DNA of 64,000 nt, from assembly GCA_905478415.1 (NCBI GenBank), contig CAJQIG010000004.1:203523-267522 (forward strand). The letters are read 5' to 3'. This document shows positions 1-64,000 of this stretch, one piece after another (positions within the stretch are counted from its first letter, which is position 1; each line of letters starts with the position of its first letter). The stretch is from an uncultured Patescibacteria group bacterium. Its GTDB lineage: Bacteria; Patescibacteriota; Microgenomatia; UBA1400; PJMF01. The notes below the pieces were generated by a model that did not search any database, was not told where the DNA came from, and saw only the letters and a list, made by a program, of their open reading frames with translations. The position numbers were made by a program, and so were the translations under genes.

Positions 1-267
1 ATTGGGAACTCTGACTTTGAGAATTCCATCAACAGCCAACACTCTAGAAATTTCTACCACTACTTTGACAAAGTCATCGTAAATAAAATGTTCGAGAATA
101 TCTTGTGCAATAACTTCAGAAACACTGGCATTTTTGTAAGGAAGTGGCTCCGATACATCATGGAGCACATCTGGTTTGACTGCAGCCACTGCATCAATAT
201 TGACATACCCAGGCCGGTGATCCAGGCCACAGCCCAAGTTGAGTTTTTGTAGTTTCATTTTTTTCAT
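1..267 (-). CDS. Class I SAM-dependent methyltransferase; 5' part only, the 3' end runs off the window start
   Basis: Reverse-strand translation from the ATG at 267-265 reads MKKMKLQKLNLGCGLDHRPGYVNIDAV... LNLGCG is the SAM-binding motif I. The frame is open to position 1. The start is tightly coupled to the stop of the upstream glycosyltransferase. Confidence 0.6.
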   Translation of the reverse strand, partial: MKKMKLQKLNLGCGLDHRPGYVNIDAVAAVKPDVLHDVSEPLPYKNASVSEVIAQDILEHFIYDDFVKVVVEISRVLAVDGILKVRVPN

Positions 268-268
268 C

Positions 269-1321
269 TTACTCCAGGATACCCCACAAGGTCAGATACT
301 TATTGGCCATGTTTTGCCATGTTTGTTGTCTTGCCCACTTTGTAGCCACCAAAGGAACTGCTAGCACCTTTTGGAGCTTTTTCACTATCTCTTTTGGGGA
401 TTCTACAACTGAAATCCATTTTGCAAATGGGGTCTTTTGAAGATACTCTTTTGTCAGCAAGTTGTGGTACTGAGCAATAACAGGAGTGCCCCCACTCAGA
501 GCCTCAATAATTGCCAAATACCTCGATACAAAAGCAACCTGATAGTCTGGAAAATGTTGGTCTGCCTGAACTACAAAACCATGAAATGTAACTGATAGGC
601 CATGTTTCTTCACGTACTGTATTGCTTTCTCTAGCTCAGGACCATCCCCATAGACATCAAGATGCCAACTATCATTTTTGTCTTGTAAAATCTTTAATGC
701 TTGAAGGTACTTGCAAATTCCATTATCAGCTGCAACTCTGCCAACAAACACCGCTATCTTTTCTCTTACTTTGACTGTCTTTCTTGGATGTGTAGTAACA
801 GCCCCAAACGATACCATTGTTGGCTGTATCCCATACCACCGTTGATGAAACCCACCGATACAAAGATTGCCTCTAGTAAAAAAGGTTGCAATCTGTCTCC
901 ATCGTCGATGCCATTTTAATGGCAACTCAGTCCCCTGATACCCATGAAAAGTCATGAATATTTTTTTACGTTTATATATGAGTAGTGGCAACAACGGAAG
1001 TAGCCACCAAAAGACATCGTGGACATGAATAATGTCTGCCACAAATAACACAGAGCGGTGCTGCCACATTCCGCGCCAGATAGTTATTTTATGTAAGAGT
1101 TTTGTTGCAGTATCAACTGGTATTCGAAAAATGGTAACTGCATTTTTTTCTTCTGATTTTGCTAGGTTGCTTGCATATTGTTCAGTAAGAATAGTAGTTG
1201 CTATTCCAGTTTTTTGTAGTTCCGTAGCTACTTGTTCAAGATGCTTTTCTACTCCACCCACATGTGGCCAATAAAAATGGGCTAAATGAACAACAGTTGT
1301 TTTTGTACCTGTCCGCGTCAT
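269..1321 (-). CDS. Glycosyltransferase, GT4-like (family 1 fold)
   Basis: 350 aa. The N-terminus is GT-B like (HLAHFYWPHVGGVEKHLEQVA). The C-terminus has the E...EALSGGTPVIA sugar-nucleotide binding signature. Confidence 0.65.
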   Translation of the reverse strand: MTRTGTKTTVVHLAHFYWPHVGGVEKHLEQVATELQKTGIATTILTEQYASNLAKSEEKNAVTIFRIPVDTATKLLHKITIWRGMWQHRSVLFVADIIHVHDVFWWLLPLLPLLIYKRKKIFMTFHGYQGTELPLKWHRRWRQIATFFTRGNLCIGGFHQRWYGIQPTMVSFGAVTTHPRKTVKVREKIAVFVGRVAADNGICKYLQALKILQDKNDSWHLDVYGDGPELEKAIQYVKKHGLSVTFHGFVVQADQHFPDYQVAFVSRYLAIIEALSGGTPVIAQYHNLLTKEYLQKTPFAKWISVVESPKEIVKKLQKVLAVPLVATKWARQQTWQNMANKYLTLWGILE

Positions 1322-1354
1322 GCTGCAACCTTTTGTCAGTTTCTTGTCAGATAT

Positions 1355-3205
1355 ATGTCGTTAAATACGACTATGACTTCATTGTACTACAGGGCCAGCA
1401 CATCCCTGAAAGAAAAATTATTTCTTTTACTCTTACGAATAGTATTGTTATTACAGTGCCTCATACTTATCTTGTGGTTAGCAAAACCTGCACAGGCTCA
1501 AACCTATGTGTTTGAAGATGACTTCAGTGCCGGATTCAGCAAGTGGCAGCCAACAAGGGATAGTGGACAGTACTGGGCAATTCATAATGAGACACTTTTT
1601 GGCACCATTAACAGTGGCTTCACTCTTTCAGAACTTGTCCCTCATGATGATTTTTGGAACCCAGATTGGCACAACATTATTTACGAACTTGACTATACTG
1701 CCCTAACTGGTGCCGATAAAAATATTTCATTCCATTTCGAAAATGTTGCCAACTGGTATGAGATTCATTTTAATAGTTCGGGAACGGAAGTGCTGCGCCT
1801 CAAAGATGGGACTGTTCCTTGGAAAGCCCACCGACCCACAACCCTTCAAAACAATACACCCTACCATTTCAAACTCATTCTCAATGAGGGTACTATCAGT
1901 TTCTATATCGACTCAATTCTTATCTTTGAAGAAACTGATCCCACTTTCGATAATAATTATGGAAAAATTGGACTCAAGGCAACTGCTGGCAGTGTAACGC
2001 CCACTCAAATCACGATTGATAACGTCACTGTCTCTCTAATTGAAGAAACTGATCCTCGCTTAGGAGTCAAACGCATCTCCCAACTAGATCCTCAGTGGTC
2101 CTCACTCGAATATGATACGGGCACAACTTGGGCCCCAGATGATCCCAGCATTAGCGCTTGGGGTTGTGCGCTCTCGTCTATGGTCATGATTCTTGATTTC
2201 CATGGCATCACCAAATTCCCAAGTGGAGAACTCATTACTCCAGCTACTCTTAATGCATGGCTCCTCTCACAACCCGATGGATACATAGGAGATGGATTAC
2301 TCAATTGGCTGGCAGTTACGCGATTATCCCAGCAAATCAATCAAGTTTTTGAAACACCAAAACTCGAGTTTAGTATTATTCGTGACAATCTACTTACAAA
2401 AGCAACTTCAGAACTAGTCGAGTTCCTTCGACCAGTGATTATTAACATTCCGGGACACTTTCTAGTAGCCGAAGGCATCACTCAGGTAGAAAATCCAGAT
2501 TTCTATATTCAAGATCCTGCTTTTAGTTACACGCTCCTCAGCGAGCACGAAAAAGAGCCTCTTTCCCTTCGAACGTTTACTCCCAGTTTTACTGACTTAA
2601 GCTATTTTCTTATACACTCACCGGCAACAATCGTCCCCACGCTTGCCCTACAGAAAGAAGATGAACCTCTACAGCTCGACCTACAGACAGAAGCATCAAC
2701 TCTCACAGCTATTACCACTACTGAAGCTGGGACTGCCACCTTTTCCACTAGTTCTTCACCAGCTCAAACCTTGTTGTACCTTCAAAAACCAGATTCTGGC
2801 ACCTACATACTTTCTTTTTCCGGTCCTATCGGAAGCACATACTCTCTAGAACTTTTTCTCTATACTGCAGACGGTACTGCTCAAATTGAAACACTGACTG
2901 GCATCTTTGGACCAAGGTCAGAACAGTATCAACTCACATTTTTAAAAGCAGCCGGCCCGCAACTCCTCAAACAACTCTTCAATTCTGATGACCTCTCTTC
3001 TGACCTCAGCTATTTTCTCGAAAATAAATCTATCACCTCTCACTTTATCTGGTATGAGCTCACCCGGCTGCTCTCACTCTTCGAAACATTTCCAAAACAG
3101 ACTCAAGAACTTAAAAATCATTTCCTGACACTTCTTGCAGAGCATGCTACCGATTTTGAATCAGATACTCTTACCTATTTACAGGCCAAAATTAAGCTTT
3201 TATAG
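1355..3205 (+). CDS. Secreted two-domain protein: DUF1080/LamG-like N-domain plus a papain-like C39-like peptidase domain
   Basis: The ORF is open from 1286, but the first 23 codons overlap the GT gene. The Met at 1355/1373 is followed by a hydrophobic signal peptide ending AQA|QT. The N-domain reads YVFEDDFS..FSKWQP..WAIHNETL (concanavalin-like). The mid region reads WGCALSSMVMILDFHG, which resembles the Cys box of Peptidase_C39_2/BtrH. Confidence 0.45.
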   Translation: MSLNTTMTSLYYRASTSLKEKLFLLLLRIVLLLQCLILILWLAKPAQAQTYVFEDDFSAGFSKWQPTRDSGQYWAIHNETLFGTINSGFTLSELVPHDDFWNPDWHNIIYELDYTALTGADKNISFHFENVANWYEIHFNSSGTEVLRLKDGTVPWKAHRPTTLQNNTPYHFKLILNEGTISFYIDSILIFEETDPTFDNNYGKIGLKATAGSVTPTQITIDNVTVSLIEETDPRLGVKRISQLDPQWSSLEYDTGTTWAPDDPSISAWGCALSSMVMILDFHGITKFPSGELITPATLNAWLLSQPDGYIGDGLLNWLAVTRLSQQINQVFETPKLEFSIIRDNLLTKATSELVEFLRPVIINIPGHFLVAEGITQVENPDFYIQDPAFSYTLLSEHEKEPLSLRTFTPSFTDLSYFLIHSPATIVPTLALQKEDEPLQLDLQTEASTLTAITTTEAGTATFSTSSSPAQTLLYLQKPDSGTYILSFSGPIGSTYSLELFLYTADGTAQIETLTGIFGPRSEQYQLTFLKAAGPQLLKQLFNSDDLSSDLSYFLENKSITSHFIWYELTRLLSLFETFPKQTQELKNHFLTLLAEHATDFESDTLTYLQAKIKLL

Positions 3206-3219
3206 GGTATACTATTCAG

Positions 3220-4290
3220 GTGAAAAAAACTGGCAAAACATTCTGGCATACGTTTGAAAAACCTATCATAGGACTCTCTCCTATGGATGGCGTGACTGAC
3301 CAGCCGTATCGCTTCATTCAAAAAAAGTATGGCCAACCGGATCTTCTCTACACAGAGTTCACTAATGTCGAAGGACTCTGCCACGGAGCTACACAACTCC
3401 TCAAAGATTTTATCTATGACGAATCACAGCGACATATCATCGCCCAAATTTATGGAAAAACTCCCAAATACTTTCGTCAGGTTGCCACTATTGTCTGTGA
3501 ACTTGGATTTGATGGTGTCGATATTAATATGGGCTGTCCTGCCAAAACAGTTGCAAGTTCTGGAGCTGGAGCTGCACTCATAGAAAACCCAGAGCTTGCT
3601 AAAGAAATCATTGTTGCCACGCAAGCAGGGGTCACTGATTTTTTAAATGGAAAAAGAGCTAAGGACTGTGAAGATATTACTCCTCAAATGGCCGCCCTCG
3701 TTTCTCAGCGAGCACAATCTGTTCCAAAAGAGGTTGCCGAAAGAACCGCTATTCCCGTTTCTATCAAAACCAGAGTTGGCTATCATCAGCCAGTCACCAC
3801 AGAGTGGATCTCATTTCTCCTAGAGTTTGAACCTGCAGCTATTGCCCTCCACGGCCGTACCCTTAAACAACATTACACCGGCCTTGCCAGTTGGGAAGAA
3901 ATTGCAGTTGCTGCAGAACTAGCTAAAAAAACCAATACTATTCTTCTTGGTAATGGAGATATCCCGTCACTCTCAGATGCCAAGGAAAAAATTGCTACCT
4001 ACAATGTAGATGGGGTCCTCATTGGCCGTGGCAGCTTTGGAAATCCGTACATCTTTAAAAGTGAACCAGAATCCTCTGATCCTTCACTGACTCAAATTGC
4101 TCTCGAGCACAGTCTCCTCTTCGAGGAGACCTATGGTAAGGACGAACGCTATAATTTTCTACCCATGAGAAAACACCTAGGTTGGTACGTAAAAGGTTTT
4201 AGAGATGCCAAGGAAATTCGTATTGCCCTTTGTCAAAGTAACTCAGCCCAAGAGGTAAAAAATATCTTGATAGAGTATAATTTGATCTAA
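3220..4290 (+). CDS. dus: tRNA-dihydrouridine synthase
   Basis: TIM-barrel Dus signatures: MDGVTDQPYR, DINMGCPAKTVASSGAGAAL, and a GNGDI..GVLIGRG C-terminal region. Confidence 0.8.
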   Translation: MKKTGKTFWHTFEKPIIGLSPMDGVTDQPYRFIQKKYGQPDLLYTEFTNVEGLCHGATQLLKDFIYDESQRHIIAQIYGKTPKYFRQVATIVCELGFDGVDINMGCPAKTVASSGAGAALIENPELAKEIIVATQAGVTDFLNGKRAKDCEDITPQMAALVSQRAQSVPKEVAERTAIPVSIKTRVGYHQPVTTEWISFLLEFEPAAIALHGRTLKQHYTGLASWEEIAVAAELAKKTNTILLGNGDIPSLSDAKEKIATYNVDGVLIGRGSFGNPYIFKSEPESSDPSLTQIALEHSLLFEETYGKDERYNFLPMRKHLGWYVKGFRDAKEIRIALCQSNSAQEVKNILIEYNLI

Positions 4291-4294
4291 CCTC

Positions 4295-4368
4295 GGTCGT
4301 ATAGCTCAGTTGGTTAGAGCGCGCCGTTCACATCGGCGAGGTCTCTGGTTCGAGTCCAGATACGACCA
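4295..4368 (+). tRNA. tRNA-Val (anticodon CAC)
   Basis: Cloverleaf folded by hand. Acceptor GGTCGTA/TACGACC (7 bp), D-arm GCTC-AGTTGGTTA-GAGC, anticodon stem CGCCG/CGGCG with loop TTCACAT, T-arm TCTGG-TTCGAGT-CCAGA, discriminator A. CCA is not encoded. Confidence 0.85.
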
Positions 4369-4371
4369 CGT

Positions 4372-4965
4372 ATGAAAGCAATCTACCTAGTCCGCCACTG
4401 TGACTACTCAAATCCCCGCAATATTCTTGTCGGCAGACTTCCTGTTGAGTTATCGCCAACTGGTTTAAAACATGCCGAACGACTCGCCAATTATTTTAGT
4501 GATAAAAAAATTGAAACTATTTATTCTAGTGCAGTCAAACGCTGTCAACAAACGAGTGAAATTATTAGTAACAAAACTATTCCTATCAGGAATGACCAAC
4601 GGCTGCTGGAAACCTTTTCTGCCTATCAAGGGTACTGGGGAGGATTTAACAAAACAACTCAAGAGTTAGACTGGACTAAGTTCTTTGACCACCGAGAAGT
4701 ACTAGGAGGGGAAAGTGCACACGATATTCAAGCTCGAGTTGTCTCCTTCTTCACAGAAATCCTAACTCAGCCTGCAGAAACCATTCTGATCTGTTCCCAT
4801 GGTGACCCCTTATATCTGCTCTACCTTCATCTGATTGGAAAAAAGGATGTTTCAGATGTTGCTATTTATGGAGAATTACCTGACTATCAACCAAAAGGTT
4901 CAATCAGAAAAATTTCTTGCAAAAAAAATAACACTTTCGAGATCTCCCCAATTGTTGAACTGTAA
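4372..4965 (+). CDS. Histidine phosphatase family protein (phosphoglycerate mutase/SixA-like)
   Basis: N-terminal LVRHCD catalytic RHG-type motif. 197 aa is typical of the family. Confidence 0.6.
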   Translation: MKAIYLVRHCDYSNPRNILVGRLPVELSPTGLKHAERLANYFSDKKIETIYSSAVKRCQQTSEIISNKTIPIRNDQRLLETFSAYQGYWGGFNKTTQELDWTKFFDHREVLGGESAHDIQARVVSFFTEILTQPAETILICSHGDPLYLLYLHLIGKKDVSDVAIYGELPDYQPKGSIRKISCKKNNTFEISPIVEL

Positions 4966-4979
4966 ATGCTATACTTTTT

Positions 4980-6647
4980 TTGATGTCAGGCATGATCACT
5001 TCTCTGAAAAAATATATCTTGTTCTTGTTGGGCATCGGTATTCTCGTCTACGTACCATCATTCACTAATCAACTCTTTTGGGATGATGAACAGTTTATCT
5101 ATAACAACCAGTACGTTCAAACCTTTGATATCCCAAAAATTTTTAGCACCAACACTACTGCAGGAGCTGGAGAAGTAAGTAACTATTATCGACCTCTCAC
5201 AACTCTCTCATTTGCATTCGATTATCAATTTTGGGGAGTAAACCCAATTGGTTATCACTTAACCAATACGCTCTTACATACTTTTGCCGGTGTAGTACTG
5301 TTTCTTTTCTTATTGTCTTTAGGGATGGCGAAAAAACCAGCGGTGACCATTGCTAGTATCTTCTTACTCCATCCCCTTCAGACTGAAGCAGTTGTCTATG
5401 CAAATTCTCGAGGTGATTCATACTATACTTTGTTACTACTCTTGGGACTGCTCTCATTCTCACATCTAGTACAAAAAAAATACCTTACGGCAACATTTTA
5501 TAACTTACGTTTTACTTTTTCTAAAACTTATTTGAGAGCGCTCACCCTCGTTTTCTTTTGTACCAGCATACTAGCTAAGGAAATTGCGGTTGGGAGCGTT
5601 TTGCTTTACCTACTCACCTTTCTGTTTTTCTTGGTACAGAAAAAAACTACTCAAATTAAAACTGGCAGTGTCACTTTGTTGAGCCTGATCGTAAGTTTTT
5701 TTGGATACTTTGCACTCAGATCTTCTCTCCTACAGTTTCAAGAAAATACAAATTTCTTTGCGGGAAGCCCCTATGGTGATTCTGTTCTTGTTCGAATTGC
5801 CACATTTTCAAAGGTCGCACTCATCTACCTGAGATTGATAGTGGCACCATTCAACCTTCATATGGAACGCACTACAGAAATCGTGACTACTCTTGCTTCA
5901 CCATTTACTGCTGCACTTGTTTTTCTAATTGGCATCACTCTGTTTCTCGGCTCAATAGAGTGGAAACAAAAGAATAGTACTTGGATCTGGTTTGGCATTG
6001 TCTGGTTTTTTAGTATGCTTGGCCCTGTTTCTGGAATCATTCCCATAAACGACATCATGTACGAACACTGGCTCTATGTCCCCATGATAGGTTTCTTTAT
6101 TTCCTTGTATGGCTGTTTATCACTGCTTTTCTGGAAGCTAAAAAACCCTTGGCCTCAAGTGACTAATTATCTGGTTGGTACTCTCTTGATCTTCTACAGT
6201 GTGTTAACTATTCGACAAAACTACCTGTGGGCTACTCCAATTCGCTTCTACTCATACATATTGACGTTCCAAGAAACAGCCCGGATCAGAAACAATTTAG
6301 CAATGGCTCATGCTGAAGAAGGAAATTTGATAGAAGCTATCGATAACTATCAAAAATCAATTGCCCTCTCTGATATCTATCCACAAACACATTACAACCT
6401 CGCCAGAAGTTACATTGCCTTGGGTGAAAATGAAAAATCTCTCACAGAACTTGAGACAGCAATCTCTATGCAACCAAAGTTTTTCATTGCGTACCCATTG
6501 ATTATCGAAGTGTTACTAGAACAAAAACAGTTTGATGCAGCATCTAAATATCTGGGCATCTTTAAGGAAGAATATCCAAACCACTCGCTCACTGAGCAAC
6601 TAACGTTACTCCTGGAAAAAACCAAAACATTAGACACTACAGAATAA
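4980..6647 (+). CDS. Polytopic GT-C glycosyltransferase, PMT/TMTC-like, with C-terminal TPR repeats
   Basis: Multiple TM helices. The loop motif YYRPLTTLSFAFDYQFWGVNPIGYHLTNTLLH matches the conserved PMT/TMTC loop. The C-terminal about 150 aa are TPR-like (AMAHAEEGNLIEAIDNYQKSIAL..YNLARSYIALGE). Confidence 0.5.
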   Translation: MMSGMITSLKKYILFLLGIGILVYVPSFTNQLFWDDEQFIYNNQYVQTFDIPKIFSTNTTAGAGEVSNYYRPLTTLSFAFDYQFWGVNPIGYHLTNTLLHTFAGVVLFLFLLSLGMAKKPAVTIASIFLLHPLQTEAVVYANSRGDSYYTLLLLLGLLSFSHLVQKKYLTATFYNLRFTFSKTYLRALTLVFFCTSILAKEIAVGSVLLYLLTFLFFLVQKKTTQIKTGSVTLLSLIVSFFGYFALRSSLLQFQENTNFFAGSPYGDSVLVRIATFSKVALIYLRLIVAPFNLHMERTTEIVTTLASPFTAALVFLIGITLFLGSIEWKQKNSTWIWFGIVWFFSMLGPVSGIIPINDIMYEHWLYVPMIGFFISLYGCLSLLFWKLKNPWPQVTNYLVGTLLIFYSVLTIRQNYLWATPIRFYSYILTFQETARIRNNLAMAHAEEGNLIEAIDNYQKSIALSDIYPQTHYNLARSYIALGENEKSLTELETAISMQPKFFIAYPLIIEVLLEQKQFDAASKYLGIFKEEYPNHSLTEQLTLLLEKTKTLDTTE

Positions 6648-6651
6648 GTCA

Positions 6652-7338
6652 GTGAGTCCCGCTACAGTACTTGATACTGTGTCTTTTTTTCATCCATTAC
6701 GAACTATCGTCAGTGTTCTGCTAACACTCTTTTTTCCTCATTGTTGCTGTCTCTGCAAAAAGCCCTTCACTCCACTCTGTGAATCCTGTGCAGATAAACT
6801 AGATTTTTGCACCCAGTTTGAAACGAAAATTTTTTACCCCAACAACAAACTACAAGCTGTATGCAGGTTTGATCGAAATTCACAAAAAATAATTCATACA
6901 TTTAAGTATCAAAACATTAAAGACCTTGCTTTCTCCATTGCTAAGCTGATAGTGCTTCATGTTCCACTTCCCCCAACAGACTTCGTTACCTCTGTTCCTC
7001 CCGATCCTCTCCGGAAAAAACAGAGAGGCTTTGATCATACTCAGCTGATTGCTCAAACCATAGCCCAGTACCTAGATACACCATATATTGAGTGTTTTAC
7101 TAAAAAAGAACAAACGCAAGCACAAGCAAAAACCAGATCAAAGGCAGAACGAGAGCAAAATATCAAAAATGCTTTTTCGATTACCACTTCGTTTATAACT
7201 ACAGATATTCTAAATGGCAGTTCTATTCTGCTAGTAGACGATGTCTGCACAACTGGTACAACACTACAATACTGCAATGCATTGCTAGAAGAGTGTGGTT
7301 TCACCACCTCAAATGTAGTTTTCGCCGTCAAAATATAA
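6652..7338 (+). CDS. comF: ComF-family protein: zinc ribbon plus phosphoribosyltransferase domain
   Basis: N-terminal CxxC...CxxC ribbon, and C-terminal PRTase motif LLVDDVCTTGTTL. Confidence 0.65.
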   Translation: MSPATVLDTVSFFHPLRTIVSVLLTLFFPHCCCLCKKPFTPLCESCADKLDFCTQFETKIFYPNNKLQAVCRFDRNSQKIIHTFKYQNIKDLAFSIAKLIVLHVPLPPTDFVTSVPPDPLRKKQRGFDHTQLIAQTIAQYLDTPYIECFTKKEQTQAQAKTRSKAEREQNIKNAFSITTSFITTDILNGSSILLVDDVCTTGTTLQYCNALLEECGFTTSNVVFAVKI

Positions 7339-7412
7339 TTGCATTTTCCATGTATTCATGCGCCAAACTTGAACTATAATAACAGGACTAGAAAATCAAT
7401 TGCTAGGCCGCT

Positions 7413-8855
7413 ATGAAAACATCAATAAAAATTGTTACACCAGGAAATTTTGCACCACACAAACACTGGTATCCCAAAGCACTTAATGCTCAAATCCACC
7501 CGCTCGTTTCCTACTTTATGAATATGGATAATGAACGAATTATTAGACGCTTTGCATATCTTAACCCATCTGTAAATGCAGATTATTTGAGTACACTATT
7601 GCAATATAAACCAAAGTACTTCAAGTGGGCTGGAGCTGACCTAATGCACACCACCACCACTAAGGGTAAAAAACAAATTGTGGTGATCGAAACAAACTCT
7701 TGTCCTTCTGGCCAAAAATCATTTCCGCTGCTTGATGAAAATAAGGAACAGGGTGGCTACAAGGAACTCATTGAAAAAACATTCCTACCGGTCTGGAAAA
7801 AAAGTCCCATTAAAACAGGTATCACCTGTGTCTTCTATGACAAAAATGAAATGGAAAATAGTGGCTATGCCGCCACAATTGCTGATAGCATTAAAAAACA
7901 AGTCTACTTAGTCGAGTATCATGAAAATGAATATGGCCAAACTGTTCGCTACAACTCTAAAACTAAAACACTTGAACTGCTGCTAAAAGACACATGGACC
8001 CCCATTAGAGCTATCTTCCGCTACGTGACCCAAAAACCTTGGAATCGCCTGCCATTGTTCTCCAAAACTAAAATCTTCAATCCTGTGATAGCTTGCTTAG
8101 CTGGCGGTCGAAACAAGCTCATGGCTTCAAAAGCTTATGACTTCTTAAATGCAGAAATTGCTGAAGCCGGACTTAAAATTCAAACACCAACAACCATTTG
8201 GGATGTTAATAAGAATGAAATTCCCCTCTGGATAGAGAAATTTGGTTACAAAGGAGTCATAAAAATTCCGTACAGCAACGCTGGCCAAGGTGTGTTCACC
8301 ATTGTAAACAAGCAAGAACTGGACGCCTTTATGGAACTTGAAATTCCGTATCAAAAATTTATTATCCAGAGGTTAATTGGGCATTATGCCTGGAGTTCTC
8401 AACATGAAAATGAACTCTTTTTTCAAGTTGGAACCATGCCAAGCAAACGCGGCAACAGCTATGTGTTTGACCTTAGAATGCTCGTCCACCATACCCCAGA
8501 AGGCATGAGGCCTCTTGGTTTATACAGTCGAAAAGCTGGCCTCCCCCTTACCGCAGATATTTCTGGAAAAGAATCAAAAGATGTCCTCATGACCAATCTT
8601 TCTGTCAAAAACGATGATGGTAGCTGGGATAGCGATGTCAGTAGACTGCTCCTCATGGATCAGCGTGACTTCAACAAAATTGGCATGAGCCTCGATGACT
8701 TAATTGAAGGCTATGTCCAGTCGGTACTCTGTGTCATTGCCATTGATAAAATGGCTCAACGATTAGTAAGTACTAAAAAGACATTTAAGAAAAAATTATT
8801 TACCTCACTTAATGATGATGAAACATTACTCAAGGAACTCTTCTCCCATGAGTAA
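7413..8855 (+). CDS. ATP-grasp-like ligase (YheC/YheD/TTL-like), function unknown
   Basis: 480 aa. Contains IKIPYSNAGQGVFTIV and FDLRMLVHH, typical of ATP-grasp B/C subdomains. The stop overlaps the next gene's start (ATGAGTAA). Confidence 0.4.
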   Translation: MKTSIKIVTPGNFAPHKHWYPKALNAQIHPLVSYFMNMDNERIIRRFAYLNPSVNADYLSTLLQYKPKYFKWAGADLMHTTTTKGKKQIVVIETNSCPSGQKSFPLLDENKEQGGYKELIEKTFLPVWKKSPIKTGITCVFYDKNEMENSGYAATIADSIKKQVYLVEYHENEYGQTVRYNSKTKTLELLLKDTWTPIRAIFRYVTQKPWNRLPLFSKTKIFNPVIACLAGGRNKLMASKAYDFLNAEIAEAGLKIQTPTTIWDVNKNEIPLWIEKFGYKGVIKIPYSNAGQGVFTIVNKQELDAFMELEIPYQKFIIQRLIGHYAWSSQHENELFFQVGTMPSKRGNSYVFDLRMLVHHTPEGMRPLGLYSRKAGLPLTADISGKESKDVLMTNLSVKNDDGSWDSDVSRLLLMDQRDFNKIGMSLDDLIEGYVQSVLCVIAIDKMAQRLVSTKKTFKKKLFTSLNDDETLLKELFSHE

Positions 8856-9738
8856 AACACCTTTTGGATGGCTTCTGGTTACAAAACATTCAAACGAGTA
8901 TAAAAAAAGACGTTTGATCGAAGAAGCTGAAAGAGCAGCTATCGATTTGCGAGTTGTCACTCCAGACCAATTTTTACTCCAAAGCACTTCTTCAAAAAAT
9001 GTGATCAGAGACATTCAGACAGGCACTCCAATCGAGGAACTGCCTACATTCGTAATTTCTTTAGTAGTAGTTGAGGAAAAAGATCCACAGGCATTTGTTC
9101 TGATGGAGCACCTTGCTGCTCTAGACTTATTACTCATCAATAACCCAACATCTGTCAGACATGCAAATGACAAAATGGCTACCTATCGAACTGCTGCTAA
9201 GATGCAAATCAGAATACCCACCACTTTTCTGCACATTCCAGGAACACTACTGACTCTGCAGGAGCACATTCAGTATCCCTGTGTCATAAAACCAAATAAA
9301 GGCCTGAAGGGAACAGGAGTAGAACTAGTACAAAATGTAGAAGATCTGACAACACACCTCAATACAGTCTCAGAACCAACACTAGTCCAAGAAGCCATTG
9401 CCGAAAGTAGCGGAAAAGATGTTCGTGTTCTTATGTTGGGAAATAAACCATTAGGATCCATGCTCCGAGAAAGTAACACTTCATTTACTTCAAATATTGC
9501 TACCGGGGGCTCTGCGAAAATGACAACTATTAATCCAAGCTACGTAGACATTGCCACTGCGCTCTTAAAAAAAATGACTATTACCTTCGGCTCAGTGGAC
9601 TTTCTCTATGGGAAAGATGAAATGGTGCTCTGTGAAGTAAATGCTAACCCGGGATTGAAAATGTTTGAAGCCGTCAGCAATCGTAATATCGCAAAAGAAA
9701 TTCTTCTCTACTGCACTAAACAAAGTCATACAAGCTGA
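8848..9738 (+). CDS. RimK-like ATP-grasp ligase (alpha-L-glutamate ligase family)
   Basis: Contains VIKPNKGLKGTGVELV, DVRVLMLGNKPLGSMLRE and MVLCEVNANPG, which are RimK/GshB-type ATP-grasp motifs. The start at 8848 is coupled to the upstream ATP-grasp gene. Confidence 0.6.
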   Translation: MSKTPFGWLLVTKHSNEYKKRRLIEEAERAAIDLRVVTPDQFLLQSTSSKNVIRDIQTGTPIEELPTFVISLVVVEEKDPQAFVLMEHLAALDLLLINNPTSVRHANDKMATYRTAAKMQIRIPTTFLHIPGTLLTLQEHIQYPCVIKPNKGLKGTGVELVQNVEDLTTHLNTVSEPTLVQEAIAESSGKDVRVLMLGNKPLGSMLRESNTSFTSNIATGGSAKMTTINPSYVDIATALLKKMTITFGSVDFLYGKDEMVLCEVNANPGLKMFEAVSNRNIAKEILLYCTKQSHTS

Positions 9739-9783
9739 AAAAAACCTCTTTTTCTGCTATAATAACCTCATAATCTAAAAAGT

Positions 9784-10202
9784 GGGGATGTACTGCTTTG
9801 ACGGAGTATGTTCATTAATATCTGCAGATCTTCTTTGACTAAGAAAGAAGTAAAACAGAGTCAAAACATAATTGCAAATAAAACTGCAAAAGGCATTTTA
9901 GATACTACCACTAATGCATTCGCATCAGTGTTCGGTACTAACTCTGCTCCTGCTTTCATCGCTGCATAAGCTTTGTAACAGGCGTGTATTCTTTTCATCT
10001 CATTGGCGTGAGGGAGTATGCGTAAACCCAGTCAATGTGACAAATAGTTTTCGTTCGTTGAAACTATCATAAGCAAATAGACGAAGATTGTGTCATGAAG
10101 GCTTGTTTGTTTTCCCTCTGACGCAACAACAAGGACAAACTACATCTGTAGATGATATTGGTGCTACTATTTCGGACGCGAGATCATTCCTCGCCATCTC
10201 CA
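9784..10202 (+). ncRNA. ssrA: tmRNA (ssrA), one-piece
   Basis: The 5' end reads GGGGATGTACTGCTTTGACGGAG (compare E. coli GGGGCUGAUUCUGGAUUCGACGGG). The 3' end reads ATTTCGGACGCGAGATCATTCCTCGCCATCTCCACA (compare E. coli AUUUCGGACGCGGGUUCAACUCCCGCCAGCUCCACCA). The 7-bp acceptor GGGGATG/CATCTCC has a G3:U70 alanine identity pair. The T-arm is GCGAG-ATCATTC-CTCGC. An internal open frame ends ...SAPAFIAA-TAA at 9967-9969, typical of a tag peptide. An intrinsic terminator follows. Confidence 0.85.
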
Positions 10203-10212
10203 CAACAATCAA

Positions 10213-10250
10213 AAGAAGAGTCTCGGGCAAGACTCTTCTTTATTTTTTTA
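10213..10250 (+). terminator. Rho-independent terminator of ssrA
   Basis: 11-bp perfect stem AAGAAGAGTCT / AGACTCTTCTT with loop CGGGCA, followed by TATTTTTTTA. Confidence 0.75.
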
Positions 10251-10367
10251 ACTGGTATCAAAAATTATAGCTTTAGTAGTTCCATCAAAATATGCGATAT
10301 GATCACTTTGATTCTAATTGATTTATTTATATGCCTTTAAGAAAAGAAACATGCTCATGATTCAGGC

Positions 10368-10396
10368 TTTACACGTTCACAAATTTAATAAATAAT
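10368..10396 (+). promoter_or_regulatory. Putative sigma70-like promoter for the surface-protein locus
   Basis: TTTACA (10368-10373), 17-nt spacer, AATAAT (10391-10396), about 11 nt before the ATG at 10408. Prediction from sequence only. Confidence 0.3.
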
Positions 10397-10407
10397 GGAT
10401 TTAAGAT

Positions 10408-11436
10408 ATGTCTAATAGAAAACACTTACTACTAGCTGCTGTTTTGTTTGTGGCTTTTTTTGCCCTCTTTCCTAAAAATGCTCAAGCTGCACAACTTACC
10501 GAGGCCTATGTCAGACTTGATCGACTCAAAGCCTCAACCACAACTGGTGGAACGGTATGCGCAAAATTAACAACAACAGGTTCTACAGATACAACTATAA
10601 AAGTAAGCTTTCCTTCAGGTTTTACTGTCGACTCTACAGCTAGCAACTGGACTGTAACCACAACCAATTTGCCGGCAGGTGCCTCAGCCATGCCTGGTAT
10701 TAGCACCGCCTCTTTAGTTGCAAGTCAAGATGTTACTTTTCCAATAACTGACATCTCTTCTGGTGCAACGCTCTACTGTTTCAATTTTACCGGAACCAGT
10801 ACCTTAACAAATCCCACAGCCGGAAATGATAAAACTGGCACCATCACCGTACAGGCAAGTGGACCAACGGAGGTTGATTCTGGTAACTTTGCTCTTTCAA
10901 TTATTTCTGACGACCAGGTAGTTATTACGGCTACCGTTCCAGCTACCTTTAGTGTGGCCCTTGGCACAAACACCCAAGCACTTGGAACGCTGAGTACTGG
11001 TTCTGTTTCGTCTGGATCTGGAGTCTCTGTTACCATTGGCACGAATGCAGGTAATGGTTGGATTGGTTGGGTACTCAGTGCAAATCAAGCACTTGATTCA
11101 GCTACTACAGGTGACACTATCGCTACAACAGGAACTGTTGATGATACTCCAAGTAGTCTCTCTGCTGGTACAGAAGGCTATGTACTTGATGCCGACTTAA
11201 CTACTGATTCTGCAACTGGGGGATCTGGAACTGTAACCATTGATGCCGAGTACTTAGGTGCCGACACTTCTTCGGGAGGTGCGTTGAGTGCAACTTTCAC
11301 TGAGTTTGCTACTGCAAATGGACCAACTGATGGAGATGTCATTACCTTGATCCCTAGAGCTGCCATTTCGGGTCTGACACAAGCTGCCACAGATTATACC
11401 GATACCCTTACCATTGTTGCTGCTGGACACTTCTAG
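10408..11436 (+). CDS. Secreted surface protein, paralog family A (WxL-like?)
   Basis: Sec signal peptide (..FPKNAQA|AQ). The conserved N-domain (YVRLDRLKAS, NWTVTTTNLPAGASAMPG, VTFP, TNPTAG) is shared with 21288..24146. A mid IGWVL motif, the C-terminal motif DYTDTLTIVAAGHF, and a Thr/Gly/Ser-rich composition are shared with 14171..15223. Confidence 0.55.
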   Translation: MSNRKHLLLAAVLFVAFFALFPKNAQAAQLTEAYVRLDRLKASTTTGGTVCAKLTTTGSTDTTIKVSFPSGFTVDSTASNWTVTTTNLPAGASAMPGISTASLVASQDVTFPITDISSGATLYCFNFTGTSTLTNPTAGNDKTGTITVQASGPTEVDSGNFALSIISDDQVVITATVPATFSVALGTNTQALGTLSTGSVSSGSGVSVTIGTNAGNGWIGWVLSANQALDSATTGDTIATTGTVDDTPSSLSAGTEGYVLDADLTTDSATGGSGTVTIDAEYLGADTSSGGALSATFTEFATANGPTDGDVITLIPRAAISGLTQAATDYTDTLTIVAAGHF

Positions 11437-11494
11437 TCTCTTTCTTCTGTTTGTCGTTTACTCTTTTGGCATGGTACGATATATTGAGTAATAG

Positions 11495-12604
11495 ATGATC
11501 AAACGTATGTCTTTCAACTCCAAAAAACTTCTTTTATCTCTTCCTGTCCTGATTATCCTGATCTTTTCAGCCACAACTGTCCGAGCTCAGGAAACTTCAA
11601 CAGCTAGTGCTGAGACAGAAGCAGCTGCAACACCTCCACCAGCCGCCATTCAACCAATAGACTTAACCGTTTCGCCCATCACTCTCAACTTAGCTACTGA
11701 TCCTGGTAAGGAGGTAACTTCGGCCATTAAAGTGTTTAACAATAGCACTGAAAAAGAGTATTTAGAAATCAAGTTAGCTAAGTTCACCGCTGACAGGACT
11801 GGTTCGCGTCCTCAGATTAGAGACTTCGAAGCAAGTGACTCCTATCAAGACTGGCTGCAATTTGAACGGACAACATTCGAAGTGAACCCCGGCGAGTGGG
11901 AAACTATTAATCTTACATTTGCTCCACCTGCAGAGTCGGCTCTGGCTTACTACTATGCAATTATCGTCAAAAGACAAGTTGATACCACTGACGATGCCGC
12001 CACAACCATTGTCACTGGAGCACCTGCCATTTTAGTGCTCGCAAATATTTATTCGCCTAATGCTATTCAAGAGTTACAATTAGTAGATTTTTCTATGAAA
12101 AAAAAATTCTATGAATACTTGCCAGCCGAGTTCGAAATAGATATAAAAAATACAGGTAATATTCATCTCAGCCCACTTGGAAATATATTTATTGACAAAG
12201 GAGATGATAAAGATATTGCCTTACTCTCTATCAATAAAGAAAACGGATTAGTACTTCCTGACTCACAACGAACCTACACAGCAAAATGGACGGAAGGATT
12301 TCCTGTGTACGAACCAGTCATCGAAAATGGTATTGAAAAAAAAGATGAGAAGGGAGAGACAGTCTACAAACTTAACTGGGACCTCTCTAAAATTAATCAG
12401 TTCCGTTTTGGAAAATACACTGCTAACCTTTTATTAGTCTATGATAACGGTGTGCGAGACATTCCCATAGAATCAGTACTGACATTTTGGGTTTTTCCGT
12501 GGAAGATACTATTGGTAGCTCTGCTCCTCGTAGTCTTACTTTCACTGGGAGTGATGTATCCGCTACTTGCGCTCTATGGTAAAGTTAAGAAAAAAGAAAC
12601 ATAA
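11495..12604 (+). CDS. Surface-anchored protein with signal peptide and C-terminal TM anchor (DUF916/DUF3324-like)
   Basis: Signal peptide (..TTVRA|QE). The Ig-like region IDLTVSPITLNLATDPGKEVTSAIKVFNNSTEKEYLEI resembles the conserved core of DUF916 cell-surface proteins. The C-terminal TM is WKILLVALLLVVLLSLGV followed by KVKKKET. Confidence 0.45.
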   Translation: MIKRMSFNSKKLLLSLPVLIILIFSATTVRAQETSTASAETEAAATPPPAAIQPIDLTVSPITLNLATDPGKEVTSAIKVFNNSTEKEYLEIKLAKFTADRTGSRPQIRDFEASDSYQDWLQFERTTFEVNPGEWETINLTFAPPAESALAYYYAIIVKRQVDTTDDAATTIVTGAPAILVLANIYSPNAIQELQLVDFSMKKKFYEYLPAEFEIDIKNTGNIHLSPLGNIFIDKGDDKDIALLSINKENGLVLPDSQRTYTAKWTEGFPVYEPVIENGIEKKDEKGETVYKLNWDLSKINQFRFGKYTANLLLVYDNGVRDIPIESVLTFWVFPWKILLVALLLVVLLSLGVMYPLLALYGKVKKKET

Positions 12605-12610
12605 TTCTAC

Positions 12611-13546
12611 ATGGTATATCGCTTCTGGAATTTTTTTTTAGTAAGTAGCTTACTGTTATTTTTAACAGCAACTGCTCCAATGGCTTTTGCACAAGAAAAA
12701 AACAACTTTTCGCTGACTATTCAACCAGCATACCAAGAAGTTGAGATACCTGAAGATAAGAATAGTGTCGAAACAACGATAACTCTGAAAAATCCTTCTG
12801 ATACAGCCCAACAAATGGAACTATTCGCCTTTGATTTTACCCAAAGTGACCATTTTGGCTCAATTGCTTTGCTCGATGGATTCACCGGCCAGTATGCTCA
12901 TACTCTAGCTTCCTTTTTATCCTTTGAAAAAGACAGTCTCATCATTGCTGCTCAATCTGAAGAAGAAGTCGTCATTAAAATTGAAAATAGAGCTACGCTT
13001 TCTCCTGGAGGTCACTATGCTGCCATAGTAGTTCGAGCAATTGAAGAACAAGGTGCCTCGCAGCAAAAAATACTTCCAGCTGTAACATCGCTTTTGCTGG
13101 TCAGAAAAAAAAGTGGTGAACGTATTAATCTATCCCTAAAAGAACTTAGTTGGCAACCAAAAGCACTGGTAACTCACTTTCCAGAAAAAATTGACTTGAC
13201 TTTCGAGAATGGGGGAAATGTCCATGTTGTTCCAAGGGGCACCGCAGCTATTACAGACATTTTTGGCCGCGTCGTGTTTCAGGGAACAGTTAACGAATCA
13301 AGTTTGTACCTCTTACCAGGAACAATGAGAACAATTTCTACAAACTTACAACAGTCAAGAACTTTTTTTCCACTGATGTTTTATTCTTTAGAAATACATG
13401 GGAGATCAAATGTTGGTGAAGCTACTTTTTCTTCCGAAACTAGTTTTCTGTACGTTGACTGGAAATTTGTTGTGCTTTTGTTGATCATTGTGGGAGCCAT
13501 TATTTTCAGAACGGTACAAAAGAAGAAAAGAAATGAAAAAAAATAA
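12611..13546 (+). CDS. Second signal-peptide plus C-terminal-anchor surface protein (DUF916/DUF3324-like paralog)
   Basis: Signal peptide (..MAFA|QE). Contains SLTIQPAYQEVEIPEDKNSVETTITLKNPSDTAQQMEL, the same pattern as the previous gene. The C-terminal TM is FVVLLLIIVGAIIF followed by a KKKRNEKK tail. Confidence 0.45.
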   Translation: MVYRFWNFFLVSSLLLFLTATAPMAFAQEKNNFSLTIQPAYQEVEIPEDKNSVETTITLKNPSDTAQQMELFAFDFTQSDHFGSIALLDGFTGQYAHTLASFLSFEKDSLIIAAQSEEEVVIKIENRATLSPGGHYAAIVVRAIEEQGASQQKILPAVTSLLLVRKKSGERINLSLKELSWQPKALVTHFPEKIDLTFENGGNVHVVPRGTAAITDIFGRVVFQGTVNESSLYLLPGTMRTISTNLQQSRTFFPLMFYSLEIHGRSNVGEATFSSETSFLYVDWKFVVLLLIIVGAIIFRTVQKKKRNEKK

Positions 13547-14147
13547 CGTTCCCATCACCAGTATTCTGTTCATCAGTGCTGCTATTAGCATCAGCATTGG
13601 TATTTTTTGGTATCTAAGTGGAAACTCTGAGCAAAGAGTCACGGGCGGTCTTTCTGATAGAACCCGGGAGTTCTTAACGTCTCAAAAAGCCAATACTGAT
13701 TCTCTTTGGCCAGACTACACTTTCGAAGAAGGTACTGAACAAAAACAATACCAATCAGTTGAAACTAATTGTTTTACTCTCGAAATGCCCATTCCTGTCA
13801 GGAATCTGAAAACAAGTATCGAACAAGAAAGCTGTTTAGTAAAAGCTACAATTGATACTCCACATGCATTTTTAACTATTAGTTCAGAGCCTGCTCCCAG
13901 CATCCACTCTCTATCAGATCTCTCTGCTGTCAAACTACGCACAACTCAGCCAGATGTGTACACCCAAGAAAAAAGAGAAGAACTTGATAGCCCCAATAGT
14001 ATTGTTTTTTCTACTACCACAGAGGTCGTGTATTTTTACTTAGAAAATGAAACCATTACTACGGTTGCTCTGTATGACCTAGCTACCATTAATTCAGATA
14101 CGTACCAACTCTTAACCAAAGTAGTGAAGTCAGTTGGTATCCAGTAA
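13533..14147 (+). CDS. Membrane-anchored hypothetical protein (N-terminal TM)
   Basis: ATG at 13533 gives MKKNNVPITSILFISAAISISIGIFWYL (TM) followed by a soluble domain. It overlaps the previous gene's end by 14 nt. The track ORF starts at 13488, but that lies inside the upstream gene. Confidence 0.4.
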   Translation: MKKNNVPITSILFISAAISISIGIFWYLSGNSEQRVTGGLSDRTREFLTSQKANTDSLWPDYTFEEGTEQKQYQSVETNCFTLEMPIPVRNLKTSIEQESCLVKATIDTPHAFLTISSEPAPSIHSLSDLSAVKLRTTQPDVYTQEKREELDSPNSIVFSTTTEVVYFYLENETITTVALYDLATINSDTYQLLTKVVKSVGIQ

Positions 14148-14170
14148 AGAAATCTATATACTAAGAACGA

Positions 14171-15223
14171 ATGAAAAAACCAGTTATACTCATGAGCCTG
14201 ATGTTACTAGCCTTTCCGGCCAGCACTAACTATGCTCTAAAAAGTTTTGATTTTAATGCCGGTGGTGATAATTCCTTGAGTTCTTCAAGCTATGCCATGG
14301 AAGGTGCAGTGGGTGAACTAGGGAGCGATCCACTTTCTTCACTCAACTACACTACGCTTCCCGGACTCCTGTATACACAAATGGTGAACACACCATCAGC
14401 CCCAACTGTTACCAATGCTGGAGACTTCACAAATAAACTGTTAGTCACTATTGCTACTGAAGGCAACCCCTCTGACACTACCTATGCCATTGCTGTTTCT
14501 GATGATAACTTTGTCACCACAGAGTATCTGCAATCAGACAATACGGTGGGTGCTACACTCGGAGCTGAAGACTGGCAAACCTATGCCGATTGGGGCGGAG
14601 GTAGTGGAGAGTTTGCAGTTGGGTTAGTTCCTAACACAACCTATTACTTCAAAGTTAAAGCTGCCCAAGGAGAATTTACTGAAGGCCCCTGGGGTCCGGT
14701 AGCATCAGTAGCAACTTCAGCACTGAGTATTTCATTTGATATTGATGTATCTGCAACGGACCAAGAGACAGCAGCTCCATACGCTGTTGCACTAGGAGAT
14801 CTGCAATCGGGAACCATTGTCACCAGTACCGAAAAAATATGGGTTGACCTAGCTACAAATGCACCAGGAGGAGGCTTTGTGTATGTCTTTGGTTCCAATG
14901 GAGGTTTGTTGAGTCAAAAAACAAGTCATACTATTTCAGCCGTGTCAGGAAATTTAAGTAGCTTAGATGAAGGTTTTGGAATCCAATACAACAGCCTTTC
15001 AGAAAGTAGTGGCGGACCAATGGTGGTTTCATCTCCATATGACGGAGCGGGAGAAGTTGTCGGTACTATCACCACAAACCCACAAGAGATTTTCAATACC
15101 TCTGCCACTGCAATTGCTGGCGGAAGAGCTTCATTTGTGACCAAAGCTAAAATTGATGACTTAACTCCAGCTGCAGCTGACTACACTGACACCATTACTA
15201 TTATTTCGACTGCTAGTTTCTAA
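14171..15223 (+). CDS. Secreted surface protein, paralog family A (WxL-like?)
   Basis: Signal peptide MKKPVILMSLMLLAFPAS. The C-terminus AAADYTDTITIISTASF and the mid KIWVDLATN motif are shared with 10408..11436. Thr/Gly-rich. Confidence 0.5.
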   Translation: MKKPVILMSLMLLAFPASTNYALKSFDFNAGGDNSLSSSSYAMEGAVGELGSDPLSSLNYTTLPGLLYTQMVNTPSAPTVTNAGDFTNKLLVTIATEGNPSDTTYAIAVSDDNFVTTEYLQSDNTVGATLGAEDWQTYADWGGGSGEFAVGLVPNTTYYFKVKAAQGEFTEGPWGPVASVATSALSISFDIDVSATDQETAAPYAVALGDLQSGTIVTSTEKIWVDLATNAPGGGFVYVFGSNGGLLSQKTSHTISAVSGNLSSLDEGFGIQYNSLSESSGGPMVVSSPYDGAGEVVGTITTNPQEIFNTSATAIAGGRASFVTKAKIDDLTPAAADYTDTITIISTASF

Positions 15224-15927
15224 TGAACAAGCACCATTCTGGACCCTTTTTTTTTAGATCTTTGCACTTTCTTTTGATTGTAGGTCTTTTTTTTATCTTG
15301 GGACCTCTCTTTCAAGTTTCTGCTTCTTCAGTAGGACCAAAAACTTCACCAGTTTTAGCCGGAACTGTCAAAGTTACTGCTGAAGTAGCTGTTTCACCTC
15401 AACAAAAGTTTTTGATAGCAAAAAACTCATCTCTCATACTACAAAATCAGGGAATACGTGTTGGAAAACCCACTAAACTACACATTACCCTCAGGGGGTA
15501 CCAAAACCAACTCAAACCTTTTCAGGATTTTTCTATAAAAATTGTGGATGCTGATTTTGGTGTCCTTCAAAGCTACTTAGCAAAGACTGACCACACAGGT
15601 ACTGCCACACTTACTTTTATTCCAAATGCTCTCAGTCAGAGAGGTTCTTTTATACAAATTGATGTATTTAATGATAGATATACAACCACACAAGCTATTA
15701 CTTTCAGTACTCAGTATATACAGAACCTACCAAAACTACAAAATAGTTCAGAAAAATCCTTAGTTTTAAATCCTGATAATCGGGTTATATTCGTATTCTC
15801 TACCAGAGGTAAAACTGCTATGCTTACAAGAGGTAGTTATGTATTTTTTACAACCAAAAACACCAGCTCTAAAGGTAATCCGTATCTTTTTGCTGCTCGT
15901 GATGGCCCTTGGACTGTTACTACTTAA
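15223..15927 (+). CDS. Secreted hypothetical protein
   Basis: The start overlaps the upstream stop (TAATG). Hydrophobic signal region LHFLLIVGLFFILGPLFQVSASS. Confidence 0.4.
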   Translation: MNKHHSGPFFFRSLHFLLIVGLFFILGPLFQVSASSVGPKTSPVLAGTVKVTAEVAVSPQQKFLIAKNSSLILQNQGIRVGKPTKLHITLRGYQNQLKPFQDFSIKIVDADFGVLQSYLAKTDHTGTATLTFIPNALSQRGSFIQIDVFNDRYTTTQAITFSTQYIQNLPKLQNSSEKSLVLNPDNRVIFVFSTRGKTAMLTRGSYVFFTTKNTSSKGNPYLFAARDGPWTVTT

Positions 15928-17926
15928 GAACCAGGCAAAGGCGGCCACTGGTATTTACAAAACTATAAACTTCCAAGGAAAAGTCGTAAATAGTGATGGC
16001 ACCAACGTTGCGGATGGAGATTATGATTTTGTCTTTTCTCTCTACACCGTTGACACCGCCGGCTCAGCAGTCTGGACCGAATCACGTACTACCGTTAACC
16101 AAGTCACCGTCACAGACGGTGTTTTTCGTGTAGCTTTGGGTGAGGTAACTACCTTACCCGGATCAATTGACTTTAATACTGATAATATTTACTTGGGTAT
16201 CAACTTCAATAGTGATGGAGAAATGACTCCTCGAGTTCGCTTCACTGCTGTCCCCTATGCTTTTAATGCTCTCAAGGTTGCAGGACTTACTGTCACTGAT
16301 ACCACCGGAACATTAACTGTTCCAGATGCCAGCACCATTGCCTTTTCAGGTGCCTTCGACACCACCTTTACGACTACCAACACAACTACTGTCACCCTTC
16401 CAACTACAGGAACGCTGGCAACTTTGGCAGGAACAGAAACGTTTACCAATAAAACTATTGGTTCAACCGGACTCACCTTTTCTGGCGCAACGACTGACAT
16501 TACCACAGGAACAAATGAACATTTTGTTATCTCTCCGAATGGCACTGGGAATGTTGGAATTGGATCAACAACACCAACCCAATTCTTTGAGGTCCAAAAA
16601 GATACAAATGGATATGCAGCAATGTTAATTGATAACGAAACAAATGACACACTCGCTGCATCAGGATACTTCTTTGAAAACTCTACTAGAGGTGGTGGTT
16701 TTGGACTTTATTCTGATAACTTTACAGGGGGTGGAGGCTTAAGTCACTTGGCGGGTAGAATGGCTACGGCTGGATACAATGGGTTAGAACCACTTGGTAT
16801 AGATCTTATTGCAAACCATGCTAGTGGAGATATCCGATTGTTTACAGGCGGTATTGCAACTTCGAATGAGCGTATGCGAATTGACTCTGCTGGAAATGTG
16901 GGAATTGGTACCACCACAACGAGCAGCTACAAACTTGATGTAACTGGCACTATCCGAGCCACTGGCAGCGTCCTCAGCTCTGATATTGATGCAGATACAG
17001 CCGGGGCTCTTACGATCGGTAACACCACGGCCACTGCAGTCTCTATCTGTAACTCTGCCGCCTGCGACACAATTTCCATTGGCAATAATGCTGACGCAGA
17101 TACCATTACTATTGGTGACTCTCCAGATGGACTAACAATCAGTAGTTCTGGCTTCAACTTAACTTCTGGAGGAGCAATTTCTGGTATCTCTACTTTTGCA
17201 AGTAGCGGTGACTGGACTTGGTCAGCTACCACTCCAACCTTAACACTCAACTCGAGCGAGACCCTCACAATAACAGATGGCACTGATAGTTTTGTGGTTA
17301 ACACAGCCAGTTCATTATTCTCACTTTCTGACGGCAGCAACAGCTTTACCTTTGATGCTGACACTGGGCCTAACTACACTGGAACTGCACGACCAACAAA
17401 AAAGATTGTCATTTCGCCAGAATATGCTGGTGGGACTTTAACAACCTTCTATGGAGCTGGTACCGATGCTTCAATAACTGGAGTCATGACTGCCGATGCA
17501 GAAACTACCGCCACTGACAGCCTCCGCACCTACTATGAATGGAGTAGTTCTCAGGGCTCACTAAACTACTACACCGTCGTAGTCAGGATAACACTACCTG
17601 AAGATTTCAGTGCATGGGCCCCTTCTAACGCCCTACAAGTTGACTTCACCACTGAATCAACAAACTCAGCAAATAACTTACTTAGCGCCTATGTATATCT
17701 AAGTAGTGACTCAACAACCGCAGTAGCCTCAGACGTAAGTAATGCAGCTGCTGGAGCCGAAACTTGGGAACAAATCACTGTTGATGACAGTGTTCTAGAT
17801 GACGCTGCTGCTCCAGAGTGGGATGCTGCTGGAGAAACGGCGCTCATTTACCTCAGAATGGGATCAACTGGCAACAATTTTGCGAGAGTTGGCGACATCA
17901 CCTTAAATTATGTTGCCCGGTTCTAG
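15839..17926 (+). CDS. Large secreted Thr/Gly-rich fibrous protein (adhesin/fibre-like)
   Basis: 695 aa. The N-terminal signal-like region is KVIRIFLLLVMALGLLLLKNQAKA|ATG. About 25% Thr plus Gly, with repeated TTxT/GT motifs. The 5' end overlaps the upstream gene; an alternative start is 15902. Confidence 0.5.
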   Translation: MYFLQPKTPALKVIRIFLLLVMALGLLLLKNQAKAATGIYKTINFQGKVVNSDGTNVADGDYDFVFSLYTVDTAGSAVWTESRTTVNQVTVTDGVFRVALGEVTTLPGSIDFNTDNIYLGINFNSDGEMTPRVRFTAVPYAFNALKVAGLTVTDTTGTLTVPDASTIAFSGAFDTTFTTTNTTTVTLPTTGTLATLAGTETFTNKTIGSTGLTFSGATTDITTGTNEHFVISPNGTGNVGIGSTTPTQFFEVQKDTNGYAAMLIDNETNDTLAASGYFFENSTRGGGFGLYSDNFTGGGGLSHLAGRMATAGYNGLEPLGIDLIANHASGDIRLFTGGIATSNERMRIDSAGNVGIGTTTTSSYKLDVTGTIRATGSVLSSDIDADTAGALTIGNTTATAVSICNSAACDTISIGNNADADTITIGDSPDGLTISSSGFNLTSGGAISGISTFASSGDWTWSATTPTLTLNSSETLTITDGTDSFVVNTASSLFSLSDGSNSFTFDADTGPNYTGTARPTKKIVISPEYAGGTLTTFYGAGTDASITGVMTADAETTATDSLRTYYEWSSSQGSLNYYTVVVRITLPEDFSAWAPSNALQVDFTTESTNSANNLLSAYVYLSSDSTTAVASDVSNAAAGAETWEQITVDDSVLDDAAAPEWDAAGETALIYLRMGSTGNNFARVGDITLNYVARF

Positions 17927-17939
17927 CACAAAAGATACT

Positions 17940-20900
17940 ATGCTCAAGAAAAAAATATTATTCCAAATTTCAAGTGTATTCTTACTCTTGGCTATTCTCT
18001 TAGGATATGTGCTCTTCAAAGGCACTCAGCCAGTCTATGCAAACATCTTTCATTTTTGGTGGAACGAAAACATTACTGAAATTGTCATCCCCAAAGATAA
18101 TTTTGATACCGATGAAAAAATCATTATGCATGTTGATGGGGCAGATAAAAAAAACATCACTGTTGAAGTAAAAGACCCTGCTGGTCATAGCATTGAGATA
18201 GACACCCGACTTTCTAACTCTTCAGATGGCACTGTCGTCACACTACTTCCACCAGAAACAATAACTCCAGGAAAATATACTGTAGAAGTGAAAAATAAAA
18301 AAGGAACGGTATTGAATACTAGTTTCAGTTGGGGAGTACTTGCTATAAATGTCAACCAAGCTCACTACAGACCTAATGATGAAGCTCAACTTTCGTTTGC
18401 TGTCTTGGATGAAAAAGGTGACATGGTCTGTGACGCCGACCTTGAGCTACAAATCATTCAAAAGGCCACCGGAATTATAGACACACTAACAACAAAAGAT
18501 GGCGATATTACCACTAACCCAGAATGTGCTATATATGGCGTCACATATAACCCAGACTATGAAGCCACCTACACTGTTGGAACTCCGGGACAATACACAA
18601 TGGAGCTAACAGCCACAACCACAAATGGTACATACACCGTTACAGACTATTTTGAAGTTGCCGAAACCCTCGACTTTATAGTCGAACGACAAACAGCAAC
18701 TAGAATTTACCCTGTGGTCAGCTACCCCGTTGAAATACGTATTATTCCTAATAACGATTTTAAAGGACAAATTATTGAGACTGTACCCAATACCTTTACT
18801 ATCGAAAAAACAGAAACAGCTGCCCTACAACCAAATCTCATTACGGACAGCTCTTCTACTGAGAAACAACTACTTTGGAATGTAGACTTACAAAAAGGGG
18901 TTGAGTATACTCTGGCTTATACCTACGACGCACCTGACATCAGTCCAGAACTCTTCAGCATTGGCCCCCTGCAAATCCTTGATACTACTAGTGACAAAAT
19001 CTTTTCCGAAAAAAGAAAGTGGAAAATTGCTGTCGATGCCGTCGCCTTTGATGCAGTCACAACTGACAGCGCTAGTGTTGGAAGAAGTAGTGCGTCATTC
19101 TCACATACTACAACTGGATCAGATCGGCTGCTACTCGTTTTTGTCTCTCTCTTTCATGGTAACGCTACTCCAGATGTAACTTCAATTACCTATAATGGCG
19201 TCAGCATGACTCTGGAAACTGAACTAGAAGTTGTTTCAAGCCGCCATATTCGAACATTTGTGTACAGCCTTGTAAACCCAGCCTCAGGATCAAATACTGT
19301 TGCTGTCACCTATGCTCAGTCGACACAGGTTGCAGATGCGGTTATGGCAATCAGCTACACTGGGGTAGATCAAACAACACCAATTCCAACAACTGCAACA
19401 AACTCTTCAACATCAGCTGCTGACCCCACAATTGACATAACCACTACAACTGCCAACTCCCTCATTGTTGCAGGTGCTACAGTTCGTGGTGGTGACACCG
19501 CCCCATTTACTCCAGGTACCGGTAGTACTGAACGCTGGGACTTTGTCACCGATACTAATGCTAATGTTGACCTTGGAACCTGGGGAGGTGAAGAATCAGC
19601 AGCCACAACTGGTACGTATACTGTTGATGCCACGGCCACCAATTCAGACTTTTACTCCATGGTTGCAGTTGAGGTAGCAGAAGTGGCAGCAGCTGGAGGT
19701 ATTACGGTGTCTGGTAATGCCTATCAATCTGGAACCACGGCTTTAACCGACTGTGATGGGACCACTCAAAACATAGCACTCCGAGCTGGAAGTACTACCT
19801 ATACCACCACCTGTAATGCTTCAACTGGTGCATGGTCCATTGGTAGCGTAACGCAACCAAGCTCAGGTGACGGACTCGTTGTTTGGATTGATGGCGAAAC
19901 TACTGACGGAGCACTTGTCACCCGCTACGATGGCACAGGCGACTCAACTGGAAATATTTTTTATGCAAATGCGCTCACTTTTACAAGTGATGATAGTACC
20001 GCTGTTAACAACGCTGATGCAGACACCTATGACAATGCTGATGATGCTGATATCCCCTACACTGTCTCCACCAATGCTTTGACCCTTAATAGTGGCCATG
20101 AACTACTTGTCTACACAGGTAAAACCTACGACCCAAATGGAACTGTTACCACTAATGCAACCGGTGGTAATCTTCATGTTGATGATAGCTCCACCGCATA
20201 TCTCGACACTGCCACTTCAACTATTGGTGCTGATGTTATAGTTGATAACGGAGCAACACTTAATATTGATGCCACAACAAACATTTCTGGTGGAGATATC
20301 ACCTTAACTGGAACAGGCCTTGTTTCCACTACTACTGGGACTCCAACTACAACTATTTCTGGAGCAGGCACTATAGGCGGCGGCACTGGCTCACTCACCT
20401 TCTATAACCTTGCGCTTGCAGGGACCGGTACCACAACACTAAACGCACCACTCACTACTGCTAATAACCTCACGATTGGTGACGGCACCAATGCTCATAC
20501 GCTAGATGTAGAAACAAACGACAAGGCTGTCGACACCAATGGAGCATTCACTATTGCTGCCAATGGAACCTATACTGCCTCATCCACAACAGATGTAACT
20601 GTACAAGGAAACTTTACCAATGGGGGCATTCTTACTGAAGGAACAAGCACCATTGTCCTAGACGGATCTACCACAGCTAATCTTGATTCTGGTTGCAGCA
20701 CCGTATCCACATGTACAACCAACAACCTGTATAACCTTACCTTGAATAAGTCGACGTCAGGAACTACGGTAACGCTTCTCAACACAGGGCTGAGAGTTAG
20801 CAATACGCTTGAAATTACTACTGGAACTCTCAACCAATCAACCCTCGATGTGCAACTGGAGGGCAGCTCAGCGCTGGGAGTCACGAGCAACGGTACCTGG

Positions 20901-21254
20901 TCAAATACATCTACCGGCAACCTTACCTTAGGTGGATCTGTTTCAATTAATGGCACTATGACCCTTCAGGGTAATGGGGCCAGTTGTGGTGATACCGACA
21001 GTATTGTCATCAGCTCAACGTCTGGTGGAACACAACAGACCTGGAATGGAACTGGCACAACCACTATTAATGATGTGACCATCTCAGACCAGTCAGGAAC
21101 GATGTTGATCAATGCCCTCAGTTCAACTAATGCCGGTAATGTAAACACAAACTGGAGTATCTTCGGTGGCTGTAGTACTACTCCCGACCCCAACGAGCTC
21201 CTTCGCCATGGCGAATGGTTTTCTGGTGAGGTGAATCAAAAATTCAGTTTTTGA
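17940..21254 (+). CDS. Giant secreted beta-helix-like repeat protein (adhesin-like)
   Basis: About 1100 aa. Signal and TM region MLKKKILFQISSVFLLLAILLGYVLF. Long runs of T/N/G-rich short repeats (TLNxxTxxxGG, NGTxT) are reminiscent of parallel beta-helix adhesins. Confidence 0.5.
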   Translation: MLKKKILFQISSVFLLLAILLGYVLFKGTQPVYANIFHFWWNENITEIVIPKDNFDTDEKIIMHVDGADKKNITVEVKDPAGHSIEIDTRLSNSSDGTVVTLLPPETITPGKYTVEVKNKKGTVLNTSFSWGVLAINVNQAHYRPNDEAQLSFAVLDEKGDMVCDADLELQIIQKATGIIDTLTTKDGDITTNPECAIYGVTYNPDYEATYTVGTPGQYTMELTATTTNGTYTVTDYFEVAETLDFIVERQTATRIYPVVSYPVEIRIIPNNDFKGQIIETVPNTFTIEKTETAALQPNLITDSSSTEKQLLWNVDLQKGVEYTLAYTYDAPDISPELFSIGPLQILDTTSDKIFSEKRKWKIAVDAVAFDAVTTDSASVGRSSASFSHTTTGSDRLLLVFVSLFHGNATPDVTSITYNGVSMTLETELEVVSSRHIRTFVYSLVNPASGSNTVAVTYAQSTQVADAVMAISYTGVDQTTPIPTTATNSSTSAADPTIDITTTTANSLIVAGATVRGGDTAPFTPGTGSTERWDFVTDTNANVDLGTWGGEESAATTGTYTVDATATNSDFYSMVAVEVAEVAAAGGITVSGNAYQSGTTALTDCDGTTQNIALRAGSTTYTTTCNASTGAWSIGSVTQPSSGDGLVVWIDGETTDGALVTRYDGTGDSTGNIFYANALTFTSDDSTAVNNADADTYDNADDADIPYTVSTNALTLNSGHELLVYTGKTYDPNGTVTTNATGGNLHVDDSSTAYLDTATSTIGADVIVDNGATLNIDATTNISGGDITLTGTGLVSTTTGTPTTTISGAGTIGGGTGSLTFYNLALAGTGTTTLNAPLTTANNLTIGDGTNAHTLDVETNDKAVDTNGAFTIAANGTYTASSTTDVTVQGNFTNGGILTEGTSTIVLDGSTTANLDSGCSTVSTCTTNNLYNLTLNKSTSGTTVTLLNTGLRVSNTLEITTGTLNQSTLDVQLEGSSALGVTSNGTWSNTSTGNLTLGGSVSINGTMTLQGNGASCGDTDSIVISSTSGGTQQTWNGTGTTTINDVTISDQSGTMLINALSSTNAGNVNTNWSIFGGCSTTPDPNELLRHGEWFSGEVNQKFSF

Positions 21255-21287
21255 GGATAGTCGTTCATTCCTCTTTGGGAAATCATA

Positions 21288-24146
21288 CTATTTTCCCAAT
21301 AATCGGGGTGATGTAATGTATACCAACCAAACAAGTACATTGAAGGTTGAAAGTACTAAAAAAGGTACTACTCTATAAAAACCCAAGTTTGAGATAAAGA
21401 GTACTTGAAACAACAACGAACTAAAAATAGATAGCTCGAAAAACACTCCCAAAACATTCCTCGCCACTTGAAGTATCTTATGTCTTATTTTTTTAGGCAC
21501 CGATTCAGACTTAGTCAAAAAAACTGTTGAAGTTATCAACTTTTCACCAATGTACTCTAGATACTCTTCATTAGTAACATATTCTTTAGCCGTTACTAAA
21601 TAACGAACATCACGTGCTACCAAGTGAGCATGAAACAACCCCTTGCGATTACTTTCTGTTTGGTACAGAGCTTTTTGACCATTTTTTTCAAAGAAAACAA
21701 CTTGAGCTCTACTGACTGGTTGTTTTGTCTGTTCATCAATCACTTTGCCATGAATCAATAGCTTATTTTTTGTAAACGGATGCAGTATAAATAAGACATG
21801 AACTTTAAGATAACGAACTAACTTCTTTGGAGAAATGTGTGTGCGAGCAGACAACGCAAAAATACTTAAAAACCCAAACAGCAGTAATGAAAAAATTTCA
21901 ATAAGTGCATAAAAAGTATTTGATGTTGCATATAAATCAAGCTGAGTAGTCAGTGAACGGTACATATCTTCAAGCGTAGTAGCATGATAAGAGATAAGTG
22001 AAACCAATGTCTGTGGAGCAGGGTGGAGATACACTCTAGGAAATTGTTGAGAAGCATCTGGTCCCAAGACAAACTCAACTGTTTGGGTCTCATATCCAGA
22101 AGCGTCAACTACAATTCGGTACTTTTCATGTGGGAGCACTACTCTTACTCTTCCTTCGTGATCAGTAAACAAAGGATTTGAAGAAAGAAATGTCTGCGGA
22201 TTCATCAGTTCGTACCTATTATTTTTTTCGTTAAAGCGATAGATATGTATGCGAGCCCGTTCGACTGGCAGCTGATCATTTGCATTCACAATAGTCAACG
22301 GGGCTGAGACATATAAATGAGAAACTGGAAATTCGAGGATGTTCCCCAAACGATCAAATACTTGTAAATATGAATCATAGTAACCAGGAACTTGAGGAAA
22401 TTCAACTTGCCCAGAGTATACCCCTGCGGTTGTTTCAAATAACTTCGTTTTACTTACTACCGGTGAAGTATAGGTATCATTTCCTTCGGCACCTAAAATT
22501 TGACTATTCACTACCACATAGTACACATGCTCTATCAACTGATCCTCCTGAAAAGAAAAAAAGACTTCATAGGGAAACGATGTTGGTAGCGATGCTACCT
22601 GATGTACCTTCTGACCAACGGTAGAAAGCACAGACAAATTTTTACTCAGCATAGTAACAGTTGATATATCTAGCTGGGGAATATTTCCAATATCTGCTGT
22701 CTTAAAAGTAAAGATATCTGAAGTTGCTTCTGCTCCATCTTCACTGGTGGCACTGACTCGAAAGTAGTAGTGCCTGCTTGGATCTAGATCACTGAGATTG
22801 AATAAGTGAGACTGAGAAAACGTAGTATCCTCTACCATGTTTTGTAAACTTGAAACTGTCTTTCCATACAGTACCCGTACCCGTGTGCTGGTGTCTGTCG
22901 TCACAAAAAGTGTTGCCGCTGTATTCGAAAGTTTTTTAACTTCAATACTTGAAAATACTGGCGACACTACTGGCACAACAACTGTTTGATTTGCCTCTTC
23001 TTCAGTAGTTAAACATGCTGTATTTTTGGGGTTCTGCTCGTTGCGACACCGACCCGTGACGTTATAACAGTAACCCGTTCTACATTCTGAGTTCTCTGAA
23101 CACGACGTATTGCATGACTTTTTTGTGGCTCCAACAGTCGGCGATGGTGTTGGACTTGGAGTGGGATCAGGCGCGTGCATAAATGACTGAGAGACCGTTG
23201 TATCACTGGTTACGGCTGGACTTAGCACCCGCCCGGAAACTGAAAAAGTTATTGGCAGTTCGTGTGCATAACTCTGTGATGTCTGTAAACTGAAGGTAAC
23301 TGTTTGACCCGTTGTGGTAGCTGGGAAGTTGGGAATCGTCCATGTAATAGTTCTATTAACTGTATCGATAATAGGTGCTGTCGCCCCATACGCGTCACTA
23401 GCACTACCAGTGACATAGCTCAAGATATCTATACTAGGTGACCCTTGACCACTTATCGTCCCTTGACTCCACTCTGCTTGCAAAGTCAGTGGGGTTGACT
23501 GAAGTAAGTCGGACCCATACGTTATTTGATACTCTAGCACCTCATTTTGATCAAAAGTTGAACTAGCAGTCAGGGATGCTATGTCGGCAGTAAAGTAGTA
23601 TGAAAGGGCTGGCACTTCTCCAGATATAACTACTTGATCATTAGCAATGACTGGCACCATACTCTCTGAACTACTTGAAACACTTGCAGCCACTAAGGTA
23701 GCACTATTCCAAAGGTAGTTTTCGCCCGCTCCTGCCGATGGGTTGGTAAAAATTCCGCCCGTAATATAAAAACCATATTGAGTACCTGCCAAAATATCAG
23801 CACTTGGAAAGGTAACTACTTGACCAGAAACATTCGTTGCCGTTCCAACTCCCGGCCAAGCAGAAACTCCCGCAGGAAGGTTTGTCACTGAAGTAGTAAA
23901 ATTACTCGAGTTTGCACTCACAGACCAAGCCGGACCAACCGTTATCTGCACACCATCTTCTGATACGGTTTCACTGGTAGTAGCTACTACCAGTATTCGT
24001 CCCGGATTTTGCCCAGCCGCCGCTCGATCTAGACGAATATACGAAGAGTTTAACTCCAAAGCATAGGCTGGTGTTAAGACAAATGACAAAACTAAGACAC
24101 TAAACACACAACTTGCAATAATTTTTTTTCTAAGAATATTGAACAT
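21288..24146 (-). CDS. Chimeric polytopic surface protein: family-A N-domain, Cys-rich module, FN3/Ig-like, CarboxypepD_reg-like domains, and C-terminal TM helices
   Basis: Signal peptide MFNILRKKIIASCVFSVLVLSFVLTPAYA. The N-domain YIRLDR..NFTTSVTNLPAGVSAWPG..VTFP..TNPSAG is homologous to 10408..11436. The Cys-rich stretch is CNTSCSENSECRTGYCYNVTGRCRNEQNPKNTAC. Two carboxypeptidase-regulatory-like beta-sandwich segments (IHIYRFNEKNN..; IHGKVIDEQTKQPVSRAQVVFF..). Three predicted TM helices near the C-terminus. Confidence 0.5.
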   Translation of the reverse strand: MFNILRKKIIASCVFSVLVLSFVLTPAYALELNSSYIRLDRAAAGQNPGRILVVATTSETVSEDGVQITVGPAWSVSANSSNFTTSVTNLPAGVSAWPGVGTATNVSGQVVTFPSADILAGTQYGFYITGGIFTNPSAGAGENYLWNSATLVAASVSSSSESMVPVIANDQVVISGEVPALSYYFTADIASLTASSTFDQNEVLEYQITYGSDLLQSTPLTLQAEWSQGTISGQGSPSIDILSYVTGSASDAYGATAPIIDTVNRTITWTIPNFPATTTGQTVTFSLQTSQSYAHELPITFSVSGRVLSPAVTSDTTVSQSFMHAPDPTPSPTPSPTVGATKKSCNTSCSENSECRTGYCYNVTGRCRNEQNPKNTACLTTEEEANQTVVVPVVSPVFSSIEVKKLSNTAATLFVTTDTSTRVRVLYGKTVSSLQNMVEDTTFSQSHLFNLSDLDPSRHYYFRVSATSEDGAEATSDIFTFKTADIGNIPQLDISTVTMLSKNLSVLSTVGQKVHQVASLPTSFPYEVFFSFQEDQLIEHVYYVVVNSQILGAEGNDTYTSPVVSKTKLFETTAGVYSGQVEFPQVPGYYDSYLQVFDRLGNILEFPVSHLYVSAPLTIVNANDQLPVERARIHIYRFNEKNNRYELMNPQTFLSSNPLFTDHEGRVRVVLPHEKYRIVVDASGYETQTVEFVLGPDASQQFPRVYLHPAPQTLVSLISYHATTLEDMYRSLTTQLDLYATSNTFYALIEIFSLLLFGFLSIFALSARTHISPKKLVRYLKVHVLFILHPFTKNKLLIHGKVIDEQTKQPVSRAQVVFFEKNGQKALYQTESNRKGLFHAHLVARDVRYLVTAKEYVTNEEYLEYIGEKLITSTVFLTKSESVPKKIRHKILQVARNVLGVFFELSIFSSLLFQVLFISNLGFYRVVPFLVLSTFNVLVWLVYITSPRLLGK

Positions 24147-24297
24147 AGTAGTCTGCTCCCATCATGACACATCCCTACCCTTGAGGTAAAGATGATAGAT
24201 CTAAAAAACCTTGTTCACCTTGGCAACTAGCGAGTTTGATAGCTTTTGAACTAATACTTGAAGTTTCAACAAAGAGTCAGTACTATAACCTCAGCCT

Positions 24298-25017
24298 ATG
24301 AAACTCCTTTCTTTCCAAAAACCATCCAAATTCAAAGTGGCAACTGTCTTTCTTGTTTTTGCTCTAGTAGCTAGCTCAACATATTTCTATGTTCAGTATA
24401 AAAACGAGCAAGCTAGTAATCCGGCCCGAGAAGTGCAAGAAACTACCGCTGCCGTTTCTAAGTTTATGGAACTCCCACAAAATGAAGAACCTAGTTTAGC
24501 CACGGTAACAGAAAAAGAAAAACTACAAGATCAAGAATTCTTCAAACAAGCAGAAAATGGTGATAAAGTTCTCATCTATATTGATGCTGGTAAAGCTATT
24601 CTCTATAGACCTTCAACTGGAAAAATTATTGATGTCACTTCTATTAATACTAACCCGACAGCAACCACACTTACTCCCGAAAATCCAAAAGAAGTAGTGG
24701 AGAAACCAATTGAAACACCCGTCATAGAGAAAAAACTAACTATTACTTTACTAAATGGATCTGAAACAACTGGTATTACCAAGGCTATTGAAGACAAAAT
24801 TGTATCTTCACTCGAAAACTTCACGGTAGTAAGTCGACAATCAGCCGAGAAAACCACCTATCAAGAAACTCTAATTGTTGATATTACAGGTGGAAATAAA
24901 GAAGCAACTGAATCCCTTCAGGCCACCATAGGTGGTGAAATTGGGGCCCTCCCCAAAGGGGAAATCTTACCTGATTCTGACATACTGGTGATTGTTGGTA
25001 CTAATCCAGAACAATAA
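24298..25017 (+). CDS. LytR_C domain membrane protein (LytR/CpsA/Psr C-terminal domain only)
   Basis: N-terminal TM. The C-terminal LTITLLNGSETTGITKAIEDKIVSSLENFTVV...TLIVDITGG matches the LytR_C pattern. Divergently arranged to the 952-aa gene. Confidence 0.5.
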   Translation: MKLLSFQKPSKFKVATVFLVFALVASSTYFYVQYKNEQASNPAREVQETTAAVSKFMELPQNEEPSLATVTEKEKLQDQEFFKQAENGDKVLIYIDAGKAILYRPSTGKIIDVTSINTNPTATTLTPENPKEVVEKPIETPVIEKKLTITLLNGSETTGITKAIEDKIVSSLENFTVVSRQSAEKTTYQETLIVDITGGNKEATESLQATIGGEIGALPKGEILPDSDILVIVGTNPEQ

Positions 25018-25126
25018 GATACTCTATCACCGTTCAAAAGGCAAGAAAAATAAAGGTGGCGCAGACCTTTGTCCTACGCCACCTTCACTAACATACCAAG
25101 CCAGACGGCCTGGTCTTACATGCCTA

Positions 25127-26107
25127 TTATTTCTTTTTCTTTAACCAATTAAGTATGAACAAGAGTGGTACCCAAAGTACCGAGTACACAGCCACCCAGA
25201 TCAAGAAGGTAATTAAGAAGTATCCATGATACCCCAATGACTCTAAAGCTCTGGTCAGATGTTCTCGTATACTCAGCTCGCTATTAGGATCAAAGTAGCG
25301 TTTGCTATCTGAAGCAGAGATTGAGATGGTGGCATACTCCACCTGCGTCTCGATACTATCAACGCTTGCTCGATACTGCTTAAGTTGAGACTCATACATC
25401 TTTACCCTATTTTCAAGCTGAATAACTTCAGTTCGAAACTGACGCCACTGCACAGAACCAGACTCTGCCTTCTCAAGATTTGTTTGGGCTACTTCAAGGT
25501 CAGCTTGCGTTTCAGCTAGCATCACTTCGGTCTCACTGACTCTGTCACTGGCACGAACATGTGAACCAGTTACATCACTCGAATTGCTACTACTGTTGAA
25601 AATTTCTTTAACATTTTCAGTCACACGAGTACTGGCCTCACTGAATTTTTCGACCGGTACTTTTGCAAATAGATTTCCAGAGTTCCATCGCGAACCTTGT
25701 GAAAAGTTGTCATTTAATACTACGCCATCGACACTGAGAATATACTCGCGCATTGAGCGCATATACCCTTGGACATCGTCCACAATAACACTATAGTTTG
25801 CAGAACGATCATACAATCTATTTTCAACATCTAATCCCAAGTCATCTTGATAGTAATAGGGCATACTGGTACCGCCCATCATTGGTTCAGCTTGAATCGC
25901 AACCTTTGAGTTCGAAAATCCATCCACCATCGGCATCGATTCTACAACTGCTCCTCCTCCATCCCGAGAAGGCATTCCCATGAAGCTTTCATCATACTCA
26001 TTCATGAAGGAAACACCACTCCGCCTCATTTTTAAAAACGTGGTCGCAAGTGATAACACTAACACCAGCACTACACCAAAAAGTATCATCTTCTTGTTTT
26101 TGTGCAT
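25127..26107 (-). CDS. Membrane protein with central coiled coil (DUF4349-like)
   Basis: Start taken at MHKNKKMILFGVVLVLVLSLATT (TM). Long coiled-coil region and a C-terminal TM (LITFLIWVAVYSVLWVPLLFILNWL). Confidence 0.35.
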   Translation of the reverse strand: MHKNKKMILFGVVLVLVLSLATTFLKMRRSGVSFMNEYDESFMGMPSRDGGGAVVESMPMVDGFSNSKVAIQAEPMMGGTSMPYYYQDDLGLDVENRLYDRSANYSVIVDDVQGYMRSMREYILSVDGVVLNDNFSQGSRWNSGNLFAKVPVEKFSEASTRVTENVKEIFNSSSNSSDVTGSHVRASDRVSETEVMLAETQADLEVAQTNLEKAESGSVQWRQFRTEVIQLENRVKMYESQLKQYRASVDSIETQVEYATISISASDSKRYFDPNSELSIREHLTRALESLGYHGYFLITFLIWVAVYSVLWVPLLFILNWLKKKK

Positions 26108-26129
26108 ACAGGTCCTTTCTGCTAAATGT

Positions 26130-28304
26130 TTATTCAGCTTTATTATTAACCATATACTCTGAAATTGCTGGCATATTAACTTCTCTAGGTTTACTACCCT
26201 CTTGCGGACCAACCATTCCAGCAACATACAGTTGATCTAAAATTCGGGCAGCTCGATTGTACCCAACGGAGAATTTTCGCTGAATCATTGAAGAAGAACC
26301 TTTTTGCTGTTGAGCAACATAGTGGACTACTTGATCAAATAACTCATCTCTATCACTTGCATCGCCGCCAGCACCCCCGCCTCCGACATTGACTTTATAT
26401 TTAGTAATGTCTTCTTCGTATTGCGGAGCTTGACCTTGTGACTTAATGAAGTCGATCAATGATTTAATTTCCTGGTCAGAAACATAGGTGCCCTGCACAC
26501 GCAGTGGCTTAGCCTGATCAGGTGGCTGGAATAGCATGTCACCTTTACCAAGTAACTTCTCGGCACCAGGTGAATCTAAGACCACTCGAGAATCAGTCAT
26601 AGACGAAACATTGAAACAAATACGACCTGGAATATTAGCTTTGATCAGACCAGTAATAACATCTACTGAAGGTCGTTGTGTAGCCAACACTAAGTGAATT
26701 CCGACAGCTCGAGCCATCTGGGCAATTCGAGTAATACTTTCTTCGACCTCCCCTGGAGCAAAGAGCATGATATCGGCTAGCTCGTCAATCACAATCACAA
26801 TATTTGGCATGGCTGCATAGCCTGCTAACTCGTTAAATCCAGTGATGTTACGCACTCCAACTTCGGCCAATTGTTTGTAGCGGCGTTCCATTTCGTCAGT
26901 GGCCCATTTCAGAGCTGAGACCACCTTTTTCGGTTCTACAATCACAGGAACGAGTAGATGCGGGATACCATTATATCCAGTCAACTCGACCCGTTTTGGA
27001 TCGACTAGAATAAGTTTAACTTCACTTGGGCTAGCTCTAAAAAGCATTGACGTCAAAAAGGTATTAACGGCCACCGATTTACCAGAGCCAGTAGCACCTG
27101 CGATCAACAAATGAGGCATTTTAGCAATATCGATCATAACCGGCTTACCAGCCACATTAATACCTAAAGCTGCAGCTAGTTTAGATGGATGCTGCTTCAT
27201 AGCTTTGCTGCCAAGCATCTTTTTGAGGGTCACATATTGAGCTGAGTAGTTAGGCACCTCAACTCCGACCAGAGACCTACCTGCAATTGGTGCTTCAATC
27301 CTTATTTGTCCACCAGGTGCAGCAAGGGCAAGTGCTAGGTCTGTAGCTAACCCAGTAATTTTTGAAAGTTTAGTACCTCGAGAAATTTCGAGTGCATATT
27401 GAGTAACCGAAGGTCCATAGTTAACTTCTTTCACTTCAGCTTTAATACCAAATGATGCCAACGTACTTTCGATCACATCTGCATTTGCGTTCACGTCACC
27501 GCGATTGGCCTCACCACCCTCAGAGTTAGAAAGAAGTGACAACGGTGGGTACTCCCAAACTAAAGAGTCAGCAGTGGGTTGAAGCGTGGTATCTGCTAGG
27601 TTGAGTTCTGAAGAACCGTCAGTTTTTGAGCTACTTCCTTCTGGAACAACAGCTGTGCCAACAACTTCTTCAGCTTGCGCAATATCCGCACCCGAGTTAA
27701 TACTAAATCCAGGTTTATCTTCTTTCTTAGAAAAAATTGAGAGTTTAGGGAGTGAAAATCCCTTAGCATTTTTAATATCTACATCTGTAATATCAGTTTG
27801 ATCCTTCTGCTTGGATTTTTTAAGTGGTTTCTTTTTCTCTGGAAAGAAGAGTTCTTTGAGCTCAGCAATTTCGTTGAGAGAAAATTGAGTCAAAATAAAG
27901 AAACCTACCACAGCAATGGTAAAAAATAAGACAAAAGTGCCAGCCGGGGAAATAAGGTCTCCAACATTTTGAGCTGTCTGAGTTCCGATCTCTCCAGTCC
28001 TAAAAGCTCCTAAAAAGCCAAGTAACACCAGCAAAGCACCAAGAAATACGTTTGGCCTTGACCAAGCCCACTTAGCTCTAAAGAGCATCATGCCTGCAGA
28101 AACAAATACAAATGGCAGTAAAAGTGAGGAAAAACCAATCTTTAGCTTGAGAAGTTCATTGAGCTGAGAGAGCAACTCTCCCTGCCCCGTAAAGGAAATA
28201 ACCAGAATAATGCCAATAGCTACAAAAATAGTTCCCAAAATTGCATGCACTGTCTCTGGTTTGAGTGCTAACTGCAGTGCTGATCTTTTTTTACGTCTAC
28301 CCAT
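26130..28304 (-). CDS. ftsK: DNA translocase FtsK/SpoIIIE
   Basis: Four N-terminal TM helices. Walker A LLIAGATGSGKSVAVN, and a C-terminal gamma-like domain. Confidence 0.9.
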   Translation of the reverse strand: MGRRKKRSALQLALKPETVHAILGTIFVAIGIILVISFTGQGELLSQLNELLKLKIGFSSLLLPFVFVSAGMMLFRAKWAWSRPNVFLGALLVLLGFLGAFRTGEIGTQTAQNVGDLISPAGTFVLFFTIAVVGFFILTQFSLNEIAELKELFFPEKKKPLKKSKQKDQTDITDVDIKNAKGFSLPKLSIFSKKEDKPGFSINSGADIAQAEEVVGTAVVPEGSSSKTDGSSELNLADTTLQPTADSLVWEYPPLSLLSNSEGGEANRGDVNANADVIESTLASFGIKAEVKEVNYGPSVTQYALEISRGTKLSKITGLATDLALALAAPGGQIRIEAPIAGRSLVGVEVPNYSAQYVTLKKMLGSKAMKQHPSKLAAALGINVAGKPVMIDIAKMPHLLIAGATGSGKSVAVNTFLTSMLFRASPSEVKLILVDPKRVELTGYNGIPHLLVPVIVEPKKVVSALKWATDEMERRYKQLAEVGVRNITGFNELAGYAAMPNIVIVIDELADIMLFAPGEVEESITRIAQMARAVGIHLVLATQRPSVDVITGLIKANIPGRICFNVSSMTDSRVVLDSPGAEKLLGKGDMLFQPPDQAKPLRVQGTYVSDQEIKSLIDFIKSQGQAPQYEEDITKYKVNVGGGGAGGDASDRDELFDQVVHYVAQQQKGSSSMIQRKFSVGYNRAARILDQLYVAGMVGPQEGSKPREVNMPAISEYMVNNKAE

Positions 28305-28445
28305 ATCTTTAGCTAACTATCCGCTACAATTAAATATTATAGGATGTAATGATCTTTGTCAATACCAGACTTAGTCTCACTACTCTAAACTCTACTATAC
28401 CCTAGGGACACCTCAAGAGACAATCCCAGCTTCTGTCTTCATTTA

Positions 28446-30104
28446 TTATAAATCGAGAATGACGGGAACAATCAATGGTTCTCTACGAATAATCTTATAG
28501 AGCTTGCGTGAAAGGCGTTTCTCGATTAATCGCTTGAGTTGCTCATCATTCTTATATTCTCTAGAGCTAGCAATCTTGGCTGATTCAGTCTTAATGAACT
28601 CAACTACTTCGTCCGCGTCCTTCATAAACACAAACCCTTTTGAAATAACTTGCATGTGTCCCAGATCAAATTCAGATTTTCTCCGTGGTAAAACCACAAC
28701 GACAATTCCTGATTGTCCCAAGGCTTTTCTATCAGCCAAGACAATTGGACCGACATCGCCAATACCTAATCCATCAATGATTTGAGGTTTCAGAGTAATT
28801 TGGTCAACAACACTAAAGGTTCTATTTGAGAAACCGAGCACTTCACCACTTTCTGGTAACAATGTAGTATTCTCATCATAGCCAAGTGCTTCAGCAACTT
28901 TATGGTAAAACAAGACTCTGTGTCGATCTGCACCACCAACTGGCATTAAATACTTTGGTCTGACTGCTTCAACAATAGCTTTCTGTTCTGGCAAACTGGC
29001 ATGACCAGATTTGTGAAGCCCGTGGTTAATGGCTGGATACACCACTTGGACATTATTTCGTGAAAGTTCATCAATGGCTCCGTAGAACGTAAGTTCGTTT
29101 CCTGGAATCGCATCTGCCGAAAAGACGACGGTATCTTGTGGCTTGATGTGCAAAATTCTGTGTTCACCAAAAACGGCACGCATCAGTGAGGATCCTTCTT
29201 GTCCCTGACTTCCTGCCACAATCACACAGAGATCATCGTCAGCAACTTGTTCGATGTGTTTCTTGTCGACTTTAAGACCTTCTGGAATTTCTAACTTACC
29301 AAGGCGAAGAGCCACTTCGACATTTTGCTCAACACTTCGACCAATAAATACTACTTTACGGTTATACTTTTTAGCTGCATTAATTGTCTGTTGAATTCTA
29401 TGCAAGTGAGAACTCATGAGGGTCATCACAAACTTACCGTGAGTCTGCTCCATGACTTCTTCGATGGCAGGACCAACGGTTGACTCTGACTCGACCCACT
29501 CATCGTACTCAATTCTGAGACAATCAATAAGCATCAAAAGAACTTCTTTATCCTTGAGAGCTTCGATCGCAGCCATGTCTGTTTTAATTCCATCAACTGG
29601 AGCTTGATCAAGTTTGAAATCACTGCCATGGTATACCAATCCTTCTGGGGTATCGATCACAATGTGGCGAGTGTCAGGAACTGAGTGAGTGACAGGAATT
29701 AGATAGGCTGAAAAATGGGTACCGATTTCAAATGATTCGGAGCCCTTAATAGTAGTAATTGTTCTGTTGACTTTACCATCACTCATACGCTGTTCTGCAA
29801 AACCTGCAGTTAAAGGAGACGCAAAGATTGGAAATTCTGGCAGCGTTGGCATGATGTATGGCGTAGCCGCAATATGATCATCATGTCCATGGCTCAAAAT
29901 CATACCCACAATTTTTGAACCTTCTTCTAGGCGTTTAAGTAAATAGCTTGTATCTGGAATGAGGATATCAACACCAGGCATATGAGTGTCTGGAAAGCCG
30001 ATTCCACAGTCAACAATTAAAATTTCATCTTCATATTCATACAAGAACATGTTTTGCGTTACATGCCCCATTCCGCCGAGCGGTACAATTTTTAAATTTT
30101 TCAT
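28446..30104 (-). CDS. rnj: Ribonuclease J
   Basis: Metallo-beta-lactamase HGHDDH motif, beta-CASP region, and a length of 552 aa. Confidence 0.85.
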   Translation of the reverse strand: MKNLKIVPLGGMGHVTQNMFLYEYEDEILIVDCGIGFPDTHMPGVDILIPDTSYLLKRLEEGSKIVGMILSHGHDDHIAATPYIMPTLPEFPIFASPLTAGFAEQRMSDGKVNRTITTIKGSESFEIGTHFSAYLIPVTHSVPDTRHIVIDTPEGLVYHGSDFKLDQAPVDGIKTDMAAIEALKDKEVLLMLIDCLRIEYDEWVESESTVGPAIEEVMEQTHGKFVMTLMSSHLHRIQQTINAAKKYNRKVVFIGRSVEQNVEVALRLGKLEIPEGLKVDKKHIEQVADDDLCVIVAGSQGQEGSSLMRAVFGEHRILHIKPQDTVVFSADAIPGNELTFYGAIDELSRNNVQVVYPAINHGLHKSGHASLPEQKAIVEAVRPKYLMPVGGADRHRVLFYHKVAEALGYDENTTLLPESGEVLGFSNRTFSVVDQITLKPQIIDGLGIGDVGPIVLADRKALGQSGIVVVVLPRRKSEFDLGHMQVISKGFVFMKDADEVVEFIKTESAKIASSREYKNDEQLKRLIEKRLSRKLYKIIRREPLIVPVILDL

Positions 30105-30134
30105 ATATATATTCCTTTTCTGTAAGAATAGCTA

Positions 30135-30947
30135 TTACTTTTTGTTTTTACGTTTTTTAGGGAGAGGAAACAATTGAATGTTATCACCCCACCCAACATG
30201 TAACCAAAGACCCCTAACCTTCTTTGCATGAGCAGATTTATCAAAGAAAAATGAAGCTACCGAAGCACTCAGGAAAAGAAAGAGTGAAAACCAGTAAGCA
30301 CCATGTGCTTGTCTAAACGGTGGATCAAATACAAAGTATAAGATAACGTGGAAAACAAAGATAATGATCAAGAGCAGTTTCATAATTTGCATGAAGTTTC
30401 CTTGGCCTGGATCTGAACCCCAGATTCCAATAAAAGTAAGCAAACCAAAGAATATACCACCGCCAAGTAATCCATAAAATTGGTACACAATATGCATTCC
30501 CTGAAAAGGAATAAAGATATTTACCAGTGCAATAAAAGCCATAAGTGTCATTCCACCAGACCAAATCACAATATGCGTCCAATGTAAGTGAAAGTATTCC
30601 GAAAGATGATATACGTCAAACTCGGGATCATGCGTTCGTTTTAACCAAAACGTCTTAGTAAGTGAGTGCATCGCCAAAGCTGCAAAGGTAAAAAAAGCTA
30701 AAACTGAAAAAATAGTATCAATAACAAATAAACCAGTCATATTAAGTTGAAAAGCTAGCTCACTTCGAAGTAAATAAAAGAGGAATGACTTCATCCATAC
30801 GTACAGCGTAGGAGTCAGTACAAAGAGGTACATAAACTGTACTAAATCTAAGCGAAAAATTTCCCGCCCTTTACCATCTTGAAATTTATAAATACCAAAA
30901 CCAAAGAGAGTGACTAAAAGTGGAATAGAAAGTAAAAGTAGCTTCAT
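30135..30947 (-). CDS. Polytopic membrane protein, unknown function
   Basis: About 7 predicted TM helices. No recognisable motif. Confidence 0.4.
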   Translation of the reverse strand: MKLLLLSIPLLVTLFGFGIYKFQDGKGREIFRLDLVQFMYLFVLTPTLYVWMKSFLFYLLRSELAFQLNMTGLFVIDTIFSVLAFFTFAALAMHSLTKTFWLKRTHDPEFDVYHLSEYFHLHWTHIVIWSGGMTLMAFIALVNIFIPFQGMHIVYQFYGLLGGGIFFGLLTFIGIWGSDPGQGNFMQIMKLLLIIIFVFHVILYFVFDPPFRQAHGAYWFSLFLFLSASVASFFFDKSAHAKKVRGLWLHVGWGDNIQLFPLPKKRKNKK

Positions 30948-30967
30948 AACTGTTGTGTAGGCATTTC

Positions 30968-31606
30968 TTAAAAAAGATGAGTAATTACTTCCTCAGAAAG
31001 GTTCTTTGTGGTTTTTTGTTCATCTACCCATGCGATGATCTTCTGTATTTTACCAAAATCTGCAGTAAAAGAGTTCTTAACTTTTGTAGCACGCAGCGCT
31101 GCTGCTGGATGATACATTGGCAATACATATTGCGTTGAACCATTCCATGTAACTCGATGCAATCGACCATGTACTTGAGAAATTTTTACATCTGGCAAAA
31201 ACTTGGCCATACTAAATCTCCCAAGGGTCACAATCAACCGAGGCTTAATAAGTTCGATTTCTCTATCCAAATAGGGTTTATATGCCACTATTTCTTGAGG
31301 AGAAGGGTCCCTATTTTCTGGTGGCCGAGCTTTAACAATATTGGTGATGTAGACTTCTTTTTCTTGTAAGCCTACCTCAGTCATCACTTTACGAAACAAT
31401 TTTCCAGAACGACCTACAAAAGGGCGTCTTTCTACCGTCTCGTGATATCCCGGAGCCTCTCCAATAAAGAATACTCTAGCTGTCTCTGGACCTTCTCCAG
31501 GTATAACTTCAGCAGCTGTTGAAACGAGTGGCAACTGAGCAAATGAAGCCTCTAGCACCTCTTGAAGCTTCTGAATCGTTGCAACTGAGCTAAGATCACT
31601 ATTCAT
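30968..31606 (-). CDS. Uracil-DNA glycosylase, family 4
   Basis: Contains GEAPGYHETVERRPFVGRSGKLF, matching the family-4 UDG motif GEAPG..E...G.PFvG.aG. Confidence 0.8.
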   Translation of the reverse strand: MNSDLSSVATIQKLQEVLEASFAQLPLVSTAAEVIPGEGPETARVFFIGEAPGYHETVERRPFVGRSGKLFRKVMTEVGLQEKEVYITNIVKARPPENRDPSPQEIVAYKPYLDREIELIKPRLIVTLGRFSMAKFLPDVKISQVHGRLHRVTWNGSTQYVLPMYHPAAALRATKVKNSFTADFGKIQKIIAWVDEQKTTKNLSEEVITHLF

Positions 31607-31663
31607 GTGTCTATCCTACCATAAAGCCTGAAAAAAATGAGTTTAACTCAAGAAATATAGAAA

Positions 31664-32725
31664 TTAGTACTGTGGAAGGAAAATTTTCTTATTATCCATG
31701 GTAATTACAATTTCTGAATACCCCTTTTCGACAATAATTCTGGCAGCTTTACGAACAGCTCCTTGCAGCGTTCGCTGCAACGTACGTATACCAGCATCAT
31801 ATCCAAGTGGTCGAGTAATGCTTGGCCAGATATCATCGGCAATTACTAGTTGTTCCGGTTTAAGTCCAGCTTCTTTTATAAGTCCAGGAAGAATGTATTT
31901 TTGAGCAATCACAATCTTTTCGTGATCGGTATATGATGGCATGGTGATTTTTTCCATACGGTCCATCACAGCGGTAGCAATAGCGACCGTATTATTAGCT
32001 GTGGCCAGAAAAATAGCGTGCGATAAATTAACTGGGTAATCAATAAATTCATCTCTAAAAGCCACATTTTGACTTGGGTCGAGTAACTCAACCAACACAC
32101 CCATAATATCTTTGTTGGCATCTTCACTCCCACGATCAATTTCGTCTAAAAGAATGACTGGATTCCGGACTCCTGCATCACAGATGCCTTTAATAATCTT
32201 GCCTGGTTCAGCACCGAGAACGAGCCGAGAATTGCCACGCAACTCTTTTGCCGAACCCATACCTCCAAAAGGAATTCTAACTAGTTCTCGGCCCAAAGCC
32301 TCGGCCAATGAGATTGCAAAAGTAGTTTTACCGGTACCAACTAGACCAACAAGCAATAAAATGGGAGCTCTAAACTCACCGTCACCAAAGTTTTGGTTTC
32401 GAAGTTTTAAAACTGAAACGTACTCAAGAAAACGATCTTTTACATCGTACATTCCGTAGTGGTGTTTCTCAAAGATTTCTATCGTTTTTTGAATATCGAG
32501 CGTATCTTGAGTCTCTTTTTTCCATGGAACTTTCAACACCCATTCGATGTACCGAGAAACTTTTTCATATTTTTCGTCATAGCTACCCAACGCCACACTT
32601 CTCTCGAGTGCAACAATATCCTTGTTGACCTTAGAACGCATTTCTTCAGGTAAATCTGTCACACTAGCAACTGTATCCTTGAGTTCTTGAATCTCTTTCT
32701 CTAGGATTTCTTTATAATCACTCAT
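31664..32725 (-). CDS. Lon-like AAA+ ATPase module without a protease domain
   Basis: Contains LLVGLVGTGKTTFAISLAEALGRELVRIPFGGMGSAKELRGNSRLVLGAEPGKIIKGI..NPVILLDEIDR, which is colinear with the Lon A-domain ([42 protein letters not shown]). The protein ends about 80 aa after the sensor-2 region. There is no Ser-Lys protease domain and no full LON N-domain. Confidence 0.6.
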   Translation of the reverse strand: MSDYKEILEKEIQELKDTVASVTDLPEEMRSKVNKDIVALERSVALGSYDEKYEKVSRYIEWVLKVPWKKETQDTLDIQKTIEIFEKHHYGMYDVKDRFLEYVSVLKLRNQNFGDGEFRAPILLLVGLVGTGKTTFAISLAEALGRELVRIPFGGMGSAKELRGNSRLVLGAEPGKIIKGICDAGVRNPVILLDEIDRGSEDANKDIMGVLVELLDPSQNVAFRDEFIDYPVNLSHAIFLATANNTVAIATAVMDRMEKITMPSYTDHEKIVIAQKYILPGLIKEAGLKPEQLVIADDIWPSITRPLGYDAGIRTLQRTLQGAVRKAARIIVEKGYSEIVITMDNKKIFLPQY

Positions 32726-32755
32726 AGGTTAATGGGTTTCTTATCTAGTTTGTTG

Positions 32756-33277
32756 CTACTTCTCTGAAAAATATCCAGCAAAATGGGCACCAGCATAGAG
32801 ACCGGTGATAATTAAAAACATGCCTCCAGCTAAAATAAGGAGAATGTCGTCAGAGCCTGTCTGTGGAAGTTCTTCTGGAATCTCGATACTCTCTCCCCCT
32901 TTAGTAGTAGCGCTGTCTGTACTTGGGTCAGCAACCGTTAAAGTAAACAGTATACTTTCTGTACCAGATGAAATTGAGACTTCGTATGAACCAGCTGTCG
33001 AAACTGACGTCGGTTGATACTGCCAAGATCCATCTACAGCAGAAGTGGTAGATGCCAATACTGAATCAATATCAAATGATACTATAGCTGAACCTGAAGC
33101 CGTACCAACCAGAAGTGGATTGTATCCTTCATGTGCCCAAGTTGATAAAGAACCACCGGTAGAAATACCACCAATAGTCGTCACTTCCAGTCCCTGAGCG
33201 AATGCGGCTGTTGGAAGCACAAAAGAGAAAATAGCAAATAACACGGGTATAACAATAGGTAGTAAATATCTTTTCAT
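32756..33277 (-). CDS. Small LPXTG-type cell-wall-anchored surface protein
   Basis: Signal peptide MKRYLLPIVIPVLFAIFSFVLPTAAFA. The C-terminus is LPQTG followed by the hydrophobic stretch SDDILLILAGGMFLIITGLYAG and a short tail ending in K. Confidence 0.45.
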   Translation of the reverse strand: MKRYLLPIVIPVLFAIFSFVLPTAAFAQGLEVTTIGGISTGGSLSTWAHEGYNPLLVGTASGSAIVSFDIDSVLASTTSAVDGSWQYQPTSVSTAGSYEVSISSGTESILFTLTVADPSTDSATTKGGESIEIPEELPQTGSDDILLILAGGMFLIITGLYAGAHFAGYFSEK

Positions 33278-33287
33278 AGTTCTTTCA

Positions 33288-34223
33288 TTATGACACACTT
33301 TTTACTTTTTCCATATCTCTTAAACGAAGTAAACCAGGTTTAGCACCAACATCTTGAACCACAGAAGCTGCATTTGCCACAGCCCATGCCACAGCAGTTT
33401 CGGGTAATTGACCGCGCAACTGAGCGGCAACATAGGCAGTAATAAAAGCGTCCCCAGCTCCGGTATCATCAATGGATTTGACTGATTTACTTGGAAAGTG
33501 ACGCGAAACTCCTTTTATGATGACTTCGCATCCTTTTTTACCTTCTGTAATCACAATTTGAGGAACATTGGCAACTATTTGATCACGAACTCCTTTTAAA
33601 AGGTTCCATTCTTCCCTATTCACAGAAAAAACCTCAGCCGGCACCGCTGTAATATGAATTTGTTTTGTCTTGAGAAGTGCCAACTCCTTACCACCAGGAT
33701 TCCAAGAAAGCTTATACCTCGGGTACTTTGCTAAGTGTTTGAAAAGTGTAGTGAGCGTATCTAATCGACCAGAAAGGCTCGACAGGTGAATCCACCGCGC
33801 TCGACCAATATGTTCGAGTGGTAAGTCCTTTGGATCAAGCATTGTTGATGCTCCTCGATGTACCAAGATTGTTCGACCGCCATCTCGTCCGATGAGGACC
33901 ACAGATCCCCCCGTTTCTTCTTTCCGTTCTTGAACCACTAAATTGGTGGCTACTTTATTCTTATGAAGATCATCTAATACAATCTTAGAAAAATCATCTT
34001 TGCCTGTTTCACTCACCGCTGCAACTCTGAAGCCAAGACGAGCAAACCCAACGGCTGTATTGCTACCACCGCCGCCACTTCGAATAGTAAAACTCTCGAC
34101 GTCAAGCTTAGCGCCATAGCGTTGGCAAAGCTCAACACCTTGATCTGTTTTACTAACATGAAAATTACTTGATACCACAAAAATATCTACAACAGATGAA
34201 CCAATAGTGATAATGTCGTACAT
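33288..34223 (-). CDS. PfkB-family carbohydrate kinase (ribokinase-like)
   Basis: C-terminal DTGAGDAFITAY motif, and an N-terminal GG dipeptide region. Confidence 0.75.
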   Translation of the reverse strand: MYDIITIGSSVVDIFVVSSNFHVSKTDQGVELCQRYGAKLDVESFTIRSGGGGSNTAVGFARLGFRVAAVSETGKDDFSKIVLDDLHKNKVATNLVVQERKEETGGSVVLIGRDGGRTILVHRGASTMLDPKDLPLEHIGRARWIHLSSLSGRLDTLTTLFKHLAKYPRYKLSWNPGGKELALLKTKQIHITAVPAEVFSVNREEWNLLKGVRDQIVANVPQIVITEGKKGCEVIIKGVSRHFPSKSVKSIDDTGAGDAFITAYVAAQLRGQLPETAVAWAVANAASVVQDVGAKPGLLRLRDMEKVKSVS

Positions 34224-34300
34224 GGGCAGGTACTTCTCTCTCTTTACGTACTGTCCTTAGTGTACTACAGGTAGGCACTGCTTTTCAAAGAGTAGTATTG

Positions 34301-34933
34301 TTACTTTTTTGGAGCTCGAGCAGGCAAACCACATCTGTCAGCTAATTCGTCGGAAAATTCTTTCAGAGCTGCGATCATCTCGTCCTCATTTGTCACAATC
34401 TTATAAACTTTAGCCTCTTTTTCACCGACAAAGAAATGATCGTTAACGACTCGAAGTAAATCGTGCCAAAATTCGCCATATAAAATCAATGGTTTGTGAT
34501 TGCCGTAGTAGAGATGAGCCAACAGCCATGCAGTTGCCCACTCACTCAGCGTACCCGTTCCACCTTCGAAACAAATAAAGGCATCAGCGTGATCCATTAG
34601 GCCAAACATTCGCTCAATATAATTTGATGTCTTGATTTCCACATCGGCTTCATTTTCGGTAAAACGACCTTCAAATTCGGGCATGTCTGTTGGGTAAAAG
34701 GTGACTACTAAGGTGTCGCCATCGGCTGATTCAGCTCCCTTGGTGGCTGCGTCCATTACTCCTGGGCCACCACCATTAACGATGGTGTAGTTATGATAAG
34801 CCAGGTAGCGAGCAACTTTGAAAACATCTTTATAGAGCGGATGGTTTTCATCAACATCAGCACTCCCAAAAATGGCAATGTTCTCGATTGTACATTGTCG
34901 CTGTGGCTTTGGAATTTTAATCGAAGTTTTCAT
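34301..34933 (-). CDS. LOG-family protein (TIGR00730, nucleotide 5'-monophosphate nucleosidase-like)
   Basis: Contains IAIFGSADV...IVNGGGPGVMDAATKGA and the PGGTGTLSE-like motif (FEGGTGTLSE). Confidence 0.7.
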   Translation of the reverse strand: MKTSIKIPKPQRQCTIENIAIFGSADVDENHPLYKDVFKVARYLAYHNYTIVNGGGPGVMDAATKGAESADGDTLVVTFYPTDMPEFEGRFTENEADVEIKTSNYIERMFGLMDHADAFICFEGGTGTLSEWATAWLLAHLYYGNHKPLILYGEFWHDLLRVVNDHFFVGEKEAKVYKIVTNEDEMIAALKEFSDELADRCGLPARAPKK

Positions 34934-34963
34934 TTCTGTCCTTTTTCTAGTGCAGTACAACCC

Positions 34964-35641
34964 TTATTTCATCATCCCGTCATATAACGAATCGAATGCT
35001 GCCTCAATATCTTTCGTGTTCCACAATACACTGCCAACCACTACTGTATCAACACCCAGTTCTTCAAGTTTAGAAAGGTGAACTGGCTTGACGCCCCCAT
35101 CAACAATCAACTCAATATCTGGGTTAACTTGATCAAGTAAGGCTCGTGCATCAGCAATCGTTTTATAGGTATGTTCGATAAATTTTTGACCTTGAAATCC
35201 TGCCTGAATACCCATGATTTGCACTACTCGGACATCTTCAAGGGCGCGACGGGAAAGTTCTTCAACTGGAGTATAGGCATCGAGTGAAAGACCTGGCAGC
35301 CAATGTTGCTTCTTTACCTCCTGAACAAAATCCTCTTGTGATGACATCCGTTCGACCTGTCCAATAATCATGTTAAAAGCAACTTCGTCTGCTAATTCCT
35401 TTGCCTCGTAGACATAATCGAGCGGCTCAATGGTCATGAGGTGAAGATCAACTTTAAGATCCTTGAAATTGAATCCGTACAAATCGAGCGGTGAAATAGT
35501 GACGTTGTCAGCATACTCACCGTCAAGTATATCCATCTGCACTGCATCGACCTCATACTCACTACTAAGGGAGTGGAGCAGCTCAAGCTGGTGAGCCACT
35601 ACTTCTGACTGATCACTCAAAATGCTGGGAAGTATTCTCAT
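34964..35641 (-). CDS. rpe: Ribulose-phosphate 3-epimerase
   Basis: Contains MRILPSILS, VDAVQMDILDG, and C-terminal DGGV..VVGS. Start taken at MRIL to avoid overlap with rpiB. Confidence 0.7.
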   Translation of the reverse strand: MRILPSILSDQSEVVAHQLELLHSLSSEYEVDAVQMDILDGEYADNVTISPLDLYGFNFKDLKVDLHLMTIEPLDYVYEAKELADEVAFNMIIGQVERMSSQEDFVQEVKKQHWLPGLSLDAYTPVEELSRRALEDVRVVQIMGIQAGFQGQKFIEHTYKTIADARALLDQVNPDIELIVDGGVKPVHLSKLEELGVDTVVVGSVLWNTKDIEAAFDSLYDGMMK

Positions 35642-35654
35642 AGTTCTCTCTCTA

Positions 35655-36116
35655 TTACCCTTCTGAAGGTGCTTCTTTCTTTGAAATTTTAGTAATTCTA
35701 CGAACATCTTCTGCCTCAGAAAAAAAGTGAGTATCTAGAAAGACGGTCACCATCTGCAGTGCCTGCTCATCTCTCAGATAGTCAGCTGCCAAAGCTAAGA
35801 CATTGCAGTTGTCTGACTTTCGAGCATGAGAAACTTGATCGGGTTTAAAACCTAACACACACCGAATTCCATCGACTTTGTTGGCGGCAATGCTTGCGCC
35901 AACACCCGAACCACACAGTACTATTCCCATAGTCTGAGGATCCTCACTACTTGCCACAGCTTCAGCTGCAGGAAAAGTATAATCTGGATAATCATCATCT
36001 GGATTAAATACGGTCGCGCCATGGTCAATTACTTCGTGACCAAGCGTTGCCAACTCTTCTCTGAGCCATTCTTTTAACTTAAATCCCCGATGGTCGGTGC
36101 CAATATGTACTGTCAT
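35655..36116 (-). CDS. rpiB: Ribose-5-phosphate isomerase B
   Basis: Contains MTVHIGTDHRGFKLK, LCGSGVGASIAANK and GIRCVL, with a length of 153 aa. Confidence 0.8.
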   Translation of the reverse strand: MTVHIGTDHRGFKLKEWLREELATLGHEVIDHGATVFNPDDDYPDYTFPAAEAVASSEDPQTMGIVLCGSGVGASIAANKVDGIRCVLGFKPDQVSHARKSDNCNVLALAADYLRDEQALQMVTVFLDTHFFSEAEDVRRITKISKKEAPSEG

Positions 36117-36172
36117 AGTATATTACCTCTTTCTGCCTCTATTTAGCGGCCCTTAGACCACTCTCGTAAAAA

Positions 36173-36514
36173 TTAATCAAAGCCAAGCTCTGCTCGAGCC
36201 TCTTCAGTCATCATATCAGGAACCCAAGGAGGGTCAAAAGTAAGTTCGACCGTGACATCTCGATTGACATCAAGACCTGGTAGGCCATCAAGCGCATCCT
36301 TAATAAGAGAGTCAAACATTCCCGCCAGCGGACAACCTGGAGTGGTGAGTGTCAGCAGTACATGCACCCAAGGTTTTGTGCCTTCAGACGTCTGAATATC
36401 ACGAGCATCAACTCCATACACTAAACCCATACTCACAATATCGATGTGTAGTTCTGGATCGAGAACGGTTGAAAGTCGCTCCATCACCTGTGCTTCTGTA
36501 ATCGTTGTACTCAT
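36173..36514 (-). CDS. DUF59/MIP18-family Fe-S assembly protein (SufT-like)
   Basis: Contains VLDPELHIDIVSMGLVYGV and a conserved TTPGCP cysteine. Confidence 0.7.
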   Translation of the reverse strand: MSTTITEAQVMERLSTVLDPELHIDIVSMGLVYGVDARDIQTSEGTKPWVHVLLTLTTPGCPLAGMFDSLIKDALDGLPGLDVNRDVTVELTFDPPWVPDMMTEEARAELGFD

Positions 36515-36554
36515 AGTGGTATTTTAGCGTAGTTCTGTGACTTTTAGAAACTAA

Positions 36555-36590
36555 AATCCCCCCGAGAGAATCTCGAGGGGATTTCAGTTT
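36555..36590 (-). terminator. Rho-independent terminator downstream of the 71-aa gene
   Basis: Inverted repeat CCCCCGAGAGAATCTCGAGGGG (9-10 bp stem), followed by a U-rich tract on the minus-strand transcript. Confidence 0.5.
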
Positions 36591-36605
36591 TATTTTAAAA
36601 GATAT

Positions 36606-36821
36606 TTACTTTTTGTCTTTGTCTGATCTCTTAAGAACAGGCATGTTGGTTCTCTTGGTTTCCATAACCTCGTAACCAGCTGGAACAGCTTCGAGTGACC
36701 CTTCACGAATATCGCGAGCGAAGAAGTAGATTCTTTGAATACGACCATTCTTGAGGGTAACCTCTTTGGTGTGAAGATAATACTTTTGTCCCTTAGCATT
36801 TGTGTAACTGAATGCGTTCAT
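36606..36821 (-). CDS. Small conserved hypothetical protein (71 aa, Lys-rich C-terminus)
   Basis: Clean ORF with a plausible terminator directly downstream. No motif recognised. Confidence 0.35.
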   Translation of the reverse strand: MNAFSYTNAKGQKYYLHTKEVTLKNGRIQRIYFFARDIREGSLEAVPAGYEVMETKRTNMPVLKRSDKDKK

Positions 36822-36961
36822 AATGCTCCTTTATTTTTCTTCCGCTTATTAGATGCGGATATTTACTACTTTTTTAGTGCCGATCAAGTTTTTTGCTTGT
36901 GTTTCTGGCACACTCACTTTTTAACAGTCTAGCACACTCGGCGTGCACATCAAGAAGCAAT

Positions 36962-37471
36962 TTATTCTGTTGCCTCTGGTGCTGCCAATATTGTGTGTAA
37001 CAATACCTCTGATTCTGAGTCAAGAAGTGTGGCTTCATCTCTCACTACAACTTCGAGTGGCAAAAGGTCAGCCGACAAGGCTGCACTGCCAACATAACCA
37101 CCTTTCTTCATCTGTAAATCAAATGCATGACGTGTTGTTTCAGAATCAACTTCTTTGAGCCATACTTGGTAATTTGTACCCTCATTTTCTGGAAGAGTTG
37201 CAGATACAGTAAACGTAACTTTATCATCAGCAACTTCATATCGTACAACACCCGATGAATCTTCAGAAGTACCTTCCATCTCAGCAGTTGTATAATCTCC
37301 AATACTTTCAAGCTCGGCCACTTGCTCCTCGGAAAGGTTTTCAATAATTACCCCTTCACTCAACAGACCTGCTTCCATTCGTTCGGCGCGCATGTTGTAC
37401 CACCTGAAAACGAGTAAAAATACCACACCCAGAACTAATGCTGGGAAAATATATGGCGAAATTTTTTTCAT
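36962..37471 (-). CDS. Membrane-anchored acidic hypothetical protein
   Basis: N-terminal TM (ISPYIFPALVLGVVFLLVF) followed by a Glu/Asp-rich soluble domain. Confidence 0.35.
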   Translation of the reverse strand: MKKISPYIFPALVLGVVFLLVFRWYNMRAERMEAGLLSEGVIIENLSEEQVAELESIGDYTTAEMEGTSEDSSGVVRYEVADDKVTFTVSATLPENEGTNYQVWLKEVDSETTRHAFDLQMKKGGYVGSAALSADLLPLEVVVRDEATLLDSESEVLLHTILAAPEATE

Positions 37472-37506
37472 TATGCCCTTCTTTTCTACTATCTTTCGAA
37501 GTCTCT

Positions 37507-38178
37507 TTATTCCGTTGACTCCGAACTACCTGTTACTATAGTTTCAACAGCCGAGAGCAGCTGCGGGGCAGAAGTTTGTACTCCATTCACGTAGAATGTC
37601 GGTGTTCCTGAAATGCCGGCTGTATTACCGTCACTTACATCTCTCTGGATCACTTCGAGTATTGATGGTTCGTTCATTCGTTCTTCAAGCTTAGCTGTAT
37701 CGAGCTCTAGAGCCTGAGCATAGCTTAGGAATGTTTGGAGTAGCTCAGCACCATTTGTACTACCACTCCACTCTGATTGTTTCTCAAATAGAAGGTCGTG
37801 TACTTCCCAAAATTTTCCCTGATCAGCAGCTGCCTCTGCGAAAACCGCTGCAGCTTGCGCATTAGGATGAATACTCACCAATGGATAGTGCCGATAGATG
37901 AATCGAACGTTTTCACCATACTCAGCCATCAGCTGAGTTACAAGAGGCTGTGCGGACTTACAAGCCGGACACTGAAAATCACTAAATTCAACAACGGTGA
38001 CTTGTGCCGACTCAGTAGCACCTTTCACATTTTCTGAACCATTAACGAGGACTGATTCTTCGAGAACCGTGTCACTTCCTGCAGTAGCATTCTGGTCACC
38101 AGAAAACATGAGCGTAACCCCAAAGATCATTAAGAGGGTTATAACAATGGTTCCAACTAAGAGTGGCATATTTTTCAT
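37507..38178 (-). CDS. DsbA-like thiol:disulfide oxidoreductase
   Basis: N-terminal TM. Contains a FSDFQCPACK CxxC thioredoxin motif. Confidence 0.75.
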   Translation of the reverse strand: MKNMPLLVGTIVITLLMIFGVTLMFSGDQNATAGSDTVLEESVLVNGSENVKGATESAQVTVVEFSDFQCPACKSAQPLVTQLMAEYGENVRFIYRHYPLVSIHPNAQAAAVFAEAAADQGKFWEVHDLLFEKQSEWSGSTNGAELLQTFLSYAQALELDTAKLEERMNEPSILEVIQRDVSDGNTAGISGTPTFYVNGVQTSAPQLLSAVETIVTGSSESTE

Positions 38179-38269
38179 ACGTTATCCTTATATATCACAC
38201 AATTACTAACCATGTCACCTGGTAAAATGCAGAGAAACAGAGGGCACTTACTATAATCAAATGTAAAAA

Positions 38270-38560
38270 CTATTGAGGCCATACTTGTTGACCTGTCTCA
38301 ATATCGGTCACAATTACCGCAGCAGTGGGGCAACTTTGAGCAGCTAAAAGCTTGGTCTGATCGTCATTTCCATCTTGTGACAAAATGATGGCAATACCTT
38401 CTTCGTCTAACTCAAATACTCCCGGAGCAATTGCTACACAACTACCAGCACTTATACATTTGTCTCGAATGACTTCGACTTTATACTTACCAACCATTTT
38501 TGTTTGCACCGTCTTATCATCAGTGTGAACTGTTTTCACTGTATTTGTGTCTTCTGCCAT
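38270..38560 (-). CDS. Ferredoxin (single [4Fe-4S]/[3Fe-4S] cluster type)
   Basis: Cys pattern CISAGSCV...CP, typical of small monocluster ferredoxins. 96 aa. Confidence 0.55.
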   Translation of the reverse strand: MAEDTNTVKTVHTDDKTVQTKMVGKYKVEVIRDKCISAGSCVAIAPGVFELDEEGIAIILSQDGNDDQTKLLAAQSCPTAAVIVTDIETGQQVWPQ

Positions 38561-38594
38561 AAAGCCTCCTGTATATACTTTTTTTTACTTGTTA

Positions 38595-39260
38595 TTAAAA
38601 AAACTTTTCATGATGGATGTGTTCTGGAGCTATCCCTTTATCTGTAAGCAATGTTACCACCGTTTCGATCATTGGTTTGCCACCACATAAATAGTACCCC
38701 GCATTTGGTACTAATTCGTGAGTACTTAAACAATCAGTCACGCGCCCTCTGCAAAGTGTCCAACCATCAACAGCTCTCGAAATGACGGGATGAAAATGAA
38801 AATTAGGAAAACGTTCAACTAAATCTTGGAACTCATTCTCCCAAAATAGTGAGTCAACATAGCGAAGTCCCCAATGCAAAGTAATCGGTCTTTTTTCTTG
38901 TTTTACTTGAAGTAAATCAAAGATTATCGATCTAAGTGGAGCAATACCAGAACCTGTCCCCACCAGAACAATCGCTTCTTCAGTTGGATCATCTTCAATC
39001 ACAAATGTTCCTAGTGGTGCCAATACTGAAACTTCTGTACCTAAGGGAATTGACTGCAAAAATTGCACCCCAACTCCAGCTGGGCTGACATCAATTGCTA
39101 ACTCAAATCCATGATCTATGTCGGGCCGACTTGCAATCGAGTAACTTCGACGAGTACCTGCTTCATCAACTTGAATCGAAACATATTGTCCAGCTTTAAA
39201 TTCTAGGGTACTTGGTTCAACCAACTCAAAGGTAACCAACATAAATTTTTCGTTATACAT
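38595..39260 (-). CDS. FNR-like FAD/NAD(P)-binding oxidoreductase
   Basis: RSYSIAS (the RxYS FAD-binding motif) and GTGSGIAPLRS NAD(P)-binding loop. Start taken at MYNEKF. Confidence 0.65.
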   Translation of the reverse strand: MYNEKFMLVTFELVEPSTLEFKAGQYVSIQVDEAGTRRSYSIASRPDIDHGFELAIDVSPAGVGVQFLQSIPLGTEVSVLAPLGTFVIEDDPTEEAIVLVGTGSGIAPLRSIIFDLLQVKQEKRPITLHWGLRYVDSLFWENEFQDLVERFPNFHFHPVISRAVDGWTLCRGRVTDCLSTHELVPNAGYYLCGGKPMIETVVTLLTDKGIAPEHIHHEKFF

Positions 39261-39320
39261 GATCCGCTCTTCAAGCTTGGCGGTACATTGTTGTGGTGGC
39301 ATATATCTTTCTAGGTTGTG

Positions 39321-39896
39321 TTAGTTTTCTTCCTGGTTGCTCAGTCCATCTTGCCAATTTCGACCATACCACACTCCGAGTGCCATTTTTGCTATTCCAG
39401 AATATTCTTCGGTCCTATCGACAAACCCATTCGTTAAAACCCCAATAAATCCTTGTTTCCTTCTGACATCACGGTGACCTGTTATTTGAGCCACAACTGG
39501 ACCCATCTCCTCACCATTTCTAATTTTAGTAGCTACAACTTCTGGAACAACAAAACGGGCTCCATTTGCCTCAGCGATGTTGCCATCTCGGTCAGCAACT
39601 ACTACCCAAACAGTTGACCACATTTGGCCAAACATCTCAGTCACTCCACCTTCGAGTCCGACTCCTAAAACTTCTTCATCTTCGAGAGCATCACCGAACT
39701 CTGCCAAGCCATCCTCTAACGCCGCCTTTGCGCGATTCAAGGCACCCTGCTTAGTCATCTCGTCACCCAATGGCTGTTCGTTCACACCACTGGGAACATC
39801 AAAACCTTTCACGGTAGCTGCTGACCAAGTGTCACTGGCCGCCACCGTCACGGCATTAATTTTAACTGGATTATGTGAGCCTACAAAGATATGCAT
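39321..39896 (-). CDS. Inosine/xanthosine triphosphatase-like (YjjX/NTPase_I-T family)
   Basis: N-terminal MHIFVGSHNPVKINAV and a G..NEQP motif, colinear with E. coli YjjX. Confidence 0.5.
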   Translation of the reverse strand: MHIFVGSHNPVKINAVTVAASDTWSAATVKGFDVPSGVNEQPLGDEMTKQGALNRAKAALEDGLAEFGDALEDEEVLGVGLEGGVTEMFGQMWSTVWVVVADRDGNIAEANGARFVVPEVVATKIRNGEEMGPVVAQITGHRDVRRKQGFIGVLTNGFVDRTEEYSGIAKMALGVWYGRNWQDGLSNQEEN

Positions 39897-39953
39897 GGTA
39901 CTGCCTTTTGTATCATAGGTACTGTCTTGAGATCAATGAGTGTAATGAGTAAA

Positions 39954-40586
39954 TTATTCATCTAGTAATTGGAGAAGTTCTTCGTAAGTATCAAGACTTT
40001 CAGCAATCTGGGCCATTTCTTGTTCTAAAAGCAGCAAGTTTTCCCCTCTAAACCGCCATTCATCTGAATCAGGAATTTTTCTCCAAGATCCGTCCTTATG
40101 TTCTTCGTAAGAAATTCCAGACTGCTCAGAATCAACTAAAATGCAATCTATTTCTGATGAAGGCCTACTCATGTTAATTCGAACTGAGTCCTCAGTACCA
40201 TTCGATTTTAGAGTTATTCGAATAGTTGCATTGGTAAAATTTTGGCTCGTACTGTTTTCATCAATCTGACCTTCTCTTTCAAAAAAATCTAAATTTTTTC
40301 CACTCATTCCTGCAGTACCAATAATTTCTTTAGCTCGGGTCATTATTGACTTTACTCTTGCCTCAACTGCTGTTATTTTTTCTTGTTCTGCTGCTGCTTC
40401 AGCCTCCTCAGCCATTTTTTTTTCTGCAGCTTCTACATCCTTAGCAACTTGTGCAGCTTTATTCTTTGCTTCAAAATCATTTGCTTCCATCACAGCTCTC
40501 AGCTTATCCGCCAACTGCGTAATTGATAATTTTTCTTCTTTTAGCGTGAGTGTTTCTAACTCAGGATACTTTTTTTGCTCGTTCAT
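39954..40586 (-). CDS. Hypothetical coiled-coil protein in the suf cluster
   Basis: Ala/Glu/Lys-rich helical N-half. The start overlaps the sufU stop by 4 nt. Confidence 0.4.
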   Translation of the reverse strand: MNEQKKYPELETLTLKEEKLSITQLADKLRAVMEANDFEAKNKAAQVAKDVEAAEKKMAEEAEAAAEQEKITAVEARVKSIMTRAKEIIGTAGMSGKNLDFFEREGQIDENSTSQNFTNATIRITLKSNGTEDSVRINMSRPSSEIDCILVDSEQSGISYEEHKDGSWRKIPDSDEWRFRGENLLLLEQEMAQIAESLDTYEELLQLLDE

Positions 40587-40960
40587 GCAACTTCCTCAAT
40601 AGCTTTACAAATACTTCCAAGACCCAGCATACTACATTTTATGCGTCCTGGCGAAATGGTATCGAAGTGTAAAAGTCCAAGAACATCGGCTAAACCAAGT
40701 TTTTGTATCTGTGACAATGTTTTACCTTTAACCGCTTCTGAAACAACACTCATGGCAGCTTGTGAAATAATGCAACCATCACCTTGCCAAGCAATTTCGG
40801 TTACTTTTTCTTCTGAATCAAGTTTGAGTTGGACCGTAATTTTGTCACCACACGAGGCATTGTATCCCTGGAACTCAAAATCGGGGTCTGTTAGCGTTCC
40901 ATAATTTTGAGGATTTTCGGCTGCTTCCAAGAGCACCTCTTGGTAGAGATCTTCAGTCAT
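40583..40960 (-). CDS. sufU: SufU/IscU-like Fe-S scaffold
   Basis: Contains YNASCGDKITV, GDGCIISQAAMS and IKCSML, which are the three conserved Cys motifs. Confidence 0.8.
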   Translation of the reverse strand: MTEDLYQEVLLEAAENPQNYGTLTDPDFEFQGYNASCGDKITVQLKLDSEEKVTEIAWQGDGCIISQAAMSVVSEAVKGKTLSQIQKLGLADVLGLLHFDTISPGRIKCSMLGLGSICKAIEEVA

Positions 40961-40968
40961 AATAGTGT

Positions 40969-42192
40969 TTACTTGCCAAATACTTGGCTAACTTTTTCAA
41001 ATCCAGTAATAAGTGTATCAACATCTGCTTTCGTATTATAGATCGCAAAACTCACTCGTGTAGTTGCAATCCAATCGTGAGCTAGATGCAGTGGCATAGT
41101 ACAGTGATGACCAGAGCGAACTGCAATACCTTGACTATCTAAAACCTGTGCCACATCGTGGGCATGGACGCCAGCATATAAAAACGAAACAGAACCAACC
41201 CTATTTGTAAGAGGACCCAAAATTTCTACGCTTGGAATCTGGGCCAACTTCTCGAGTGCATACGCAACTAATGTAGCCTCATGTTGGGCAACAGTTTCCA
41301 TACCAATGTTTGTAAGATACTCGCAAGCAGCAGCTAGTCCAACTGCACTGGCTACATCTGGAGTTCCAGCGGTAAAACGTTCGACTGGATCATCATGAAA
41401 CAGCGTATGATCTGCATGTACTTCGGCAATCATACCGCCTCCAAAAAGCCATGGATGCATCTCGTTTTTATCAAGTAACTCTTGACGAACTAACAAACCG
41501 CCACTGCCCATTGGGCCATACAGTTTGTGCCCGCTAAATGCAAAGAAATCAACTCCCAGTTTTGTAAAATCTACTAGCATATGTGCAACTGCTTGAGCCC
41601 CATCGAGTAACACTCGAGCGCCAACGTTCCGAGCTACCGAGACAACCCTTTGAACATCGAGCACCGTTCCCAATGCATTTGAAACATAAGTAAATGCCAT
41701 CAGCTTTACCTTTTGCGTATGAGACTCTAACCATTCATAATCCAACTCCCCATTTGCGTTCACTGGAACTACTTTCAGCTCAGCCCCGGTCATCTTGCAA
41801 ACCTGCTGCCAAACCACAAAATTAGAGTGATGCTCTAACTGAGAAGTTACAACTACATCACCTTTTGTAAGATTGTGAAGTGCCCAACCATACAGCACAC
41901 CATTGATGGCCTCAGTAGTATTTCTAGTAAGAATTAATTCTTGATTTTTGGCTCCTAAAAAATGAGTAATGGTGTTGCGAGCTTCCTCTAATGCAAGAGT
42001 ACTCTTGTCACTCAAAGAGTGAACACCACGATGCACATTAGCGTTTGACTGCTTATAGTAGTTTGCTATTGCATCAATAACTACATTGGGTTTTTGAGTA
42101 GTAGCAGCGTTATCCAAATAGACAAGTGGTTTACCATGGACTGAAGTTCCCAGTACTGGAAAATCATCTCTGCTGTTTTGTTGAAAAGACAT
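40969..42192 (-). CDS. sufS: Cysteine desulfurase SufS
   Basis: HHSNFVVWQ, SGHKLYGPMGSGGL (PLP lysine), and a C-terminal RSGHHC active-site Cys. Confidence 0.85.
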   Translation of the reverse strand: MSFQQNSRDDFPVLGTSVHGKPLVYLDNAATTQKPNVVIDAIANYYKQSNANVHRGVHSLSDKSTLALEEARNTITHFLGAKNQELILTRNTTEAINGVLYGWALHNLTKGDVVVTSQLEHHSNFVVWQQVCKMTGAELKVVPVNANGELDYEWLESHTQKVKLMAFTYVSNALGTVLDVQRVVSVARNVGARVLLDGAQAVAHMLVDFTKLGVDFFAFSGHKLYGPMGSGGLLVRQELLDKNEMHPWLFGGGMIAEVHADHTLFHDDPVERFTAGTPDVASAVGLAAACEYLTNIGMETVAQHEATLVAYALEKLAQIPSVEILGPLTNRVGSVSFLYAGVHAHDVAQVLDSQGIAVRSGHHCTMPLHLAHDWIATTRVSFAIYNTKADVDTLITGFEKVSQVFGK

Positions 42193-42310
42193 AGCTGTAT
42201 TGTAACATTCTTCTAAATAACTGATTTCTTGCTTTTACTCACTACTTCTGTATAATTCGGACCATAACAGTATTCTAAACTCCCCTGCCCAAACCGAGTG
42301 AAAGGTTTGT

Positions 42311-43021
42311 ATGTCCAACTACCATAAAGAACAACTTTTAGGACGTGTCCATGATCCAGAAAAAGTAGCCTTTATTAATACCCTTAACGACGACGAACTC
42401 AATGCCTTAGCTGGAATGTACACAACAGCTAGCTCCGAACTCATAGAAAATCACCCCCAAGCAGAACTCATGCATGCTATTCGCGTCATTTACTACCGAC
42501 AAGTTATTGATTGGGCAAGTGAAAAAGCAGATGAAACCCAAGCAGAGATTATCAAATTTATTGATTCACCAACATTTGTCCAATACCCAGATTTCCTCTT
42601 AGAGGACTCCTTTGTTTCAGCAATTAAAAACGAAATGATGCAAAATCACTCAAAAACCATCACCGACCTTCAAGGAAGTACGTTCTCAAAAGGGCCTGAG
42701 CTCGAAATTTTGGGAGCCAGACTAGTAGGTGATGCACCAAACCAGCGAGTTGAAATTCTTATGCTCTCCAATCAAATTAAACCATTCCCTGGTACTAATG
42801 AGTACATGATCTTTGAACAAGATCGTATGGATATTCCTCCCAAAGCACTTACTGGTTTACTAAAAAGAAACCCTACTGCCAGAACTCGTGGAAGAGGCAA
42901 TGAAGTATATATTTCTATGGAATCACCATATCCAGGACACTATGGAGAACCACAATATACTGAAGTTGTCATTGGACACTTTGGCGAAGATTCGATCATT
43001 ATCCCTATCGAGGATGTTTAG
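42311..43021 (+). CDS. Hypothetical protein
   Basis: Clean 236-aa ORF, the only plus-strand gene in a long minus-strand run. No motif recognised. Confidence 0.35.
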   Translation: MSNYHKEQLLGRVHDPEKVAFINTLNDDELNALAGMYTTASSELIENHPQAELMHAIRVIYYRQVIDWASEKADETQAEIIKFIDSPTFVQYPDFLLEDSFVSAIKNEMMQNHSKTITDLQGSTFSKGPELEILGARLVGDAPNQRVEILMLSNQIKPFPGTNEYMIFEQDRMDIPPKALTGLLKRNPTARTRGRGNEVYISMESPYPGHYGEPQYTEVVIGHFGEDSIIIPIEDV

Positions 43022-43046
43022 ATCAACAAAAAGTACTACACAGTAC

Positions 43047-43520
43047 TCAATTCAAGACTACAATTGCTGCATTCAAGAGTGAGGCAAAGCTAACCCATGC
43101 AATATAGGGAATAAGCAAATAAAAAGCTAGTTTTGATAGTGGTCGGAATTTTTTCATTGTCAAAACTATAAAAATCCATAAGACAATAATATTTACTAAA
43201 CCTAATAATGGCGACCTGAGTCCAAAAAATGAGAGAGACCAAAGAGTATTTAGTAACAACTGAACAAAGAAGTAGTAACTGGCTACTTGCACCTTTCTCT
43301 TCTTCCAACCCTGGATCCACACGAGAAACCAAGAAACTCCCATTAAAAAATATAATGTTGTCCAAACTGGCCCAAAGAGCCAATTAGGAGGTGAAAAAAA
43401 TGGTTTGTTTAGAAATACATACCAGGAAGAAATTGCCGCTGTGGTAAAAACAGCACCCACTACTCCGGCCAATTCTGACAAGGTAACTGCAAAAAACAAT
43501 TTCGATACTTTTTTTAGCAT
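43047..43520 (-). CDS. tspO: TspO/MBR tryptophan-rich sensory protein
   Basis: Five TM helices. Contains WLFGPVWTTLYFLMGVSWFLVW. Confidence 0.75.
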   Translation of the reverse strand: MLKKVSKLFFAVTLSELAGVVGAVFTTAAISSWYVFLNKPFFSPPNWLFGPVWTTLYFLMGVSWFLVWIQGWKKRKVQVASYYFFVQLLLNTLWSLSFFGLRSPLLGLVNIIVLWIFIVLTMKKFRPLSKLAFYLLIPYIAWVSFASLLNAAIVVLN

Positions 43521-43573
43521 ATAGTCAGTATGCAGTATATTGACTTGAAGAACAATGTGATAACATTCATTTT

Positions 43574-44056
43574 TTAGAGTTCCAAAAATCCCTCAACCAC
43601 CATATCTTCAGCCTGCTGGCGAGAAATTCCTCGGCTCTGAAGATAGAATAACTGTTCTTCCGGAATGCGACTAATACTAGCTGCGTGTGAGCACTTCACA
43701 TCATCAGTGAGAATTTCTAGATCGGGAATTGCCTCTGCAGTGGCCTGATCAGAAAGCAAAAGAACTCGCTCCGTTAAAAATGAATTACTATTTCCACATT
43801 CAGGATCAATAATGATTCGACCTACAAAACGGACTGCTGCCTGATCTCGCCCAACACCATGCAGTGTGGTATTTGCCAAGGTATTTGGAGCTTTGTGATG
43901 AATAATAACTTCGACCGAAACTTTATCACTACCTCGCACATCCCAAACGCCAGTAATAGTGACTTCAGCTCCAGGTCCAACAAGTTCAACTACATACTTA
44001 CCTGGATTTTTGAGCGTGATTTCTTTGTGGGTATCTCTTGGAATAGTAACGGTTTT
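43574..44056 (-). CDS. sufD: SufD-like protein, short form
   Basis: About 160 aa. The C-terminal beta-helix motifs of SufB/SufD (HGVGRDQAAVRFVGRII.D.....NSFLTERVLLL) are present. The N-terminal half of canonical SufD is missing. Confidence 0.6.
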   Translation of the reverse strand, partial: KTVTIPRDTHKEITLKNPGKYVVELVGPGAEVTITGVWDVRGSDKVSVEVIIHHKAPNTLANTTLHGVGRDQAAVRFVGRIIIDPECGNSNSFLTERVLLLSDQATAEAIPDLEILTDDVKCSHAASISRIPEEQLFYLQSRGISRQQAEDMVVEGFLEL

Positions 44057-44060
44057 CATC

Positions 44061-46619
44061 TTAGCCAATACTCCCTTCCATTTCGTGATCAATCAGGCGA
44101 TTCATCTCGACTGCATATTCCAACGGAAGTTTACGAACTAAATCTTCGATAAAACCATTCACAATCATTTTACGAGCATTTTCTTCGGTAATGCCGCGGC
44201 TCATTAGGTAGAAGAGCTGGTCATCACCAATTTTTGAAACAGTGGCCTCGTGTTGCACTTCGACTTGCGAGTTGAAAATTTTATCGACTGGGTAGGTATC
44301 AGAACGAGAGTGCCCATCTAGAAGTAATGCATCACAAATAACCGTGTTTTTCGAGTGATGTGCATTTGGACCCACACTTACAAGCCCGCGATAACTAGTC
44401 CGTCCGCCATCTTTACTAATCGACTTTGAAATAATAGTTGAGCTTGTATAGGGAGCTAAATGAATTGCTTTTGATCCAGTATCTTGATGTTGTCCTGCAC
44501 CAGCTAGGGCCATCGAGAGCGTTTCACCGCGGGCACCCTTTCCAGCCAAAATAAATCCAGGGTACTTCATGGTTACTTTTGAACCCATGTTAAAGTCCGT
44601 CCAAATCATCTGGGCATCTTGTTCAACGTACGCTCGTTTAGTAACTAAATTAAAAACATTTTTATACCAATTTTGAACTGTGGTGTATTGGCATGTTGCA
44701 CCTTTTTTAACGAAAATTTCAACAACTGCTGAATGGAGCGAACCACTGCTGAAGTTGGGGGCGGTGCAATTGTGAACTGCGACTCCACCTGCAACATAGC
44801 TTTCGTCATCGTTAACACTAAAGTTATACACAGAGATATTATTCACCGTTTCTGACTCGATTTTTCTCACTGGTGCATATAAGTAACCTTTATCAACAAA
44901 ATATGCTGTTGCTCTTTTCTTATTCCAGATTTTTGGCTGAATCGGTTGACCAACAATTTTTCCAAATGGAATCATGTATTCTCCACCGATGACTAGATTG
45001 TACATTGTTAATCTGTTTGTAGACCCTCTGTCTTGACTGTTTAATGAACTAGCCATACCTAAACGAGCTAGTATCATCCTACCCTGGAATGCTAAAGTTT
45101 TTGAGGTAGTGGAAATTCTAAACATTTCTTTAAAGCCATGTTTAGTCTGCCTTCGATAGTAATTTCCATCACCCTTATACCAAGCTGCTACTAATGAAGA
45201 TTGCTTACCATTAGACTCTTGCAGGACCCATTCTGGGATGGTCTTACTGCTTGAATGTGCACCAAACTGCTCAAAAAATCGACATAACCTAACCGAGCTG
45301 ACTACTACGTTTGTTCCATTATTTTTCTCATGGTGTAACTCCCTAACTCTTGTCTCACCAAAAACAGTGAAGAAAAGTTTTTTAACTTCTTCAATGTAAT
45401 CTCTTTCAGAACTATTGAAGGAAAAGTTTAAGTATGAACCAGCACTAATACTTCCTTCAGCCAGATAATATCCAATTAACTTAAATAGGTCTTTATTACA
45501 AGGAATTTCCAACTTTTCTAACTGCCAACCATATCTACCATTTCCCACCGGAACTTCATATAAAAGCGTATCTTGTACCTGTTCTGTTTGATCTATTGGG
45601 GTACAGACATAGTCACCTTTTTTTAGGTCTTTAACTGGGAGCCACTCACTCTTCCATTCTTTGTTTCGCTCATTCTTGTATTTTCTTTTGACTACCAAGA
45701 ATGGATGTTCTTCTGTTGCTTGTATCGTTTCTCCGGGCTGTCCTGTAACTGAAACAGTAAATAGTTCTCCCGAATAAGGTCTCACTTGAGTGTGGTATAC
45801 AGATTTATAAGTACCAGTATGAGTAAGTACCTTTGATTCTTTGCTAATATCTTCTATTTCCACTAACCCATCACTGGTTGTAATTTGAGTCCCTGCAGTA
45901 AAACATCCTTCAATATAATGCACACTCGCACCTTCATCTACAATAATGAGTGTCCGCTCAAACTGCCCAGCATTCTCAGCATTAATTCTGAAATACGTTT
46001 GCAGTGGCATTTTTACATCTACTCCTTTGGGCACATACACAAACGAACCCCCACTCCAGGCAGCTGTATTGAGAGCTGAATATTTGTTATCACCACTAGG
46101 AATTATTTTTCCAAAGTATTCTTGTACCAATTCTGGATATTTCTTTAAACCTTCATCCATCGATAAGAAAATCACGCCATCTTTTGCCCAGACATCTTTG
46201 AGTGAACCATACACAACTTCGCTATCGTACTGAGCTTTGACACCAGCTAACACGCCGCGCTCAGCTTCAGGAATACCCAGACGCTCAAAGGTTTCTTTGA
46301 CATCAGCGGGGACATCGTCCCAACTTTTTCCTTCACCTTTGCTCGCTTGTAGGTAATAGTGAATTTTATCGAAATGAATAGCAGATAAGTCAGCTCCCCA
46401 AGGAGGGTTTTTCTTAGCCTCAAACTGTGTAAAGGCTTTGAGGCGAAGTTTCAACATCCAATCTGGCTCTGACTTAAGGTGAGAGATTTCTCGCACCACT
46501 CCTTCAGAAATACCAGGCTTAGTAATGTGGGTATAGTCTGAAGTTGGAAAGGCATACCCATGCTCGTAGGCATCGGTGGCTTCAAAGTCGCTGGTAGTTT
46601 TTTGTGCAAATCGAGCCAT
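44061..46619 (-). CDS. sufB: SufB Fe-S cluster assembly protein, interrupted in-frame by an intein
   Basis: The N-extein ends ..ASVHYIEG and the C-extein resumes CTAPNFSSGSLHSAVVEIFV.., which are SufB core motifs. The 379-aa insert starts with CFTAG and ends VHN|C. Confidence 0.85.
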   Translation of the reverse strand: MARFAQKTTSDFEATDAYEHGYAFPTSDYTHITKPGISEGVVREISHLKSEPDWMLKLRLKAFTQFEAKKNPPWGADLSAIHFDKIHYYLQASKGEGKSWDDVPADVKETFERLGIPEAERGVLAGVKAQYDSEVVYGSLKDVWAKDGVIFLSMDEGLKKYPELVQEYFGKIIPSGDNKYSALNTAAWSGGSFVYVPKGVDVKMPLQTYFRINAENAGQFERTLIIVDEGASVHYIEGCFTAGTQITTSDGLVEIEDISKESKVLTHTGTYKSVYHTQVRPYSGELFTVSVTGQPGETIQATEEHPFLVVKRKYKNERNKEWKSEWLPVKDLKKGDYVCTPIDQTEQVQDTLLYEVPVGNGRYGWQLEKLEIPCNKDLFKLIGYYLAEGSISAGSYLNFSFNSSERDYIEEVKKLFFTVFGETRVRELHHEKNNGTNVVVSSVRLCRFFEQFGAHSSSKTIPEWVLQESNGKQSSLVAAWYKGDGNYYRRQTKHGFKEMFRISTTSKTLAFQGRMILARLGMASSLNSQDRGSTNRLTMYNLVIGGEYMIPFGKIVGQPIQPKIWNKKRATAYFVDKGYLYAPVRKIESETVNNISVYNFSVNDDESYVAGGVAVHNCTAPNFSSGSLHSAVVEIFVKKGATCQYTTVQNWYKNVFNLVTKRAYVEQDAQMIWTDFNMGSKVTMKYPGFILAGKGARGETLSMALAGAGQHQDTGSKAIHLAPYTSSTIISKSISKDGGRTSYRGLVSVGPNAHHSKNTVICDALLLDGHSRSDTYPVDKIFNSQVEVQHEATVSKIGDDQLFYLMSRGITEENARKMIVNGFIEDLVRKLPLEYAVEMNRLIDHEMEGSIG
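44769..45905 (-). mobile_element. Intein with LAGLIDADG homing-endonuclease domain inside sufB
   Basis: Block A Cys1 (CFTAGTQITTSDG), TxxH block B (VLTHTGT), LAGLIDADG-like motif LIGYYLAEGSI, and terminal VHN followed by +1 Cys. 379 aa, in frame. Confidence 0.75.
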
Positions 46620-46627
46620 TAAAGAGG

Positions 46628-47122
46628 TTACTCCGAAAATTTTTCTTGTGCATTCCGAAGCATTGGCACAATAAAGTTTTTACCGTAATCAAAATCATAG
46701 TCTCGGGCATCGTCGAATGGAACCCACTCAAACGCTGTATGCTCTTCACTGAGTGTCACTTCAGATTCATCAAAATCAAATGGAAGCTCTGCTACCCAAC
46801 CGGTTAAAACCGTAAACACTTCATTATAAAAAGTAGTATCAAAGTACACCATTGCATCACGATTAAAGTGTCCAGGAACAACTGTTATCCCCGTCTCTTC
46901 TTTTATTTCTCTAGAAATATCTGCCTGATGTAAGCTTGTTGTATTTGCCTGCTGAGTGGTTGGCCACTCTGAATTCCCTCCCGGAAGGTCCCACTTTGAA
47001 GGACGACTGGATGCAGTATCATCACGCTGCAACAATAACACTCTCCCTTTATGAACAACAACTGCTTTCTGTAAGAGTTTTACATTTTCAGTTAATTGAT
47101 GAGGGTTTCGAACTTCTGCCAT
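46628..47122 (-). CDS. NUDIX hydrolase
   Basis: Nudix box REIKEETGITV. Confidence 0.7.
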   Translation of the reverse strand: MAEVRNPHQLTENVKLLQKAVVVHKGRVLLLQRDDTASSRPSKWDLPGGNSEWPTTQQANTTSLHQADISREIKEETGITVVPGHFNRDAMVYFDTTFYNEVFTVLTGWVAELPFDFDESEVTLSEEHTAFEWVPFDDARDYDFDYGKNFIVPMLRNAQEKFSE

Positions 47123-47144
47123 ACGTTTCCTTTTGAATCACCGC

Positions 47145-47912
47145 TTACGCTGGTGTGACTTCGTTCCAATCTTTATATCCTTCTGCTTCAAGCTTATCAA
47201 CTAAATCTGGTCCACCACTCTTAACAATCTTACCTCTAACCATCACATGGACAAAATCTGGTTTAAGATACTCAAGAATTCGTTTGTAATGTGTAATAAC
47301 TAAGACACCAGTTTTATGCTTTTTGGTGACTTTTGTAACACCGGCAGCTACTTTTTTAATAGCGTCGATATCAAGACCAGAGTCTGTTTCATCCAACACT
47401 GCATAGGTTGGTTCGAGCACTGCCATCTGTAAAATTTCGAGTTGTTTCTTTTCACCACCACTAAAACCTTCGTTTAAACCACGGGTTAGCAGTTCTGGAG
47501 TAATTTTTAGCTCGGCTGCTAATGATTTGAGATGCTTTCGAAAGTCGATCACTTTTTTGAATTGTTTACTCTCATCTTCAGCAAAGCGAGCCTGATGAGC
47601 TTGACGCAAGAAGTTTTGAACTTTAACTCCAGGGACTTCTACAGGATATTGAAATGCTAAAAATAAACCAAGTTGTGCCCGCTCGTCAGGTGAAAGTTCA
47701 AGCAATGGTGTCCCATTCAAAGTAACTTCCCCACCAATGACTTCATAAGCTGGATGGCCAGCTAAAGTTGCGGCTGTGGTCGATTTTCCAGACCCATTTG
47801 GCCCCATAATAGCATGCACTTCTCCAGGCTTCACTGCTAGTGAAATACCTTTAAGAATGACCGTATCTTCAATTGAAACTTTGAGGTTGGAAATGGTGAG
47901 TTGCTGATTCAT
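47145..47912 (-). CDS. sufC: SufC Fe-S assembly ATPase
   Basis: Walker A GPNGSGKST, the ABC signature LNEGFSGGEKK, and a length of 255 aa. Confidence 0.85.
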   Translation of the reverse strand: MNQQLTISNLKVSIEDTVILKGISLAVKPGEVHAIMGPNGSGKSTTAATLAGHPAYEVIGGEVTLNGTPLLELSPDERAQLGLFLAFQYPVEVPGVKVQNFLRQAHQARFAEDESKQFKKVIDFRKHLKSLAAELKITPELLTRGLNEGFSGGEKKQLEILQMAVLEPTYAVLDETDSGLDIDAIKKVAAGVTKVTKKHKTGVLVITHYKRILEYLKPDFVHVMVRGKIVKSGGPDLVDKLEAEGYKDWNEVTPA

Positions 47913-47960
47913 ACATCCGTATTATAACGGAAATGATAGTGATGACTAGGGAAGATATCC

Positions 47961-49034
47961 TTATCTATGCACAAAGGTACTAAGGCTTTTTTTACCAGTA
48001 AAAATTGTTACCAATTTTGAAATTATTCTGCTAGCTGGACGATGTTTTTTTTGTTCAGACTCAAATTGAGGAGCTGGTTGCCATTGATTCTGCTCATCTC
48101 TCATTCGCCAGTGCATAGCACTAGTCGGATATTCTCTAGCAGGAACAAATGTTGTACTTCTATCTGATGAGCCTGGATTAATGAATGCAGTAATCTTTGT
48201 ATCTGCAATATATACCAATGTATGCGCATAAATACTACCCTGCCAATCATGCCAGACATGGTGAGCATCAAAGCCCAAACGGTTAAGAATACTGTAAAGA
48301 AACGGTGCTTGATGTCTACAGACTCCAAGAGCATCTGCCTCGATTATTTGAGTAATCTGATTAAATGTATCGGCTGCTCTTCCACGACCAATGTAGTCAT
48401 ACGGCATAACCTCATCAACAACATTAGCAGCAAGCAAAATAAGTGACTGCATCGTCTGCTTCTTTTCACTTAAGGCATGAAATCTTACAGTAATTTCATC
48501 TACTGCCGCGTCTACTGTCTTTGACTGATATTTTTCTGGATCAAGAATTGCAAAGTTATTATGAAAGATATATTGATCCACTTTAGGCAGCGGCAGTGTA
48601 ATATCTGTATCAGAATCAATGGGAGCTACTGCTTCGACTGGCTGAGCGACTAACTCTACATACTTATCTCTCAAACCATACGCACTAGGGACCAAATATT
48701 TATTAAGTACTTTGTGATTGGAGTGATAAGCATTAAAAATACGTTTTTTTACATCCACAGCACGAAAATTAGTATCACTTGCTGATGTTGGGATTGAGTC
48801 AATTAAGGTAATTGCCTGATATAACTGTCGCCAATTTTTTGATCTTTCAACGGCACGAGTATATACGGTATCTTGAAGCTGTTGTTCCTCCTCTTTTTTT
48901 TCATGCCTTTTTGGAGCGACTCTATCAGCTACACCATTGAAAACCCCTCTTATTTTGCTTCTTATTTTGGTAGCAAAAGCAACAAGCCTTTCTTTTTTGC
49001 TCATCCGGTTCTGTGATGATTCTAATTCATGCAT
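47961..49034 (-). CDS. Transglutaminase-like domain protein
   Basis: GVCRHQAPFLYSILNRLGFDAHHV matches the TGase-core Cys motif (G.C...A.l....R..GIpAR.V). There are downstream His/Asp candidates. Confidence 0.45.
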   Translation of the reverse strand: MHELESSQNRMSKKERLVAFATKIRSKIRGVFNGVADRVAPKRHEKKEEEQQLQDTVYTRAVERSKNWRQLYQAITLIDSIPTSASDTNFRAVDVKKRIFNAYHSNHKVLNKYLVPSAYGLRDKYVELVAQPVEAVAPIDSDTDITLPLPKVDQYIFHNNFAILDPEKYQSKTVDAAVDEITVRFHALSEKKQTMQSLILLAANVVDEVMPYDYIGRGRAADTFNQITQIIEADALGVCRHQAPFLYSILNRLGFDAHHVWHDWQGSIYAHTLVYIADTKITAFINPGSSDRSTTFVPAREYPTSAMHWRMRDEQNQWQPAPQFESEQKKHRPASRIISKLVTIFTGKKSLSTFVHR

Positions 49035-49086
49035 ATATGAATAATGGTATCACGAGTAGGTACGAAGATGTGTTGAGAGAATTCTT

Positions 49087-49650
49087 TTATTTTGAAAGAC
49101 TAAATCCGAGGGCAATTTCATTTCGAATATCTGCTTTTGTCTCGATATTTAAGATCTCTTCTAGAGAGAACCATGCAATGCCATCTGTTTCTTCAGTGTT
49201 TTGGGTAAATTCAAAACCATCTACAGCTTTGAGTAAATAGAAAAAACCGACATGCTGTTCACAGCCGCGTTTCCATTTTTTTGTAGGAACTCGTTTCGAT
49301 GTGTCTTCCGCTTGCATGCGCAAATCGTAGCTTTCGTGGTTAACCCAATGCACATTTGTGGAAATAGGATTAGGAAAGAAGGTGGAATCTTCACCTCCGC
49401 CAACTAATGACTCAACAAATGGATCGAAAGCAACGACCTTAACACCCGTCTCTTCCCAAAATTCGCGCTCTGCTGCTTGGTGGGGAAGCTCATCCTTATC
49501 AATGTGTCCTCCAGGGTTGAGCCAAATACCCAGTTTTTTATGTTTGACCAATAAGACCTTGCCTTCGTGGATGAGCATACCGCCCGCGGTATAACAGAGT
49601 TTTGGTTGTGGATTTTGAGAAGTCATAGTACTTTCTATTCTATCATTCAT
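49087..49650 (-). CDS. NUDIX hydrolase
   Basis: Nudix box REFWEETGVKV. Confidence 0.7.
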   Translation of the reverse strand: MNDRIESTMTSQNPQPKLCYTAGGMLIHEGKVLLVKHKKLGIWLNPGGHIDKDELPHQAAEREFWEETGVKVVAFDPFVESLVGGGEDSTFFPNPISTNVHWVNHESYDLRMQAEDTSKRVPTKKWKRGCEQHVGFFYLLKAVDGFEFTQNTEETDGIAWFSLEEILNIETKADIRNEIALGFSLSK

Positions 49651-49691
49651 TCCTTTTATAATTTTTTTTCAACCGGGTCTAGATAAAAAAA

Positions 49692-50276
49692 TTATAAAAG
49701 ACTCATCTGCACCCCAGCATCTTTTTGGGGAGTAAAACTAAAATCAACTTGTGCTTCAATTAAGCGATTCCATTTATTCTTAAATTTAACATGACCTTTT
49801 TGCAAACCATAATCATACACATCACGCGTCACCGCAACATCCTGGATACAATACTTTTCCAGTTTGTCCCACTCTTTATTCTTGAAGTATTTAATAGCAT
49901 CGAGCCCATCACCTGTTTTTCCAATGCCAAGTGTTTCGTGAGCGACTGCATCTAAACCAATTCGATGACCAACGCTATCTTTAATTCTACCCATGACATC
50001 CAGTGTTGGAATTTTTGAAATGTCAGCATTGTAATAATTAGTGAACGTGGGCATATCAAAACCATCAATATTAAACCCAATGACTACATCTGCTTTTTCC
50101 AATAAGGGAAATAAATTGGGCAAATCTTTCTCAAAGTAGCTCTGCATCTCACCTTTGCCAGTGAAACCTTCACGAACACAAACACCAACAAATGAAATTC
50201 CTAGTTTCTCGGGAAAAAATCCACCCACTTCGTCAAATGTCCGCTTCGTTTCGACATCTAGAATAACTTGCAACAT
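49692..50276 (-). CDS. DEDD-family 3'-5' exonuclease-like protein
   Basis: Exo I VILDVET, Exo II GFNIDGFD, and Exo III YCIQDVAVTRDVY (DEDDy). Confidence 0.5.
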   Translation of the reverse strand: MLQVILDVETKRTFDEVGGFFPEKLGISFVGVCVREGFTGKGEMQSYFEKDLPNLFPLLEKADVVIGFNIDGFDMPTFTNYYNADISKIPTLDVMGRIKDSVGHRIGLDAVAHETLGIGKTGDGLDAIKYFKNKEWDKLEKYCIQDVAVTRDVYDYGLQKGHVKFKNKWNRLIEAQVDFSFTPQKDAGVQMSLL

Positions 50277-50340
50277 ACACCCTTCCTAACGAGTAACAAC
50301 TCTTAGGCATCTATTTTTGTACTCAGTAAAAAACAACTTT

Positions 50341-50943
50341 TTACGCGGCGGCTTCAAATCGACGAGCAACCTCTTCCCAGTCTACAACATTCCAGAATGA
50401 AAGAATATAATCTGGTCGACGATTTTGATAGTTAAGGTAGTAGGCATGTTCCCAGACATCCAGTCCCAAAATTGGAGAGCCATCAAGTCCGGTGATATCC
50501 ATGAGTGGATTATCTTGATTTGGAGTTGATCCAACTGAAAGTTCACCCTCGTGCACAACGAGCCAAGCCCATCCGGAACCAAACTGTGTGGCTGCTGCTG
50601 TACTAAACTGAGTTTTGAATTCCTCGAACGAACCAAAGCTTTGAGTAATTGCATCAGCAAGAGCACCGGTTGGCTCTCCGCCACCTTGTGAGCTCATGAT
50701 TGACCAGAAGAGTGAGTGATTGTAAAAGCCACCACCATTGTTTCGAACAGCTGTAGATTCTTCTGAGACTTTAGCCAAGATTTCTTCAATGGTTTTTTCA
50801 GCAAGTGATGAGCCTTCAATAGCTGCATTCAGCTTGTCTGTGTATCCTTGATGATGCTTCGTGTAGTGAATTTCCATAGTGCGAGCATCGATGTGCGGCT
50901 CGAGGGCTGCAAATTCGTAGTTTAGTTTTGGGAGGGTGAACAT
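50341..50943 (-). CDS. sodA: Fe/Mn superoxide dismutase
   Basis: Contains [31 protein letters not shown] and a DVWEHAYY C-terminal motif. Confidence 0.9.
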
Positions 50944-50975
50944 AGGTTTCCTTTATTTGTAATTTTTGTTGACAA

Positions 50976-51746
50976 TTAGGTATCAAGCTCATCCATTTGA
51001 GTAGCTAGAGCAATTGCTTTTCTTTCTAACTCTGCCATCAGTTCAGCTACATACCCCTTAAATTCTGAAATAAATTTTTCTATATCTAGATCCTTGAAGA
51101 TTGGCTCAAACAAGTCATCAGCATATGTAGACTCCACTGGGACCCCTTCGCGATCAGTTTTATCATAAGAAACTACAATGGCTGTTTCTGCATCTCCCCT
51201 TCCATATGTACGCTTGTTTACCATATCTGCAATGGGGTGATCAACCTCTGGAAAAATAGAACCATAAAGTCTTGTCTCAAGATAATCAATGTCAATTTGA
51301 CTTCTAGCATCAAGTGAAAAAACCTTGTGTGGAAAAGCTTTCCTCCAAGGTGTTTCTGTTGTGGTATCAAAATTCCTCGAATTTACCTGACTTCCGAACT
51401 TTTCGTCTAGTTTCTGCATCAGAGTACGCCATTCTTGTTGATCAAAATCTCGGAATAATTGAAATTTTGCATCTCTTTTAGAATCTCCAGATACAATTTT
51501 ATTACGCAATGGGCTAACAATTTTTTGATAGTCAGCACGGAGAGTAAAAAATTCTTGAATTAACGCTTTTCGTTCGAGACCTCTGCTCGAAGGTCTTAAT
51601 TCAATTTGTTGGTACTTTTTTTCAATTTGTTGTCTTCTTTTTTGCTCTTGCTTGTATTCCTTCGCTTGATTTTTTTGAGCTCTCTGCTCTGCGTTTACCT
51701 GCTGTCTCGCTAACAAGTTTGACAGTCTAAATGGCATCTCTGGCAT
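50976..51746 (-). CDS. Hypothetical protein
   Basis: Clean 256-aa ORF with a basic, coiled N-terminus. No motif recognised. Confidence 0.35.
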   Translation of the reverse strand: MPEMPFRLSNLLARQQVNAEQRAQKNQAKEYKQEQKRRQQIEKKYQQIELRPSSRGLERKALIQEFFTLRADYQKIVSPLRNKIVSGDSKRDAKFQLFRDFDQQEWRTLMQKLDEKFGSQVNSRNFDTTTETPWRKAFPHKVFSLDARSQIDIDYLETRLYGSIFPEVDHPIADMVNKRTYGRGDAETAIVVSYDKTDREGVPVESTYADDLFEPIFKDLDIEKFISEFKGYVAELMAELERKAIALATQMDELDT

Positions 51747-51758
51747 ATCTCACCCTTT

Positions 51759-52238
51759 CTATCTTTTATCCTGAAGTTCAGCAAACTTCTTAACAAACTT
51801 TTGCGCATCCCCGTGCTCAAATCCATAGACACTGACTGAAGAATTCATCTGAGTAAACACTATCGCACTGATACCAAAAAGTTTATCGACAAAGTCTTGG
51901 TGCACATACATAGTGGCAATTTTTTGAATAGGAACGGTAAAGCTGTTACTGGTAAAACCAGTACTTTCTCCAGAAAGTTGAGTTTTAGTCAATTCAATGT
52001 AGCTCCCCTTAGCTTGTAAGACTGCATCAAAAACTCTTGAGAACCAGTAAGCAACTGTGGCAAGTATACTGAGTAAAAGCGCCAAAAACTGAACCATATC
52101 TGGTGCTACAAACTCAGCTGAGGCTAACAGAAATGAAAAACCAATCACTGCCACTACAAAGACCATAGCAGCTTTTTGCAGAGATTGAAAAAGGTGACTC
52201 ACAATCAAGGGCAGTACTTTTTTAACAGTTATCTTCAT
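51759..52238 (-). CDS. Membrane protein with bacterial PH (bPH_2/YdbS-like) domain
   Basis: Two TM helices followed by the YIELTKTQL...IPIQKIATMYVHQDFVDKLFGISAIVF pattern. Confidence 0.45.
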   Translation of the reverse strand: MKITVKKVLPLIVSHLFQSLQKAAMVFVVAVIGFSFLLASAEFVAPDMVQFLALLLSILATVAYWFSRVFDAVLQAKGSYIELTKTQLSGESTGFTSNSFTVPIQKIATMYVHQDFVDKLFGISAIVFTQMNSSVSVYGFEHGDAQKFVKKFAELQDKR

Positions 52239-52240
52239 AG

Positions 52241-52543
52241 TTATTTTTTCTTCTTTTCTAAGGTACCAAACATCCCCATAACTTCAAGTACTAAGTAGGC
52301 TGCAAACGAGTACACAAAAATAGCAAACAGAGTTGTGAACTCAAGTACAAAACGCCCTTTCACACTTGGTGACGGAAAAACATATTGAAACGGAGCTAAA
52401 AGCGGCTCGGTATTTTCGTACAACCAAGCAACGAACGGAGCGGCTGTACTCGCCCCAAATAAGCGGGCTACAAATCTAACTGAAAGTAAAAGCTCGATCA
52501 GTGAGACTAACATATAGGTCATATTTTGTAGTAAGCGACTCAT
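52241..52543 (-). CDS. Small membrane protein
   Basis: 100 aa, three hydrophobic helices, Lys tail. Confidence 0.35.
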   Translation of the reverse strand: MSRLLQNMTYMLVSLIELLLSVRFVARLFGASTAAPFVAWLYENTEPLLAPFQYVFPSPSVKGRFVLEFTTLFAIFVYSFAAYLVLEVMGMFGTLEKKKK

Positions 52544-52560
52544 GGTGCTCCTTTCTTTCT

Positions 52561-53433
52561 TTATTCTGTCTTTTCCTGTTCTTTAGCAGTGAACTCGTTT
52601 GTAATTCTCACTAGTTCCAACAAGTGATCTCGGCTCTGATGTTCAATCTCAGTTTCGAGCATCGAAACATCAACTGAGCCATCTGTCCCTTCGGCATGTG
52701 AAACTTTAGGCCAAAAGACATCTCCCATTAAAAATCCTTGAGCTCCACTTTCGAGACTGGCTCGAAGCTCACGCTTGCAGTCTTCATACTCACCGCTACG
52801 CGAAGTCAGTATCCAAGGAATATCAAGTTCTGCTGTTATGGTCACTGCTGCCAAACTATCTCCCAGATACTCAAGTGCAATCACATCACAGCTTTCTCTG
52901 AACTCCTGGACCGCGAGGAGCTGAGCTTCGATCATACCCTCTGGAGACGGCTTTTCGTGTGCTTGATGATATACCAAAAGTTCCAAAACAAATTCAATTC
53001 CTTCATACTGGCAGTAGTCATAAAACTCAGCCACCATTTGCTTTTTAATGGCTGCTTGCTGCTCGGCTGGGTGATAGTACAACTCGAGCTTAGCCACTGC
53101 ATAGTTATTAGCAATGTTCTCAACACTCCAGTTCTCAACTAAGCTAGGAACTACCAGGGGGTCAACTGCAGGAGTTTTTTTCTCAAGACTCAGCAAAGGC
53201 ACACAAGTGGCAGCAACAGTTTCTCGATGACGAAAGGAATGTTCTGGGGACAAAACCACCCCACTGACATGCTTGGTGTACACCTCAATCATTTTCTGGG
53301 TTAACTGTGAGACTATGGCAGCATGATCAGAATTGGACAGCTGCAGCTCCATTGCATCAGCCATAGCTGGGACTCGATCAAGTTCGAGCAGAGTAAACAT
53401 TCCTTCTTTAGTACGAAGCGCATCAATAGTCAT
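52561..53433 (-). CDS. Hypothetical protein
   Basis: 290-aa clean ORF. No motif recognised. Confidence 0.35.
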   Translation of the reverse strand: MTIDALRTKEGMFTLLELDRVPAMADAMELQLSNSDHAAIVSQLTQKMIEVYTKHVSGVVLSPEHSFRHRETVAATCVPLLSLEKKTPAVDPLVVPSLVENWSVENIANNYAVAKLELYYHPAEQQAAIKKQMVAEFYDYCQYEGIEFVLELLVYHQAHEKPSPEGMIEAQLLAVQEFRESCDVIALEYLGDSLAAVTITAELDIPWILTSRSGEYEDCKRELRASLESGAQGFLMGDVFWPKVSHAEGTDGSVDVSMLETEIEHQSRDHLLELVRITNEFTAKEQEKTE

Positions 53434-53487
53434 GCAGTTAGTATACTGGATTTTGATGCGAATGGCGAATTTGGGTGGGGAAAGAAA

Positions 53488-53516
53488 AGAGCGCCCGGCA
53501 GGATGCCGAGCGCTCT
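53488..53516 (-). terminator. Terminator hairpin downstream of pnp (repeat copy 1)
   Basis: AGAGCGCCCGGCA-GGA-TGCCGAGCGCTCT forms a 13-bp stem with 1 mismatch, followed by a U-rich stretch on the minus-strand transcript. The 25-nt core is identical to the copy at 57611..57635. Confidence 0.55.
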
Positions 53517-53549
53517 CTCAATTGCGACTTATTCTAAAAGCTCAGAAAC

Positions 53550-55844
53550 TTAGCGTCTTCCGCCTCTGTCTCCACCACGGTATCCGCCACCGCCACCTCG
53601 GCGATCTCGGCCACCGTTGAAACGAGGTCTGCCTCCTCCGTTGCCACCGCCATTGCGGTCACCACCTCGGGATTGAGCACGTTTTTCTTTCGCTTCTGCC
53701 TCTTGTTCTTCGGTCAACATAGTTAAACCGATTTTGCCATCATCTTTAATTTCGGCAATACGAACATGTACGGAGTCACCAACTTTTACCATTTCAGATG
53801 CATCTTGCACATACTCGGTGCTCATAGCACTGACGTGAACGAGTCCTTCTCGACCTGGCAAGTACTCTACAAAAGCTCCGTAGCCTTCAACTCGGGTAAC
53901 TGTACCATCAAAAGCTTCACCTGGTTCAACCACGCGCATCATGTTAGTGATGATGTTGTGAGCAGCGTCAATTTGAGCCTGGTCTGATGAAGAAATGTTG
54001 ACGATTCCGAGTTCATTCTCGTTATCTTCTTCAACATTAATGTCAGCACCTGTTTGCTCAATAATACCTTTAATAATTTTTCCTCCAGGACCAATAAGTT
54101 CACCAATGCGCTTTGCAGGAATGGTAATCTGGACCACTTTTGGAGCATATTCACTCAAAGTTGTTCTCTTCTCTGGAAGAGCCTTCATCATCTCATCCAT
54201 AATGTGGATGCGACCAACACGAGCTTGCTCAAGAGCTTGCTCTAAGACTGGGCGAGGAATACCTTTGAGTTTAATGTCCATTTGAATAGCTGTAATACCT
54301 TCGGTAGTTCCTGAAACTTTAAAGTCCATGTCACCAACGTGATCTTCAAGACCTTGAATGTCAGAGAGAACAATGAACTGTTTACCATCAGACATAAGTC
54401 CCATTGCAATACCAGAAACTGGACGCTTGATTGGAACACCTGCGGCCATGAGAGAAAGAGTTGAACCACAAACAGAAGCTTGTGAAGTTGAACCATTTGA
54501 ACTCATGATTTCTGTAAGCACGTGGATCGTGTAGGGGAAGTCTTCTTGTGAAGGAATAACTGGCATCAAGGCACGCTCTGCTAAAGCTCCATGACCAATT
54601 TCACGACGTTTTGCGAAACCAAATCGACCGGTACTACCAAATGAGTACGGAGGTGAACTGTAGTGATGGAAGTAGTGACTGGTGGCTTCCCCTTCAATAC
54701 TTTCGATCAACTGTCCAAGTGATGGGTTACCGAGTGTTACCACCGTAACGCCTTGAGTAGCTCCACGCTTAAACATTGCTGAACCATGCGTTCTTGGGAA
54801 TACATCGACTTCACTCCAGATATCTCTGATTTCATCAGTTGCTCTCCCATCAGGGCGAGATCCATCTTCGAAAATGAATGATCGGGCTGCAGTTTTGAGT
54901 GCTTTATCCATAGCTTCTGAAACTTGACCAGCTGTGTAGAGTTCATCTTCACCGCGACCTTCGTTTACTTTTGCAAGCACAACTTCCTCGAGTTCGCTGA
55001 CACCAGCTGCTTCTAGAGTAGCTTTCTTAACAACAGCAGCTCTCGTTTCTTTTTTGAATGTTGAAAAAATTGTATCTGCGAGAGTTTTAATTTCTGCTTG
55101 TGCAGCAGCATCATCTTCAGAGATAAGTTCGACTTTGTCTTTTCCGATTTCAGCCACAATTTCGTTGATAGCTGTACAGACTTTTCCAAGTTCTTCTTGA
55201 GCTTTTACTAACGCTTCAATCATAACTGGCTCTGAAATTTCGTTAGCACCAGCTTCTACCATCACAATGGCATCACCTGATCCTGAAACAATGAGATCTA
55301 AATCACCGCAGGTTTCTTGCTGGGTGATAGTTGGATTAAAAGTGAAGGTTTTATCTTCCTTATTGTATCCAAGCTTAAGACCAGCCATTGGACCATCAAA
55401 GGGAATTGATGAAATTGCTAAACCAAGAGCACTTCCAAGGAGACCAAGCATATCTGGGTTATTTTCACCATCAAATGAGAAAACAGTGTTGATAACTTGA
55501 ACTTCGTTAGTAATTCCTGCTGGAAATAATGGACGAAGTGAACGGTCGATAACACGAGCTTTCAAGATTTCCTTATCAAGTGGACGACCAGGTCGTTTCA
55601 CCCAACGTGAACCTTTAATAATTCCAGCTGCGTTTAATTTTTCGGTAAACTCAACAGAAAGTGGGAAGTACCCCAAATTAACTTTTCTGCCCAAACCAAT
55701 AGTGGTATGAACAACTGTTTCACCACAAGTGAGTAACACAGCTGCATCTGCTTGTTGTGCAAATTTTCCTACTTCGATAGTGATAGTTTTATCACCAAGC
55801 GTTATATCCCGCTTGTACGTTTTTGGGTACACAGGGTATGACAT
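53550..55844 (-). CDS. pnp: Polynucleotide phosphorylase with C-terminal RGG-rich tail
   Basis: Two RNase PH domains, KH and S1 domains (..GDSVHVRIAEIKDDGKIGLTM). The last roughly 60 aa read RGGDRNGGGNGGGRPRFNGGRDRRGGGGGYRGGDRGGRR. Confidence 0.9.
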   Translation of the reverse strand: MSYPVYPKTYKRDITLGDKTITIEVGKFAQQADAAVLLTCGETVVHTTIGLGRKVNLGYFPLSVEFTEKLNAAGIIKGSRWVKRPGRPLDKEILKARVIDRSLRPLFPAGITNEVQVINTVFSFDGENNPDMLGLLGSALGLAISSIPFDGPMAGLKLGYNKEDKTFTFNPTITQQETCGDLDLIVSGSGDAIVMVEAGANEISEPVMIEALVKAQEELGKVCTAINEIVAEIGKDKVELISEDDAAAQAEIKTLADTIFSTFKKETRAAVVKKATLEAAGVSELEEVVLAKVNEGRGEDELYTAGQVSEAMDKALKTAARSFIFEDGSRPDGRATDEIRDIWSEVDVFPRTHGSAMFKRGATQGVTVVTLGNPSLGQLIESIEGEATSHYFHHYSSPPYSFGSTGRFGFAKRREIGHGALAERALMPVIPSQEDFPYTIHVLTEIMSSNGSTSQASVCGSTLSLMAAGVPIKRPVSGIAMGLMSDGKQFIVLSDIQGLEDHVGDMDFKVSGTTEGITAIQMDIKLKGIPRPVLEQALEQARVGRIHIMDEMMKALPEKRTTLSEYAPKVVQITIPAKRIGELIGPGGKIIKGIIEQTGADINVEEDNENELGIVNISSSDQAQIDAAHNIITNMMRVVEPGEAFDGTVTRVEGYGAFVEYLPGREGLVHVSAMSTEYVQDASEMVKVGDSVHVRIAEIKDDGKIGLTMLTEEQEAEAKEKRAQSRGGDRNGGGNGGGRPRFNGGRDRRGGGGGYRGGDRGGRR

Positions 55845-56054
55845 ATAATCCTTTCCCCTCTGCCATGCAGAAGGAAGATGAGGTGAGAACTGTTGAGTAT
55901 TCTGGAGAAGAGATAATTATTGAAATGCTTCTCAATTACCTACTCTCTTGAATCCTCAGCTCTCCCGTCTTTTATTTTTACTAGGGGTAGTATACCAAAA
56001 AAGCTCCATGAATAGAACCCACAGAGCTTTTTGTTTCTATTTTTTAAAACCAAA

Positions 56055-56684
56055 CTATTCGAGACGCTTAACGAGTCTATTGTAGAACATTACATAACTG
56101 AGTCCTGCAACTGGAGCAGTCACAAACACACCTACAATCAATCCAAAAAGACCAAGGTATGCCAGCGCAATTGTAGCTCCAAAGAGACCCACAAGCTCCC
56201 ACTTCACACCATCTGTCATCTTTGCACTAGCTGCCAAAGCTTCTTTTGGACCCATCTTTTTATCAATAATTAAGAATGGAACAAAGTAGTACTTCAAAGA
56301 AAAGTAAATACCAGGCAAGATAAAGAGCAAGGTTCCACCGAGTACAATCAGCATCATCATGATAGTACCAATAACATAGTTAATGACTTGTGGGAACATA
56401 TCGGTAAATGTCTCAACAGTAATCTCTTTTCCTCGAGTCAAGTTAATATACCCCTGGACTACTCCCATACTAACCACCATCTGGGCCACCATGTACAGAA
56501 ATCCAACAAAAAGAGCCATCAGCCCAAAATCTTCACCTAATGCTTTCACTATCAGTGAATACACTACTGCAACTAAGACTGGAATGAGATACAGACCGTA
56601 CACCAAATGCCACTTTTCTTTAAATAAGTTCCAAGACCCATGAATAGCCTCCGAAATCGCAAACCCTGATACTGCTTTAGACAT
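56055..56684 (-). CDS. Polytopic membrane protein (GlpQ/UgpQ-membrane-domain-like?), function unknown
   Basis: Six predicted TM helices. No catalytic motif. Confidence 0.35.
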   Translation of the reverse strand: MSKAVSGFAISEAIHGSWNLFKEKWHLVYGLYLIPVLVAVVYSLIVKALGEDFGLMALFVGFLYMVAQMVVSMGVVQGYINLTRGKEITVETFTDMFPQVINYVIGTIMMMLIVLGGTLLFILPGIYFSLKYYFVPFLIIDKKMGPKEALAASAKMTDGVKWELVGLFGATIALAYLGLFGLIVGVFVTAPVAGLSYVMFYNRLVKRLE

Positions 56685-56843
56685 ATGTCCTTTCTGAAAA
56701 CATCTCTTGATACTGGATGTAGTACTCTAGGTATCAGTATACAACATCTTGTAGTAGCTGAATATATCTAGTAAAAAAAATAAAACTGGAGAGCGATAGT
56801 GAAGTGGGGAATCATTCAGACTTCCCCACTCTATCTTTAATAT

Positions 56844-57458
56844 CTAGAAACCAAGTCGCATGCTCATCACTCGTAAAAATAAGAAGCCAATGCATACGAC
56901 TACCAACAAAGGCAGCACCATCCAGACCTCAAAGGTAAAGGATGTCGAGTGTGAGCGGGTGACAACAGCCGGTGCTGTTGCCAAATTGAGGTTATTCATC
57001 AAGTGACCTGATTCGGCCATTTGTAACCCAAACTCAGCTGCCAAAGCTTCAACATATGGCGGTGGACAAGGGAATTGATCCGTTGTCTGCCAAACAAAGT
57101 TGCTGGCAACACCAAAGAACACTCCCATTCCTCCCTGCAGTACTGCTGGTTCAGAAAAATAGTCGTAACCTGGCAATCTATTCATTTGACTTTCAGTATC
57201 ACGAATCACATTTCCATCTGAGCCAGAGTCGTCATATAATACTTGAGCTCGACAATAACTCGGGCCACGCCCATTGTCATCTTGAAAAAAATGAAGCCCA
57301 CGAAATCGGGATCCAGCATTCTGAATCGCTTGCCGAATCAACTCTTCAGATCCAGGAGGCGGCAATGCCGCTTGTGCCTCGACCTGACGAATTGGAATCA
57401 CTAATGACGTAGACAAAAGTAGAATTGCAAAAAAAACGGATACGATCTTGTTTAACAT
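56844..57458 (-). CDS. Secreted, C-terminally anchored hypothetical protein
   Basis: Signal peptide (LLLSTSLVIPIRQVEA|QA) and C-terminal TM (VWMVLPLLVVVCIGFLFL). Confidence 0.35.
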   Translation of the reverse strand: MLNKIVSVFFAILLLSTSLVIPIRQVEAQAALPPPGSEELIRQAIQNAGSRFRGLHFFQDDNGRGPSYCRAQVLYDDSGSDGNVIRDTESQMNRLPGYDYFSEPAVLQGGMGVFFGVASNFVWQTTDQFPCPPPYVEALAAEFGLQMAESGHLMNNLNLATAPAVVTRSHSTSFTFEVWMVLPLLVVVCIGFLFLRVMSMRLGF

Positions 57459-57610
57459 AGTCTCTCCAGTTTTTAAAGAATAAAAGGGAAATGAATTTCC
57501 CTAAAAATATAATTTCTTATCCGCAATGAACAAGATTATGTCCTGTATTGTATCATAATGAATATTATAGGTCAATTTTAAATATGTCTTATGATGTTTT
57601 AGTACTAAAA

Positions 57611-57635
57611 AGCGCCCGGCAGGATGCCGAGCGCT
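57611..57635 (-). terminator. Terminator hairpin downstream of rpsO (repeat copy 2)
   Basis: Identical 25-nt AGCGCCCGGCAGGATGCCGAGCGCT hairpin, followed on the minus strand by a UUUUAGUACU U-tract. Confidence 0.55.
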
Positions 57636-57666
57636 GTTCATTGTAAATACACTTTTTTACTGCAAA

Positions 57667-57936
57667 TTATTTTGTCAGTTCCAAGCGATCAATAAGTTTT
57701 CGATATCTCTCTTCACTTCGACTGAGCAAGAAGTTGAGGAGACGACGTCTCTTGGCAACTTGCTTTAAGAGACCGCGACGTGAGTGATCATCTTTCTTAT
57801 GTGAAGCTAAGTGTGAGGTCAACTCTTGAACTGAAGCAGTCAATAAAGCCACCTGTACTTCAGGAGAACCAGTATCACCTTCGAAAAGTTGATAGTCCTT
57901 AATAACTTGAATTTTTTGAGCTTTTGACAAAGCCAT
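57667..57936 (-). CDS. rpsO: 30S ribosomal protein S15
   Basis: ATG at 57936 gives [60 protein letters not shown].., 89 aa. The track ORF extends further upstream in the same frame but is not conserved. Confidence 0.85.
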
Positions 57937-58074
57937 GGTATTCCTTTCTTCCCTTGCAAAGCGAGTCTTTAGTGAGCAACTGCTCAAACCAGCTAGGCAA
58001 AGTAACCGTTTATTTTGTACTTCCCTTGTTAGGGAGATCATAGTATATCATATATAAGAAGATTTTAACCTACC

Positions 58075-60279
58075 TCAAACTAATTCAGACAAAACATGCT
58101 GTATAAATACGCGCATTTCTTCAGGTTGTGTATACCTACCAAACCCTATGCGCAAACAGGACAGTCTATCATCACCCCATGGAATCGTAAAATGGGTTAT
58201 TCGTGTTGTATTAAGACCAAAACTATCACCTTTATCAAATTTACCGCCCATACCATCTTTATGCATTCTAAAAAATGATCCAAGAGCAACTCGAAACTTT
58301 TCACCGTTGAAATACTCTTTATACCAAGCTTTTTCTTTAAGTTCTAAAATATTTTTTGGAGGAAGCATAAACCCAAACATGCCATATGGTTGCCATTGCC
58401 ATCTTTCTTCAGGTGGCAGATGTCGTTGTTCATTCTCAATCTCTTCAGTAATAACCTGTTGTAAAACCCCAAACTGCTGACGCTGCTCAACCACTTCACT
58501 ATAACGAAGTAGCGGGACCTGAGTGAGCGAGTAAACTGGCAGATTTCCCATAGCTCTATTTCGCGCAGCTTCGACACGTTCTGAAGGCAGTGAAGCATTC
58601 CACACAGAGACCACTCCTAAAAACTCACTGCGCCCACCTCTTTGGTGTTTGGTGATGCTCGCCGATTCAATGAGAAGCAAGTTTTGAGGCAACTGAGCTC
58701 TATCAATGTATTTATTTTCAAGAAGATCATTTGTCTTATCAACAATGAGCATAAACTTTTCATCTGGATGCTCCTGGACTGATTGCAAAAAACGAGCAAG
58801 GTTGCTGCTACGATCTTCATAAAAGCTCTCAGCTCCATTTTTTTGTGGAGGATTTGGTTCTATACTGAGCAAAAATACGCGTGCGTCAGCTACTTCAACA
58901 GGTTCCCAATCTTGGTGTGGTTTTGATTCAAAATACCAGCCCTCATTTTTAAAGTAGGTCACCTGGACTGGATCAGACTCTAATACTTCTGAAACTAACT
59001 GCAAAGCTGTAGCATTTGCGGACGTACCACTTCGGGTCATGTACACATCTGGCTCAGTCGAACCTTCCCTAAAAAGATCTGTATAGTTATGTGTAACTTT
59101 TGCACTCAGAGCATCTACAAACCTTTGTTTTTCCAAAGGATCTGCCATAACAAATCGATTCAGATACACCAAAGTCTTACGGAGTTGCTGGCGCTTCCAT
59201 GGCTCATCAAATGCATACTTTTTGTCTTTCAACAGCGAAAATAAAAACTCTTGAGGAGGTAGCGAAAAATCCAACTGCTCACTCTTATCTTGTGCTCTTG
59301 TGTGAGGATTAGGCTCTGGATTATTTCTCTTGGCCTTCTGAAACAGCTGCTCATTGTAGTCTCGCATTTCAGTAGCTACTTGCTGGGTATTTTTCTGATC
59401 TTGGTTTGCTTCTGAGGTTGTATAGTCTTGTTGTAACACCGTCTGCTGAATAATTGGCGCTGACACACCAGCTAAAGAAGTAGTGATACCATTTATTTCT
59501 ATACTACTGGGCAAAAACACCTGAAAGTCAGTGTTAGCGACACAATGCACATAGGAACACTCTTCAGACATATCTGCCCGTAAATAGAGCCTTACAATTT
59601 TATTTTTACGAGTTCGGCTATCGGTTCCCATAGAGTGTGCTTCAGCATACGCTTTAAACTTTTTTGCACATTCGATAACATCCGAAAAAGCACTAAATGG
59701 TGATTCCCAAAGGCAATGTATATACACAAACTGATCGTCATCAGAATCAGCTGCCTCAAAGAGTTTTCTTATCTCCTTAAAAGAGGAAACACGGGTTGCC
59801 TCTTTTGTCTCAAGTTCACTAAAGTAGGCAGTTACATCAAGGGGATGCAAAAATTGATTTGAGTAGACATCTCGCATTGGTGTCTGAATTGTAGTCATTT
59901 CTGACCGTGAGTAGGCTGAACTTCCGTCACTGGAACTTTGACCAAAGTAGGTTCTGCCACTAATTGAATCAAATTGATTTAGAGCAGTCATTTCTGCCGT
60001 TAATGCGATTGCTTCATCAATACTTTTCGAAGGGAAAGCGGTGGATGAATCCAGCATCGAAGTCAGATACTCAAGCCAAATGTAGTAGAGTTCTAGCCAT
60101 TTTGCTAGAGTGCTCTCATCTGAATAGGCATATGCCTCAAAGTTAAACATCAACTTCCTGAGGTAATATGCTGTTGTTGCTAACTTTTGAGCATCAGAAC
60201 TCGTGACTCTTTCTTCATGAATCTCCGCTTCGGTAGGTGGAATACCCAGAGTAGCATCTGCTAACAACTCTTTTATCAT
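58075..60279 (-). CDS. Large hypothetical protein with C-terminal PLP-dependent (Cys/Met-metabolism-like) fold
   Basis: 734 aa. The C-terminal half contains TRSGTSANATALQ and SASITKHQRGGRSEFLGVV, which resembles the S-x-T-K-x-x-x-G-H-S-D PLP-lysine region of the CGS/CBL family. The N-terminal roughly 400 aa are unrecognised. Confidence 0.3.
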   Translation of the reverse strand: MIKELLADATLGIPPTEAEIHEERVTSSDAQKLATTAYYLRKLMFNFEAYAYSDESTLAKWLELYYIWLEYLTSMLDSSTAFPSKSIDEAIALTAEMTALNQFDSISGRTYFGQSSSDGSSAYSRSEMTTIQTPMRDVYSNQFLHPLDVTAYFSELETKEATRVSSFKEIRKLFEAADSDDDQFVYIHCLWESPFSAFSDVIECAKKFKAYAEAHSMGTDSRTRKNKIVRLYLRADMSEECSYVHCVANTDFQVFLPSSIEINGITTSLAGVSAPIIQQTVLQQDYTTSEANQDQKNTQQVATEMRDYNEQLFQKAKRNNPEPNPHTRAQDKSEQLDFSLPPQEFLFSLLKDKKYAFDEPWKRQQLRKTLVYLNRFVMADPLEKQRFVDALSAKVTHNYTDLFREGSTEPDVYMTRSGTSANATALQLVSEVLESDPVQVTYFKNEGWYFESKPHQDWEPVEVADARVFLLSIEPNPPQKNGAESFYEDRSSNLARFLQSVQEHPDEKFMLIVDKTNDLLENKYIDRAQLPQNLLLIESASITKHQRGGRSEFLGVVSVWNASLPSERVEAARNRAMGNLPVYSLTQVPLLRYSEVVEQRQQFGVLQQVITEEIENEQRHLPPEERWQWQPYGMFGFMLPPKNILELKEKAWYKEYFNGEKFRVALGSFFRMHKDGMGGKFDKGDSFGLNTTRITHFTIPWGDDRLSCLRIGFGRYTQPEEMRVFIQHVLSELV

Positions 60280-60318
60280 ACCTACAGTATAGGTTACTTT
60301 GAAAAAAAATGAGAGAGT

Positions 60319-61791
60319 CTAGTCTTCTTCAACGGTGTATGCAATCAGCATGTCGCCGACTTGAAAATCAAGTTTCTTTTGATGAAAAGTACAACCAAAC
60401 TCACTCTTGGCTTTGACTGAGTCGATCTCTTCTTTGCCATGCAACATAGACTTAATTTTTGGATCTGCGATAATTTCATCACCACGTTTCAGATGCAAAA
60501 GGTCGCGTTTTTTGAGTTCACCAGTTTTAACACGACAACCAGCAATGCGCTCACCCCTCATCTCAAAAATCTGTAAGATTTCGATTTCACCATGTACAAC
60601 TTCGTCAATGGTAGGCTCGAGCAGCTTGAGCTGTTGTTTTTGTAAGTCTTCGATTAATTTGTAAATAATTTTATATTCTCTAATCTTGACACCTTCTTTT
60701 TTGGCAAGGCGAATAAGTTTGTTTGGAACTTTCAGGTGAAATGCGATCAAGAGTGATTTACTAGCTTTTGCCATTTCGATATCACGTTCAGTGACGGTAC
60801 CCACTCCAAAATCAATGACAGCACTACTTTCATCATCAATAGTCTGCATAATGGCTTCGAGTGTTCCTTCGGTGTCTGCTTTAATGAGTAAATTGAGTTT
60901 TGGCTTTTCCTCAAAGTCAAGATCTGCCCACATATCTGCTTCTTCAGCTTCGACCGCTACTTCAGGTTCATCCGCAGTTTCAAGTACTTCTTCCTGAGCA
61001 TACTCAGCTGAGTGATCTCGCACCATTGAGCCCACTGTTGGCACGTCTTTAAACCCAATAATTTCGGCAGGATAACCTGGCTTTACATCGGTTAACTGTT
61101 CACCTTGTTCATTAGTCAATAACTTAACTCGGCCTTCTGCAGAGTCAGTATAGATATCTGTTCGAACAGATAGTGTCCCTTGTTGCACAATCACCGTTGC
61201 CATCGTTCCACGACGAGCATCTTTTGAAGATTCAACTACTACTGCTTCCAGTGGTGCTTGATCATCAGTGCTGAGATCAAGAATATCAGCCATTAAAATA
61301 ATCGTTTCGAGCAACTTGTCTACGCCGGTACCCTTGAGAGCTGAGATTTCGACAGTTTCAACATCTCCACCATACTCACTGACAACAATATCATGCTCAG
61401 CCAGTTGCGACTTAGCAATATCAGGGTTCACATCTGGTAAATCCATCTTATTTACGGCTACAATCACCGGTACATTACTCTTTTTGATGTGACGAATGGA
61501 CTCAATGGTTTGAGGTTTCACCCCGTCATTAGCTGCCACTACTAAAATCACCAGATCGGTAATCTGTGAACCGCGCTCACGCATTTTATTAAAAGCAGCG
61601 TGTCCTGGAGTATCGATAAATGTTAATGGCGTTCCCTTATAATTGATGTTGTAGGCACCAATGTGTTGAGTTATACCACCGGCTTCACGAGCGGTCACAT
61701 TCGTATGACGAATGTAATCAAGCAGCGTTGTTTTACCATGATCAACATGACCCATGATAGTAATAACTGGTGGACGTTTCTGTTGTGCCAT
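60319..61791 (-). CDS. infB: Translation initiation factor IF-2 (short form, G-domain onward)
   Basis: G1 GHVDHGKTTLLD, G3 DTPGH, G4 NKMD, and C-terminal beta-barrel domains. 490 aa, with no long N-terminal extension. Confidence 0.85.
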   Translation of the reverse strand: MAQQKRPPVITIMGHVDHGKTTLLDYIRHTNVTAREAGGITQHIGAYNINYKGTPLTFIDTPGHAAFNKMRERGSQITDLVILVVAANDGVKPQTIESIRHIKKSNVPVIVAVNKMDLPDVNPDIAKSQLAEHDIVVSEYGGDVETVEISALKGTGVDKLLETIILMADILDLSTDDQAPLEAVVVESSKDARRGTMATVIVQQGTLSVRTDIYTDSAEGRVKLLTNEQGEQLTDVKPGYPAEIIGFKDVPTVGSMVRDHSAEYAQEEVLETADEPEVAVEAEEADMWADLDFEEKPKLNLLIKADTEGTLEAIMQTIDDESSAVIDFGVGTVTERDIEMAKASKSLLIAFHLKVPNKLIRLAKKEGVKIREYKIIYKLIEDLQKQQLKLLEPTIDEVVHGEIEILQIFEMRGERIAGCRVKTGELKKRDLLHLKRGDEIIADPKIKSMLHGKEEIDSVKAKSEFGCTFHQKKLDFQVGDMLIAYTVEED

Positions 61792-61825
61792 AGTTCTCTT
61801 TTTCCTTTGTATCTCCGAAACTCAC

Positions 61826-63118
61826 TTATTCAGTTGGAGTATCGAGCTTAAAGTTATTTCTTTTTAGTAAACTTACTTCTTCATCTGCAGCTTCATATTC
61901 TTCAACACGAGTCATTAGGAGAGCCACCTGATCTTCTTCGAGCTCTGTACTCTCAACCCATTTGTTCTTAAATCGAGATAAGTCACCAACAGTGGTGAGT
62001 TTGTTATCAACGAGGAAAGACCTCGTTTCGTCAGTGATGTTATCAAAGGTATCAATTTCATACTCTTCTTCACCAGTCACAGCAGACTCAACTTTTCCAT
62101 CGGCAGATTTAATGGTAATTTTGAAGTTGGTCAGCTTAGCGGCTAAACGAACATTCTGTCCACCTCGACCAATAGCCAATGAAAGCTGATCATCGGGAGC
62201 AGTAACTTCAACCAATCCTTCTTCTTCCATAATGTTAATCTGCAAACCTTCAGCCGGAGCCAAAGCACCTTGTAAAAGAATCATCGGATTATCTGACCAA
62301 GGAATAATATCAAGTTTTTCATTATTCAGTTCTCGAATAACTTCTTGGACACGAACACCTCGTTGTCCGACACATGAACCAACTGGATCAACACCATCTT
62401 GGGTTGATCTGACAGCTAGCTTGGTGCGAACACCAGCTTCACGGGCAATAAGCGCAACTTCGACAGCCCCCGTTTGGACTTCTGGAACTTCACGCTCAAA
62501 CAGTTTGATAACTAAATCTTGGCTTGCACGAGAAACGATAATAGCTTGACCTCGGTGGGTTTCGCGAATCTCTTTGATTAAAACGGTAATTCGAGTATTC
62601 ACTTTGTAAAATTCACCGCGCATCTGTTCTTCTGGAGGCATGACACCTTGCCCACGGCCAAGATCCAAAATAACTTGTCGTCCATCCATTCTCAGAATCT
62701 GAGCAGTGATAATTTCTCCCATACGATCTTCGTACTCAGAGAGAATTTGATCTTTTTCAGATTCGCGAATTTTCTGTAAAATAACTTGCTTAGCAGTTTG
62801 GGCAGCAATGCGACCAAATCCAGCTGGAGTTACATCCTCTGGTTTTGAGTCATCCCACTCTAAAATTTCGGCAGTTTCTTCATCGATCTTTGTAACTGGG
62901 CATTTGAAAATCTTAGATTCACCAGTGTCTTCATTGAGATCAACGAAGTAGTACGAAGGTGCTTCTTCTTCATCAACAAACTGTTTACGGTACGCAGAGA
63001 CTAACGCCTGTTTAATGGCATTATAAATTGAGTCAGTGCTAATTTTTCTCTCATTCGCAATTTGCGTAATGGCAGCTGCGAACTCGGTACGAACAACTCG
63101 GCTATTGGCGTTTTGCAT
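61826..63118 (-). CDS. nusA: Transcription termination/antitermination factor NusA
   Basis: N-terminal NusA domain, S1 (..GEIITAQILRMDGRQVILDLG..), and two KH domains (GxxG: IGRGGQNVR). Confidence 0.85.
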   Translation of the reverse strand: MQNANSRVVRTEFAAAITQIANERKISTDSIYNAIKQALVSAYRKQFVDEEEAPSYYFVDLNEDTGESKIFKCPVTKIDEETAEILEWDDSKPEDVTPAGFGRIAAQTAKQVILQKIRESEKDQILSEYEDRMGEIITAQILRMDGRQVILDLGRGQGVMPPEEQMRGEFYKVNTRITVLIKEIRETHRGQAIIVSRASQDLVIKLFEREVPEVQTGAVEVALIAREAGVRTKLAVRSTQDGVDPVGSCVGQRGVRVQEVIRELNNEKLDIIPWSDNPMILLQGALAPAEGLQINIMEEEGLVEVTAPDDQLSLAIGRGGQNVRLAAKLTNFKITIKSADGKVESAVTGEEEYEIDTFDNITDETRSFLVDNKLTTVGDLSRFKNKWVESTELEEDQVALLMTRVEEYEAADEEVSLLKRNNFKLDTPTE

Positions 63119-63270
63119 ACAGATCCTTTTTTATTTCTGATTTTCTAACTAGTCTTACTATCGATACGAAAAAGAGCGCAGTCTCCTGAGCCCTCCCTTC
63201 ATACCAGATATTATTATACCAAAAAACGCAGTTTCTTCAAGAGAGAAACAATAAAACTACTCTACCATCA

Positions 63271-64000
63271 TTAGAGCGAAAATGAGACATCCTTTACTTT
63301 TTGATAGACAGCTTCATCTCCATAGTCAAATTTGCTAGGGGTAATCGAAATATACCCATTATTCATGGCACCAACATCAGTTGTAAGAGGTAACGACTTT
63401 TTCATAATCCGATCACCTTGATACCTAAAATGACCTGATGATTCTTTTGAAGCATCAATTTCCTTGTCTAAGGCATAAATATCTGCTAACTGTGAAATAT
63501 ATTGAGTCATCAATACTTTAGTTGCCGGCTTTTCTGGAAAGTTTATATTTAAAAATGATGCACCCCAAAAATCGTTTTCTAAAGCTTTTTCAAGTAATGG
63601 CAGTATCTGGGCTGTTGGATACTCTAGATAGTTGGCTAAGTCATCCTTACCAGAATGTTTCATGGTGAAAAATTTTGCTGGTAAATCCCAGCTGAAGGCA
63701 ATCGCTTTATCTGTCATGCCCCCCATCAAGCATCGAATAGCTCCACCCACGGTTCCAGAAGACGCTACTCCTGCCCCTAAGTTTCCTCCCCAGTTAACGC
63801 CTGAAATTACCAAATCGAATGATTCTTTAAAATACACCCGCGAAAACTCAATAGCATCAGCCGGAGTGCCATCAACCCAAACAGCAGGAACTCCATCTAC
63901 CATATCAGTTCCCCACTCAAACCCAGAATGAATATTAATTTTGCTTCCCACACCAGATTGTTGCTGCAGGGTCCCAGCAATTTGCAAGTTATATACATCT
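63271..64000 (-). CDS. surE: 5'/3'-nucleotidase SurE; N-terminus beyond the window end
   Basis: SGVNWGGNLGAGVASSGTVGGAIRCLMGG matches the SurE core SG[IV]N.G.N.G.....SGTV.AA.EG. The frame is open through position 64000. The track start at 63987 is a TTG and not a real start. Confidence 0.6.
   Translation of the reverse strand, partial: DVYNLQIAGTLQQQSGVGSKINIHSGFEWGTDMVDGVPAVWVDGTPADAIEFSRVYFKESFDLVISGVNWGGNLGAGVASSGTVGGAIRCLMGGMTDKAIAFSWDLPAKFFTMKHSGKDDLANYLEYPTAQILPLLEKALENDFWGASFLNINFPEKPATKVLMTQYISQLADIYALDKEIDASKESSGHFRYQGDRIMKKSLPLTTDVGAMNNGYISITPSKFDYGDEAVYQKVKDVSFSL

Follow-up and report, generated by a model that had tools for sequence, protein, structure and literature searches.

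Two membrane-anchored, WxLIP-related Ig-fold proteins as candidate chaperones or anchors of a Pam-like fibre in Patescibacteria

In this report, we describe P1 and P2, the products of two adjacent genes in a 64,000-nucleotide stretch of DNA from an uncultured, ultrasmall Patescibacteria (CPR) bacterium; that whole stretch is referred to as the window. Each of the two is an exported, membrane-tethered double Ig-fold protein. We favor the view that they are membrane-anchored donor-strand chaperones of a Pam-like fibre, anchors of that fibre, or both; on balance, this is probably their role. P1 and P2 are encoded among pilin-like genes in an arrangement that recurs across the CPR, they share a fold with the chaperones of chaperone-usher systems, and their closest detectable relatives are the WxLIP proteins of Firmicutes.

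P1, P2, and the operon that encodes them

The genes of the operon and the elements upstream of it are as follows.

9784 to 10205: tmRNA gene, upstream of the fibre operon (Rfam and ARAGORN)
10212 to 10241, no strand assigned: bidirectional terminator-like hairpin with a 12-13 bp stem and T-runs on both strands, separating the tmRNA gene from the fibre operon
10368 to 10396, forward strand: promoter-like site TTTACA-17-AATAAT, 12 nt upstream of pilA; a candidate operon start that is a consensus match only, the regional count of such sites being not above shuffled expectation
10408 to 11436, forward strand: pilA, an exported pilin-like protein of 342 aa with a signal peptide; candidate major fibre subunit
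11495 to 12604, forward strand: P1 (C1-type), 369 aa; open reading frame exact at these coordinates
12611 to 13546, forward strand: P2 (C2-type), 311 aa; open reading frame exact at these coordinates
13533 to 14147, forward strand: sm, 204 aa, with one N-terminal TM helix (a hydrophobic segment); the gene is called in identical public contigs
14171 to 15223, forward strand: pilB, 350 aa, the other exported pilin-like protein; a candidate for the subunit at the tip or for the initiator
15223 to 15927, forward strand: 234-aa protein with an N-terminal hydrophobic segment, poorly conserved (homologue in 1 of 79 loci)
15839 to 17926, forward strand: tail-fibre-like exported protein whose length, 674-695 aa, varies with the choice of start codon; candidate adhesin
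17910 to 21254, forward strand: exported Ig/MG2-like repeat protein, 1114 aa; last gene of the co-directional block, the next gene being convergent

The layouts of the two proteins of interest are these.

P1: signal peptide 1-31; Pro/Thr/Ala-rich spacer 32-54; beta-sandwich domain 1 ~55-190; domain 2 ~191-334; TM helix ~335-358, then a Lys-rich tail
P2: signal peptide 1-27; domain 1 ~33-170; domain 2 ~171-283; TM helix ~284-299; Lys/Arg-rich tail

Gene calls on at least 16-18 public contigs include proteins identical to P1 and P2. On inspection, both N-termini have a basic n-region, a hydrophobic core (19-residue Kyte-Doolittle peaks of 2.15 in P1 and 1.95 in P2) and an AxA-like cleavage site. 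Cleavage is predicted between MIKRMSFNSKKLLLSLPVLIILIFSATTVRA and QETS in P1 and between MVYRFWNFFLVSSLLLFLTATAPMAFA and QEKN in P2, both sites having been placed by inspection. A single hydrophobic helix lies near each C-terminus (P1 338-356, Kyte-Doolittle 2.7; P2 ~284-299, 2.35) and is followed by the tail KVKKKET in P1 and RTVQKKKRNEKK in P2. The signal peptide, C-terminal TM helix and Lys-rich tail that the original prediction assigned to both proteins are present by hydropathy and inspection, and they are conserved in homologues. At the 79 best of 491 related loci, which are the basis of all synteny counts given here, the helix is kept in 93 of 96 C1-type and 59 of 70 C2-type homologues, and the K/R-rich tail in 84 of 96 and 66 of 70, respectively. 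The conservation of these features is far beyond chance. AlphaFold2 models calculated with family alignments are confident (pLDDT 87.5 for P1 and 91.2 for P2), and both show the same arrangement, with a helix at the N-terminus, a pair of all-beta domains and a long helix at the C-terminus; the Ig-like fold that had been proposed appears in both models as two beta-sandwich domains. Relative to P2, P1 carries an insertion of ~30 aa in domain 2, at ~266-300.

P1 and P2 are homologous over their full lengths (BLASTP E 3e-8, 23% identity), and the profiles of their families align with an hhalign probability of 99.9% (E 3.5e-34). Judged by these comparisons, they are ancient paralogues. The tandem duplication first suggested for the pair is thus real, although old: C1 and C2 occur together in 70 of the 79 loci and are adjacent in 67, with a median gap of -4 nt, and C1 is the copy found duplicated (18 loci). 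A recent tandem duplication was considered and rejected, as 165 of 166 chaperone-like ORFs match one of P1 and P2 with an E-value better by 10 or more orders of magnitude than that for the other. Relatives are encoded at 491 or more species-level loci, and the named homologues and loci all belong to the CPR (Microgenomates, Levy-, Morani-, Shapiro-, Gottesman- and Saccharibacteria).

In about 70 of the 79 loci, a pilin-like gene is followed by C1 and C2, then by another pilin-like gene and finally by a tail-fibre-like gene. Homologues of pilA, often in two or three copies, lie just upstream of C1 in 69 loci, and pilB is present in 68. The first 14 nt of sm are shared with the end of P2, and sm homologues stand between C2 and pilB in 34 loci. 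An N-terminus homologous to that of the tail-fibre-like protein is encoded downstream in 37 loci, on proteins of 500-2600 aa; the protein in the window matches the NCBIfam model Bdello_MAT_N (mosaic adhesive trimer fibre) with E 5.8e-8. The 1114-aa protein has sub-threshold Pfam matches to MG2 (E 5e-6), Filamin (0.013) and WxLIP_HBD (0.071). No Pfam or NCBIfam family was matched by pilA or recognizable in the 234-aa protein, and sm has no recognizable family.

The two pilin-like proteins are related to each other. The C-terminal domain (CTD) of pilA, ~165 aa with the conserved end ..AATDYTDTLTIVAAGHF, and the CTD of pilB are homologues (hhalign 99.2%, E 1.4e-19). In pilB, this common CTD follows a PamT-related N-terminus and a middle part with FN3 matches. 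The N-terminal module matches NCBIfam NF058579 (CPR_pilus_PamT) with E 1.1e-4, and 23 of 51 family members also match that model (best 4.4e-11); in the pilB family these matches cover the N-terminal 60-75 residues only and fall far below the 240-bit cut-off. The pilin-like character of the flanking genes points to a CPR (Pam-like) pilus rather than to a WxL/Csc complex.

Relationship to WxLIP and to chaperone-usher chaperones

WxLIPs, the CscA/Duf proteins of Firmicutes WxL/Csc clusters (Pfam PF06030, WxLIP_PGBD/DUF916, plus PF11797, WxLIP_HBD/DUF3324), have a DUF916-DUF3324-TMH structure with a signal peptide, two Ig-like beta-sandwich domains and a C-terminal TM helix (Hassan et al. 2023, PMC10599100). 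Their hallmarks are an N-terminal NQIDKxxxYFDLK motif and a cluster that includes at least two WxL-domain (PF13731) proteins, which WxLIP is described as stabilizing and anchoring (PMC10599100). P1 and P2 share this layout, including the basic tail and a length of ~310-370 aa. Further, their genes, like those for WxLIP, lie between genes for secreted proteins with a common C-terminal domain.

Neither P1 nor P2 has a direct Pfam or NCBIfam match, and PF06030 gives none at E<=1. Among their relatives, PF06030 is matched below threshold by 19 of 57 P1-family members (best E 1.6e-6) and 21 of 53 P2-family members (best 6.6e-9), a domain-1 signal no stronger than that for fn3_5, another E-set family. 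PF11797 has no match in P1 or P2, and one in 53 C2-family members at E 0.062. In comparisons of full-length profiles with WxLIP, hhalign returns 98.0-98.4% (E 1e-13 to 1e-15), E-values that are inflated because signal peptide and TM segments are included. With these trimmed, the probabilities are 88.8-93.5% (E 2e-7 to 2.5e-6), and reversed-sequence controls stay below 6%. The homology is collinear, with domain 1 running into domain 2. When the halves are taken separately, the DUF916/DUF3324 signal looked for is found for domain 1 (94-96%) and not for domain 2, the DUF3324 half, which at 6-7% is not significant. The signal is also obtained (93%) with a second, independent alignment, built from six annotated WxLIP proteins. 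A homologue search seeded with an EfmWxLIP1 fragment yielded only 10 near-identical fragments; an exhaustive representative search supplied the homologues. Against PDB sequences, the best match of the P2-family profile is EfmWxLIP1 (E 0.013); the only matches of the P1-family profile, to ETV6, were set aside as spurious.

Structural comparison agrees with these results. In Foldseek searches of the PDB, the E. faecium WxLIP structures 9i1y and 9i25 come first (E 2e-11 to 1e-10), and the top three matches of P2 are all WxLIP; 9i25 is described as a solved WxLIP-long WxL complex. The resemblance to DUF916/DUF3324 anchors that had been claimed from the sequence is therefore borne out by the ectodomain profiles (89-93%) and by the Foldseek ranking. 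The DUF916-style motif noticed at the outset is also real: hhalign pairs IDLTVSPITLNLATDPGKEVTSAIKVFNNSTEKE of P1 with the WxLIP consensus YFDL.v.P.q.QtL.v.l.N.sdk.

The hallmarks of WxL clusters are a different matter. The NQIDKxxxYFDLK motif is absent from the C2 family, in which an 11-residue gap stands opposite it in the hhalign alignment; the C1 family aligns over part of the segment with ..INLT.SP...NL.TDPG there, without the NQIDK residues. The WxL domain PF13731 was found in none of the eight operon proteins and in none of 104 pilA/pilB family members. A likeness between the motifs Y.DTLT..A and Y..tL.W.L prompted us to consider the pilin CTD as a divergent WxL domain, and this idea was unsupported: comparison of the CTDs with a 15-sequence WxL alignment from plasmid loci gave hhalign probabilities of 0.2-0.4%, equal to those of reversed controls, and comparison with one WxL protein gave 0.2%. 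The likeness to the anchors of WxL complexes that was first noted thus holds for the topology and does not extend to the motif or to a nearby WxL-domain protein. Because the NQIDK motif and the WxL partners are absent and the DUF3324 half is silent, P1 and P2 are, as placed by profile comparison, relatives within the WxLIP superfamily and not WxL-cluster members. They differ from WxLIP also in the want of a direct Pfam match, in occurring as two paralogues per locus instead of one, in their CPR rather than Firmicutes host, and in having pilin-like partners related to the Pam system.

Directly after WxLIP, the Foldseek matches are chaperones of chaperone-usher systems (probability 1.0, E 1e-10 to 1e-8, TM-scores normalized to the target of 0.47-0.63). 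There are more than 40 such chains for P2, with CfaA, CsuC, YadV, Caf1M, DraB, FimC, SafB, FaeE and EcpB among them, and CfaA and CsuC for P1. PapD/FimC, CfaA, CsuC and Caf1M are, like P1 and P2, two-domain boomerangs of Ig-like sandwiches; they are soluble, whereas P1 and P2 are membrane-anchored. The chaperone-like alternative voiced in the original prediction is accordingly upheld at the level of the fold. The analogy rests on fold only, because profile comparison with seven E. coli chaperone paralogues is not significant (hhalign <=9%), and sequence homology to the classical chaperones was rejected. The chaperone families PF00345 and PF02753 have no match in P1 or P2 and are not among the 25 most frequent Pfam families listed for each family; no usher family in Pfam was matched by the eight operon proteins. 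CPR bacteria are not known to have an outer membrane.

Conservation peaks, in both the C1 and C2 families, at the hairpin that ends domain 1.

11936 to 12052, forward strand: F1-G1-like hairpin of P1 (residues 148-186), the last two domain-1 strands plus a long low-confidence loop
12995 to 13120, forward strand: F1-G1-like hairpin of P2 (residues 129-170; LSPGGHYAAIVVR ... LPAVTSLLLVRKKSGE), where conservation within the C2 family is highest

In P1, the invariant YYY/R and GAPA..L residues of the family cluster in this hairpin, the loop of which has pLDDT < 50 at residues 166-174. In P2, P132, G133, G134, H135 and Y136 are invariant, and K166 and G169 nearly so. Both hairpins align with the long, charged domain-1 hairpin of WxLIP (hhalign/profile alignment), and their position is that of the F1-G1 donor strand in chaperone-usher chaperones. 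We propose the hairpin of each protein as its putative donor-strand element.

A proposed role in fibre assembly

The Pam pilus of Candidatus Mycosynbacter amalyticus consists of thin filaments that have been observed experimentally (Troman et al. 2026 preprint, bioRxiv 10.64898/2026.03.03.709456). Two of its anchored proteins, PamC (WP_260763277.1) and PamD (WP_260763284.1), are FimC/PapD-like, with a signal peptide and a C-terminal TM helix, and are encoded in an operon with donor-strand pilins; their chaperone role is itself only predicted, and different subunit specificities have been proposed for them (10.64898/2026.03.03.709456). The third, PamR (WP_260763282.1), is RbmA-like and C-terminally anchored, has two FnIII domains, and is the proposed terminator and membrane tether of the pilus. 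According to the same source, Pam-type pilins have a beta-sandwich NTD, a linker donor strand and a truncated Ig-like CTD; tail-fibre-like and ATP synthase genes are conserved neighbors, and pilin homologues exist in Microgenomatia.

By description, P1 and P2 resemble PamC and PamD in their CPR host, signal peptide, two-domain FimC/PapD-like fold and C-terminal TM helix, and in being two paralogues that differ by an extra beta-hairpin or insertion. [quoted passage not shown] From this likeness we regard P1 and P2 as putative equivalents of PamC and PamD. The two systems differ in gene order (pilA-C1-C2-sm-pilB here, PamC-B-R-D-E-A-T in the pam operon). No PamR-like or 55-kDa PamA-like gene is evident here, and a motif search of the 64-kb window found no ATP synthase alpha/beta signature. 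The match of pilB to the PamT model is confined to the first third of the model, at its N-terminus, and neither pilA nor pilB matches any other Pam model; an NCBIfam scan of 110 P1/P2 family members matched no PamC/PamD (Pam chaperone) model. The M. amalyticus locus is not among the 80 best related loci listed in the genome scan, and the copy of the PDB that was searched contains no PamA/PamB structures.

We envisage the following mechanism. P1 and P2 would be exported by Sec and tethered to the cytoplasmic membrane, on its outer side, by the C-terminal helix, with the Lys-rich tail in the cytoplasm, and each would expose an L-shaped, PapD/WxLIP-like pair of beta-sandwich domains. The CPR-wide operon (pilA, C1, C2, sm, pilB and the tail-fibre-like adhesin) would most likely build a Pam-type fibre with no outer-membrane usher. 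As pilA and pilB leave Sec, their common CTD would be physically captured by the chaperone, which would insert its long, conserved domain-1 end hairpin (F1-G1-like) as a complementing beta-strand. The subunit would then be handed by donor-strand exchange to the growing fibre, which would polymerize in this way. P1 or P2 may also retain the basal subunit, anchoring the fibre to the membrane, and the existence of two paralogues would permit different subunit specificities.

Given that WxLIPs are the nearest relatives of P1 and P2 in sequence and structure and have an identical overall architecture, one could suppose that P1 and P2 are static anchors, permanently bound, through strand complementation, to the CTDs of pilA and pilB and perhaps to that of the fibre protein. 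The bound proteins would be displayed at the surface in a complex tethered to the membrane, an arrangement also proposed for WxLIP and WxL proteins in Firmicutes, and there would be neither a pilus nor chaperoned polymerization. The stabilizing and anchoring role of WxLIP (PMC10599100) and a similar cluster logic, with one or two anchors and two secreted proteins with a common CTD beside a large adhesin, fit this idea. We nonetheless consider it unlikely: pilA and pilB have no WxL domain by either Pfam (0 of 104) or hhalign, pilA, like major pilins, often occurs in several copies, and the module in pilB resembles PamT, whose system forms experimentally observed filaments. Such thin filaments are made by CPR cells (10.64898/2026.03.03.709456).

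A division of labor, in which only P2 is a chaperone and P1 is the PamR equivalent that terminates and tethers the pilus, also seems improbable to us. RbmA, a biofilm scaffold of Vibrio cholerae with two tandem Fn3/Ig-like domains, is found at rank 9 (E 5.5e-10) among the Foldseek matches of P1 and not in the top 50 of P2, and PamR shares the C-terminal TM helix of P1 and P2. The TM-scores of RbmA with P1 are, however, only 0.21-0.23, CfaA, CsuC and WxLIP match P1 equally well or better, and RbmA is secreted, without a TM helix. P1 does have a spacer of ~23 aa after its signal peptide, the domain-2 insertion, and a most conserved block made up of its last two strands and a juxtamembrane FW.(P)W motif, and M. 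amalyticus has three anchored proteins to be accounted for. Yet P1 and P2 are collinear homologues that have both kept the conserved hairpin, no conserved extra N-terminal strand is evident in P1, and the duplication of C1 in 18 of 79 loci fits subunit-specific chaperones better than a single terminator. That P1 and P2 are themselves adhesins or receptors for host-cell or matrix ligands, merely co-located with other surface proteins, is very unlikely: although Ig/Fn3-like folds are common in adhesins, fn3_5, CARDB and NPCBM_assoc match below threshold and domain 2 of WxLIP has been named a "host-binding domain", the ectodomains, with only ~250-300 aa, would hardly reach beyond the cell envelope, conservation is strongest in an inter-strand hairpin and in membrane-proximal strands while host-binding surfaces of adhesins usually vary between lineages, and the tight, translationally coupled synteny with pilin-like genes argues for a shared machine.

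Significance for the CPR and for WxL systems

The CPR account for a large share of bacterial diversity and are host-attached, and almost none of their surface machinery is annotated. The P1/P2 gene pair is invisible to Pfam and NCBIfam, yet its family is present in at least 491 species-level genomes; the family alignments supplied here could yield proper family models for the annotation of CPR genomes. The operon probably encodes the core machinery that assembles the thin filaments of host contact, which were recently visualized in Candidatus Mycosynbacter amalyticus.

The homology to WxLIP joins two systems that have been studied separately; the literature we searched makes no mention of a link between WxLIP and Pam. 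It also suggests that the hairpin at the end of domain 1 serves strand complementation in both. We tentatively raise the possibility that the WxL/WxLIP (Csc) clusters of Firmicutes and the Pam-like clusters of the CPR descend from one ancestral monoderm system, in which an anchored, PapD-like strand donor completed secreted subunits without an usher. The evolutionary origin of the Pam pilus was left open in its description (10.64898/2026.03.03.709456), and this common ancestry, if true, would provide one. Under this view, WxLIP would become a chaperone or a platform for assembly, and some WxL clusters would be predicted to build short fibres. Finally, it would raise the question of whether the chaperones of Gram-negative chaperone-usher systems are a soluble offshoot of the same lineage.

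Two tethered double Ig-fold proteins and their operon

P1 and P2, the neighbouring exported and membrane-tethered proteins considered here, are real ORFs with the extents originally predicted. They lie 6 nt apart in a co-directional block.

Features of the P1/P2 operon and its upstream flank (positions in the window)
9784-10205, +: tmRNA gene (Rfam, 95.7 bits), directly upstream of the fibre operon
10212-10241: bidirectional terminator, behind the tmRNA gene and ahead of the block
10408-11436, +: pilA, pilin-like; first gene of the block, ahead of P1
11495-12604, +: P1, 369 aa
12611-13546, +: P2, 311 aa
13533-14147, +: sm, 204 aa, one N-terminal TM helix
14171-15223, +: pilB, pilin-like, behind sm
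between pilB and the next gene: poorly conserved 234-aa ORF
about 15839-17926, +: tail-fibre-like protein; N-terminus matches NCBIfam Bdello_MAT_N (E 5.8e-8)
17910-21254, +: exported Ig/MG2-repeat protein, 1114 aa; last listed gene of the block

Given the tmRNA gene and terminator there, the small ORFs at 10088-10340 are spurious. The tmRNA carries a long predicted tag peptide (ANKTAKGILDTTTNAFASVFGTNSAPAFIAA). Just upstream of it, at 7413-9738 (+), lie two overlapping genes, one for a 480-aa protein that is uncharacterised and one for a 308-aa RimK/ATP-grasp-type ligase; the two may be a peptide-ligase pair and are unrelated to the P1/P2 finding. Many public metagenomic contigs, a 658-kb scaffold among them, encode proteins identical to P1 and P2.

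By classical rules, positive-inside included, each protein begins with a Sec-type signal sequence (cleavage inferred after TTVRA in P1 and PMAFA in P2, with QE following in both) and ends in one strongly hydrophobic helix and a Lys-rich tail (KVKKKET in P1, RTVQKKKRNEKK in P2). AlphaFold2, supplied with family alignments, returned confident models (pLDDT 87.5 for P1, 91.2 for P2); in both, a helix at the N-terminus is followed by two all-beta domains and then by a long helix at the C-terminus. The signal peptide, C-terminal TM helix and Lys-rich tail claimed for both proteins in the original prediction are borne out by sequence inspection and models.

P1 and P2 share 23% identity across 260 residues (BLASTP, E 3e-8), and the profiles of their respective families, C1 and C2, can be aligned along their full length (hhalign, 99.9%, E 3.5e-34). 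P1 is distinguished by a Pro/Thr/Ala-rich spacer behind the signal peptide and an insertion of ~30 residues in domain 2. A single scan of GTDB species representatives yielded 491 loci encoding relatives. Of 79 related loci (the best of the 491), 70 have both a C1- and a C2-type gene, and in 67 the two stand adjacent in that order (median gap -4 nt); 165 of 166 homologues are unambiguously of one type, and 18 loci hold a further, more recent C1 copy. This co-occurrence and clear-cut typing place the duplication before the divergence of several CPR classes. P1 and P2 are old paralogues, and the tandem duplication first suggested for them holds.

Relationship to the WxL-interacting proteins

Both proteins had been likened to DUF916 (PF06030, WxLIP_PGBD) and DUF3324 (PF11797, WxLIP_HBD), the halves of the WxL-interacting protein (WxLIP) of Firmicutes. 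Scanned directly against Pfam and NCBIfam, P1 and P2 gave no relevant match. Among homologues, PF06030 was matched by 19 of 57 in C1 (best E 1.6e-6) and 21 of 53 in C2 (best E 6.6e-9); many also matched fn3_5, another E-set family, and PF11797 was essentially silent in these scans. When the C2-family profile was searched against 177,635 PDB sequences, two EfmWxLIP1 entries were the best matches (E 0.013, 154 positions).

Full-length hhalign comparison with 80 diverse WxLIP representatives, taken from the 1731 of an exhaustive search, gave 98.4% (C2) and 98.0% (C1), with reversed controls at <=6%. Scores of this kind are raised artificially by signal peptides and TM helices, so both were removed; the trimmed ectodomains still gave 93.5% (E 2e-7) for C2 and 88.8% (E 2.5e-6) for C1. 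Domain 1 alone reached 95.7% (C2) and 94.1% (C1), and domain 2 alone was not significant. Control pairs scored <=8% (CPR against WxLIP, cross-domain), 19% (the two domains of P2 compared with each other) and <1% (pilin families). The result was reproduced (93% for both ectodomains) with an independent second alignment, made from six plasmid genes that carry the annotation 'DUF916 and DUF3324 domain-containing protein'. The domain-1 signal is in part generic E-set similarity. P1 and P2 are remote WxLIP homologues, best supported by the DUF916 half and the common overall architecture; the DUF916 part of the supposed resemblance stands, and the DUF3324 part gives no significant signal by itself.

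In Foldseek searches of the PDB, the E. faecium WxLIP structures 9i1y and 9i25 headed the list for P2 and shared first place for P1. Directly behind came the chaperone-usher chaperones CfaA, CsuC, YadV, Caf1M, DraB, FimC, CupB2, SafB, SfaE, FaeE and EcpB. No sequence-profile similarity to seven E. coli chaperone-usher chaperones was detected by hhalign (<=9%). The relation to PapD-like chaperones is therefore one of fold only, the level at which the original likening to chaperone-like Ig folds holds.

P1 and P2 are not members of a WxL cluster. The WxLIP hallmark NQIDKxxxYFDLK is missing from both families in the hhalign alignment, and neither the operon nor the flanking pilA and pilB families include a WxL-domain protein. 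The Firmicutes clusters examined, on large plasmids of Bacillus, Listeria, Enterococcus, Lactococcus and Melissococcus, are ordered [small LPXTG protein]-short WxL-WxLIP-long WxL, and share with the CPR operon an anchored double-Ig gene between genes of secreted proteins with a common C-terminal domain. It is doubtful that P1 and P2 serve as a static anchor, in the manner of WxLIP, for a surface complex that is not filamentous. By eye, the two motifs of Firmicutes WxL domains (D.RG...GW and Y..t[LI].W.L..aP) resemble an internal TNA..GW of the pilins and the way they end (..DYTDTLT[IV]..A..F); a profile-profile score of 0.2-0.4%, equal to the reversed control, lent this likeness no support.

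Pilin-like neighbours and conserved synteny

The best 80 of the 491 loci all belong to CPR-type MAGs, and their gene arrangement is strikingly conserved: either pilA(1-3 copies)-C1(1-2 copies)-C2-[sm]-pilB-fibre or pilB-pilA-C1-C2-fibre. Many GTDB carrier genomes are TPA MAGs titled 'uncultured Pseudomonadales', 'Gammaproteobacteria', 'Bdellovibrionales' or 'Terrimonas sp.'; from their gene content, these look like placeholder or wrong labels and not evidence for the cluster outside CPR.

Both pilA and pilB products are exported, without a TM anchor, and share a C-terminal domain (CTD) of ~160 residues with the terminal motif DY.DTLT......F (hhalign, 99.2%). Only the pilB family has an NCBIfam match, CPR_pilus_PamT (23 of 51 members, best E 4.4e-11; window pilB, E 1.1e-4), which covers just the N-terminal 60-75 residues and falls far under the equivalog cut-off. 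By sequence, pilB looks like a composite of three parts: a PamT-related N-terminal module in which S.NY motifs recur, an insert at about residues 75-185 that is FN3-like (weak fn3 and monobody matches), and the CTD shared with pilA. It is typically present once per locus, and mean column identity is 55% in its family versus 45% in that of pilA.

The sm gene, which shares its first 14 nt with the end of P2, has no family match; it is kept between C2 and pilB in 34 of the 79 best loci, only in the pilA-C1-C2-sm-pilB arrangement, and may encode an additional assembly or anchoring factor. Bdello_MAT_N denotes the mosaic adhesive trimer fibre of Bdellovibrio. The N-terminal module of the tail-fibre-like protein heads proteins of 500-2600 aa in 37 of these loci, which suggests a conserved attachment module with swappable, possibly host-binding, distal parts. 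The 1114-aa protein, conserved in only 3 of the 79, shows sub-threshold MG2, Filamin and Y_Y_Y matches, a weak WxLIP_HBD (PF11797) match (E 0.071, residues 225-252) and, at the C-terminal end, a long stretch rich in Thr, Gly and Ser.

A proposed role in pilus assembly

In the CPR parasite Ca. Mycosynbacter amalyticus, thin filaments have been solved as donor-strand-exchanged polymers of PamA and PamB; PamC and PamD of the same operon are predicted FimC/PapD-like chaperones with an unusual C-terminal TM helix, the roles described for PamT and PamR are those of a tip pilin and of a membrane-anchored, RbmA-like terminator, a tail-fibre-like gene is a conserved neighbour, and Microgenomatia carry distant pilin homologues (10.64898/2026.03.03.709456). 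This description fits P1, P2 and their operon closely. Gene order is not that of the pam operon, and a motif search of the window found no ATP synthase motif.

In both families, domain 1 is most strongly conserved at its end, over the final pair of strands and the long loop that joins them (LSPGGHYAAIVVR...LPAVTSLLLVRKKSGE in P2, ALAYYYAIIVKR...GAPAILVLANIY in P1). This hairpin (residues 148-186 of P1, 129-170 of P2) sits where PapD-like chaperones have their F1-G1 donor hairpin, and it aligns with a long, charged domain-1 hairpin in WxLIP. On these grounds we propose capture of pilA and pilB by strand complementation. The P1 loop is modelled with low confidence (pLDDT <50 at residues 166-174), as expected for a segment that would become ordered on binding. 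P1 and P2 would capture the pilins at the membrane's outer face, supplying the shared CTD with a complementing strand, and then hand them to the growing fibre through donor-strand exchange; one of the two may additionally hold the basal subunit as anchor. In such a complex the hairpin would run parallel to the last pilin strand, and the carboxylate of the invariant C-terminal Phe of the pilin would come close to K166 of P2 or to a conserved Arg of P1. We infer this role, including the interaction, polymerisation and equivalence to PamC/PamD, with moderate confidence. An overlapping arrangement, in which P1 is a PamR-like terminator and P2 alone the chaperone, seems unlikely to us, and that the two are free-standing adhesins is very improbable.

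The original reading of P1 and P2 was essentially right, and the finding is real. These previously unannotated proteins are best filed in the WxLIP superfamily, probably acting as Pam-type membrane-anchored CPR pilus chaperones or anchors. The Pam preprint (10.64898/2026.03.03.709456) makes no mention of WxL, DUF916 or DUF3324, and a full-text literature search found no paper relevantly linking WxL proteins with donor-strand mechanisms. What is new here is a reproducible homology between CPR proteins and WxLIP, a link absent from the literature searched, which suggests a common strand-complementation mechanism, and possibly common ancestry, of two monoderm surface systems.

Follow-up and report, generated by a model that had tools for sequence, protein, structure and literature searches.

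The 952-aa protein encoded at positions 21288..24146 (-) of the window, i.e., the whole 64,000-nucleotide stretch of DNA analyzed here, is best explained as the membrane-embedded basal subunit of a Pam-type pilus that Microgenomatia-group Patescibacteria would assemble by chaperone-assisted donor-strand exchange, acting there as both terminator and tether; we assign this reading a probability of about 0.62. We favor it because the protein keeps the head and the donor strand of a pilin, while a long stalk and a membrane module of three helices take the place of the acceptor domain. With the polarity that has been proposed for Pam pili, a donor strand without an acceptor C-terminal domain (CTD) would make the protein the last subunit to be added, and hence a terminator and tether, not the nucleator of surface assembly that the first-pass annotation had envisaged.

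A conserved family of long and short proteins

The reading frame starts with ATG, encodes a protein of 105 kDa and is real, with more than 100 full-length homologs of ~900-950 aa (26-60% identity). These keep the same architecture end to end, which makes the initial description of the protein as chimeric misleading. More than 200 relatives share the full architecture (131 long and 77 short forms among the 247 sequences examined). Judged by the properly named relatives, and setting aside the bulk-submission titles "uncultured Gammaproteobacteria/Pseudomonadales" carried by many related MAGs, the family is found in Patescibacteria only (Levybacteria, Roizmanbacteria and Microgenomates). The occurrence of the N-terminal domain in a separate gene of the same locus could point to an artefact, with mis-assembly or a frameshift having joined unrelated genes. 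However, the identical protein is present on 15 independent contigs of up to 658 kb, which, together with the full-length homologs at their wide range of identities, refutes an assembly chimera, and the AF2 model is confident throughout; the probability of such an artefact is practically negligible.

The model (pLDDT 88) is a chain of beta-sandwich domains and helices, in agreement with the beta-sandwich modules recognized at the outset; ~7 such domains and three transmembrane (TM) helices can be distinguished from AF2 and hydropathy (Table 1). A full-length Foldseek search of the PDB with this model retrieved generic multi-Ig chains only (TIE protein, alpha-2-macroglobulins and complement), with TM-scores of ~0.1. 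Nothing exceeding the shuffled expectation was found when positions 21100-24400 were scanned for promoters and terminators.

Table 1. Window coordinates of the domains of the 952-aa protein and of the genes around it.
Feature	Position	Strand	Basis or detail
Signal peptide, residues 1-29	24060..24146	(-)	Hydropathy peak 9-27; alignment with pilin family at cleavage site
D1, pilin-type N-terminal beta-sandwich, residues 30-163	23658..24059	(-)	BLASTP, hhalign, AF2 pLDDT >90
Linker with donor-strand-type motif, residues 164-184 (NDQVVISGEV at 169-178)	23595..23657	(-)	Motif alignment
D2 beta-sandwich, residues 185-325	23172..23594	(-)	Invariant Y210, Y244, S248, W269
Pro/Thr-rich linker, residues 326-397, with 6-Cys insert C345-C378 (nt 23013-23114)	22956..23171	(-)	
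FN3-like domain, residues 398-485	22692..22955	(-)	Sub-threshold Pfam, PDB profile matches, AF2 strands 398-482
Two more beta-sandwich stalk domains, residues 486-616	22299..22691	(-)	AF2, pLDDT mostly >85; no significant Pfam match
CarboxypepD_reg-like domain 1, residues 617-707, extracytoplasmic, membrane-proximal	22026..22298	(-)	PF13620 E 3.3e-5 at 625-700; AF2 strands
Juxtamembrane helix (714-740) and TM1 (~743-769)	21840..22007	(-)	Kyte-Doolittle peak 2.4 at 747-765; AF2 helices
Predicted cytoplasmic segment, residues 770-883: amphipathic helix 773-788 and CarboxypepD_reg-like domain 2 (796-877)	21498..21839	(-)	PF13620 E 2.5e-6 at 798-860
TM2-TM3 helical hairpin, residues 884-952	21291..21497	(-)	AF2 helices 884-921, 923-951
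Pilin-like subunit, 342 aa: N-terminal domain (NTD), donor strand DDQVVITATV (168-177), CTD ending ...DYTDTLTIVAAGHF	10408..11436	(+)	
Chaperone-like protein, 369 aa: signal peptide, two beta-sandwich domains, C-terminal TM helix, Lys-rich tail	11495..12604	(+)	
Paralog of 11495, 311 aa, signal peptide and C-terminal TM (280-298)	12611..13546	(+)	BLASTP E 4e-7 to 11495
Second pilin-type subunit, 350 aa: PamT-like N-terminal region and pilin CTD	14171..15223	(+)	CTD homologous to 10408
Two large secreted fiber-like proteins, 695 and 1114 aa	15839..21254	(+)	Bdello_MAT_N, synteny
Divergent neighbor, 239 aa: N-terminal TM and LytR_C-like domain	24298..25017	(+)	Pfam LytR_C

From pilin head to membrane module

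Residues 6-180 of the protein are 35% identical to residues 4-179 of the product of ORF 10408-11436 (BLASTP, E 6e-20), and profile comparison with the NTD and linker of the pilin family gives a probability of 100% (hhalign, E 9e-53); the "family A" N-terminal domain, which had been noticed in both proteins, is thus common to them. The AXA rule predicts signal peptide cleavage between AYA and LE, in register with the pilin site between AQA and AQ. From this site, the alignment is colinear through the NTD and the strand, which is the last common block, and both alignment and profile comparison place the divergence exactly at the start of the pilin CTD. The strand consensus, DQ[IV]x[IV][TS][AG]x[VI], is common to the two families, with the pattern aliphatic-x-aliphatic-[TS]-[AG]-x-[VI] shared by every one, or almost every one, of 104 homologs of the 952-aa protein and by 16/16 pilins. 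In the AF2 model, the donor-type strand region is an unpaired coil (pLDDT 76 for residues 171-180). The short forms (n = 77) carry the strand directly after the signal peptide, followed by D2, the stalk and the membrane module, and their mature N-terminus is the strand itself. We note that the donor strand motif is uniform among loci, too uniform for same-locus co-evolution to discriminate.

These observations bear on whether the protein could be a stand-alone stalked surface protein or adhesin, with a pilin head borrowed by domain shuffling and not built into a pilus. The layout of a head on a stalk that carries a PT linker plus FN3 and CarboxypepD_reg domains is one typically seen in adhesins, and many loci show only a LytR_C-like gene and a fiber gene nearby. 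Nevertheless, the headless short forms expose nothing but the conserved strand at their mature N-terminus, which is hard to reconcile with an adhesin; the strand motif has remained the same as in the pilins; and the gene is linked to pilin and chaperone genes at the operon level. We therefore consider an adhesin quite unlikely.

D2 is the most conserved of all domains of the protein (conservation 0.65). Its comparison with the pilin CTD yielded a probability of 0.5% (hhalign), no Pfam family matched it at E<=1, and a profile search with the strand and D2 region returned two fragments only. At the level of profiles, D2 is not a pilin CTD, and an acceptor CTD is missing from the protein; D2 could still be an acceptor too strongly diverged for profile comparison to recognize.

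In the stalk that follows, the stretch C345-C378 in the Pro/Thr-rich linker does span 34 residues, as first reported, and holds 6 Cys instead of the 8 then counted, spaced C-x3-C-x5-C-x4-C-x6-C-x10-C. The EGF-like domain proposed for it was rejected, since the C-x-C between the fourth and fifth Cys is absent, no EGF family of Pfam matches at E<=1 and a regular expression for C..C..C..CxC..C finds no match. Of 104 homologs, 10 have the complete 6-Cys insert and two more carry just 2 Cys, the PT linker of the remainder being plain; the motif is confined to orthologs of the 952-aa protein. The Cys stretch is a lineage-specific insert in the Pro/Thr linker. For the FN3-like domain, the sub-threshold Pfam matches are Pur_ac_phosph_N (E 4.6e-4) and fn3 (E 1.1e-3), and the family profile matches FN3 domains in the PDB (E 8e-5).

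CarboxypepD_reg (PF13620) scores 44.8 bits on the whole protein against a gathering threshold of 32.3, with two matching stretches (625-700 and 798-860), and there are three C-terminal TM helices (~745-768, 897-918 and 924-945; hydropathy and AF2) besides the N-terminal signal peptide; the two segments and the three helices are as the first-pass annotation had them. The CarboxypepD_reg pair does not flank all three helices, however, the actual order being CarboxypepD_reg domain 1, TM1, CarboxypepD_reg domain 2, TM2 and TM3. The segment after TM1 has a net charge of +2.9 and a mean hydropathy of 0.12 across 104 homologs, which, by the positive-inside rule, suggests a cytoplasmic location for the second CarboxypepD_reg domain. 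Hydropathy and charge thus argue for three TM helices and for the cytoplasmic part predicted earlier, and not for a single helix with all domains outside. Several residues of this module are conserved: a conserved S-A-[RK]-T-H-I exit motif follows TM1, S742, R744, R/K768 and H770 are conserved, and the hairpin has E904 in 97/102 homologs, N936 in 86/103, conserved G922 and P928, and either E (61 homologs) or Q (31 homologs) at position 914.

The conserved intramembrane Glu and Asn and the predicted cytoplasmic beta-sandwich are both left unaccounted for by a passive tether. Tentatively, the C-terminal module might link the base of the pilus with the cytoplasm, as a sensor of load or host contact on the filament or as a device that uses ion flow or contacts with the chaperone TM helices to drive or gate donor-strand exchange; if so, the protein would be the missing assembly and signaling machine of a monoderm donor-strand-exchange pilus. 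An unlikely alternative along these lines, close to the first-pass proposal, is an assembly platform equivalent to an usher, whose three-TM module would recruit the TM-anchored chaperones and catalyze or gate donor-strand exchange, the pilin-like head serving as a primer or docking site rather than as the final subunit. Such a role would fit the conservation of E904, E/Q914, N936 and the cytoplasmic beta-sandwich beyond the needs of an anchor, the likewise TM-anchored chaperone-like proteins, the lack of another candidate assembly machine in the locus, and the high conservation of D2, which suggests a conserved protein-protein interface. Ushers such as PapC and FimD are outer-membrane beta-barrel pores that have a plug and, at both termini, periplasmic domains. 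By contrast, AF2 gives a linear chain of sandwiches and helices with no beta-barrel pore, and no usher family of Pfam or NCBIfam is matched, so that the label "usher-like" does not fit. In addition, the published polarity leaves a subunit with a donor strand and no acceptor unable to prime growth, and a dedicated trans-envelope machine has been argued to be unnecessary for Pam pili (bioRxiv 10.64898/2026.03.03.709456).

The surrounding locus

ORF 17910-21254 converges on the gene (33-bp gap) and ORF 24298-25017 diverges from it (151-bp gap), an arrangement that had been described correctly. The LytR_C assignment of the latter ORF is sub-threshold in the window itself (17 bits, cut-off 22.2) and holds for its orthologs, which pass with 25.8 and 40.6 bits. 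We surveyed 53 non-redundant loci, scoring neighbors within 10 kb. The gene has a pilin, tip-like or chaperone-like gene within this distance in 26/53, a fiber gene is present in 26/53, and a LytR_C-like gene is adjacent (<600 bp) in 25/53. Half of the loci are without a pilin or chaperone gene within 10 kb, many of them being incomplete or having a giant fiber gene in between. In short-form loci, the corresponding gene comes immediately after genes for tip-like, pilin and chaperone proteins and has the same orientation. Homologs therefore do reside beside similar loci in related genomes, and this synteny, together with the three TM helices, supports the early view of the protein as a membrane-embedded component of a surface-assembly locus.

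ORF 10408 shares its NTD and strand with the 952-aa protein and its CTD with ORF 14171, and has 15 full-length orthologs in related loci. The AF2 model of ORF 11495 (pLDDT 90.4) finds as top PDB matches in Foldseek the chaperones CsuC, CfaA, YadV and Caf1M (E 1e-10 to 1e-7) and WxLIP, with target-normalized TM-scores of up to 0.62. Both 11495 and 12611 have the features of TM-anchored PapD/FimC-like chaperones (signal peptide, two beta-sandwich domains and C-terminal TM), the fold match being for 11495 only. ORF 15839 matches Bdello_MAT_N of NCBIfam (E 5.8e-8); in distant relatives, judging by synteny, one giant protein of 1502-3017 aa with the same N-terminus replaces the two fiber-like proteins. 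A sortase-anchored Gram-positive pilin was rejected as an identity for the 952-aa protein, which has no LPXTG-type motif, and no sortase family was found in the locus with Pfam and NCBIfam.

Troman et al. (bioRxiv 10.64898/2026.03.03.709456) have proposed that CPR bacteria build donor-strand-exchange pili at the cytoplasmic membrane, using chaperones with TM anchors and a tether of small size. On the basis of sub-threshold HMM matches, architecture and one fold match, the present locus looks like an operon for such a Pam-type pilus. The whole 148-position model of CPR_Pam_pilin_C (NF058581) matches pilin-type proteins of two related loci, L044 and L029 (E 1e-9 to 1e-5; 25-39 bits, where the cut-off is 55 bits), including the orthologs of ORF 14171 (E 1e-9 in L044 and 3e-8 in L029, both sub-cut-off), whereas 10408 and 14171 of the window, though homologous to these proteins, have no match at E<=0.1. 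CPR_pilus_PamT (NF058579) matches residues 12-69 of ORF 14171, within its first ~60-80 residues (E 1e-4, 21.7 bits against a cut-off of 240), and 8/12 tested members of the 14171 family (best E 8.7e-13), below the curated cut-offs; ORF 14171 differs from PamT in having an extra N-terminal region. The NCBIfam search of the operon of a further locus, L060, gave no Pam match, and a PDB sequence search with pilin 10408 and two L060 proteins returned no PamA/PamB entries (25PZ, 25QA). In the locus pilins, the linker between NTD and CTD, which in Pam-type pili provides the donated strand, carries a conserved alternating-hydrophobic motif. Pam pili have been reported in Microgenomatia, with a fiber-like gene near the Pam genes (bioRxiv 10.64898/2026.03.03.709456); the Microgenomatia distribution of the family described here and its fiber-like neighbor agree with that report.

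Proposed termination and relation to known systems

In the mechanism that we propose, Sec would export the protein and its signal peptide would be removed; TM1 would then stop the transfer, and the TM2-TM3 hairpin and cytoplasmic beta-sandwich, as predicted from hydropathy and charge, would hold the protein in the membrane. According to the alignment, its distal end is a pilin NTD followed by the alternating-hydrophobic strand that joins NTD and CTD in the locus pilins. By analogy with PamR and PapH, this strand may take the place of the membrane-anchored chaperone, 11495 or 12611, by inserting into the open Ig-like CTD of whichever pilin was added last at the membrane. Since no acceptor CTD is found at the profile level, no subunit could follow and pilus growth would stop, leaving the filament tethered via a ~six-domain stalk (D2, PT linker, FN3 and further sandwiches) that is presumably long enough to cross the wall.

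The pilins PamA, PamB and PamE consist of an NTD, a linker donor strand and a truncated Ig CTD (bioRxiv 10.64898/2026.03.03.709456). Residues 30-184 of the 952-aa protein are homologous to the NTD and linker of the locus pilin; the CTDs of orthologous locus pilins match CPR_Pam_pilin_C, whereas the protein has no CTD and is therefore not a polymerizing pilin. WxLIP (DUF916/DUF3324), CsuC and CfaA, with two Ig-like domains (Foldseek E ~1e-10), resemble its partners 11495 and 12611, not the protein itself; WxLIP, like these partners, has a C-terminal TM anchor, and PF06030 is matched on some homologs.

Donor-strand-exchange pili were formerly thought to need an outer-membrane usher. In the chaperone-usher systems, the terminator PapH is the last subunit added: it donates its strand to the subunit before it, cannot be extended, ends growth and sets the anchoring point, and it is a soluble single-domain pilin held in the outer-membrane usher. 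Unlike PapH, to which it has no sequence relationship, the 952-aa protein has its own polytopic membrane anchor and involves no usher or outer membrane.

PamR of Ca. Mycosynbacter amalyticus, the proposed "pilus tether", is a protein of 32.8 kDa with an N-terminal extra strand, two FnIII-like (RbmA-like) domains and a single C-terminal TM, and its exposed strand has been proposed to enter the CTD of the last pilin (bioRxiv 10.64898/2026.03.03.709456). Both proteins are encoded with pilin and chaperone genes, and they share a signal peptide, an exposed beta-strand, Ig/FnIII-type domains, a C-terminal membrane anchor and the lack of an acceptor domain; the short forms of the family match the PamR layout exactly, with an N-terminal strand, Ig-type domains and a TM anchor. 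Membership of PamR was nevertheless rejected on size (105 kDa), three TMs and ~7 sandwiches, one of them predicted to be cytoplasmic, with the exposed strand counted as the only common feature, and the long forms differ further in the complete pilin NTD before the strand, PamR being compared by its description. Argued from such likeness, the relation is one of functional analogy, not of membership. The strand motif combined with D2 can serve as a simple search signature for loci of this kind. In organisms still beyond cultivation, the family also provides a concrete, testable handle on the arrest and anchoring of host-contact filaments and on their possible coupling to the cell interior. For a large branch of Patescibacteria (Levybacteria, Roizmanbacteria and relatives), the family suggests a tether different from, and much larger than, PamR: a pilin-derived terminator would be joined to a stalk spanning the wall and to a polytopic membrane module that includes a cytoplasmic domain.

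Pilin-type N-terminus and domain layout

We consider it likely (probability about 0.6) that the polytopic 952-aa protein derives from a pilin and acts as terminator and tether of a Pam-type pilus. The ORF was found exactly as first assigned, and so was the N-terminal domain common to its product and the 342-aa pilin-like protein of ORF 10408: an all-against-all BLAST aligned residues 6-180 with the N-terminal half of the latter (E 6e-20). The two families are colinear over the entire pilin N-terminal domain (NTD), starting at the point of signal-peptide cleavage and reaching to the strand block DQ-[IV]-x-[IV]-[TS]-[AG]-x-[VI] (169-NDQVVISGEV-178 in the 952-aa protein, 168-DDQVVITATV-177 in ORF 10408). 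Right after this block, pilins continue into their C-terminal domain (CTD) and the 952-aa protein into its second beta-sandwich, D2. The alternating aliphatic positions of the strand are filled in all or nearly all of 104 homologs and in 16/16 pilins, and the small A/G position in every sequence of both families. In profile-profile comparisons, the first beta-sandwich (D1) plus linker aligned with the pilin NTD plus linker (probability 100%, E 9e-53), and D2 showed no such relationship to the pilin CTD (probability 0.5%). An AlphaFold2 model built with the 104-sequence alignment is confident (mean pLDDT 88.1) and provides the domain boundaries tabulated below.

Coordinates of the genes, protein segments and related loci discussed (window positions for genes, residue numbers for parts of the 952-aa protein)
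Feature	Position	Strand	Remarks
480-aa ORF	7413-8855	+	no family match
RimK-type ATP-grasp ligase gene	8812-9738	+	Pfam E 7e-29
tmRNA gene (ssrA)	9784-10205	+	95.7 bits (Rfam); tag peptide ANKTAKGILDTTTNAFASVFGTNSAPAFIAA (ARAGORN)
ORF 10408, pilin-like	10408-11436	+	ends ...AAGHF
ORF 11495, chaperone-like	11495-12604	+	
ORF 12611, chaperone-like	12611-13546	+	
ORF 14171, pilin-like	14171-15223	+	ends ...STASF
ORF 15839, fibre-like	15839-17926	+	ends ...YVARF
ORF 17910, fibre-like	17910-21254	+	1114 aa; ends ...QKFSF
952-aa ORF	21288-24146	-	start ATG
LytR_C-like ORF	24298-25017		
Signal peptide	N-terminus		AlphaFold2 model
D1, beta-sandwich	30-163		AlphaFold2 model
Unpaired linker	164-184		AlphaFold2 model; lower pLDDT
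D2, beta-sandwich	185-322		AlphaFold2 model
PT/Cys linker	between D2 and FN3-like domain		AlphaFold2 model
FN3-like domain	398-483		AlphaFold2 model
FN3-type matches	410-484		Pfam, weak
Further sandwiches	FN3-like domain up to 707		AlphaFold2 model
CarboxypepD_reg 1	625-700		Pfam
Juxtamembrane helix and TM1	714-769		AlphaFold2 model
Short amphipathic helix	after TM1		AlphaFold2 model
Beta-sandwich	796-877		AlphaFold2 model
CarboxypepD_reg 2	798-860		Pfam
Two long helices	884-921, 923-951		AlphaFold2 model
Strong hydrophobic segments	about 745-768, 897-918, 924-945		Kyte-Doolittle
HTH_17 and 139-aa genes, locus L006	18434-19167		distant relative
HTH_17 and 139-aa genes, locus L003	21540-22242		distant relative
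HTH_17 and 139-aa genes, locus L007	22095-22811		distant relative
Operon with pilin and chaperone homologs, locus L060	8356-17052	+	contig labelled Candidatus Saccharibacteria

Conservation of the family and its membrane module

The protein had been called chimeric, yet it is not a one-off. A search of 5.8 billion proteins uncovered 109 relatives spanning its whole length, mostly of 880-980 aa and 26-60% identical to it in the family alignment, which are either unannotated or annotated as 'carboxypeptidase regulatory-like domain-containing protein' and whose named sources are Levybacteria or Patescibacteria group. An identical sequence is found on 15 public contigs (the longest of 658 kb), and species-representative genomes contain 53 loci, in whose titles Levybacteria, Roizmanbacteria and Microgenomates are named; no NCBIfam model matched the family. 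Many related MAG records (e.g., L010-L015 and L059) are titled 'uncultured Gammaproteobacteria/Pseudomonadales bacterium' despite the Patescibacteria-specific locus, and these titles are probably placeholder taxonomy labels from bulk submission.

When the C-terminal 253 residues served as the query, an exhaustive HMMER search returned 258 cluster representatives falling into two size classes, with the membrane module located C-terminally in nearly all of them. The 247 sequences classified comprise 131 long forms (median 919 aa), like the window protein, 77 short forms (median 774 aa), and 39 fragments or other architectures. Short forms are devoid of D1: the same donor-type strand directly follows the signal peptide (e.g., ...QVFA followed by DTITVTGTVAARPSDFQ) and leads into D2, and the gene lies directly downstream of, and in the same orientation as, tip-like, pilin and chaperone genes. 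Given that short forms keep the strand and D2, the family has as its invariant core the stalk and the three-TM module together with D2 and the exposed strand of donor type.

The first-pass annotation had described an EGF-like stretch with 8 Cys in 34 aa; the 34 residues C345-C378 contain 6 Cys, a seventh (C13) lying inside the signal peptide, and their spacing does not fit the EGF pattern, nor did any EGF model match the protein. The full insert is present in 10/104 homologs, with 2 Cys in two more, and the module was not found elsewhere in the window or in related loci; it is a lineage-specific insert within an otherwise plain Pro/Thr-rich linker. The NTD of most homologs, and of the pilins, contains a pair of Cys (VCA ... 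YCFNF; residues about 50-56 and 120-128), which the window protein and those closely related to it have lost (ILVVAT ... YGFYITG). Among the sequences inspected, the 6-Cys insert is confined to members of the subclade without this pair.

Besides a signal-peptide-like N-terminus, the Kyte-Doolittle profile contains three strong hydrophobic segments, in agreement with the three C-terminal TM helices proposed initially. The two CarboxypepD_reg segments (44.8 bits against a Pfam threshold of 32.3) are also present as described; their order, however, is CarboxypepD_reg 1, TM1, CarboxypepD_reg 2, TM2, TM3, so that the pair flanks TM1 rather than all three helices. Thus, the original description holds in part; the number of Cys, the EGF assignment and the order of the domains needed correction. 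Across the 104 homologs, the net charge of the segment after TM1 is +2.9 and its mean hydropathy 0.12, and it is therefore no membrane-spanning segment; a positive charge is also found in the C-terminal tail. By the positive-inside rule, the domain at residues 796-877 is predicted to be cytoplasmic, consistent with the earlier placement of part of the protein on that side. Polar residues of the membrane module are conserved: E904 is kept in 97/102 homologs and N936 in 86/103, position 914 is E in 61 and Q in 31, and an S-A-[RK]-T-H motif is conserved after TM1.

Genomic neighbourhood

The stop codon of the 952-aa ORF lies 33 bp from that of the convergent ORF 17910, and its start 151 bp from the divergent ORF 24298. 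The divergent arrangement noted for the latter is real, and its LytR_C assignment is sub-threshold in the window and passes in orthologs. Gene order across the entire window is conserved in the close relatives L004 and L005; in distant relatives, the gene is flanked by LytR_C-like and giant fibre-like genes, with pilin and chaperone genes beyond. Of the 53 non-redundant loci, many of which are truncated, 26 contain a gene of pilin, tip-like or chaperone-like type no more than 10 kb away, a fibre gene is present in 26, and in 25 a LytR_C-like gene lies within 600 bp.

According to BLAST, the C-terminal halves of ORFs 10408 and 14171 match each other, and ORFs 11495 and 12611 are paralogs. Each of the two paralogs has a signal peptide and, C-terminally, a TM helix with lysines after it. 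The AlphaFold2 model of ORF 11495 (pLDDT 90.4), consisting of two sandwiches and a C-terminal helix, finds its best PDB matches in the chaperone-usher chaperones CsuC, CfaA, YadV and Caf1M, and also matches WxLIP and, more weakly, RbmA. ORF 14171 weakly matches the NCBIfam model 'CPR-type pilus protein PamT', which is matched by 8 of the 12 tested members of its family (best E 8.7e-13). In the orthologous loci L044 and L029, matches of pilin-type proteins span the entire 'CPR_Pam_pilin_C' model (E 1e-9 to 1e-5). A fibre-protein model is matched by an N-terminus common to ORF 15839 and to the giant convergent proteins encoded in related loci. None of these HMM scores reaches its curated cut-off.

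Several further features of the locus deserve mention. The two chaperone-like proteins resemble Enterococcus WxLIP (DUF916/DUF3324; PDB 9i25, 9i1y; Foldseek E about 4e-10), and some of their homologs carry PF06030. This is a hint that the WxL surface complexes of Gram-positive bacteria are linked to Ig pairs of chaperone type that have a C-terminal TM anchor. All four secreted proteins encoded by ORFs 10408, 14171, 15839 and 17910 end in Phe. The two pilin-type ones have DYTDT[LI]TI[VI]... in common as a terminal motif, which probably forms the final strand of the acceptor domain. The 670-bp gap that immediately precedes ORF 10408, the first pilus gene, is occupied by the tmRNA gene, itself just downstream of the RimK-type gene, which the 480-aa ORF overlaps. 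Because tmRNA genes are frequent island insertion sites, the pilus locus may occupy such a site, yet it is syntenic in relatives. The pilin operon of three distant loci is preceded by a conserved 139-aa gene together with a small gene of the HTH_17 (MerR/excisionase) type. The window showed no counterpart of these, and the position is taken there by the tmRNA gene.

Relation to the Pam pilus and other systems

Pam pili have been described in the Saccharimonadia bacterium Ca. Mycosynbacter amalyticus, with homologs in Microgenomatia (Troman et al., bioRxiv 10.64898/2026.03.03.709456). Their pilins begin with a nine-strand sandwich, continue with a linker strand donated to the neighbour's CTD, and end in this open Ig-like CTD; PamT is the tip subunit, PamC and PamD are PapD/FimC-like chaperones with C-terminal TM helices, PamR is a small TM-anchored tether with an extra N-terminal strand, and a tail-fibre-like neighbour is conserved (10.64898/2026.03.03.709456). 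The window locus shows the same parts list, and its assignment to the Pam system is well supported but, with all HMM scores below cut-off, not proven.

A membrane-fixed protein with a donor strand and no acceptor domain can only be the last subunit added. The 952-aa protein would thus join the filament last, cap it and tether it to the cell. Of the earlier view of a membrane platform or usher-like component nucleating the surface assembly, which is partly supported, the membrane component of the assembly stands; neither an usher-like character nor nucleation finds support. A plain tether does not account for the near-invariant intramembrane Glu/Asn and the conserved, predicted cytoplasmic sandwich, and the membrane module may have a role in coupling, gating or signalling.

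Judged by architecture, the protein is not a PamR ortholog: PamR has a mass of 32.8 kDa and one TM helix, whereas the present protein, at 105 kDa, has three TM helices as well as a domain predicted to be cytoplasmic. In L060, the operon encodes homologs of ORFs 14171, 10408 (49% identity), 11495 and 12611 together with a 545-aa protein, and no member of the 952-aa family occurs within 10 kb, which fits a different, PamR-type tether in that lineage. In P pili, the same role as the one proposed here belongs to PapH, the last-added, capping and anchoring subunit. Capping and tethering have likewise been proposed for PamR (10.64898/2026.03.03.709456), and the 952-aa protein would represent a variant form within this recently described kind of system.

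Follow-up and report, generated by a model that had tools for sequence, protein, structure and literature searches.

Why does the sufB gene of a Pacebacteria-like member of the Patescibacteria (CPR) encode a protein of 852 amino acids, when intein-free relatives make a SufB of 473? The sequence-only reading had proposed that the additional 379 residues are an intein with a LAGLIDADG homing endonuclease. The questions raised by this locus are whether the insert is indeed an intein, whether its endonuclease is likely to home, and whether the cell depends on its removal.

Based on the results described below, we believe that the insert is very probably a canonical class-1 intein with an intact two-motif LAGLIDADG homing endonuclease, located directly before the cysteine equivalent to C254 of E. 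coli SufB, and that it would splice, cleave DNA, and home. The anatomy of the intein, its family membership, fold and conservation, the selection acting on it, the identity of its site with that in M. tuberculosis, and the coexistence of different types of alleles are directly supported by our data. It is a new, uncharacterised member of the known SufB intein family, and its presence here is unsurprising to a specialist. Those parts of the sequence-only reading that could be checked were all upheld.

The host gene and the insert

The protein that hosts the insert is SufB. We compared the 852-aa precursor with the sufB model TIGR01980 and found a match of 676.6 bits that was divided into two stretches. 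The 473-aa product expected after splicing matched the same model in a single unbroken stretch (12-448 of 448) with 694.7 bits (cut-off 346.4). In addition, E. coli SufB (5awf) matched the host protein (E 6e-112), and the gene is surrounded by other suf genes, namely sufC, a SufD-like ORF, and sufS (Table 1). These results bear out the proposal that the exteins are SufB, and annotators should treat the 852-aa ORF as a SufB of 473 aa that contains an intein of 379 aa rather than as an aberrant fusion protein.

The insert is in frame and its boundaries are those expected of an intein. It had been placed at positions 44769-45905 of the window (the whole 64-kb stretch of DNA that was analysed), and these coordinates were exact; the strand, which had not been given, is minus. 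Reading the same interval on the plus strand gave frames full of stops, and we rejected that orientation. Translation of the minus strand gives CFTAG at the start of the insert and VAVHN at its end, followed by CTAPN of the C-extein, in agreement with the Cys start, the His-Asn end, and the +1 Cys that had been described. The same precursor protein was called on 12 independent metagenome contigs from different samples, the longest of 658 kb, and therefore the 852-aa precursor is not an assembly artefact.

Table 1. Features of the sufB locus and of neighbouring genes (positions in the window)
Feature	Position	Strand	Details
sufB precursor ORF (N-extein, intein, and C-extein)	44061..46619	minus	852 aa plus stop codon
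N-extein, aa 1-238, C-terminus ...VHYIEG (Gly-1, His-5)	45906..46619	minus	alignable with E. coli SufB as far as G253
Intein, 379 aa, precursor aa 239-617, Cys1 (codon 45903-45905) to His378-Asn379 (codons 44769-44774)	44769..45905	minus	
N-terminal splicing (Hint) region, approximately the first 110 residues of the intein, with block A (Cys1) and block B (T64-E-E-H67)	45576..45905	minus	TIGR01445 over residues 1-71; beta-rich fold in model
LAGLIDADG homing endonuclease domain, approximately intein residues 111-335	44901..45575	minus	Pfam LAGLIDADG_3, profile, Foldseek
LAGLIDADG motif 1 (block C), LIGYYLAEG, catalytic Glu150	45453..45479	minus	E150 and G151 invariant, 70/70
LAGLIDADG motif 2 (block E), LVAAWYKGDG, catalytic Asp246	45165..45194	minus	D246 kept in 69/70; G245 and G247 in 70/70
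C-terminal splicing region (intein residues 336-379), with blocks F and G (VYNFSVNDDESYVAGGVAVHN)	44769..44900	minus	TIGR01443
C-extein, aa 618-852 (235 aa), first residue Cys+1 (codon 44766-44768) in CTAPNF	44064..44768	minus	Cys+1 aligned with E. coli SufB C254
sufC (ABC ATPase), same operon as sufB, upstream of sufB	47145..47912	minus	PF00005
Short SufD-like ORF, 161 aa, SUFBD_core only, start one base past sufB stop codon	43574..44059	minus	
sufS-like cysteine desulfurase (Aminotran_5)	40969..42192	minus	

It is extremely improbable that the insert is instead a Hint or bacterial-intein-like (BIL) domain that does not splice, or that it reflects a disrupted pseudogene or an assembly chimera. 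Such a reading would fit the best single-sequence match of the N-terminal region in the PDB, which was the bacterial intein-like domain 2lwy (E 5e-5); that search returned weak matches only, to 2lwy and to the intein PI-PkoII. However, the insert has a Cys+1 and a His-Asn end, is positioned exactly in frame between contiguous host residues, and lies in an open frame of 852 codons that recurs on the contigs mentioned above, and 69 related loci have the same architecture. BIL domains are usually without a +1 nucleophile and reside in variable regions of non-conserved proteins. We dropped the BIL reading because of the residues at the C-terminal junction (His-Asn and Cys+1) and because the exteins are contiguous, and profile and fold searches then matched intein endonucleases (see below).

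The sequence-only reading had taken splicing to be needed for viability, and the organism plausibly depends on splicing of the intein for a working SufB scaffold. Six-frame translation of the window contained no second sufB (the sole other match was the 161-aa SufD-like ORF) and no second intein of the SufB-intein family. When the window was scanned with Rfam, a tmRNA and a single tRNA were the only matches, and neither bears on the sufB locus. The Fe-S assembly genes in the window are SUF components only, and it is this that makes dependence on splicing plausible.

Splicing residues, endonuclease domain, and selection

The sequence hallmarks of a class-1 intein are all present: Cys1, T64xxH67, His378-Asn379, and Cys+1. 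C1, T64, H67, H378, and N379 are invariant in the inteins compared at this site (70/70), and the block F Asp (D367), which is present here, is retained by just 54 of the 70 same-site relatives. We searched the intein alone with models for inteins, a check that had been suggested with the initial proposal, and with a model for LAGLIDADG endonucleases, and all scored above their cut-offs: Pfam Intein_splicing (42.6 bits; cut-off 35.8), Hint_2 (32.2; 28.4), and LAGLIDADG_3 (49.1 over two stretches; 22.5), and NCBIfam intein_Nterm (TIGR01445; 32.3; 24.5). The precursor likewise matched intein_Cterm (TIGR01443; 18.8 bits; cut-off 15.6). Agreement of this kind goes far past what chance would produce.

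The endonuclease domain has two LAGLIDADG motifs. The sequence-only reading had recognized LIGYYLAEGSI, which is at intein residues 143-153, and had missed the second motif, LVAAWYKGDGN, at residues 238-248. In an AlphaFold2 model of the intein (pLDDT 91.4, pTM 0.89), motif 1 is in a helix formed by residues 138-150 and motif 2 is in a helix formed by residues 232-246, and each helix has a terminal catalytic acid followed by Gly, as in two-motif LAGLIDADG endonucleases. The order of secondary structure elements in the model is that of the duplicated alpha-beta-beta-alpha-beta-beta fold. The top Foldseek matches of the model were the TliVMA intein (E 3e-21), PI-SceI, PI-PkoII, PI-PfuI, and I-DmoI; the endonuclease domain also matched I-Tsp061I, and the target-normalised TM-scores for I-DmoI were approximately 0.7. 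A profile search matched PI-PkoII (E 2.3e-12). The HMMs, the catalytic residues, and the predicted fold thus agree on an intein with a LAGLIDADG endonuclease.

Codon comparisons indicate strong purifying selection on the endonuclease domain. With the relative L005 (86% identical) as reference, dN/dS values were 0.045 (endonuclease domain), 0.054 (N-terminal Hint region), 0.051 (N-extein), and 0.014 (C-extein); they are approximate because dS to this nearest relative is about 1.5 and near saturation. Pairs beyond L005 were saturated at synonymous sites and were left out. Purifying selection shows that the domain is functional; that the function is homing does not follow from it.

We propose that the element would act in the following way. 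The 852-aa precursor would be translated, and Cys1 would undergo an N-S acyl shift at Gly-1, aided by T64 and H67. Attack of Cys+1 on the thioester would produce a branched intermediate, Asn379 would cyclise with the aid of His378, and an S-N shift would join the exteins to give the 473-aa SufB with the native sequence HYIEG-CTAPN. The freed 379-aa intein would be a site-specific endonuclease, with E150 and D246 as active-site residues, that cuts intein-free alleles of sufB at the insertion site, and the intein would then be copied into the cut allele by recombinational repair (homing).

Empty alleles and distribution of the intein

Close relatives of this SufB have no insert at the site. SufB proteins that lack the intein, 473 aa long and 87-96% identical, are continuous across the site and read HYIEG-CTAPN straight through, at the very junction that had been predicted. 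Failure of the exteins to align contiguously with intein-free SufB had been named beforehand as grounds for refuting the intein, and the alignment was contiguous. The intein-free allele P0087/L085 (protein identity 96%, DNA identity 84%) is gapless across the site, and its DNA reads ...CACTATATTGAGGGT followed directly by TGCACCGCTCCCAAC..., with the insertion point between the two.

The distribution of the intein is patchy. The closest SufB (96% identical) is without an intein, and a SufB that is approximately 92% identical has one. Near relatives have full-length alleles, mini-intein alleles, and empty alleles, and together these neatly illustrate the homing cycle in nature. In species-representative genomes, 474 loci encode a relative of the SufB intein. 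Among the best 80 of these, 69 have an uninterrupted intein of 373-394 aa at the identical SufB site, as counted with a relaxed junction pattern; the remaining 11 may have contig-end cuts or variant motifs. Relatives of the intein are common in Patescibacteria (CPR) and in DPANN archaea. A search of the literature for inteins of Patescibacteria, CPR, or DPANN yielded no report that deals with the SufB inteins described here, although such papers may still exist.

We think it unlikely that the intein splices with an endonuclease that no longer homes. The domain would then be kept for some other purpose, such as stabilising the fold needed for splicing or binding DNA without cutting it, and the intein would be inherited vertically. 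Mini-inteins without the endonuclease domain are found at the same site in relatives, indicating that the domain is dispensable for splicing. The intein is found across many related lineages, and many bacterial intein endonucleases are inactive, both of which are consistent with loss of homing. In contrast, 70 inteins show no or almost no variation at the two catalytic acids and the glycines next to them, and the dN/dS of the domain is low. The presence of the intein in one close relative and its absence from the closest one, together with a GC content that is 6 points below that of the exteins, also argue against this reading. We favor an endonuclease that homes.

A bolder reading concerns the lineage as a whole, and we regard it as very improbable. 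The lineage is found in both CPR bacteria and DPANN archaea. More distant relatives of the intein are located directly before cysteines that act as Fe-S ligands, both in ferredoxin-like NuoI/HycF proteins and in IscU/NifU, and in SufB the intein is at the cysteine that accepts persulfide. The lineage could be a mobile element that spans two domains of life and is specialised on reactive cysteines of Fe-S proteins, and its Cys1/Cys+1 chemistry might make splicing, and hence Fe-S biogenesis, depend on the redox or sulfur status of these ultra-small symbionts. If this were true, then the SufB intein lineage would be more than a parasite of sufB.

Comparison with known inteins

The SufB intein has the same overall organization as several inteins of known structure. 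PI-SceI (1vde), the TliVMA intein (7qss/7qsu), PI-PkoII (2cw7), and PI-PfuI (1dq3) each combine a Hint splicing domain with a monomeric double-LAGLIDADG endonuclease, as does the intein described here, and Foldseek E values ranged from 3e-21 to 2e-14 with TM-scores, normalised to query length, of 0.54-0.69. The solved inteins differ in sequence (only 12-16% identity), are larger, and are found in V-ATPase, DNA polymerase, and ribonucleotide reductase rather than in SufB.

The intein of M. tuberculosis SufB (Pps1, Rv1461) is in the same host protein and at the identical insertion site. Its junctions are YVHYVEG/CLPAG...FAVHN/CTAPIY, with slashes at the splice points (PMC8891592, supplementary Table S2), so that in both organisms HY(I or V)EG precedes the first Cys and the terminal HN is followed by CTAP. 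Also common to the two are a 235-aa C-extein, Gly-1, His-5, the block B His at intein residue 67, Cys1, His-Asn, and Cys+1. The inteins aligned end to end by BLASTP (residues 1-379 here with 1-354; 28% identity, E 6e-33), with the mycobacterial intein compared as 354 aa, a few residues of the published 359 aa having been lost in text extraction. The alignment spans both LAGLIDADG motifs (LAGYYLAEGH and NGDGN in M. tuberculosis), and both inteins are full-length with an endonuclease domain. They differ in length (379 aa here and 359 aa in M. tuberculosis), in host (a CPR bacterium and an actinobacterium), and at the remote N-extein residue His-38, which is reported to help splicing of M. tuberculosis SufB and is Asp here. 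Splicing of the M. tuberculosis intein has been demonstrated biochemically, whereas that of the intein described here is predicted from sequence; some other mycobacterial SufB inteins occupy different sites (PMC8891592).

By analogy, the intein might also serve as a conditional switch, with oxidative or nitrosative stress or sulfur status imposing a reversible block on splicing (a disulfide between Cys1 and Cys+1 is one possible means) and thereby gating the supply of active SufB; we consider this improbable. Such a role has reportedly been proposed for the M. tuberculosis intein, and the shared site and family are consistent with it. Both nucleophiles are cysteines, and Cys+1 is itself the persulfide-acceptor residue, the equivalent of C254 that accepts persulfide from SufE in E. 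coli (PMC13228346). Nonetheless, the intein-free alleles of the nearest relatives show that the host manages without the intein, and the helper His-38 specific to M. tuberculosis is not conserved here.

The SufB intein family has been studied in M. tuberculosis as a drug target and as a stress sensor. The intein of Mycobacterium gastri Pps1/SufB, PI-MgaI, is a LAGLIDADG endonuclease that has been shown to cleave the pps1 allele without the intein, and it is reportedly located at a different insertion site in the protein. To this family the intein described here adds an environmental and evidently well-maintained member.

The interrupted sufB gene

The insertion in sufB has the anatomy of an intein. 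The sequence-only reading had described an in-frame segment of 379 aa and left its strand unstated; its limits coincide exactly with residues 239-617 of a minus-strand ORF, between VHYIEG and CTAPNF. In the minus-strand translation the Cys start, the His-Asn end followed by a +1 Cys, and the LAGLIDADG motif LIGYYLAEGSI are all present, and a second such motif, LVAAWYKGDGN, lies 95 residues downstream of the first. The plus-strand reading of the interval has stops throughout and was rejected. The G+C content of the intein is 37.3% versus about 43% for the exteins (29% versus 37% at third codon positions).

Coordinates of the interrupted sufB gene and of other features in the window
Feature	Position	Strand	Remarks
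sufB ORF	44061-46619	-	852 codons
N-extein	45906-46619	-	
Extein position -38	46020-46022	-	Asp
Intein, 379 aa	44769-45905	-	residues 239-617; CFTAG start, VAVHN end
C-extein	44064-44768	-	
Short SufD-like gene, 161 aa	43574-44059	-	SUFBD_core domain only; next gene after sufB
TspO/MBR membrane protein gene	43047-43520	-	after short sufD
Nudix hydrolase gene	46628-47122	-	between sufC and sufB
tmRNA gene	9784-10205	+	Rfam, 95.7 bits, full length
tRNA gene	4295-4368	+	Rfam

The exteins are those of SufB, and the insertion is exact. The precursor matched TIGR01980, the equivalog model for SufB, in two separate pieces, whereas the 473-aa product without the insert matched it in one (model positions 12-448 of 448, 694.7 bits, cut-off 346.4). 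The spliced sequence, used as a query, retrieved SufB proteins of 473 aa that lack an intein (96, 91, 91, 90 and 87% identity), and across the insertion site these intein-free relatives all read (H/T)Y(I/L)EGCTAPNFSSGS. The DNA of the closest intein-free sufB (locus L085, 49-1470) is colinear with the spliced gene over all 1422 positions, without gaps, at 84% identity. Given the one-piece match and the gap-free relatives, the exteins align contiguously with intein-free SufB, and the claim that they are canonical SufB stands.

Inteins typically interrupt their hosts at functional residues. The +1 Cys aligns with C254 of E. coli SufB (5awf, E 6e-112). According to a 2026 preprint (SufBC2D-SufE structure; PMC13228346), C254 is the residue that first accepts persulfide from SufE, and cluster assembly requires it. 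The window intein thus also breaks its host at such a residue. No second sufB was found within the 64-kb window, and it is reasonable to suppose that splicing would be needed for viability.

The splicing domain has all its defining sequence features. Intein_splicing and Hint_2 (Pfam) and intein_Nterm and intein_Cterm (NCBIfam) all scored above their curated cut-offs. The class-1 splicing residues are Cys1, T64xxH67 in block B, Asp367 in block F, His378-Asn379 and Cys+1; C1, T64, H67, H378 and N379 are invariant when the intein is aligned with 69 others that occupy this site in other genomes. Nine homologues went into a confident AlphaFold2 model (mean pLDDT 91.4, pTM 0.89), which was closest to the solved structures of endonuclease-containing inteins, namely TliVMA (E 3e-21), PI-SceI, PI-PkoII and PI-PfuI. 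A precursor of identical sequence was found on 12 metagenome contigs of up to 658 kb, and so is no assembly artefact. These data contradict the alternative of an artefact or of a Hint domain that does not splice, to which we give almost no credence.

Endonuclease domain and allele distribution

The insert carries a predicted LAGLIDADG homing endonuclease, as had been proposed. LAGLIDADG_3 (Pfam) matched twice (49.1 bits, cut-off 22.5), a profile of the intein family found PI-PkoII (E 2.3e-12), and the central part of the model can be superposed on I-DmoI and I-Tsp061I, which are monomeric enzymes with two motifs. The predicted catalytic acids, E150 and D246, both of which precede a Gly, are kept in 70 of 70 and 69 of 70 inteins. 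In a comparison with the nearest relative, a Candidatus Pacebacteria MAG (L005, 86% identical), the endonuclease domain had a dN/dS of 0.045; the N-terminal splicing region gave 0.054, the N-extein 0.051 and the C-extein 0.014. These ratios are approximate because dS is about 1.5. Judged by these substitutions, the domain clearly shows no decay. It might be kept for a role other than homing, which we consider unlikely. Based on these results, we believe that the element is very probably an intein whose endonuclease domain is intact, and propose that it would be splicing-competent and would carry an active homing endonuclease.

Relatives of the intein were found at 474 loci in species-representative genomes. 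Among the best 80 of these, 69 have an uninterrupted intein of 373-394 aa at the same SufB site (junction pattern xYxEG|C...HN|C(T/S)AP). The bacterial hosts are Patescibacteria/CPR (Pacebacteria, Woesebacteria, Saccharibacteria, Magasanikbacteria) and the archaeal hosts are DPANN (Woese-, Aenigm-, Micr- and Nanoarchaeota, Iainarchaeum). The source of the window is evidently itself a CPR bacterium, of Pacebacteria-like type.

Near relatives differ in the state of the site. Loci L005-L010 have full-length inteins. Six proteins (P0028, P0035, P0046, P0053, P0056, P0058) have mini-inteins of 151-176 aa at the exact same site, in which the splicing regions at both ends are retained (up to 70% identity with the window intein) and the LAGLIDADG domain is lacking; those of P0028 and P0035 are 161-167 aa, and the exteins around them share 81-82% identity with the window SufB. 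From their sequences, they look like natural endonuclease-deletion derivatives. The closest SufB relatives (P0087-P0091, 473 aa, 87-96% identical) have an empty site, whereas the SufB of L005, about 92% identical, bears the intein. Full-length, mini and empty sites are the three states that a homing element would be expected to show, and the patchy presence among near relatives fits a mobile or recently lost element.

Neighboring genes and distant relatives

The SufD-like gene starts one base past the sufB stop codon, and its product falls far short of the roughly 420 aa of a normal SufD. Neither the Nudix hydrolase gene nor the TspO/MBR gene is a usual member of a suf operon, and the genes occur in the same order on the contigs of loci L001-L004. 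Rfam matched only the tmRNA and tRNA genes in the window.

Patescibacteria-like intein-bearing SufB genes occur in many MAGs titled "uncultured Pseudomonadales", and in others titled Planctomycetales, Methanosarcinales or Methylococcaceae (L006, L007, L010-L013, L017, L018, L021, L037); these public taxonomic labels look unreliable.

In other proteins (P0022, P0023, P0026, P0032, P0048, P0054, P0057, P0059), more distant relatives of the intein (27-36% identity) lie immediately ahead of cysteines that serve as Fe-S ligands. They are within the CxxCxxCxxxCP motif of NuoI/HycF-like ferredoxins, P0023 having two inteins, and at ...KTFG|CGAAIA and ...GNPS|CGD in IscU/NifU-like proteins. The intein lineage seems to favor reactive cysteines of Fe-S proteins.

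Comparison with the Mycobacterium tuberculosis SufB intein

SufB (formerly Pps1) inteins have long been known in mycobacteria. In M. tuberculosis, the N-extein ends in ...YVHYVEG, the intein runs from CLPAGELITT to YGFAVHN, and the C-extein starts with CTAPIYKSDS (supplementary Table S2, PMC8891592). The insertion point is the same in the window protein, in the conserved HYIEG|C...TAPN region where its placement had been proposed. The 235-aa C-extein, Gly-1, His-5 and block B His at position 67 of the M. tuberculosis protein (PMC8891592) are also shared. The alignment of the two inteins runs over their entire length (28% identity, E 6e-33). They differ at the remote N-extein position -38, where M. 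tuberculosis has a His that is implicated in splicing and reported to aid N-terminal cleavage, and the window protein has Asp. A further role as a switch conditional on redox state, which has been proposed for M. tuberculosis SufB, would be compatible with a splicing-competent intein carrying a homing endonuclease; we regard it as quite unlikely.

The finding is real, and its earlier description and interpretation are correct. Based on the shared insertion point and the end-to-end alignment, we conclude that the window intein is a divergent member of the M. tuberculosis-type SufB intein family. On this sequence comparison, the element is neither a new kind of element nor at a new site; it is a new, uncharacterized member of a known intein family.
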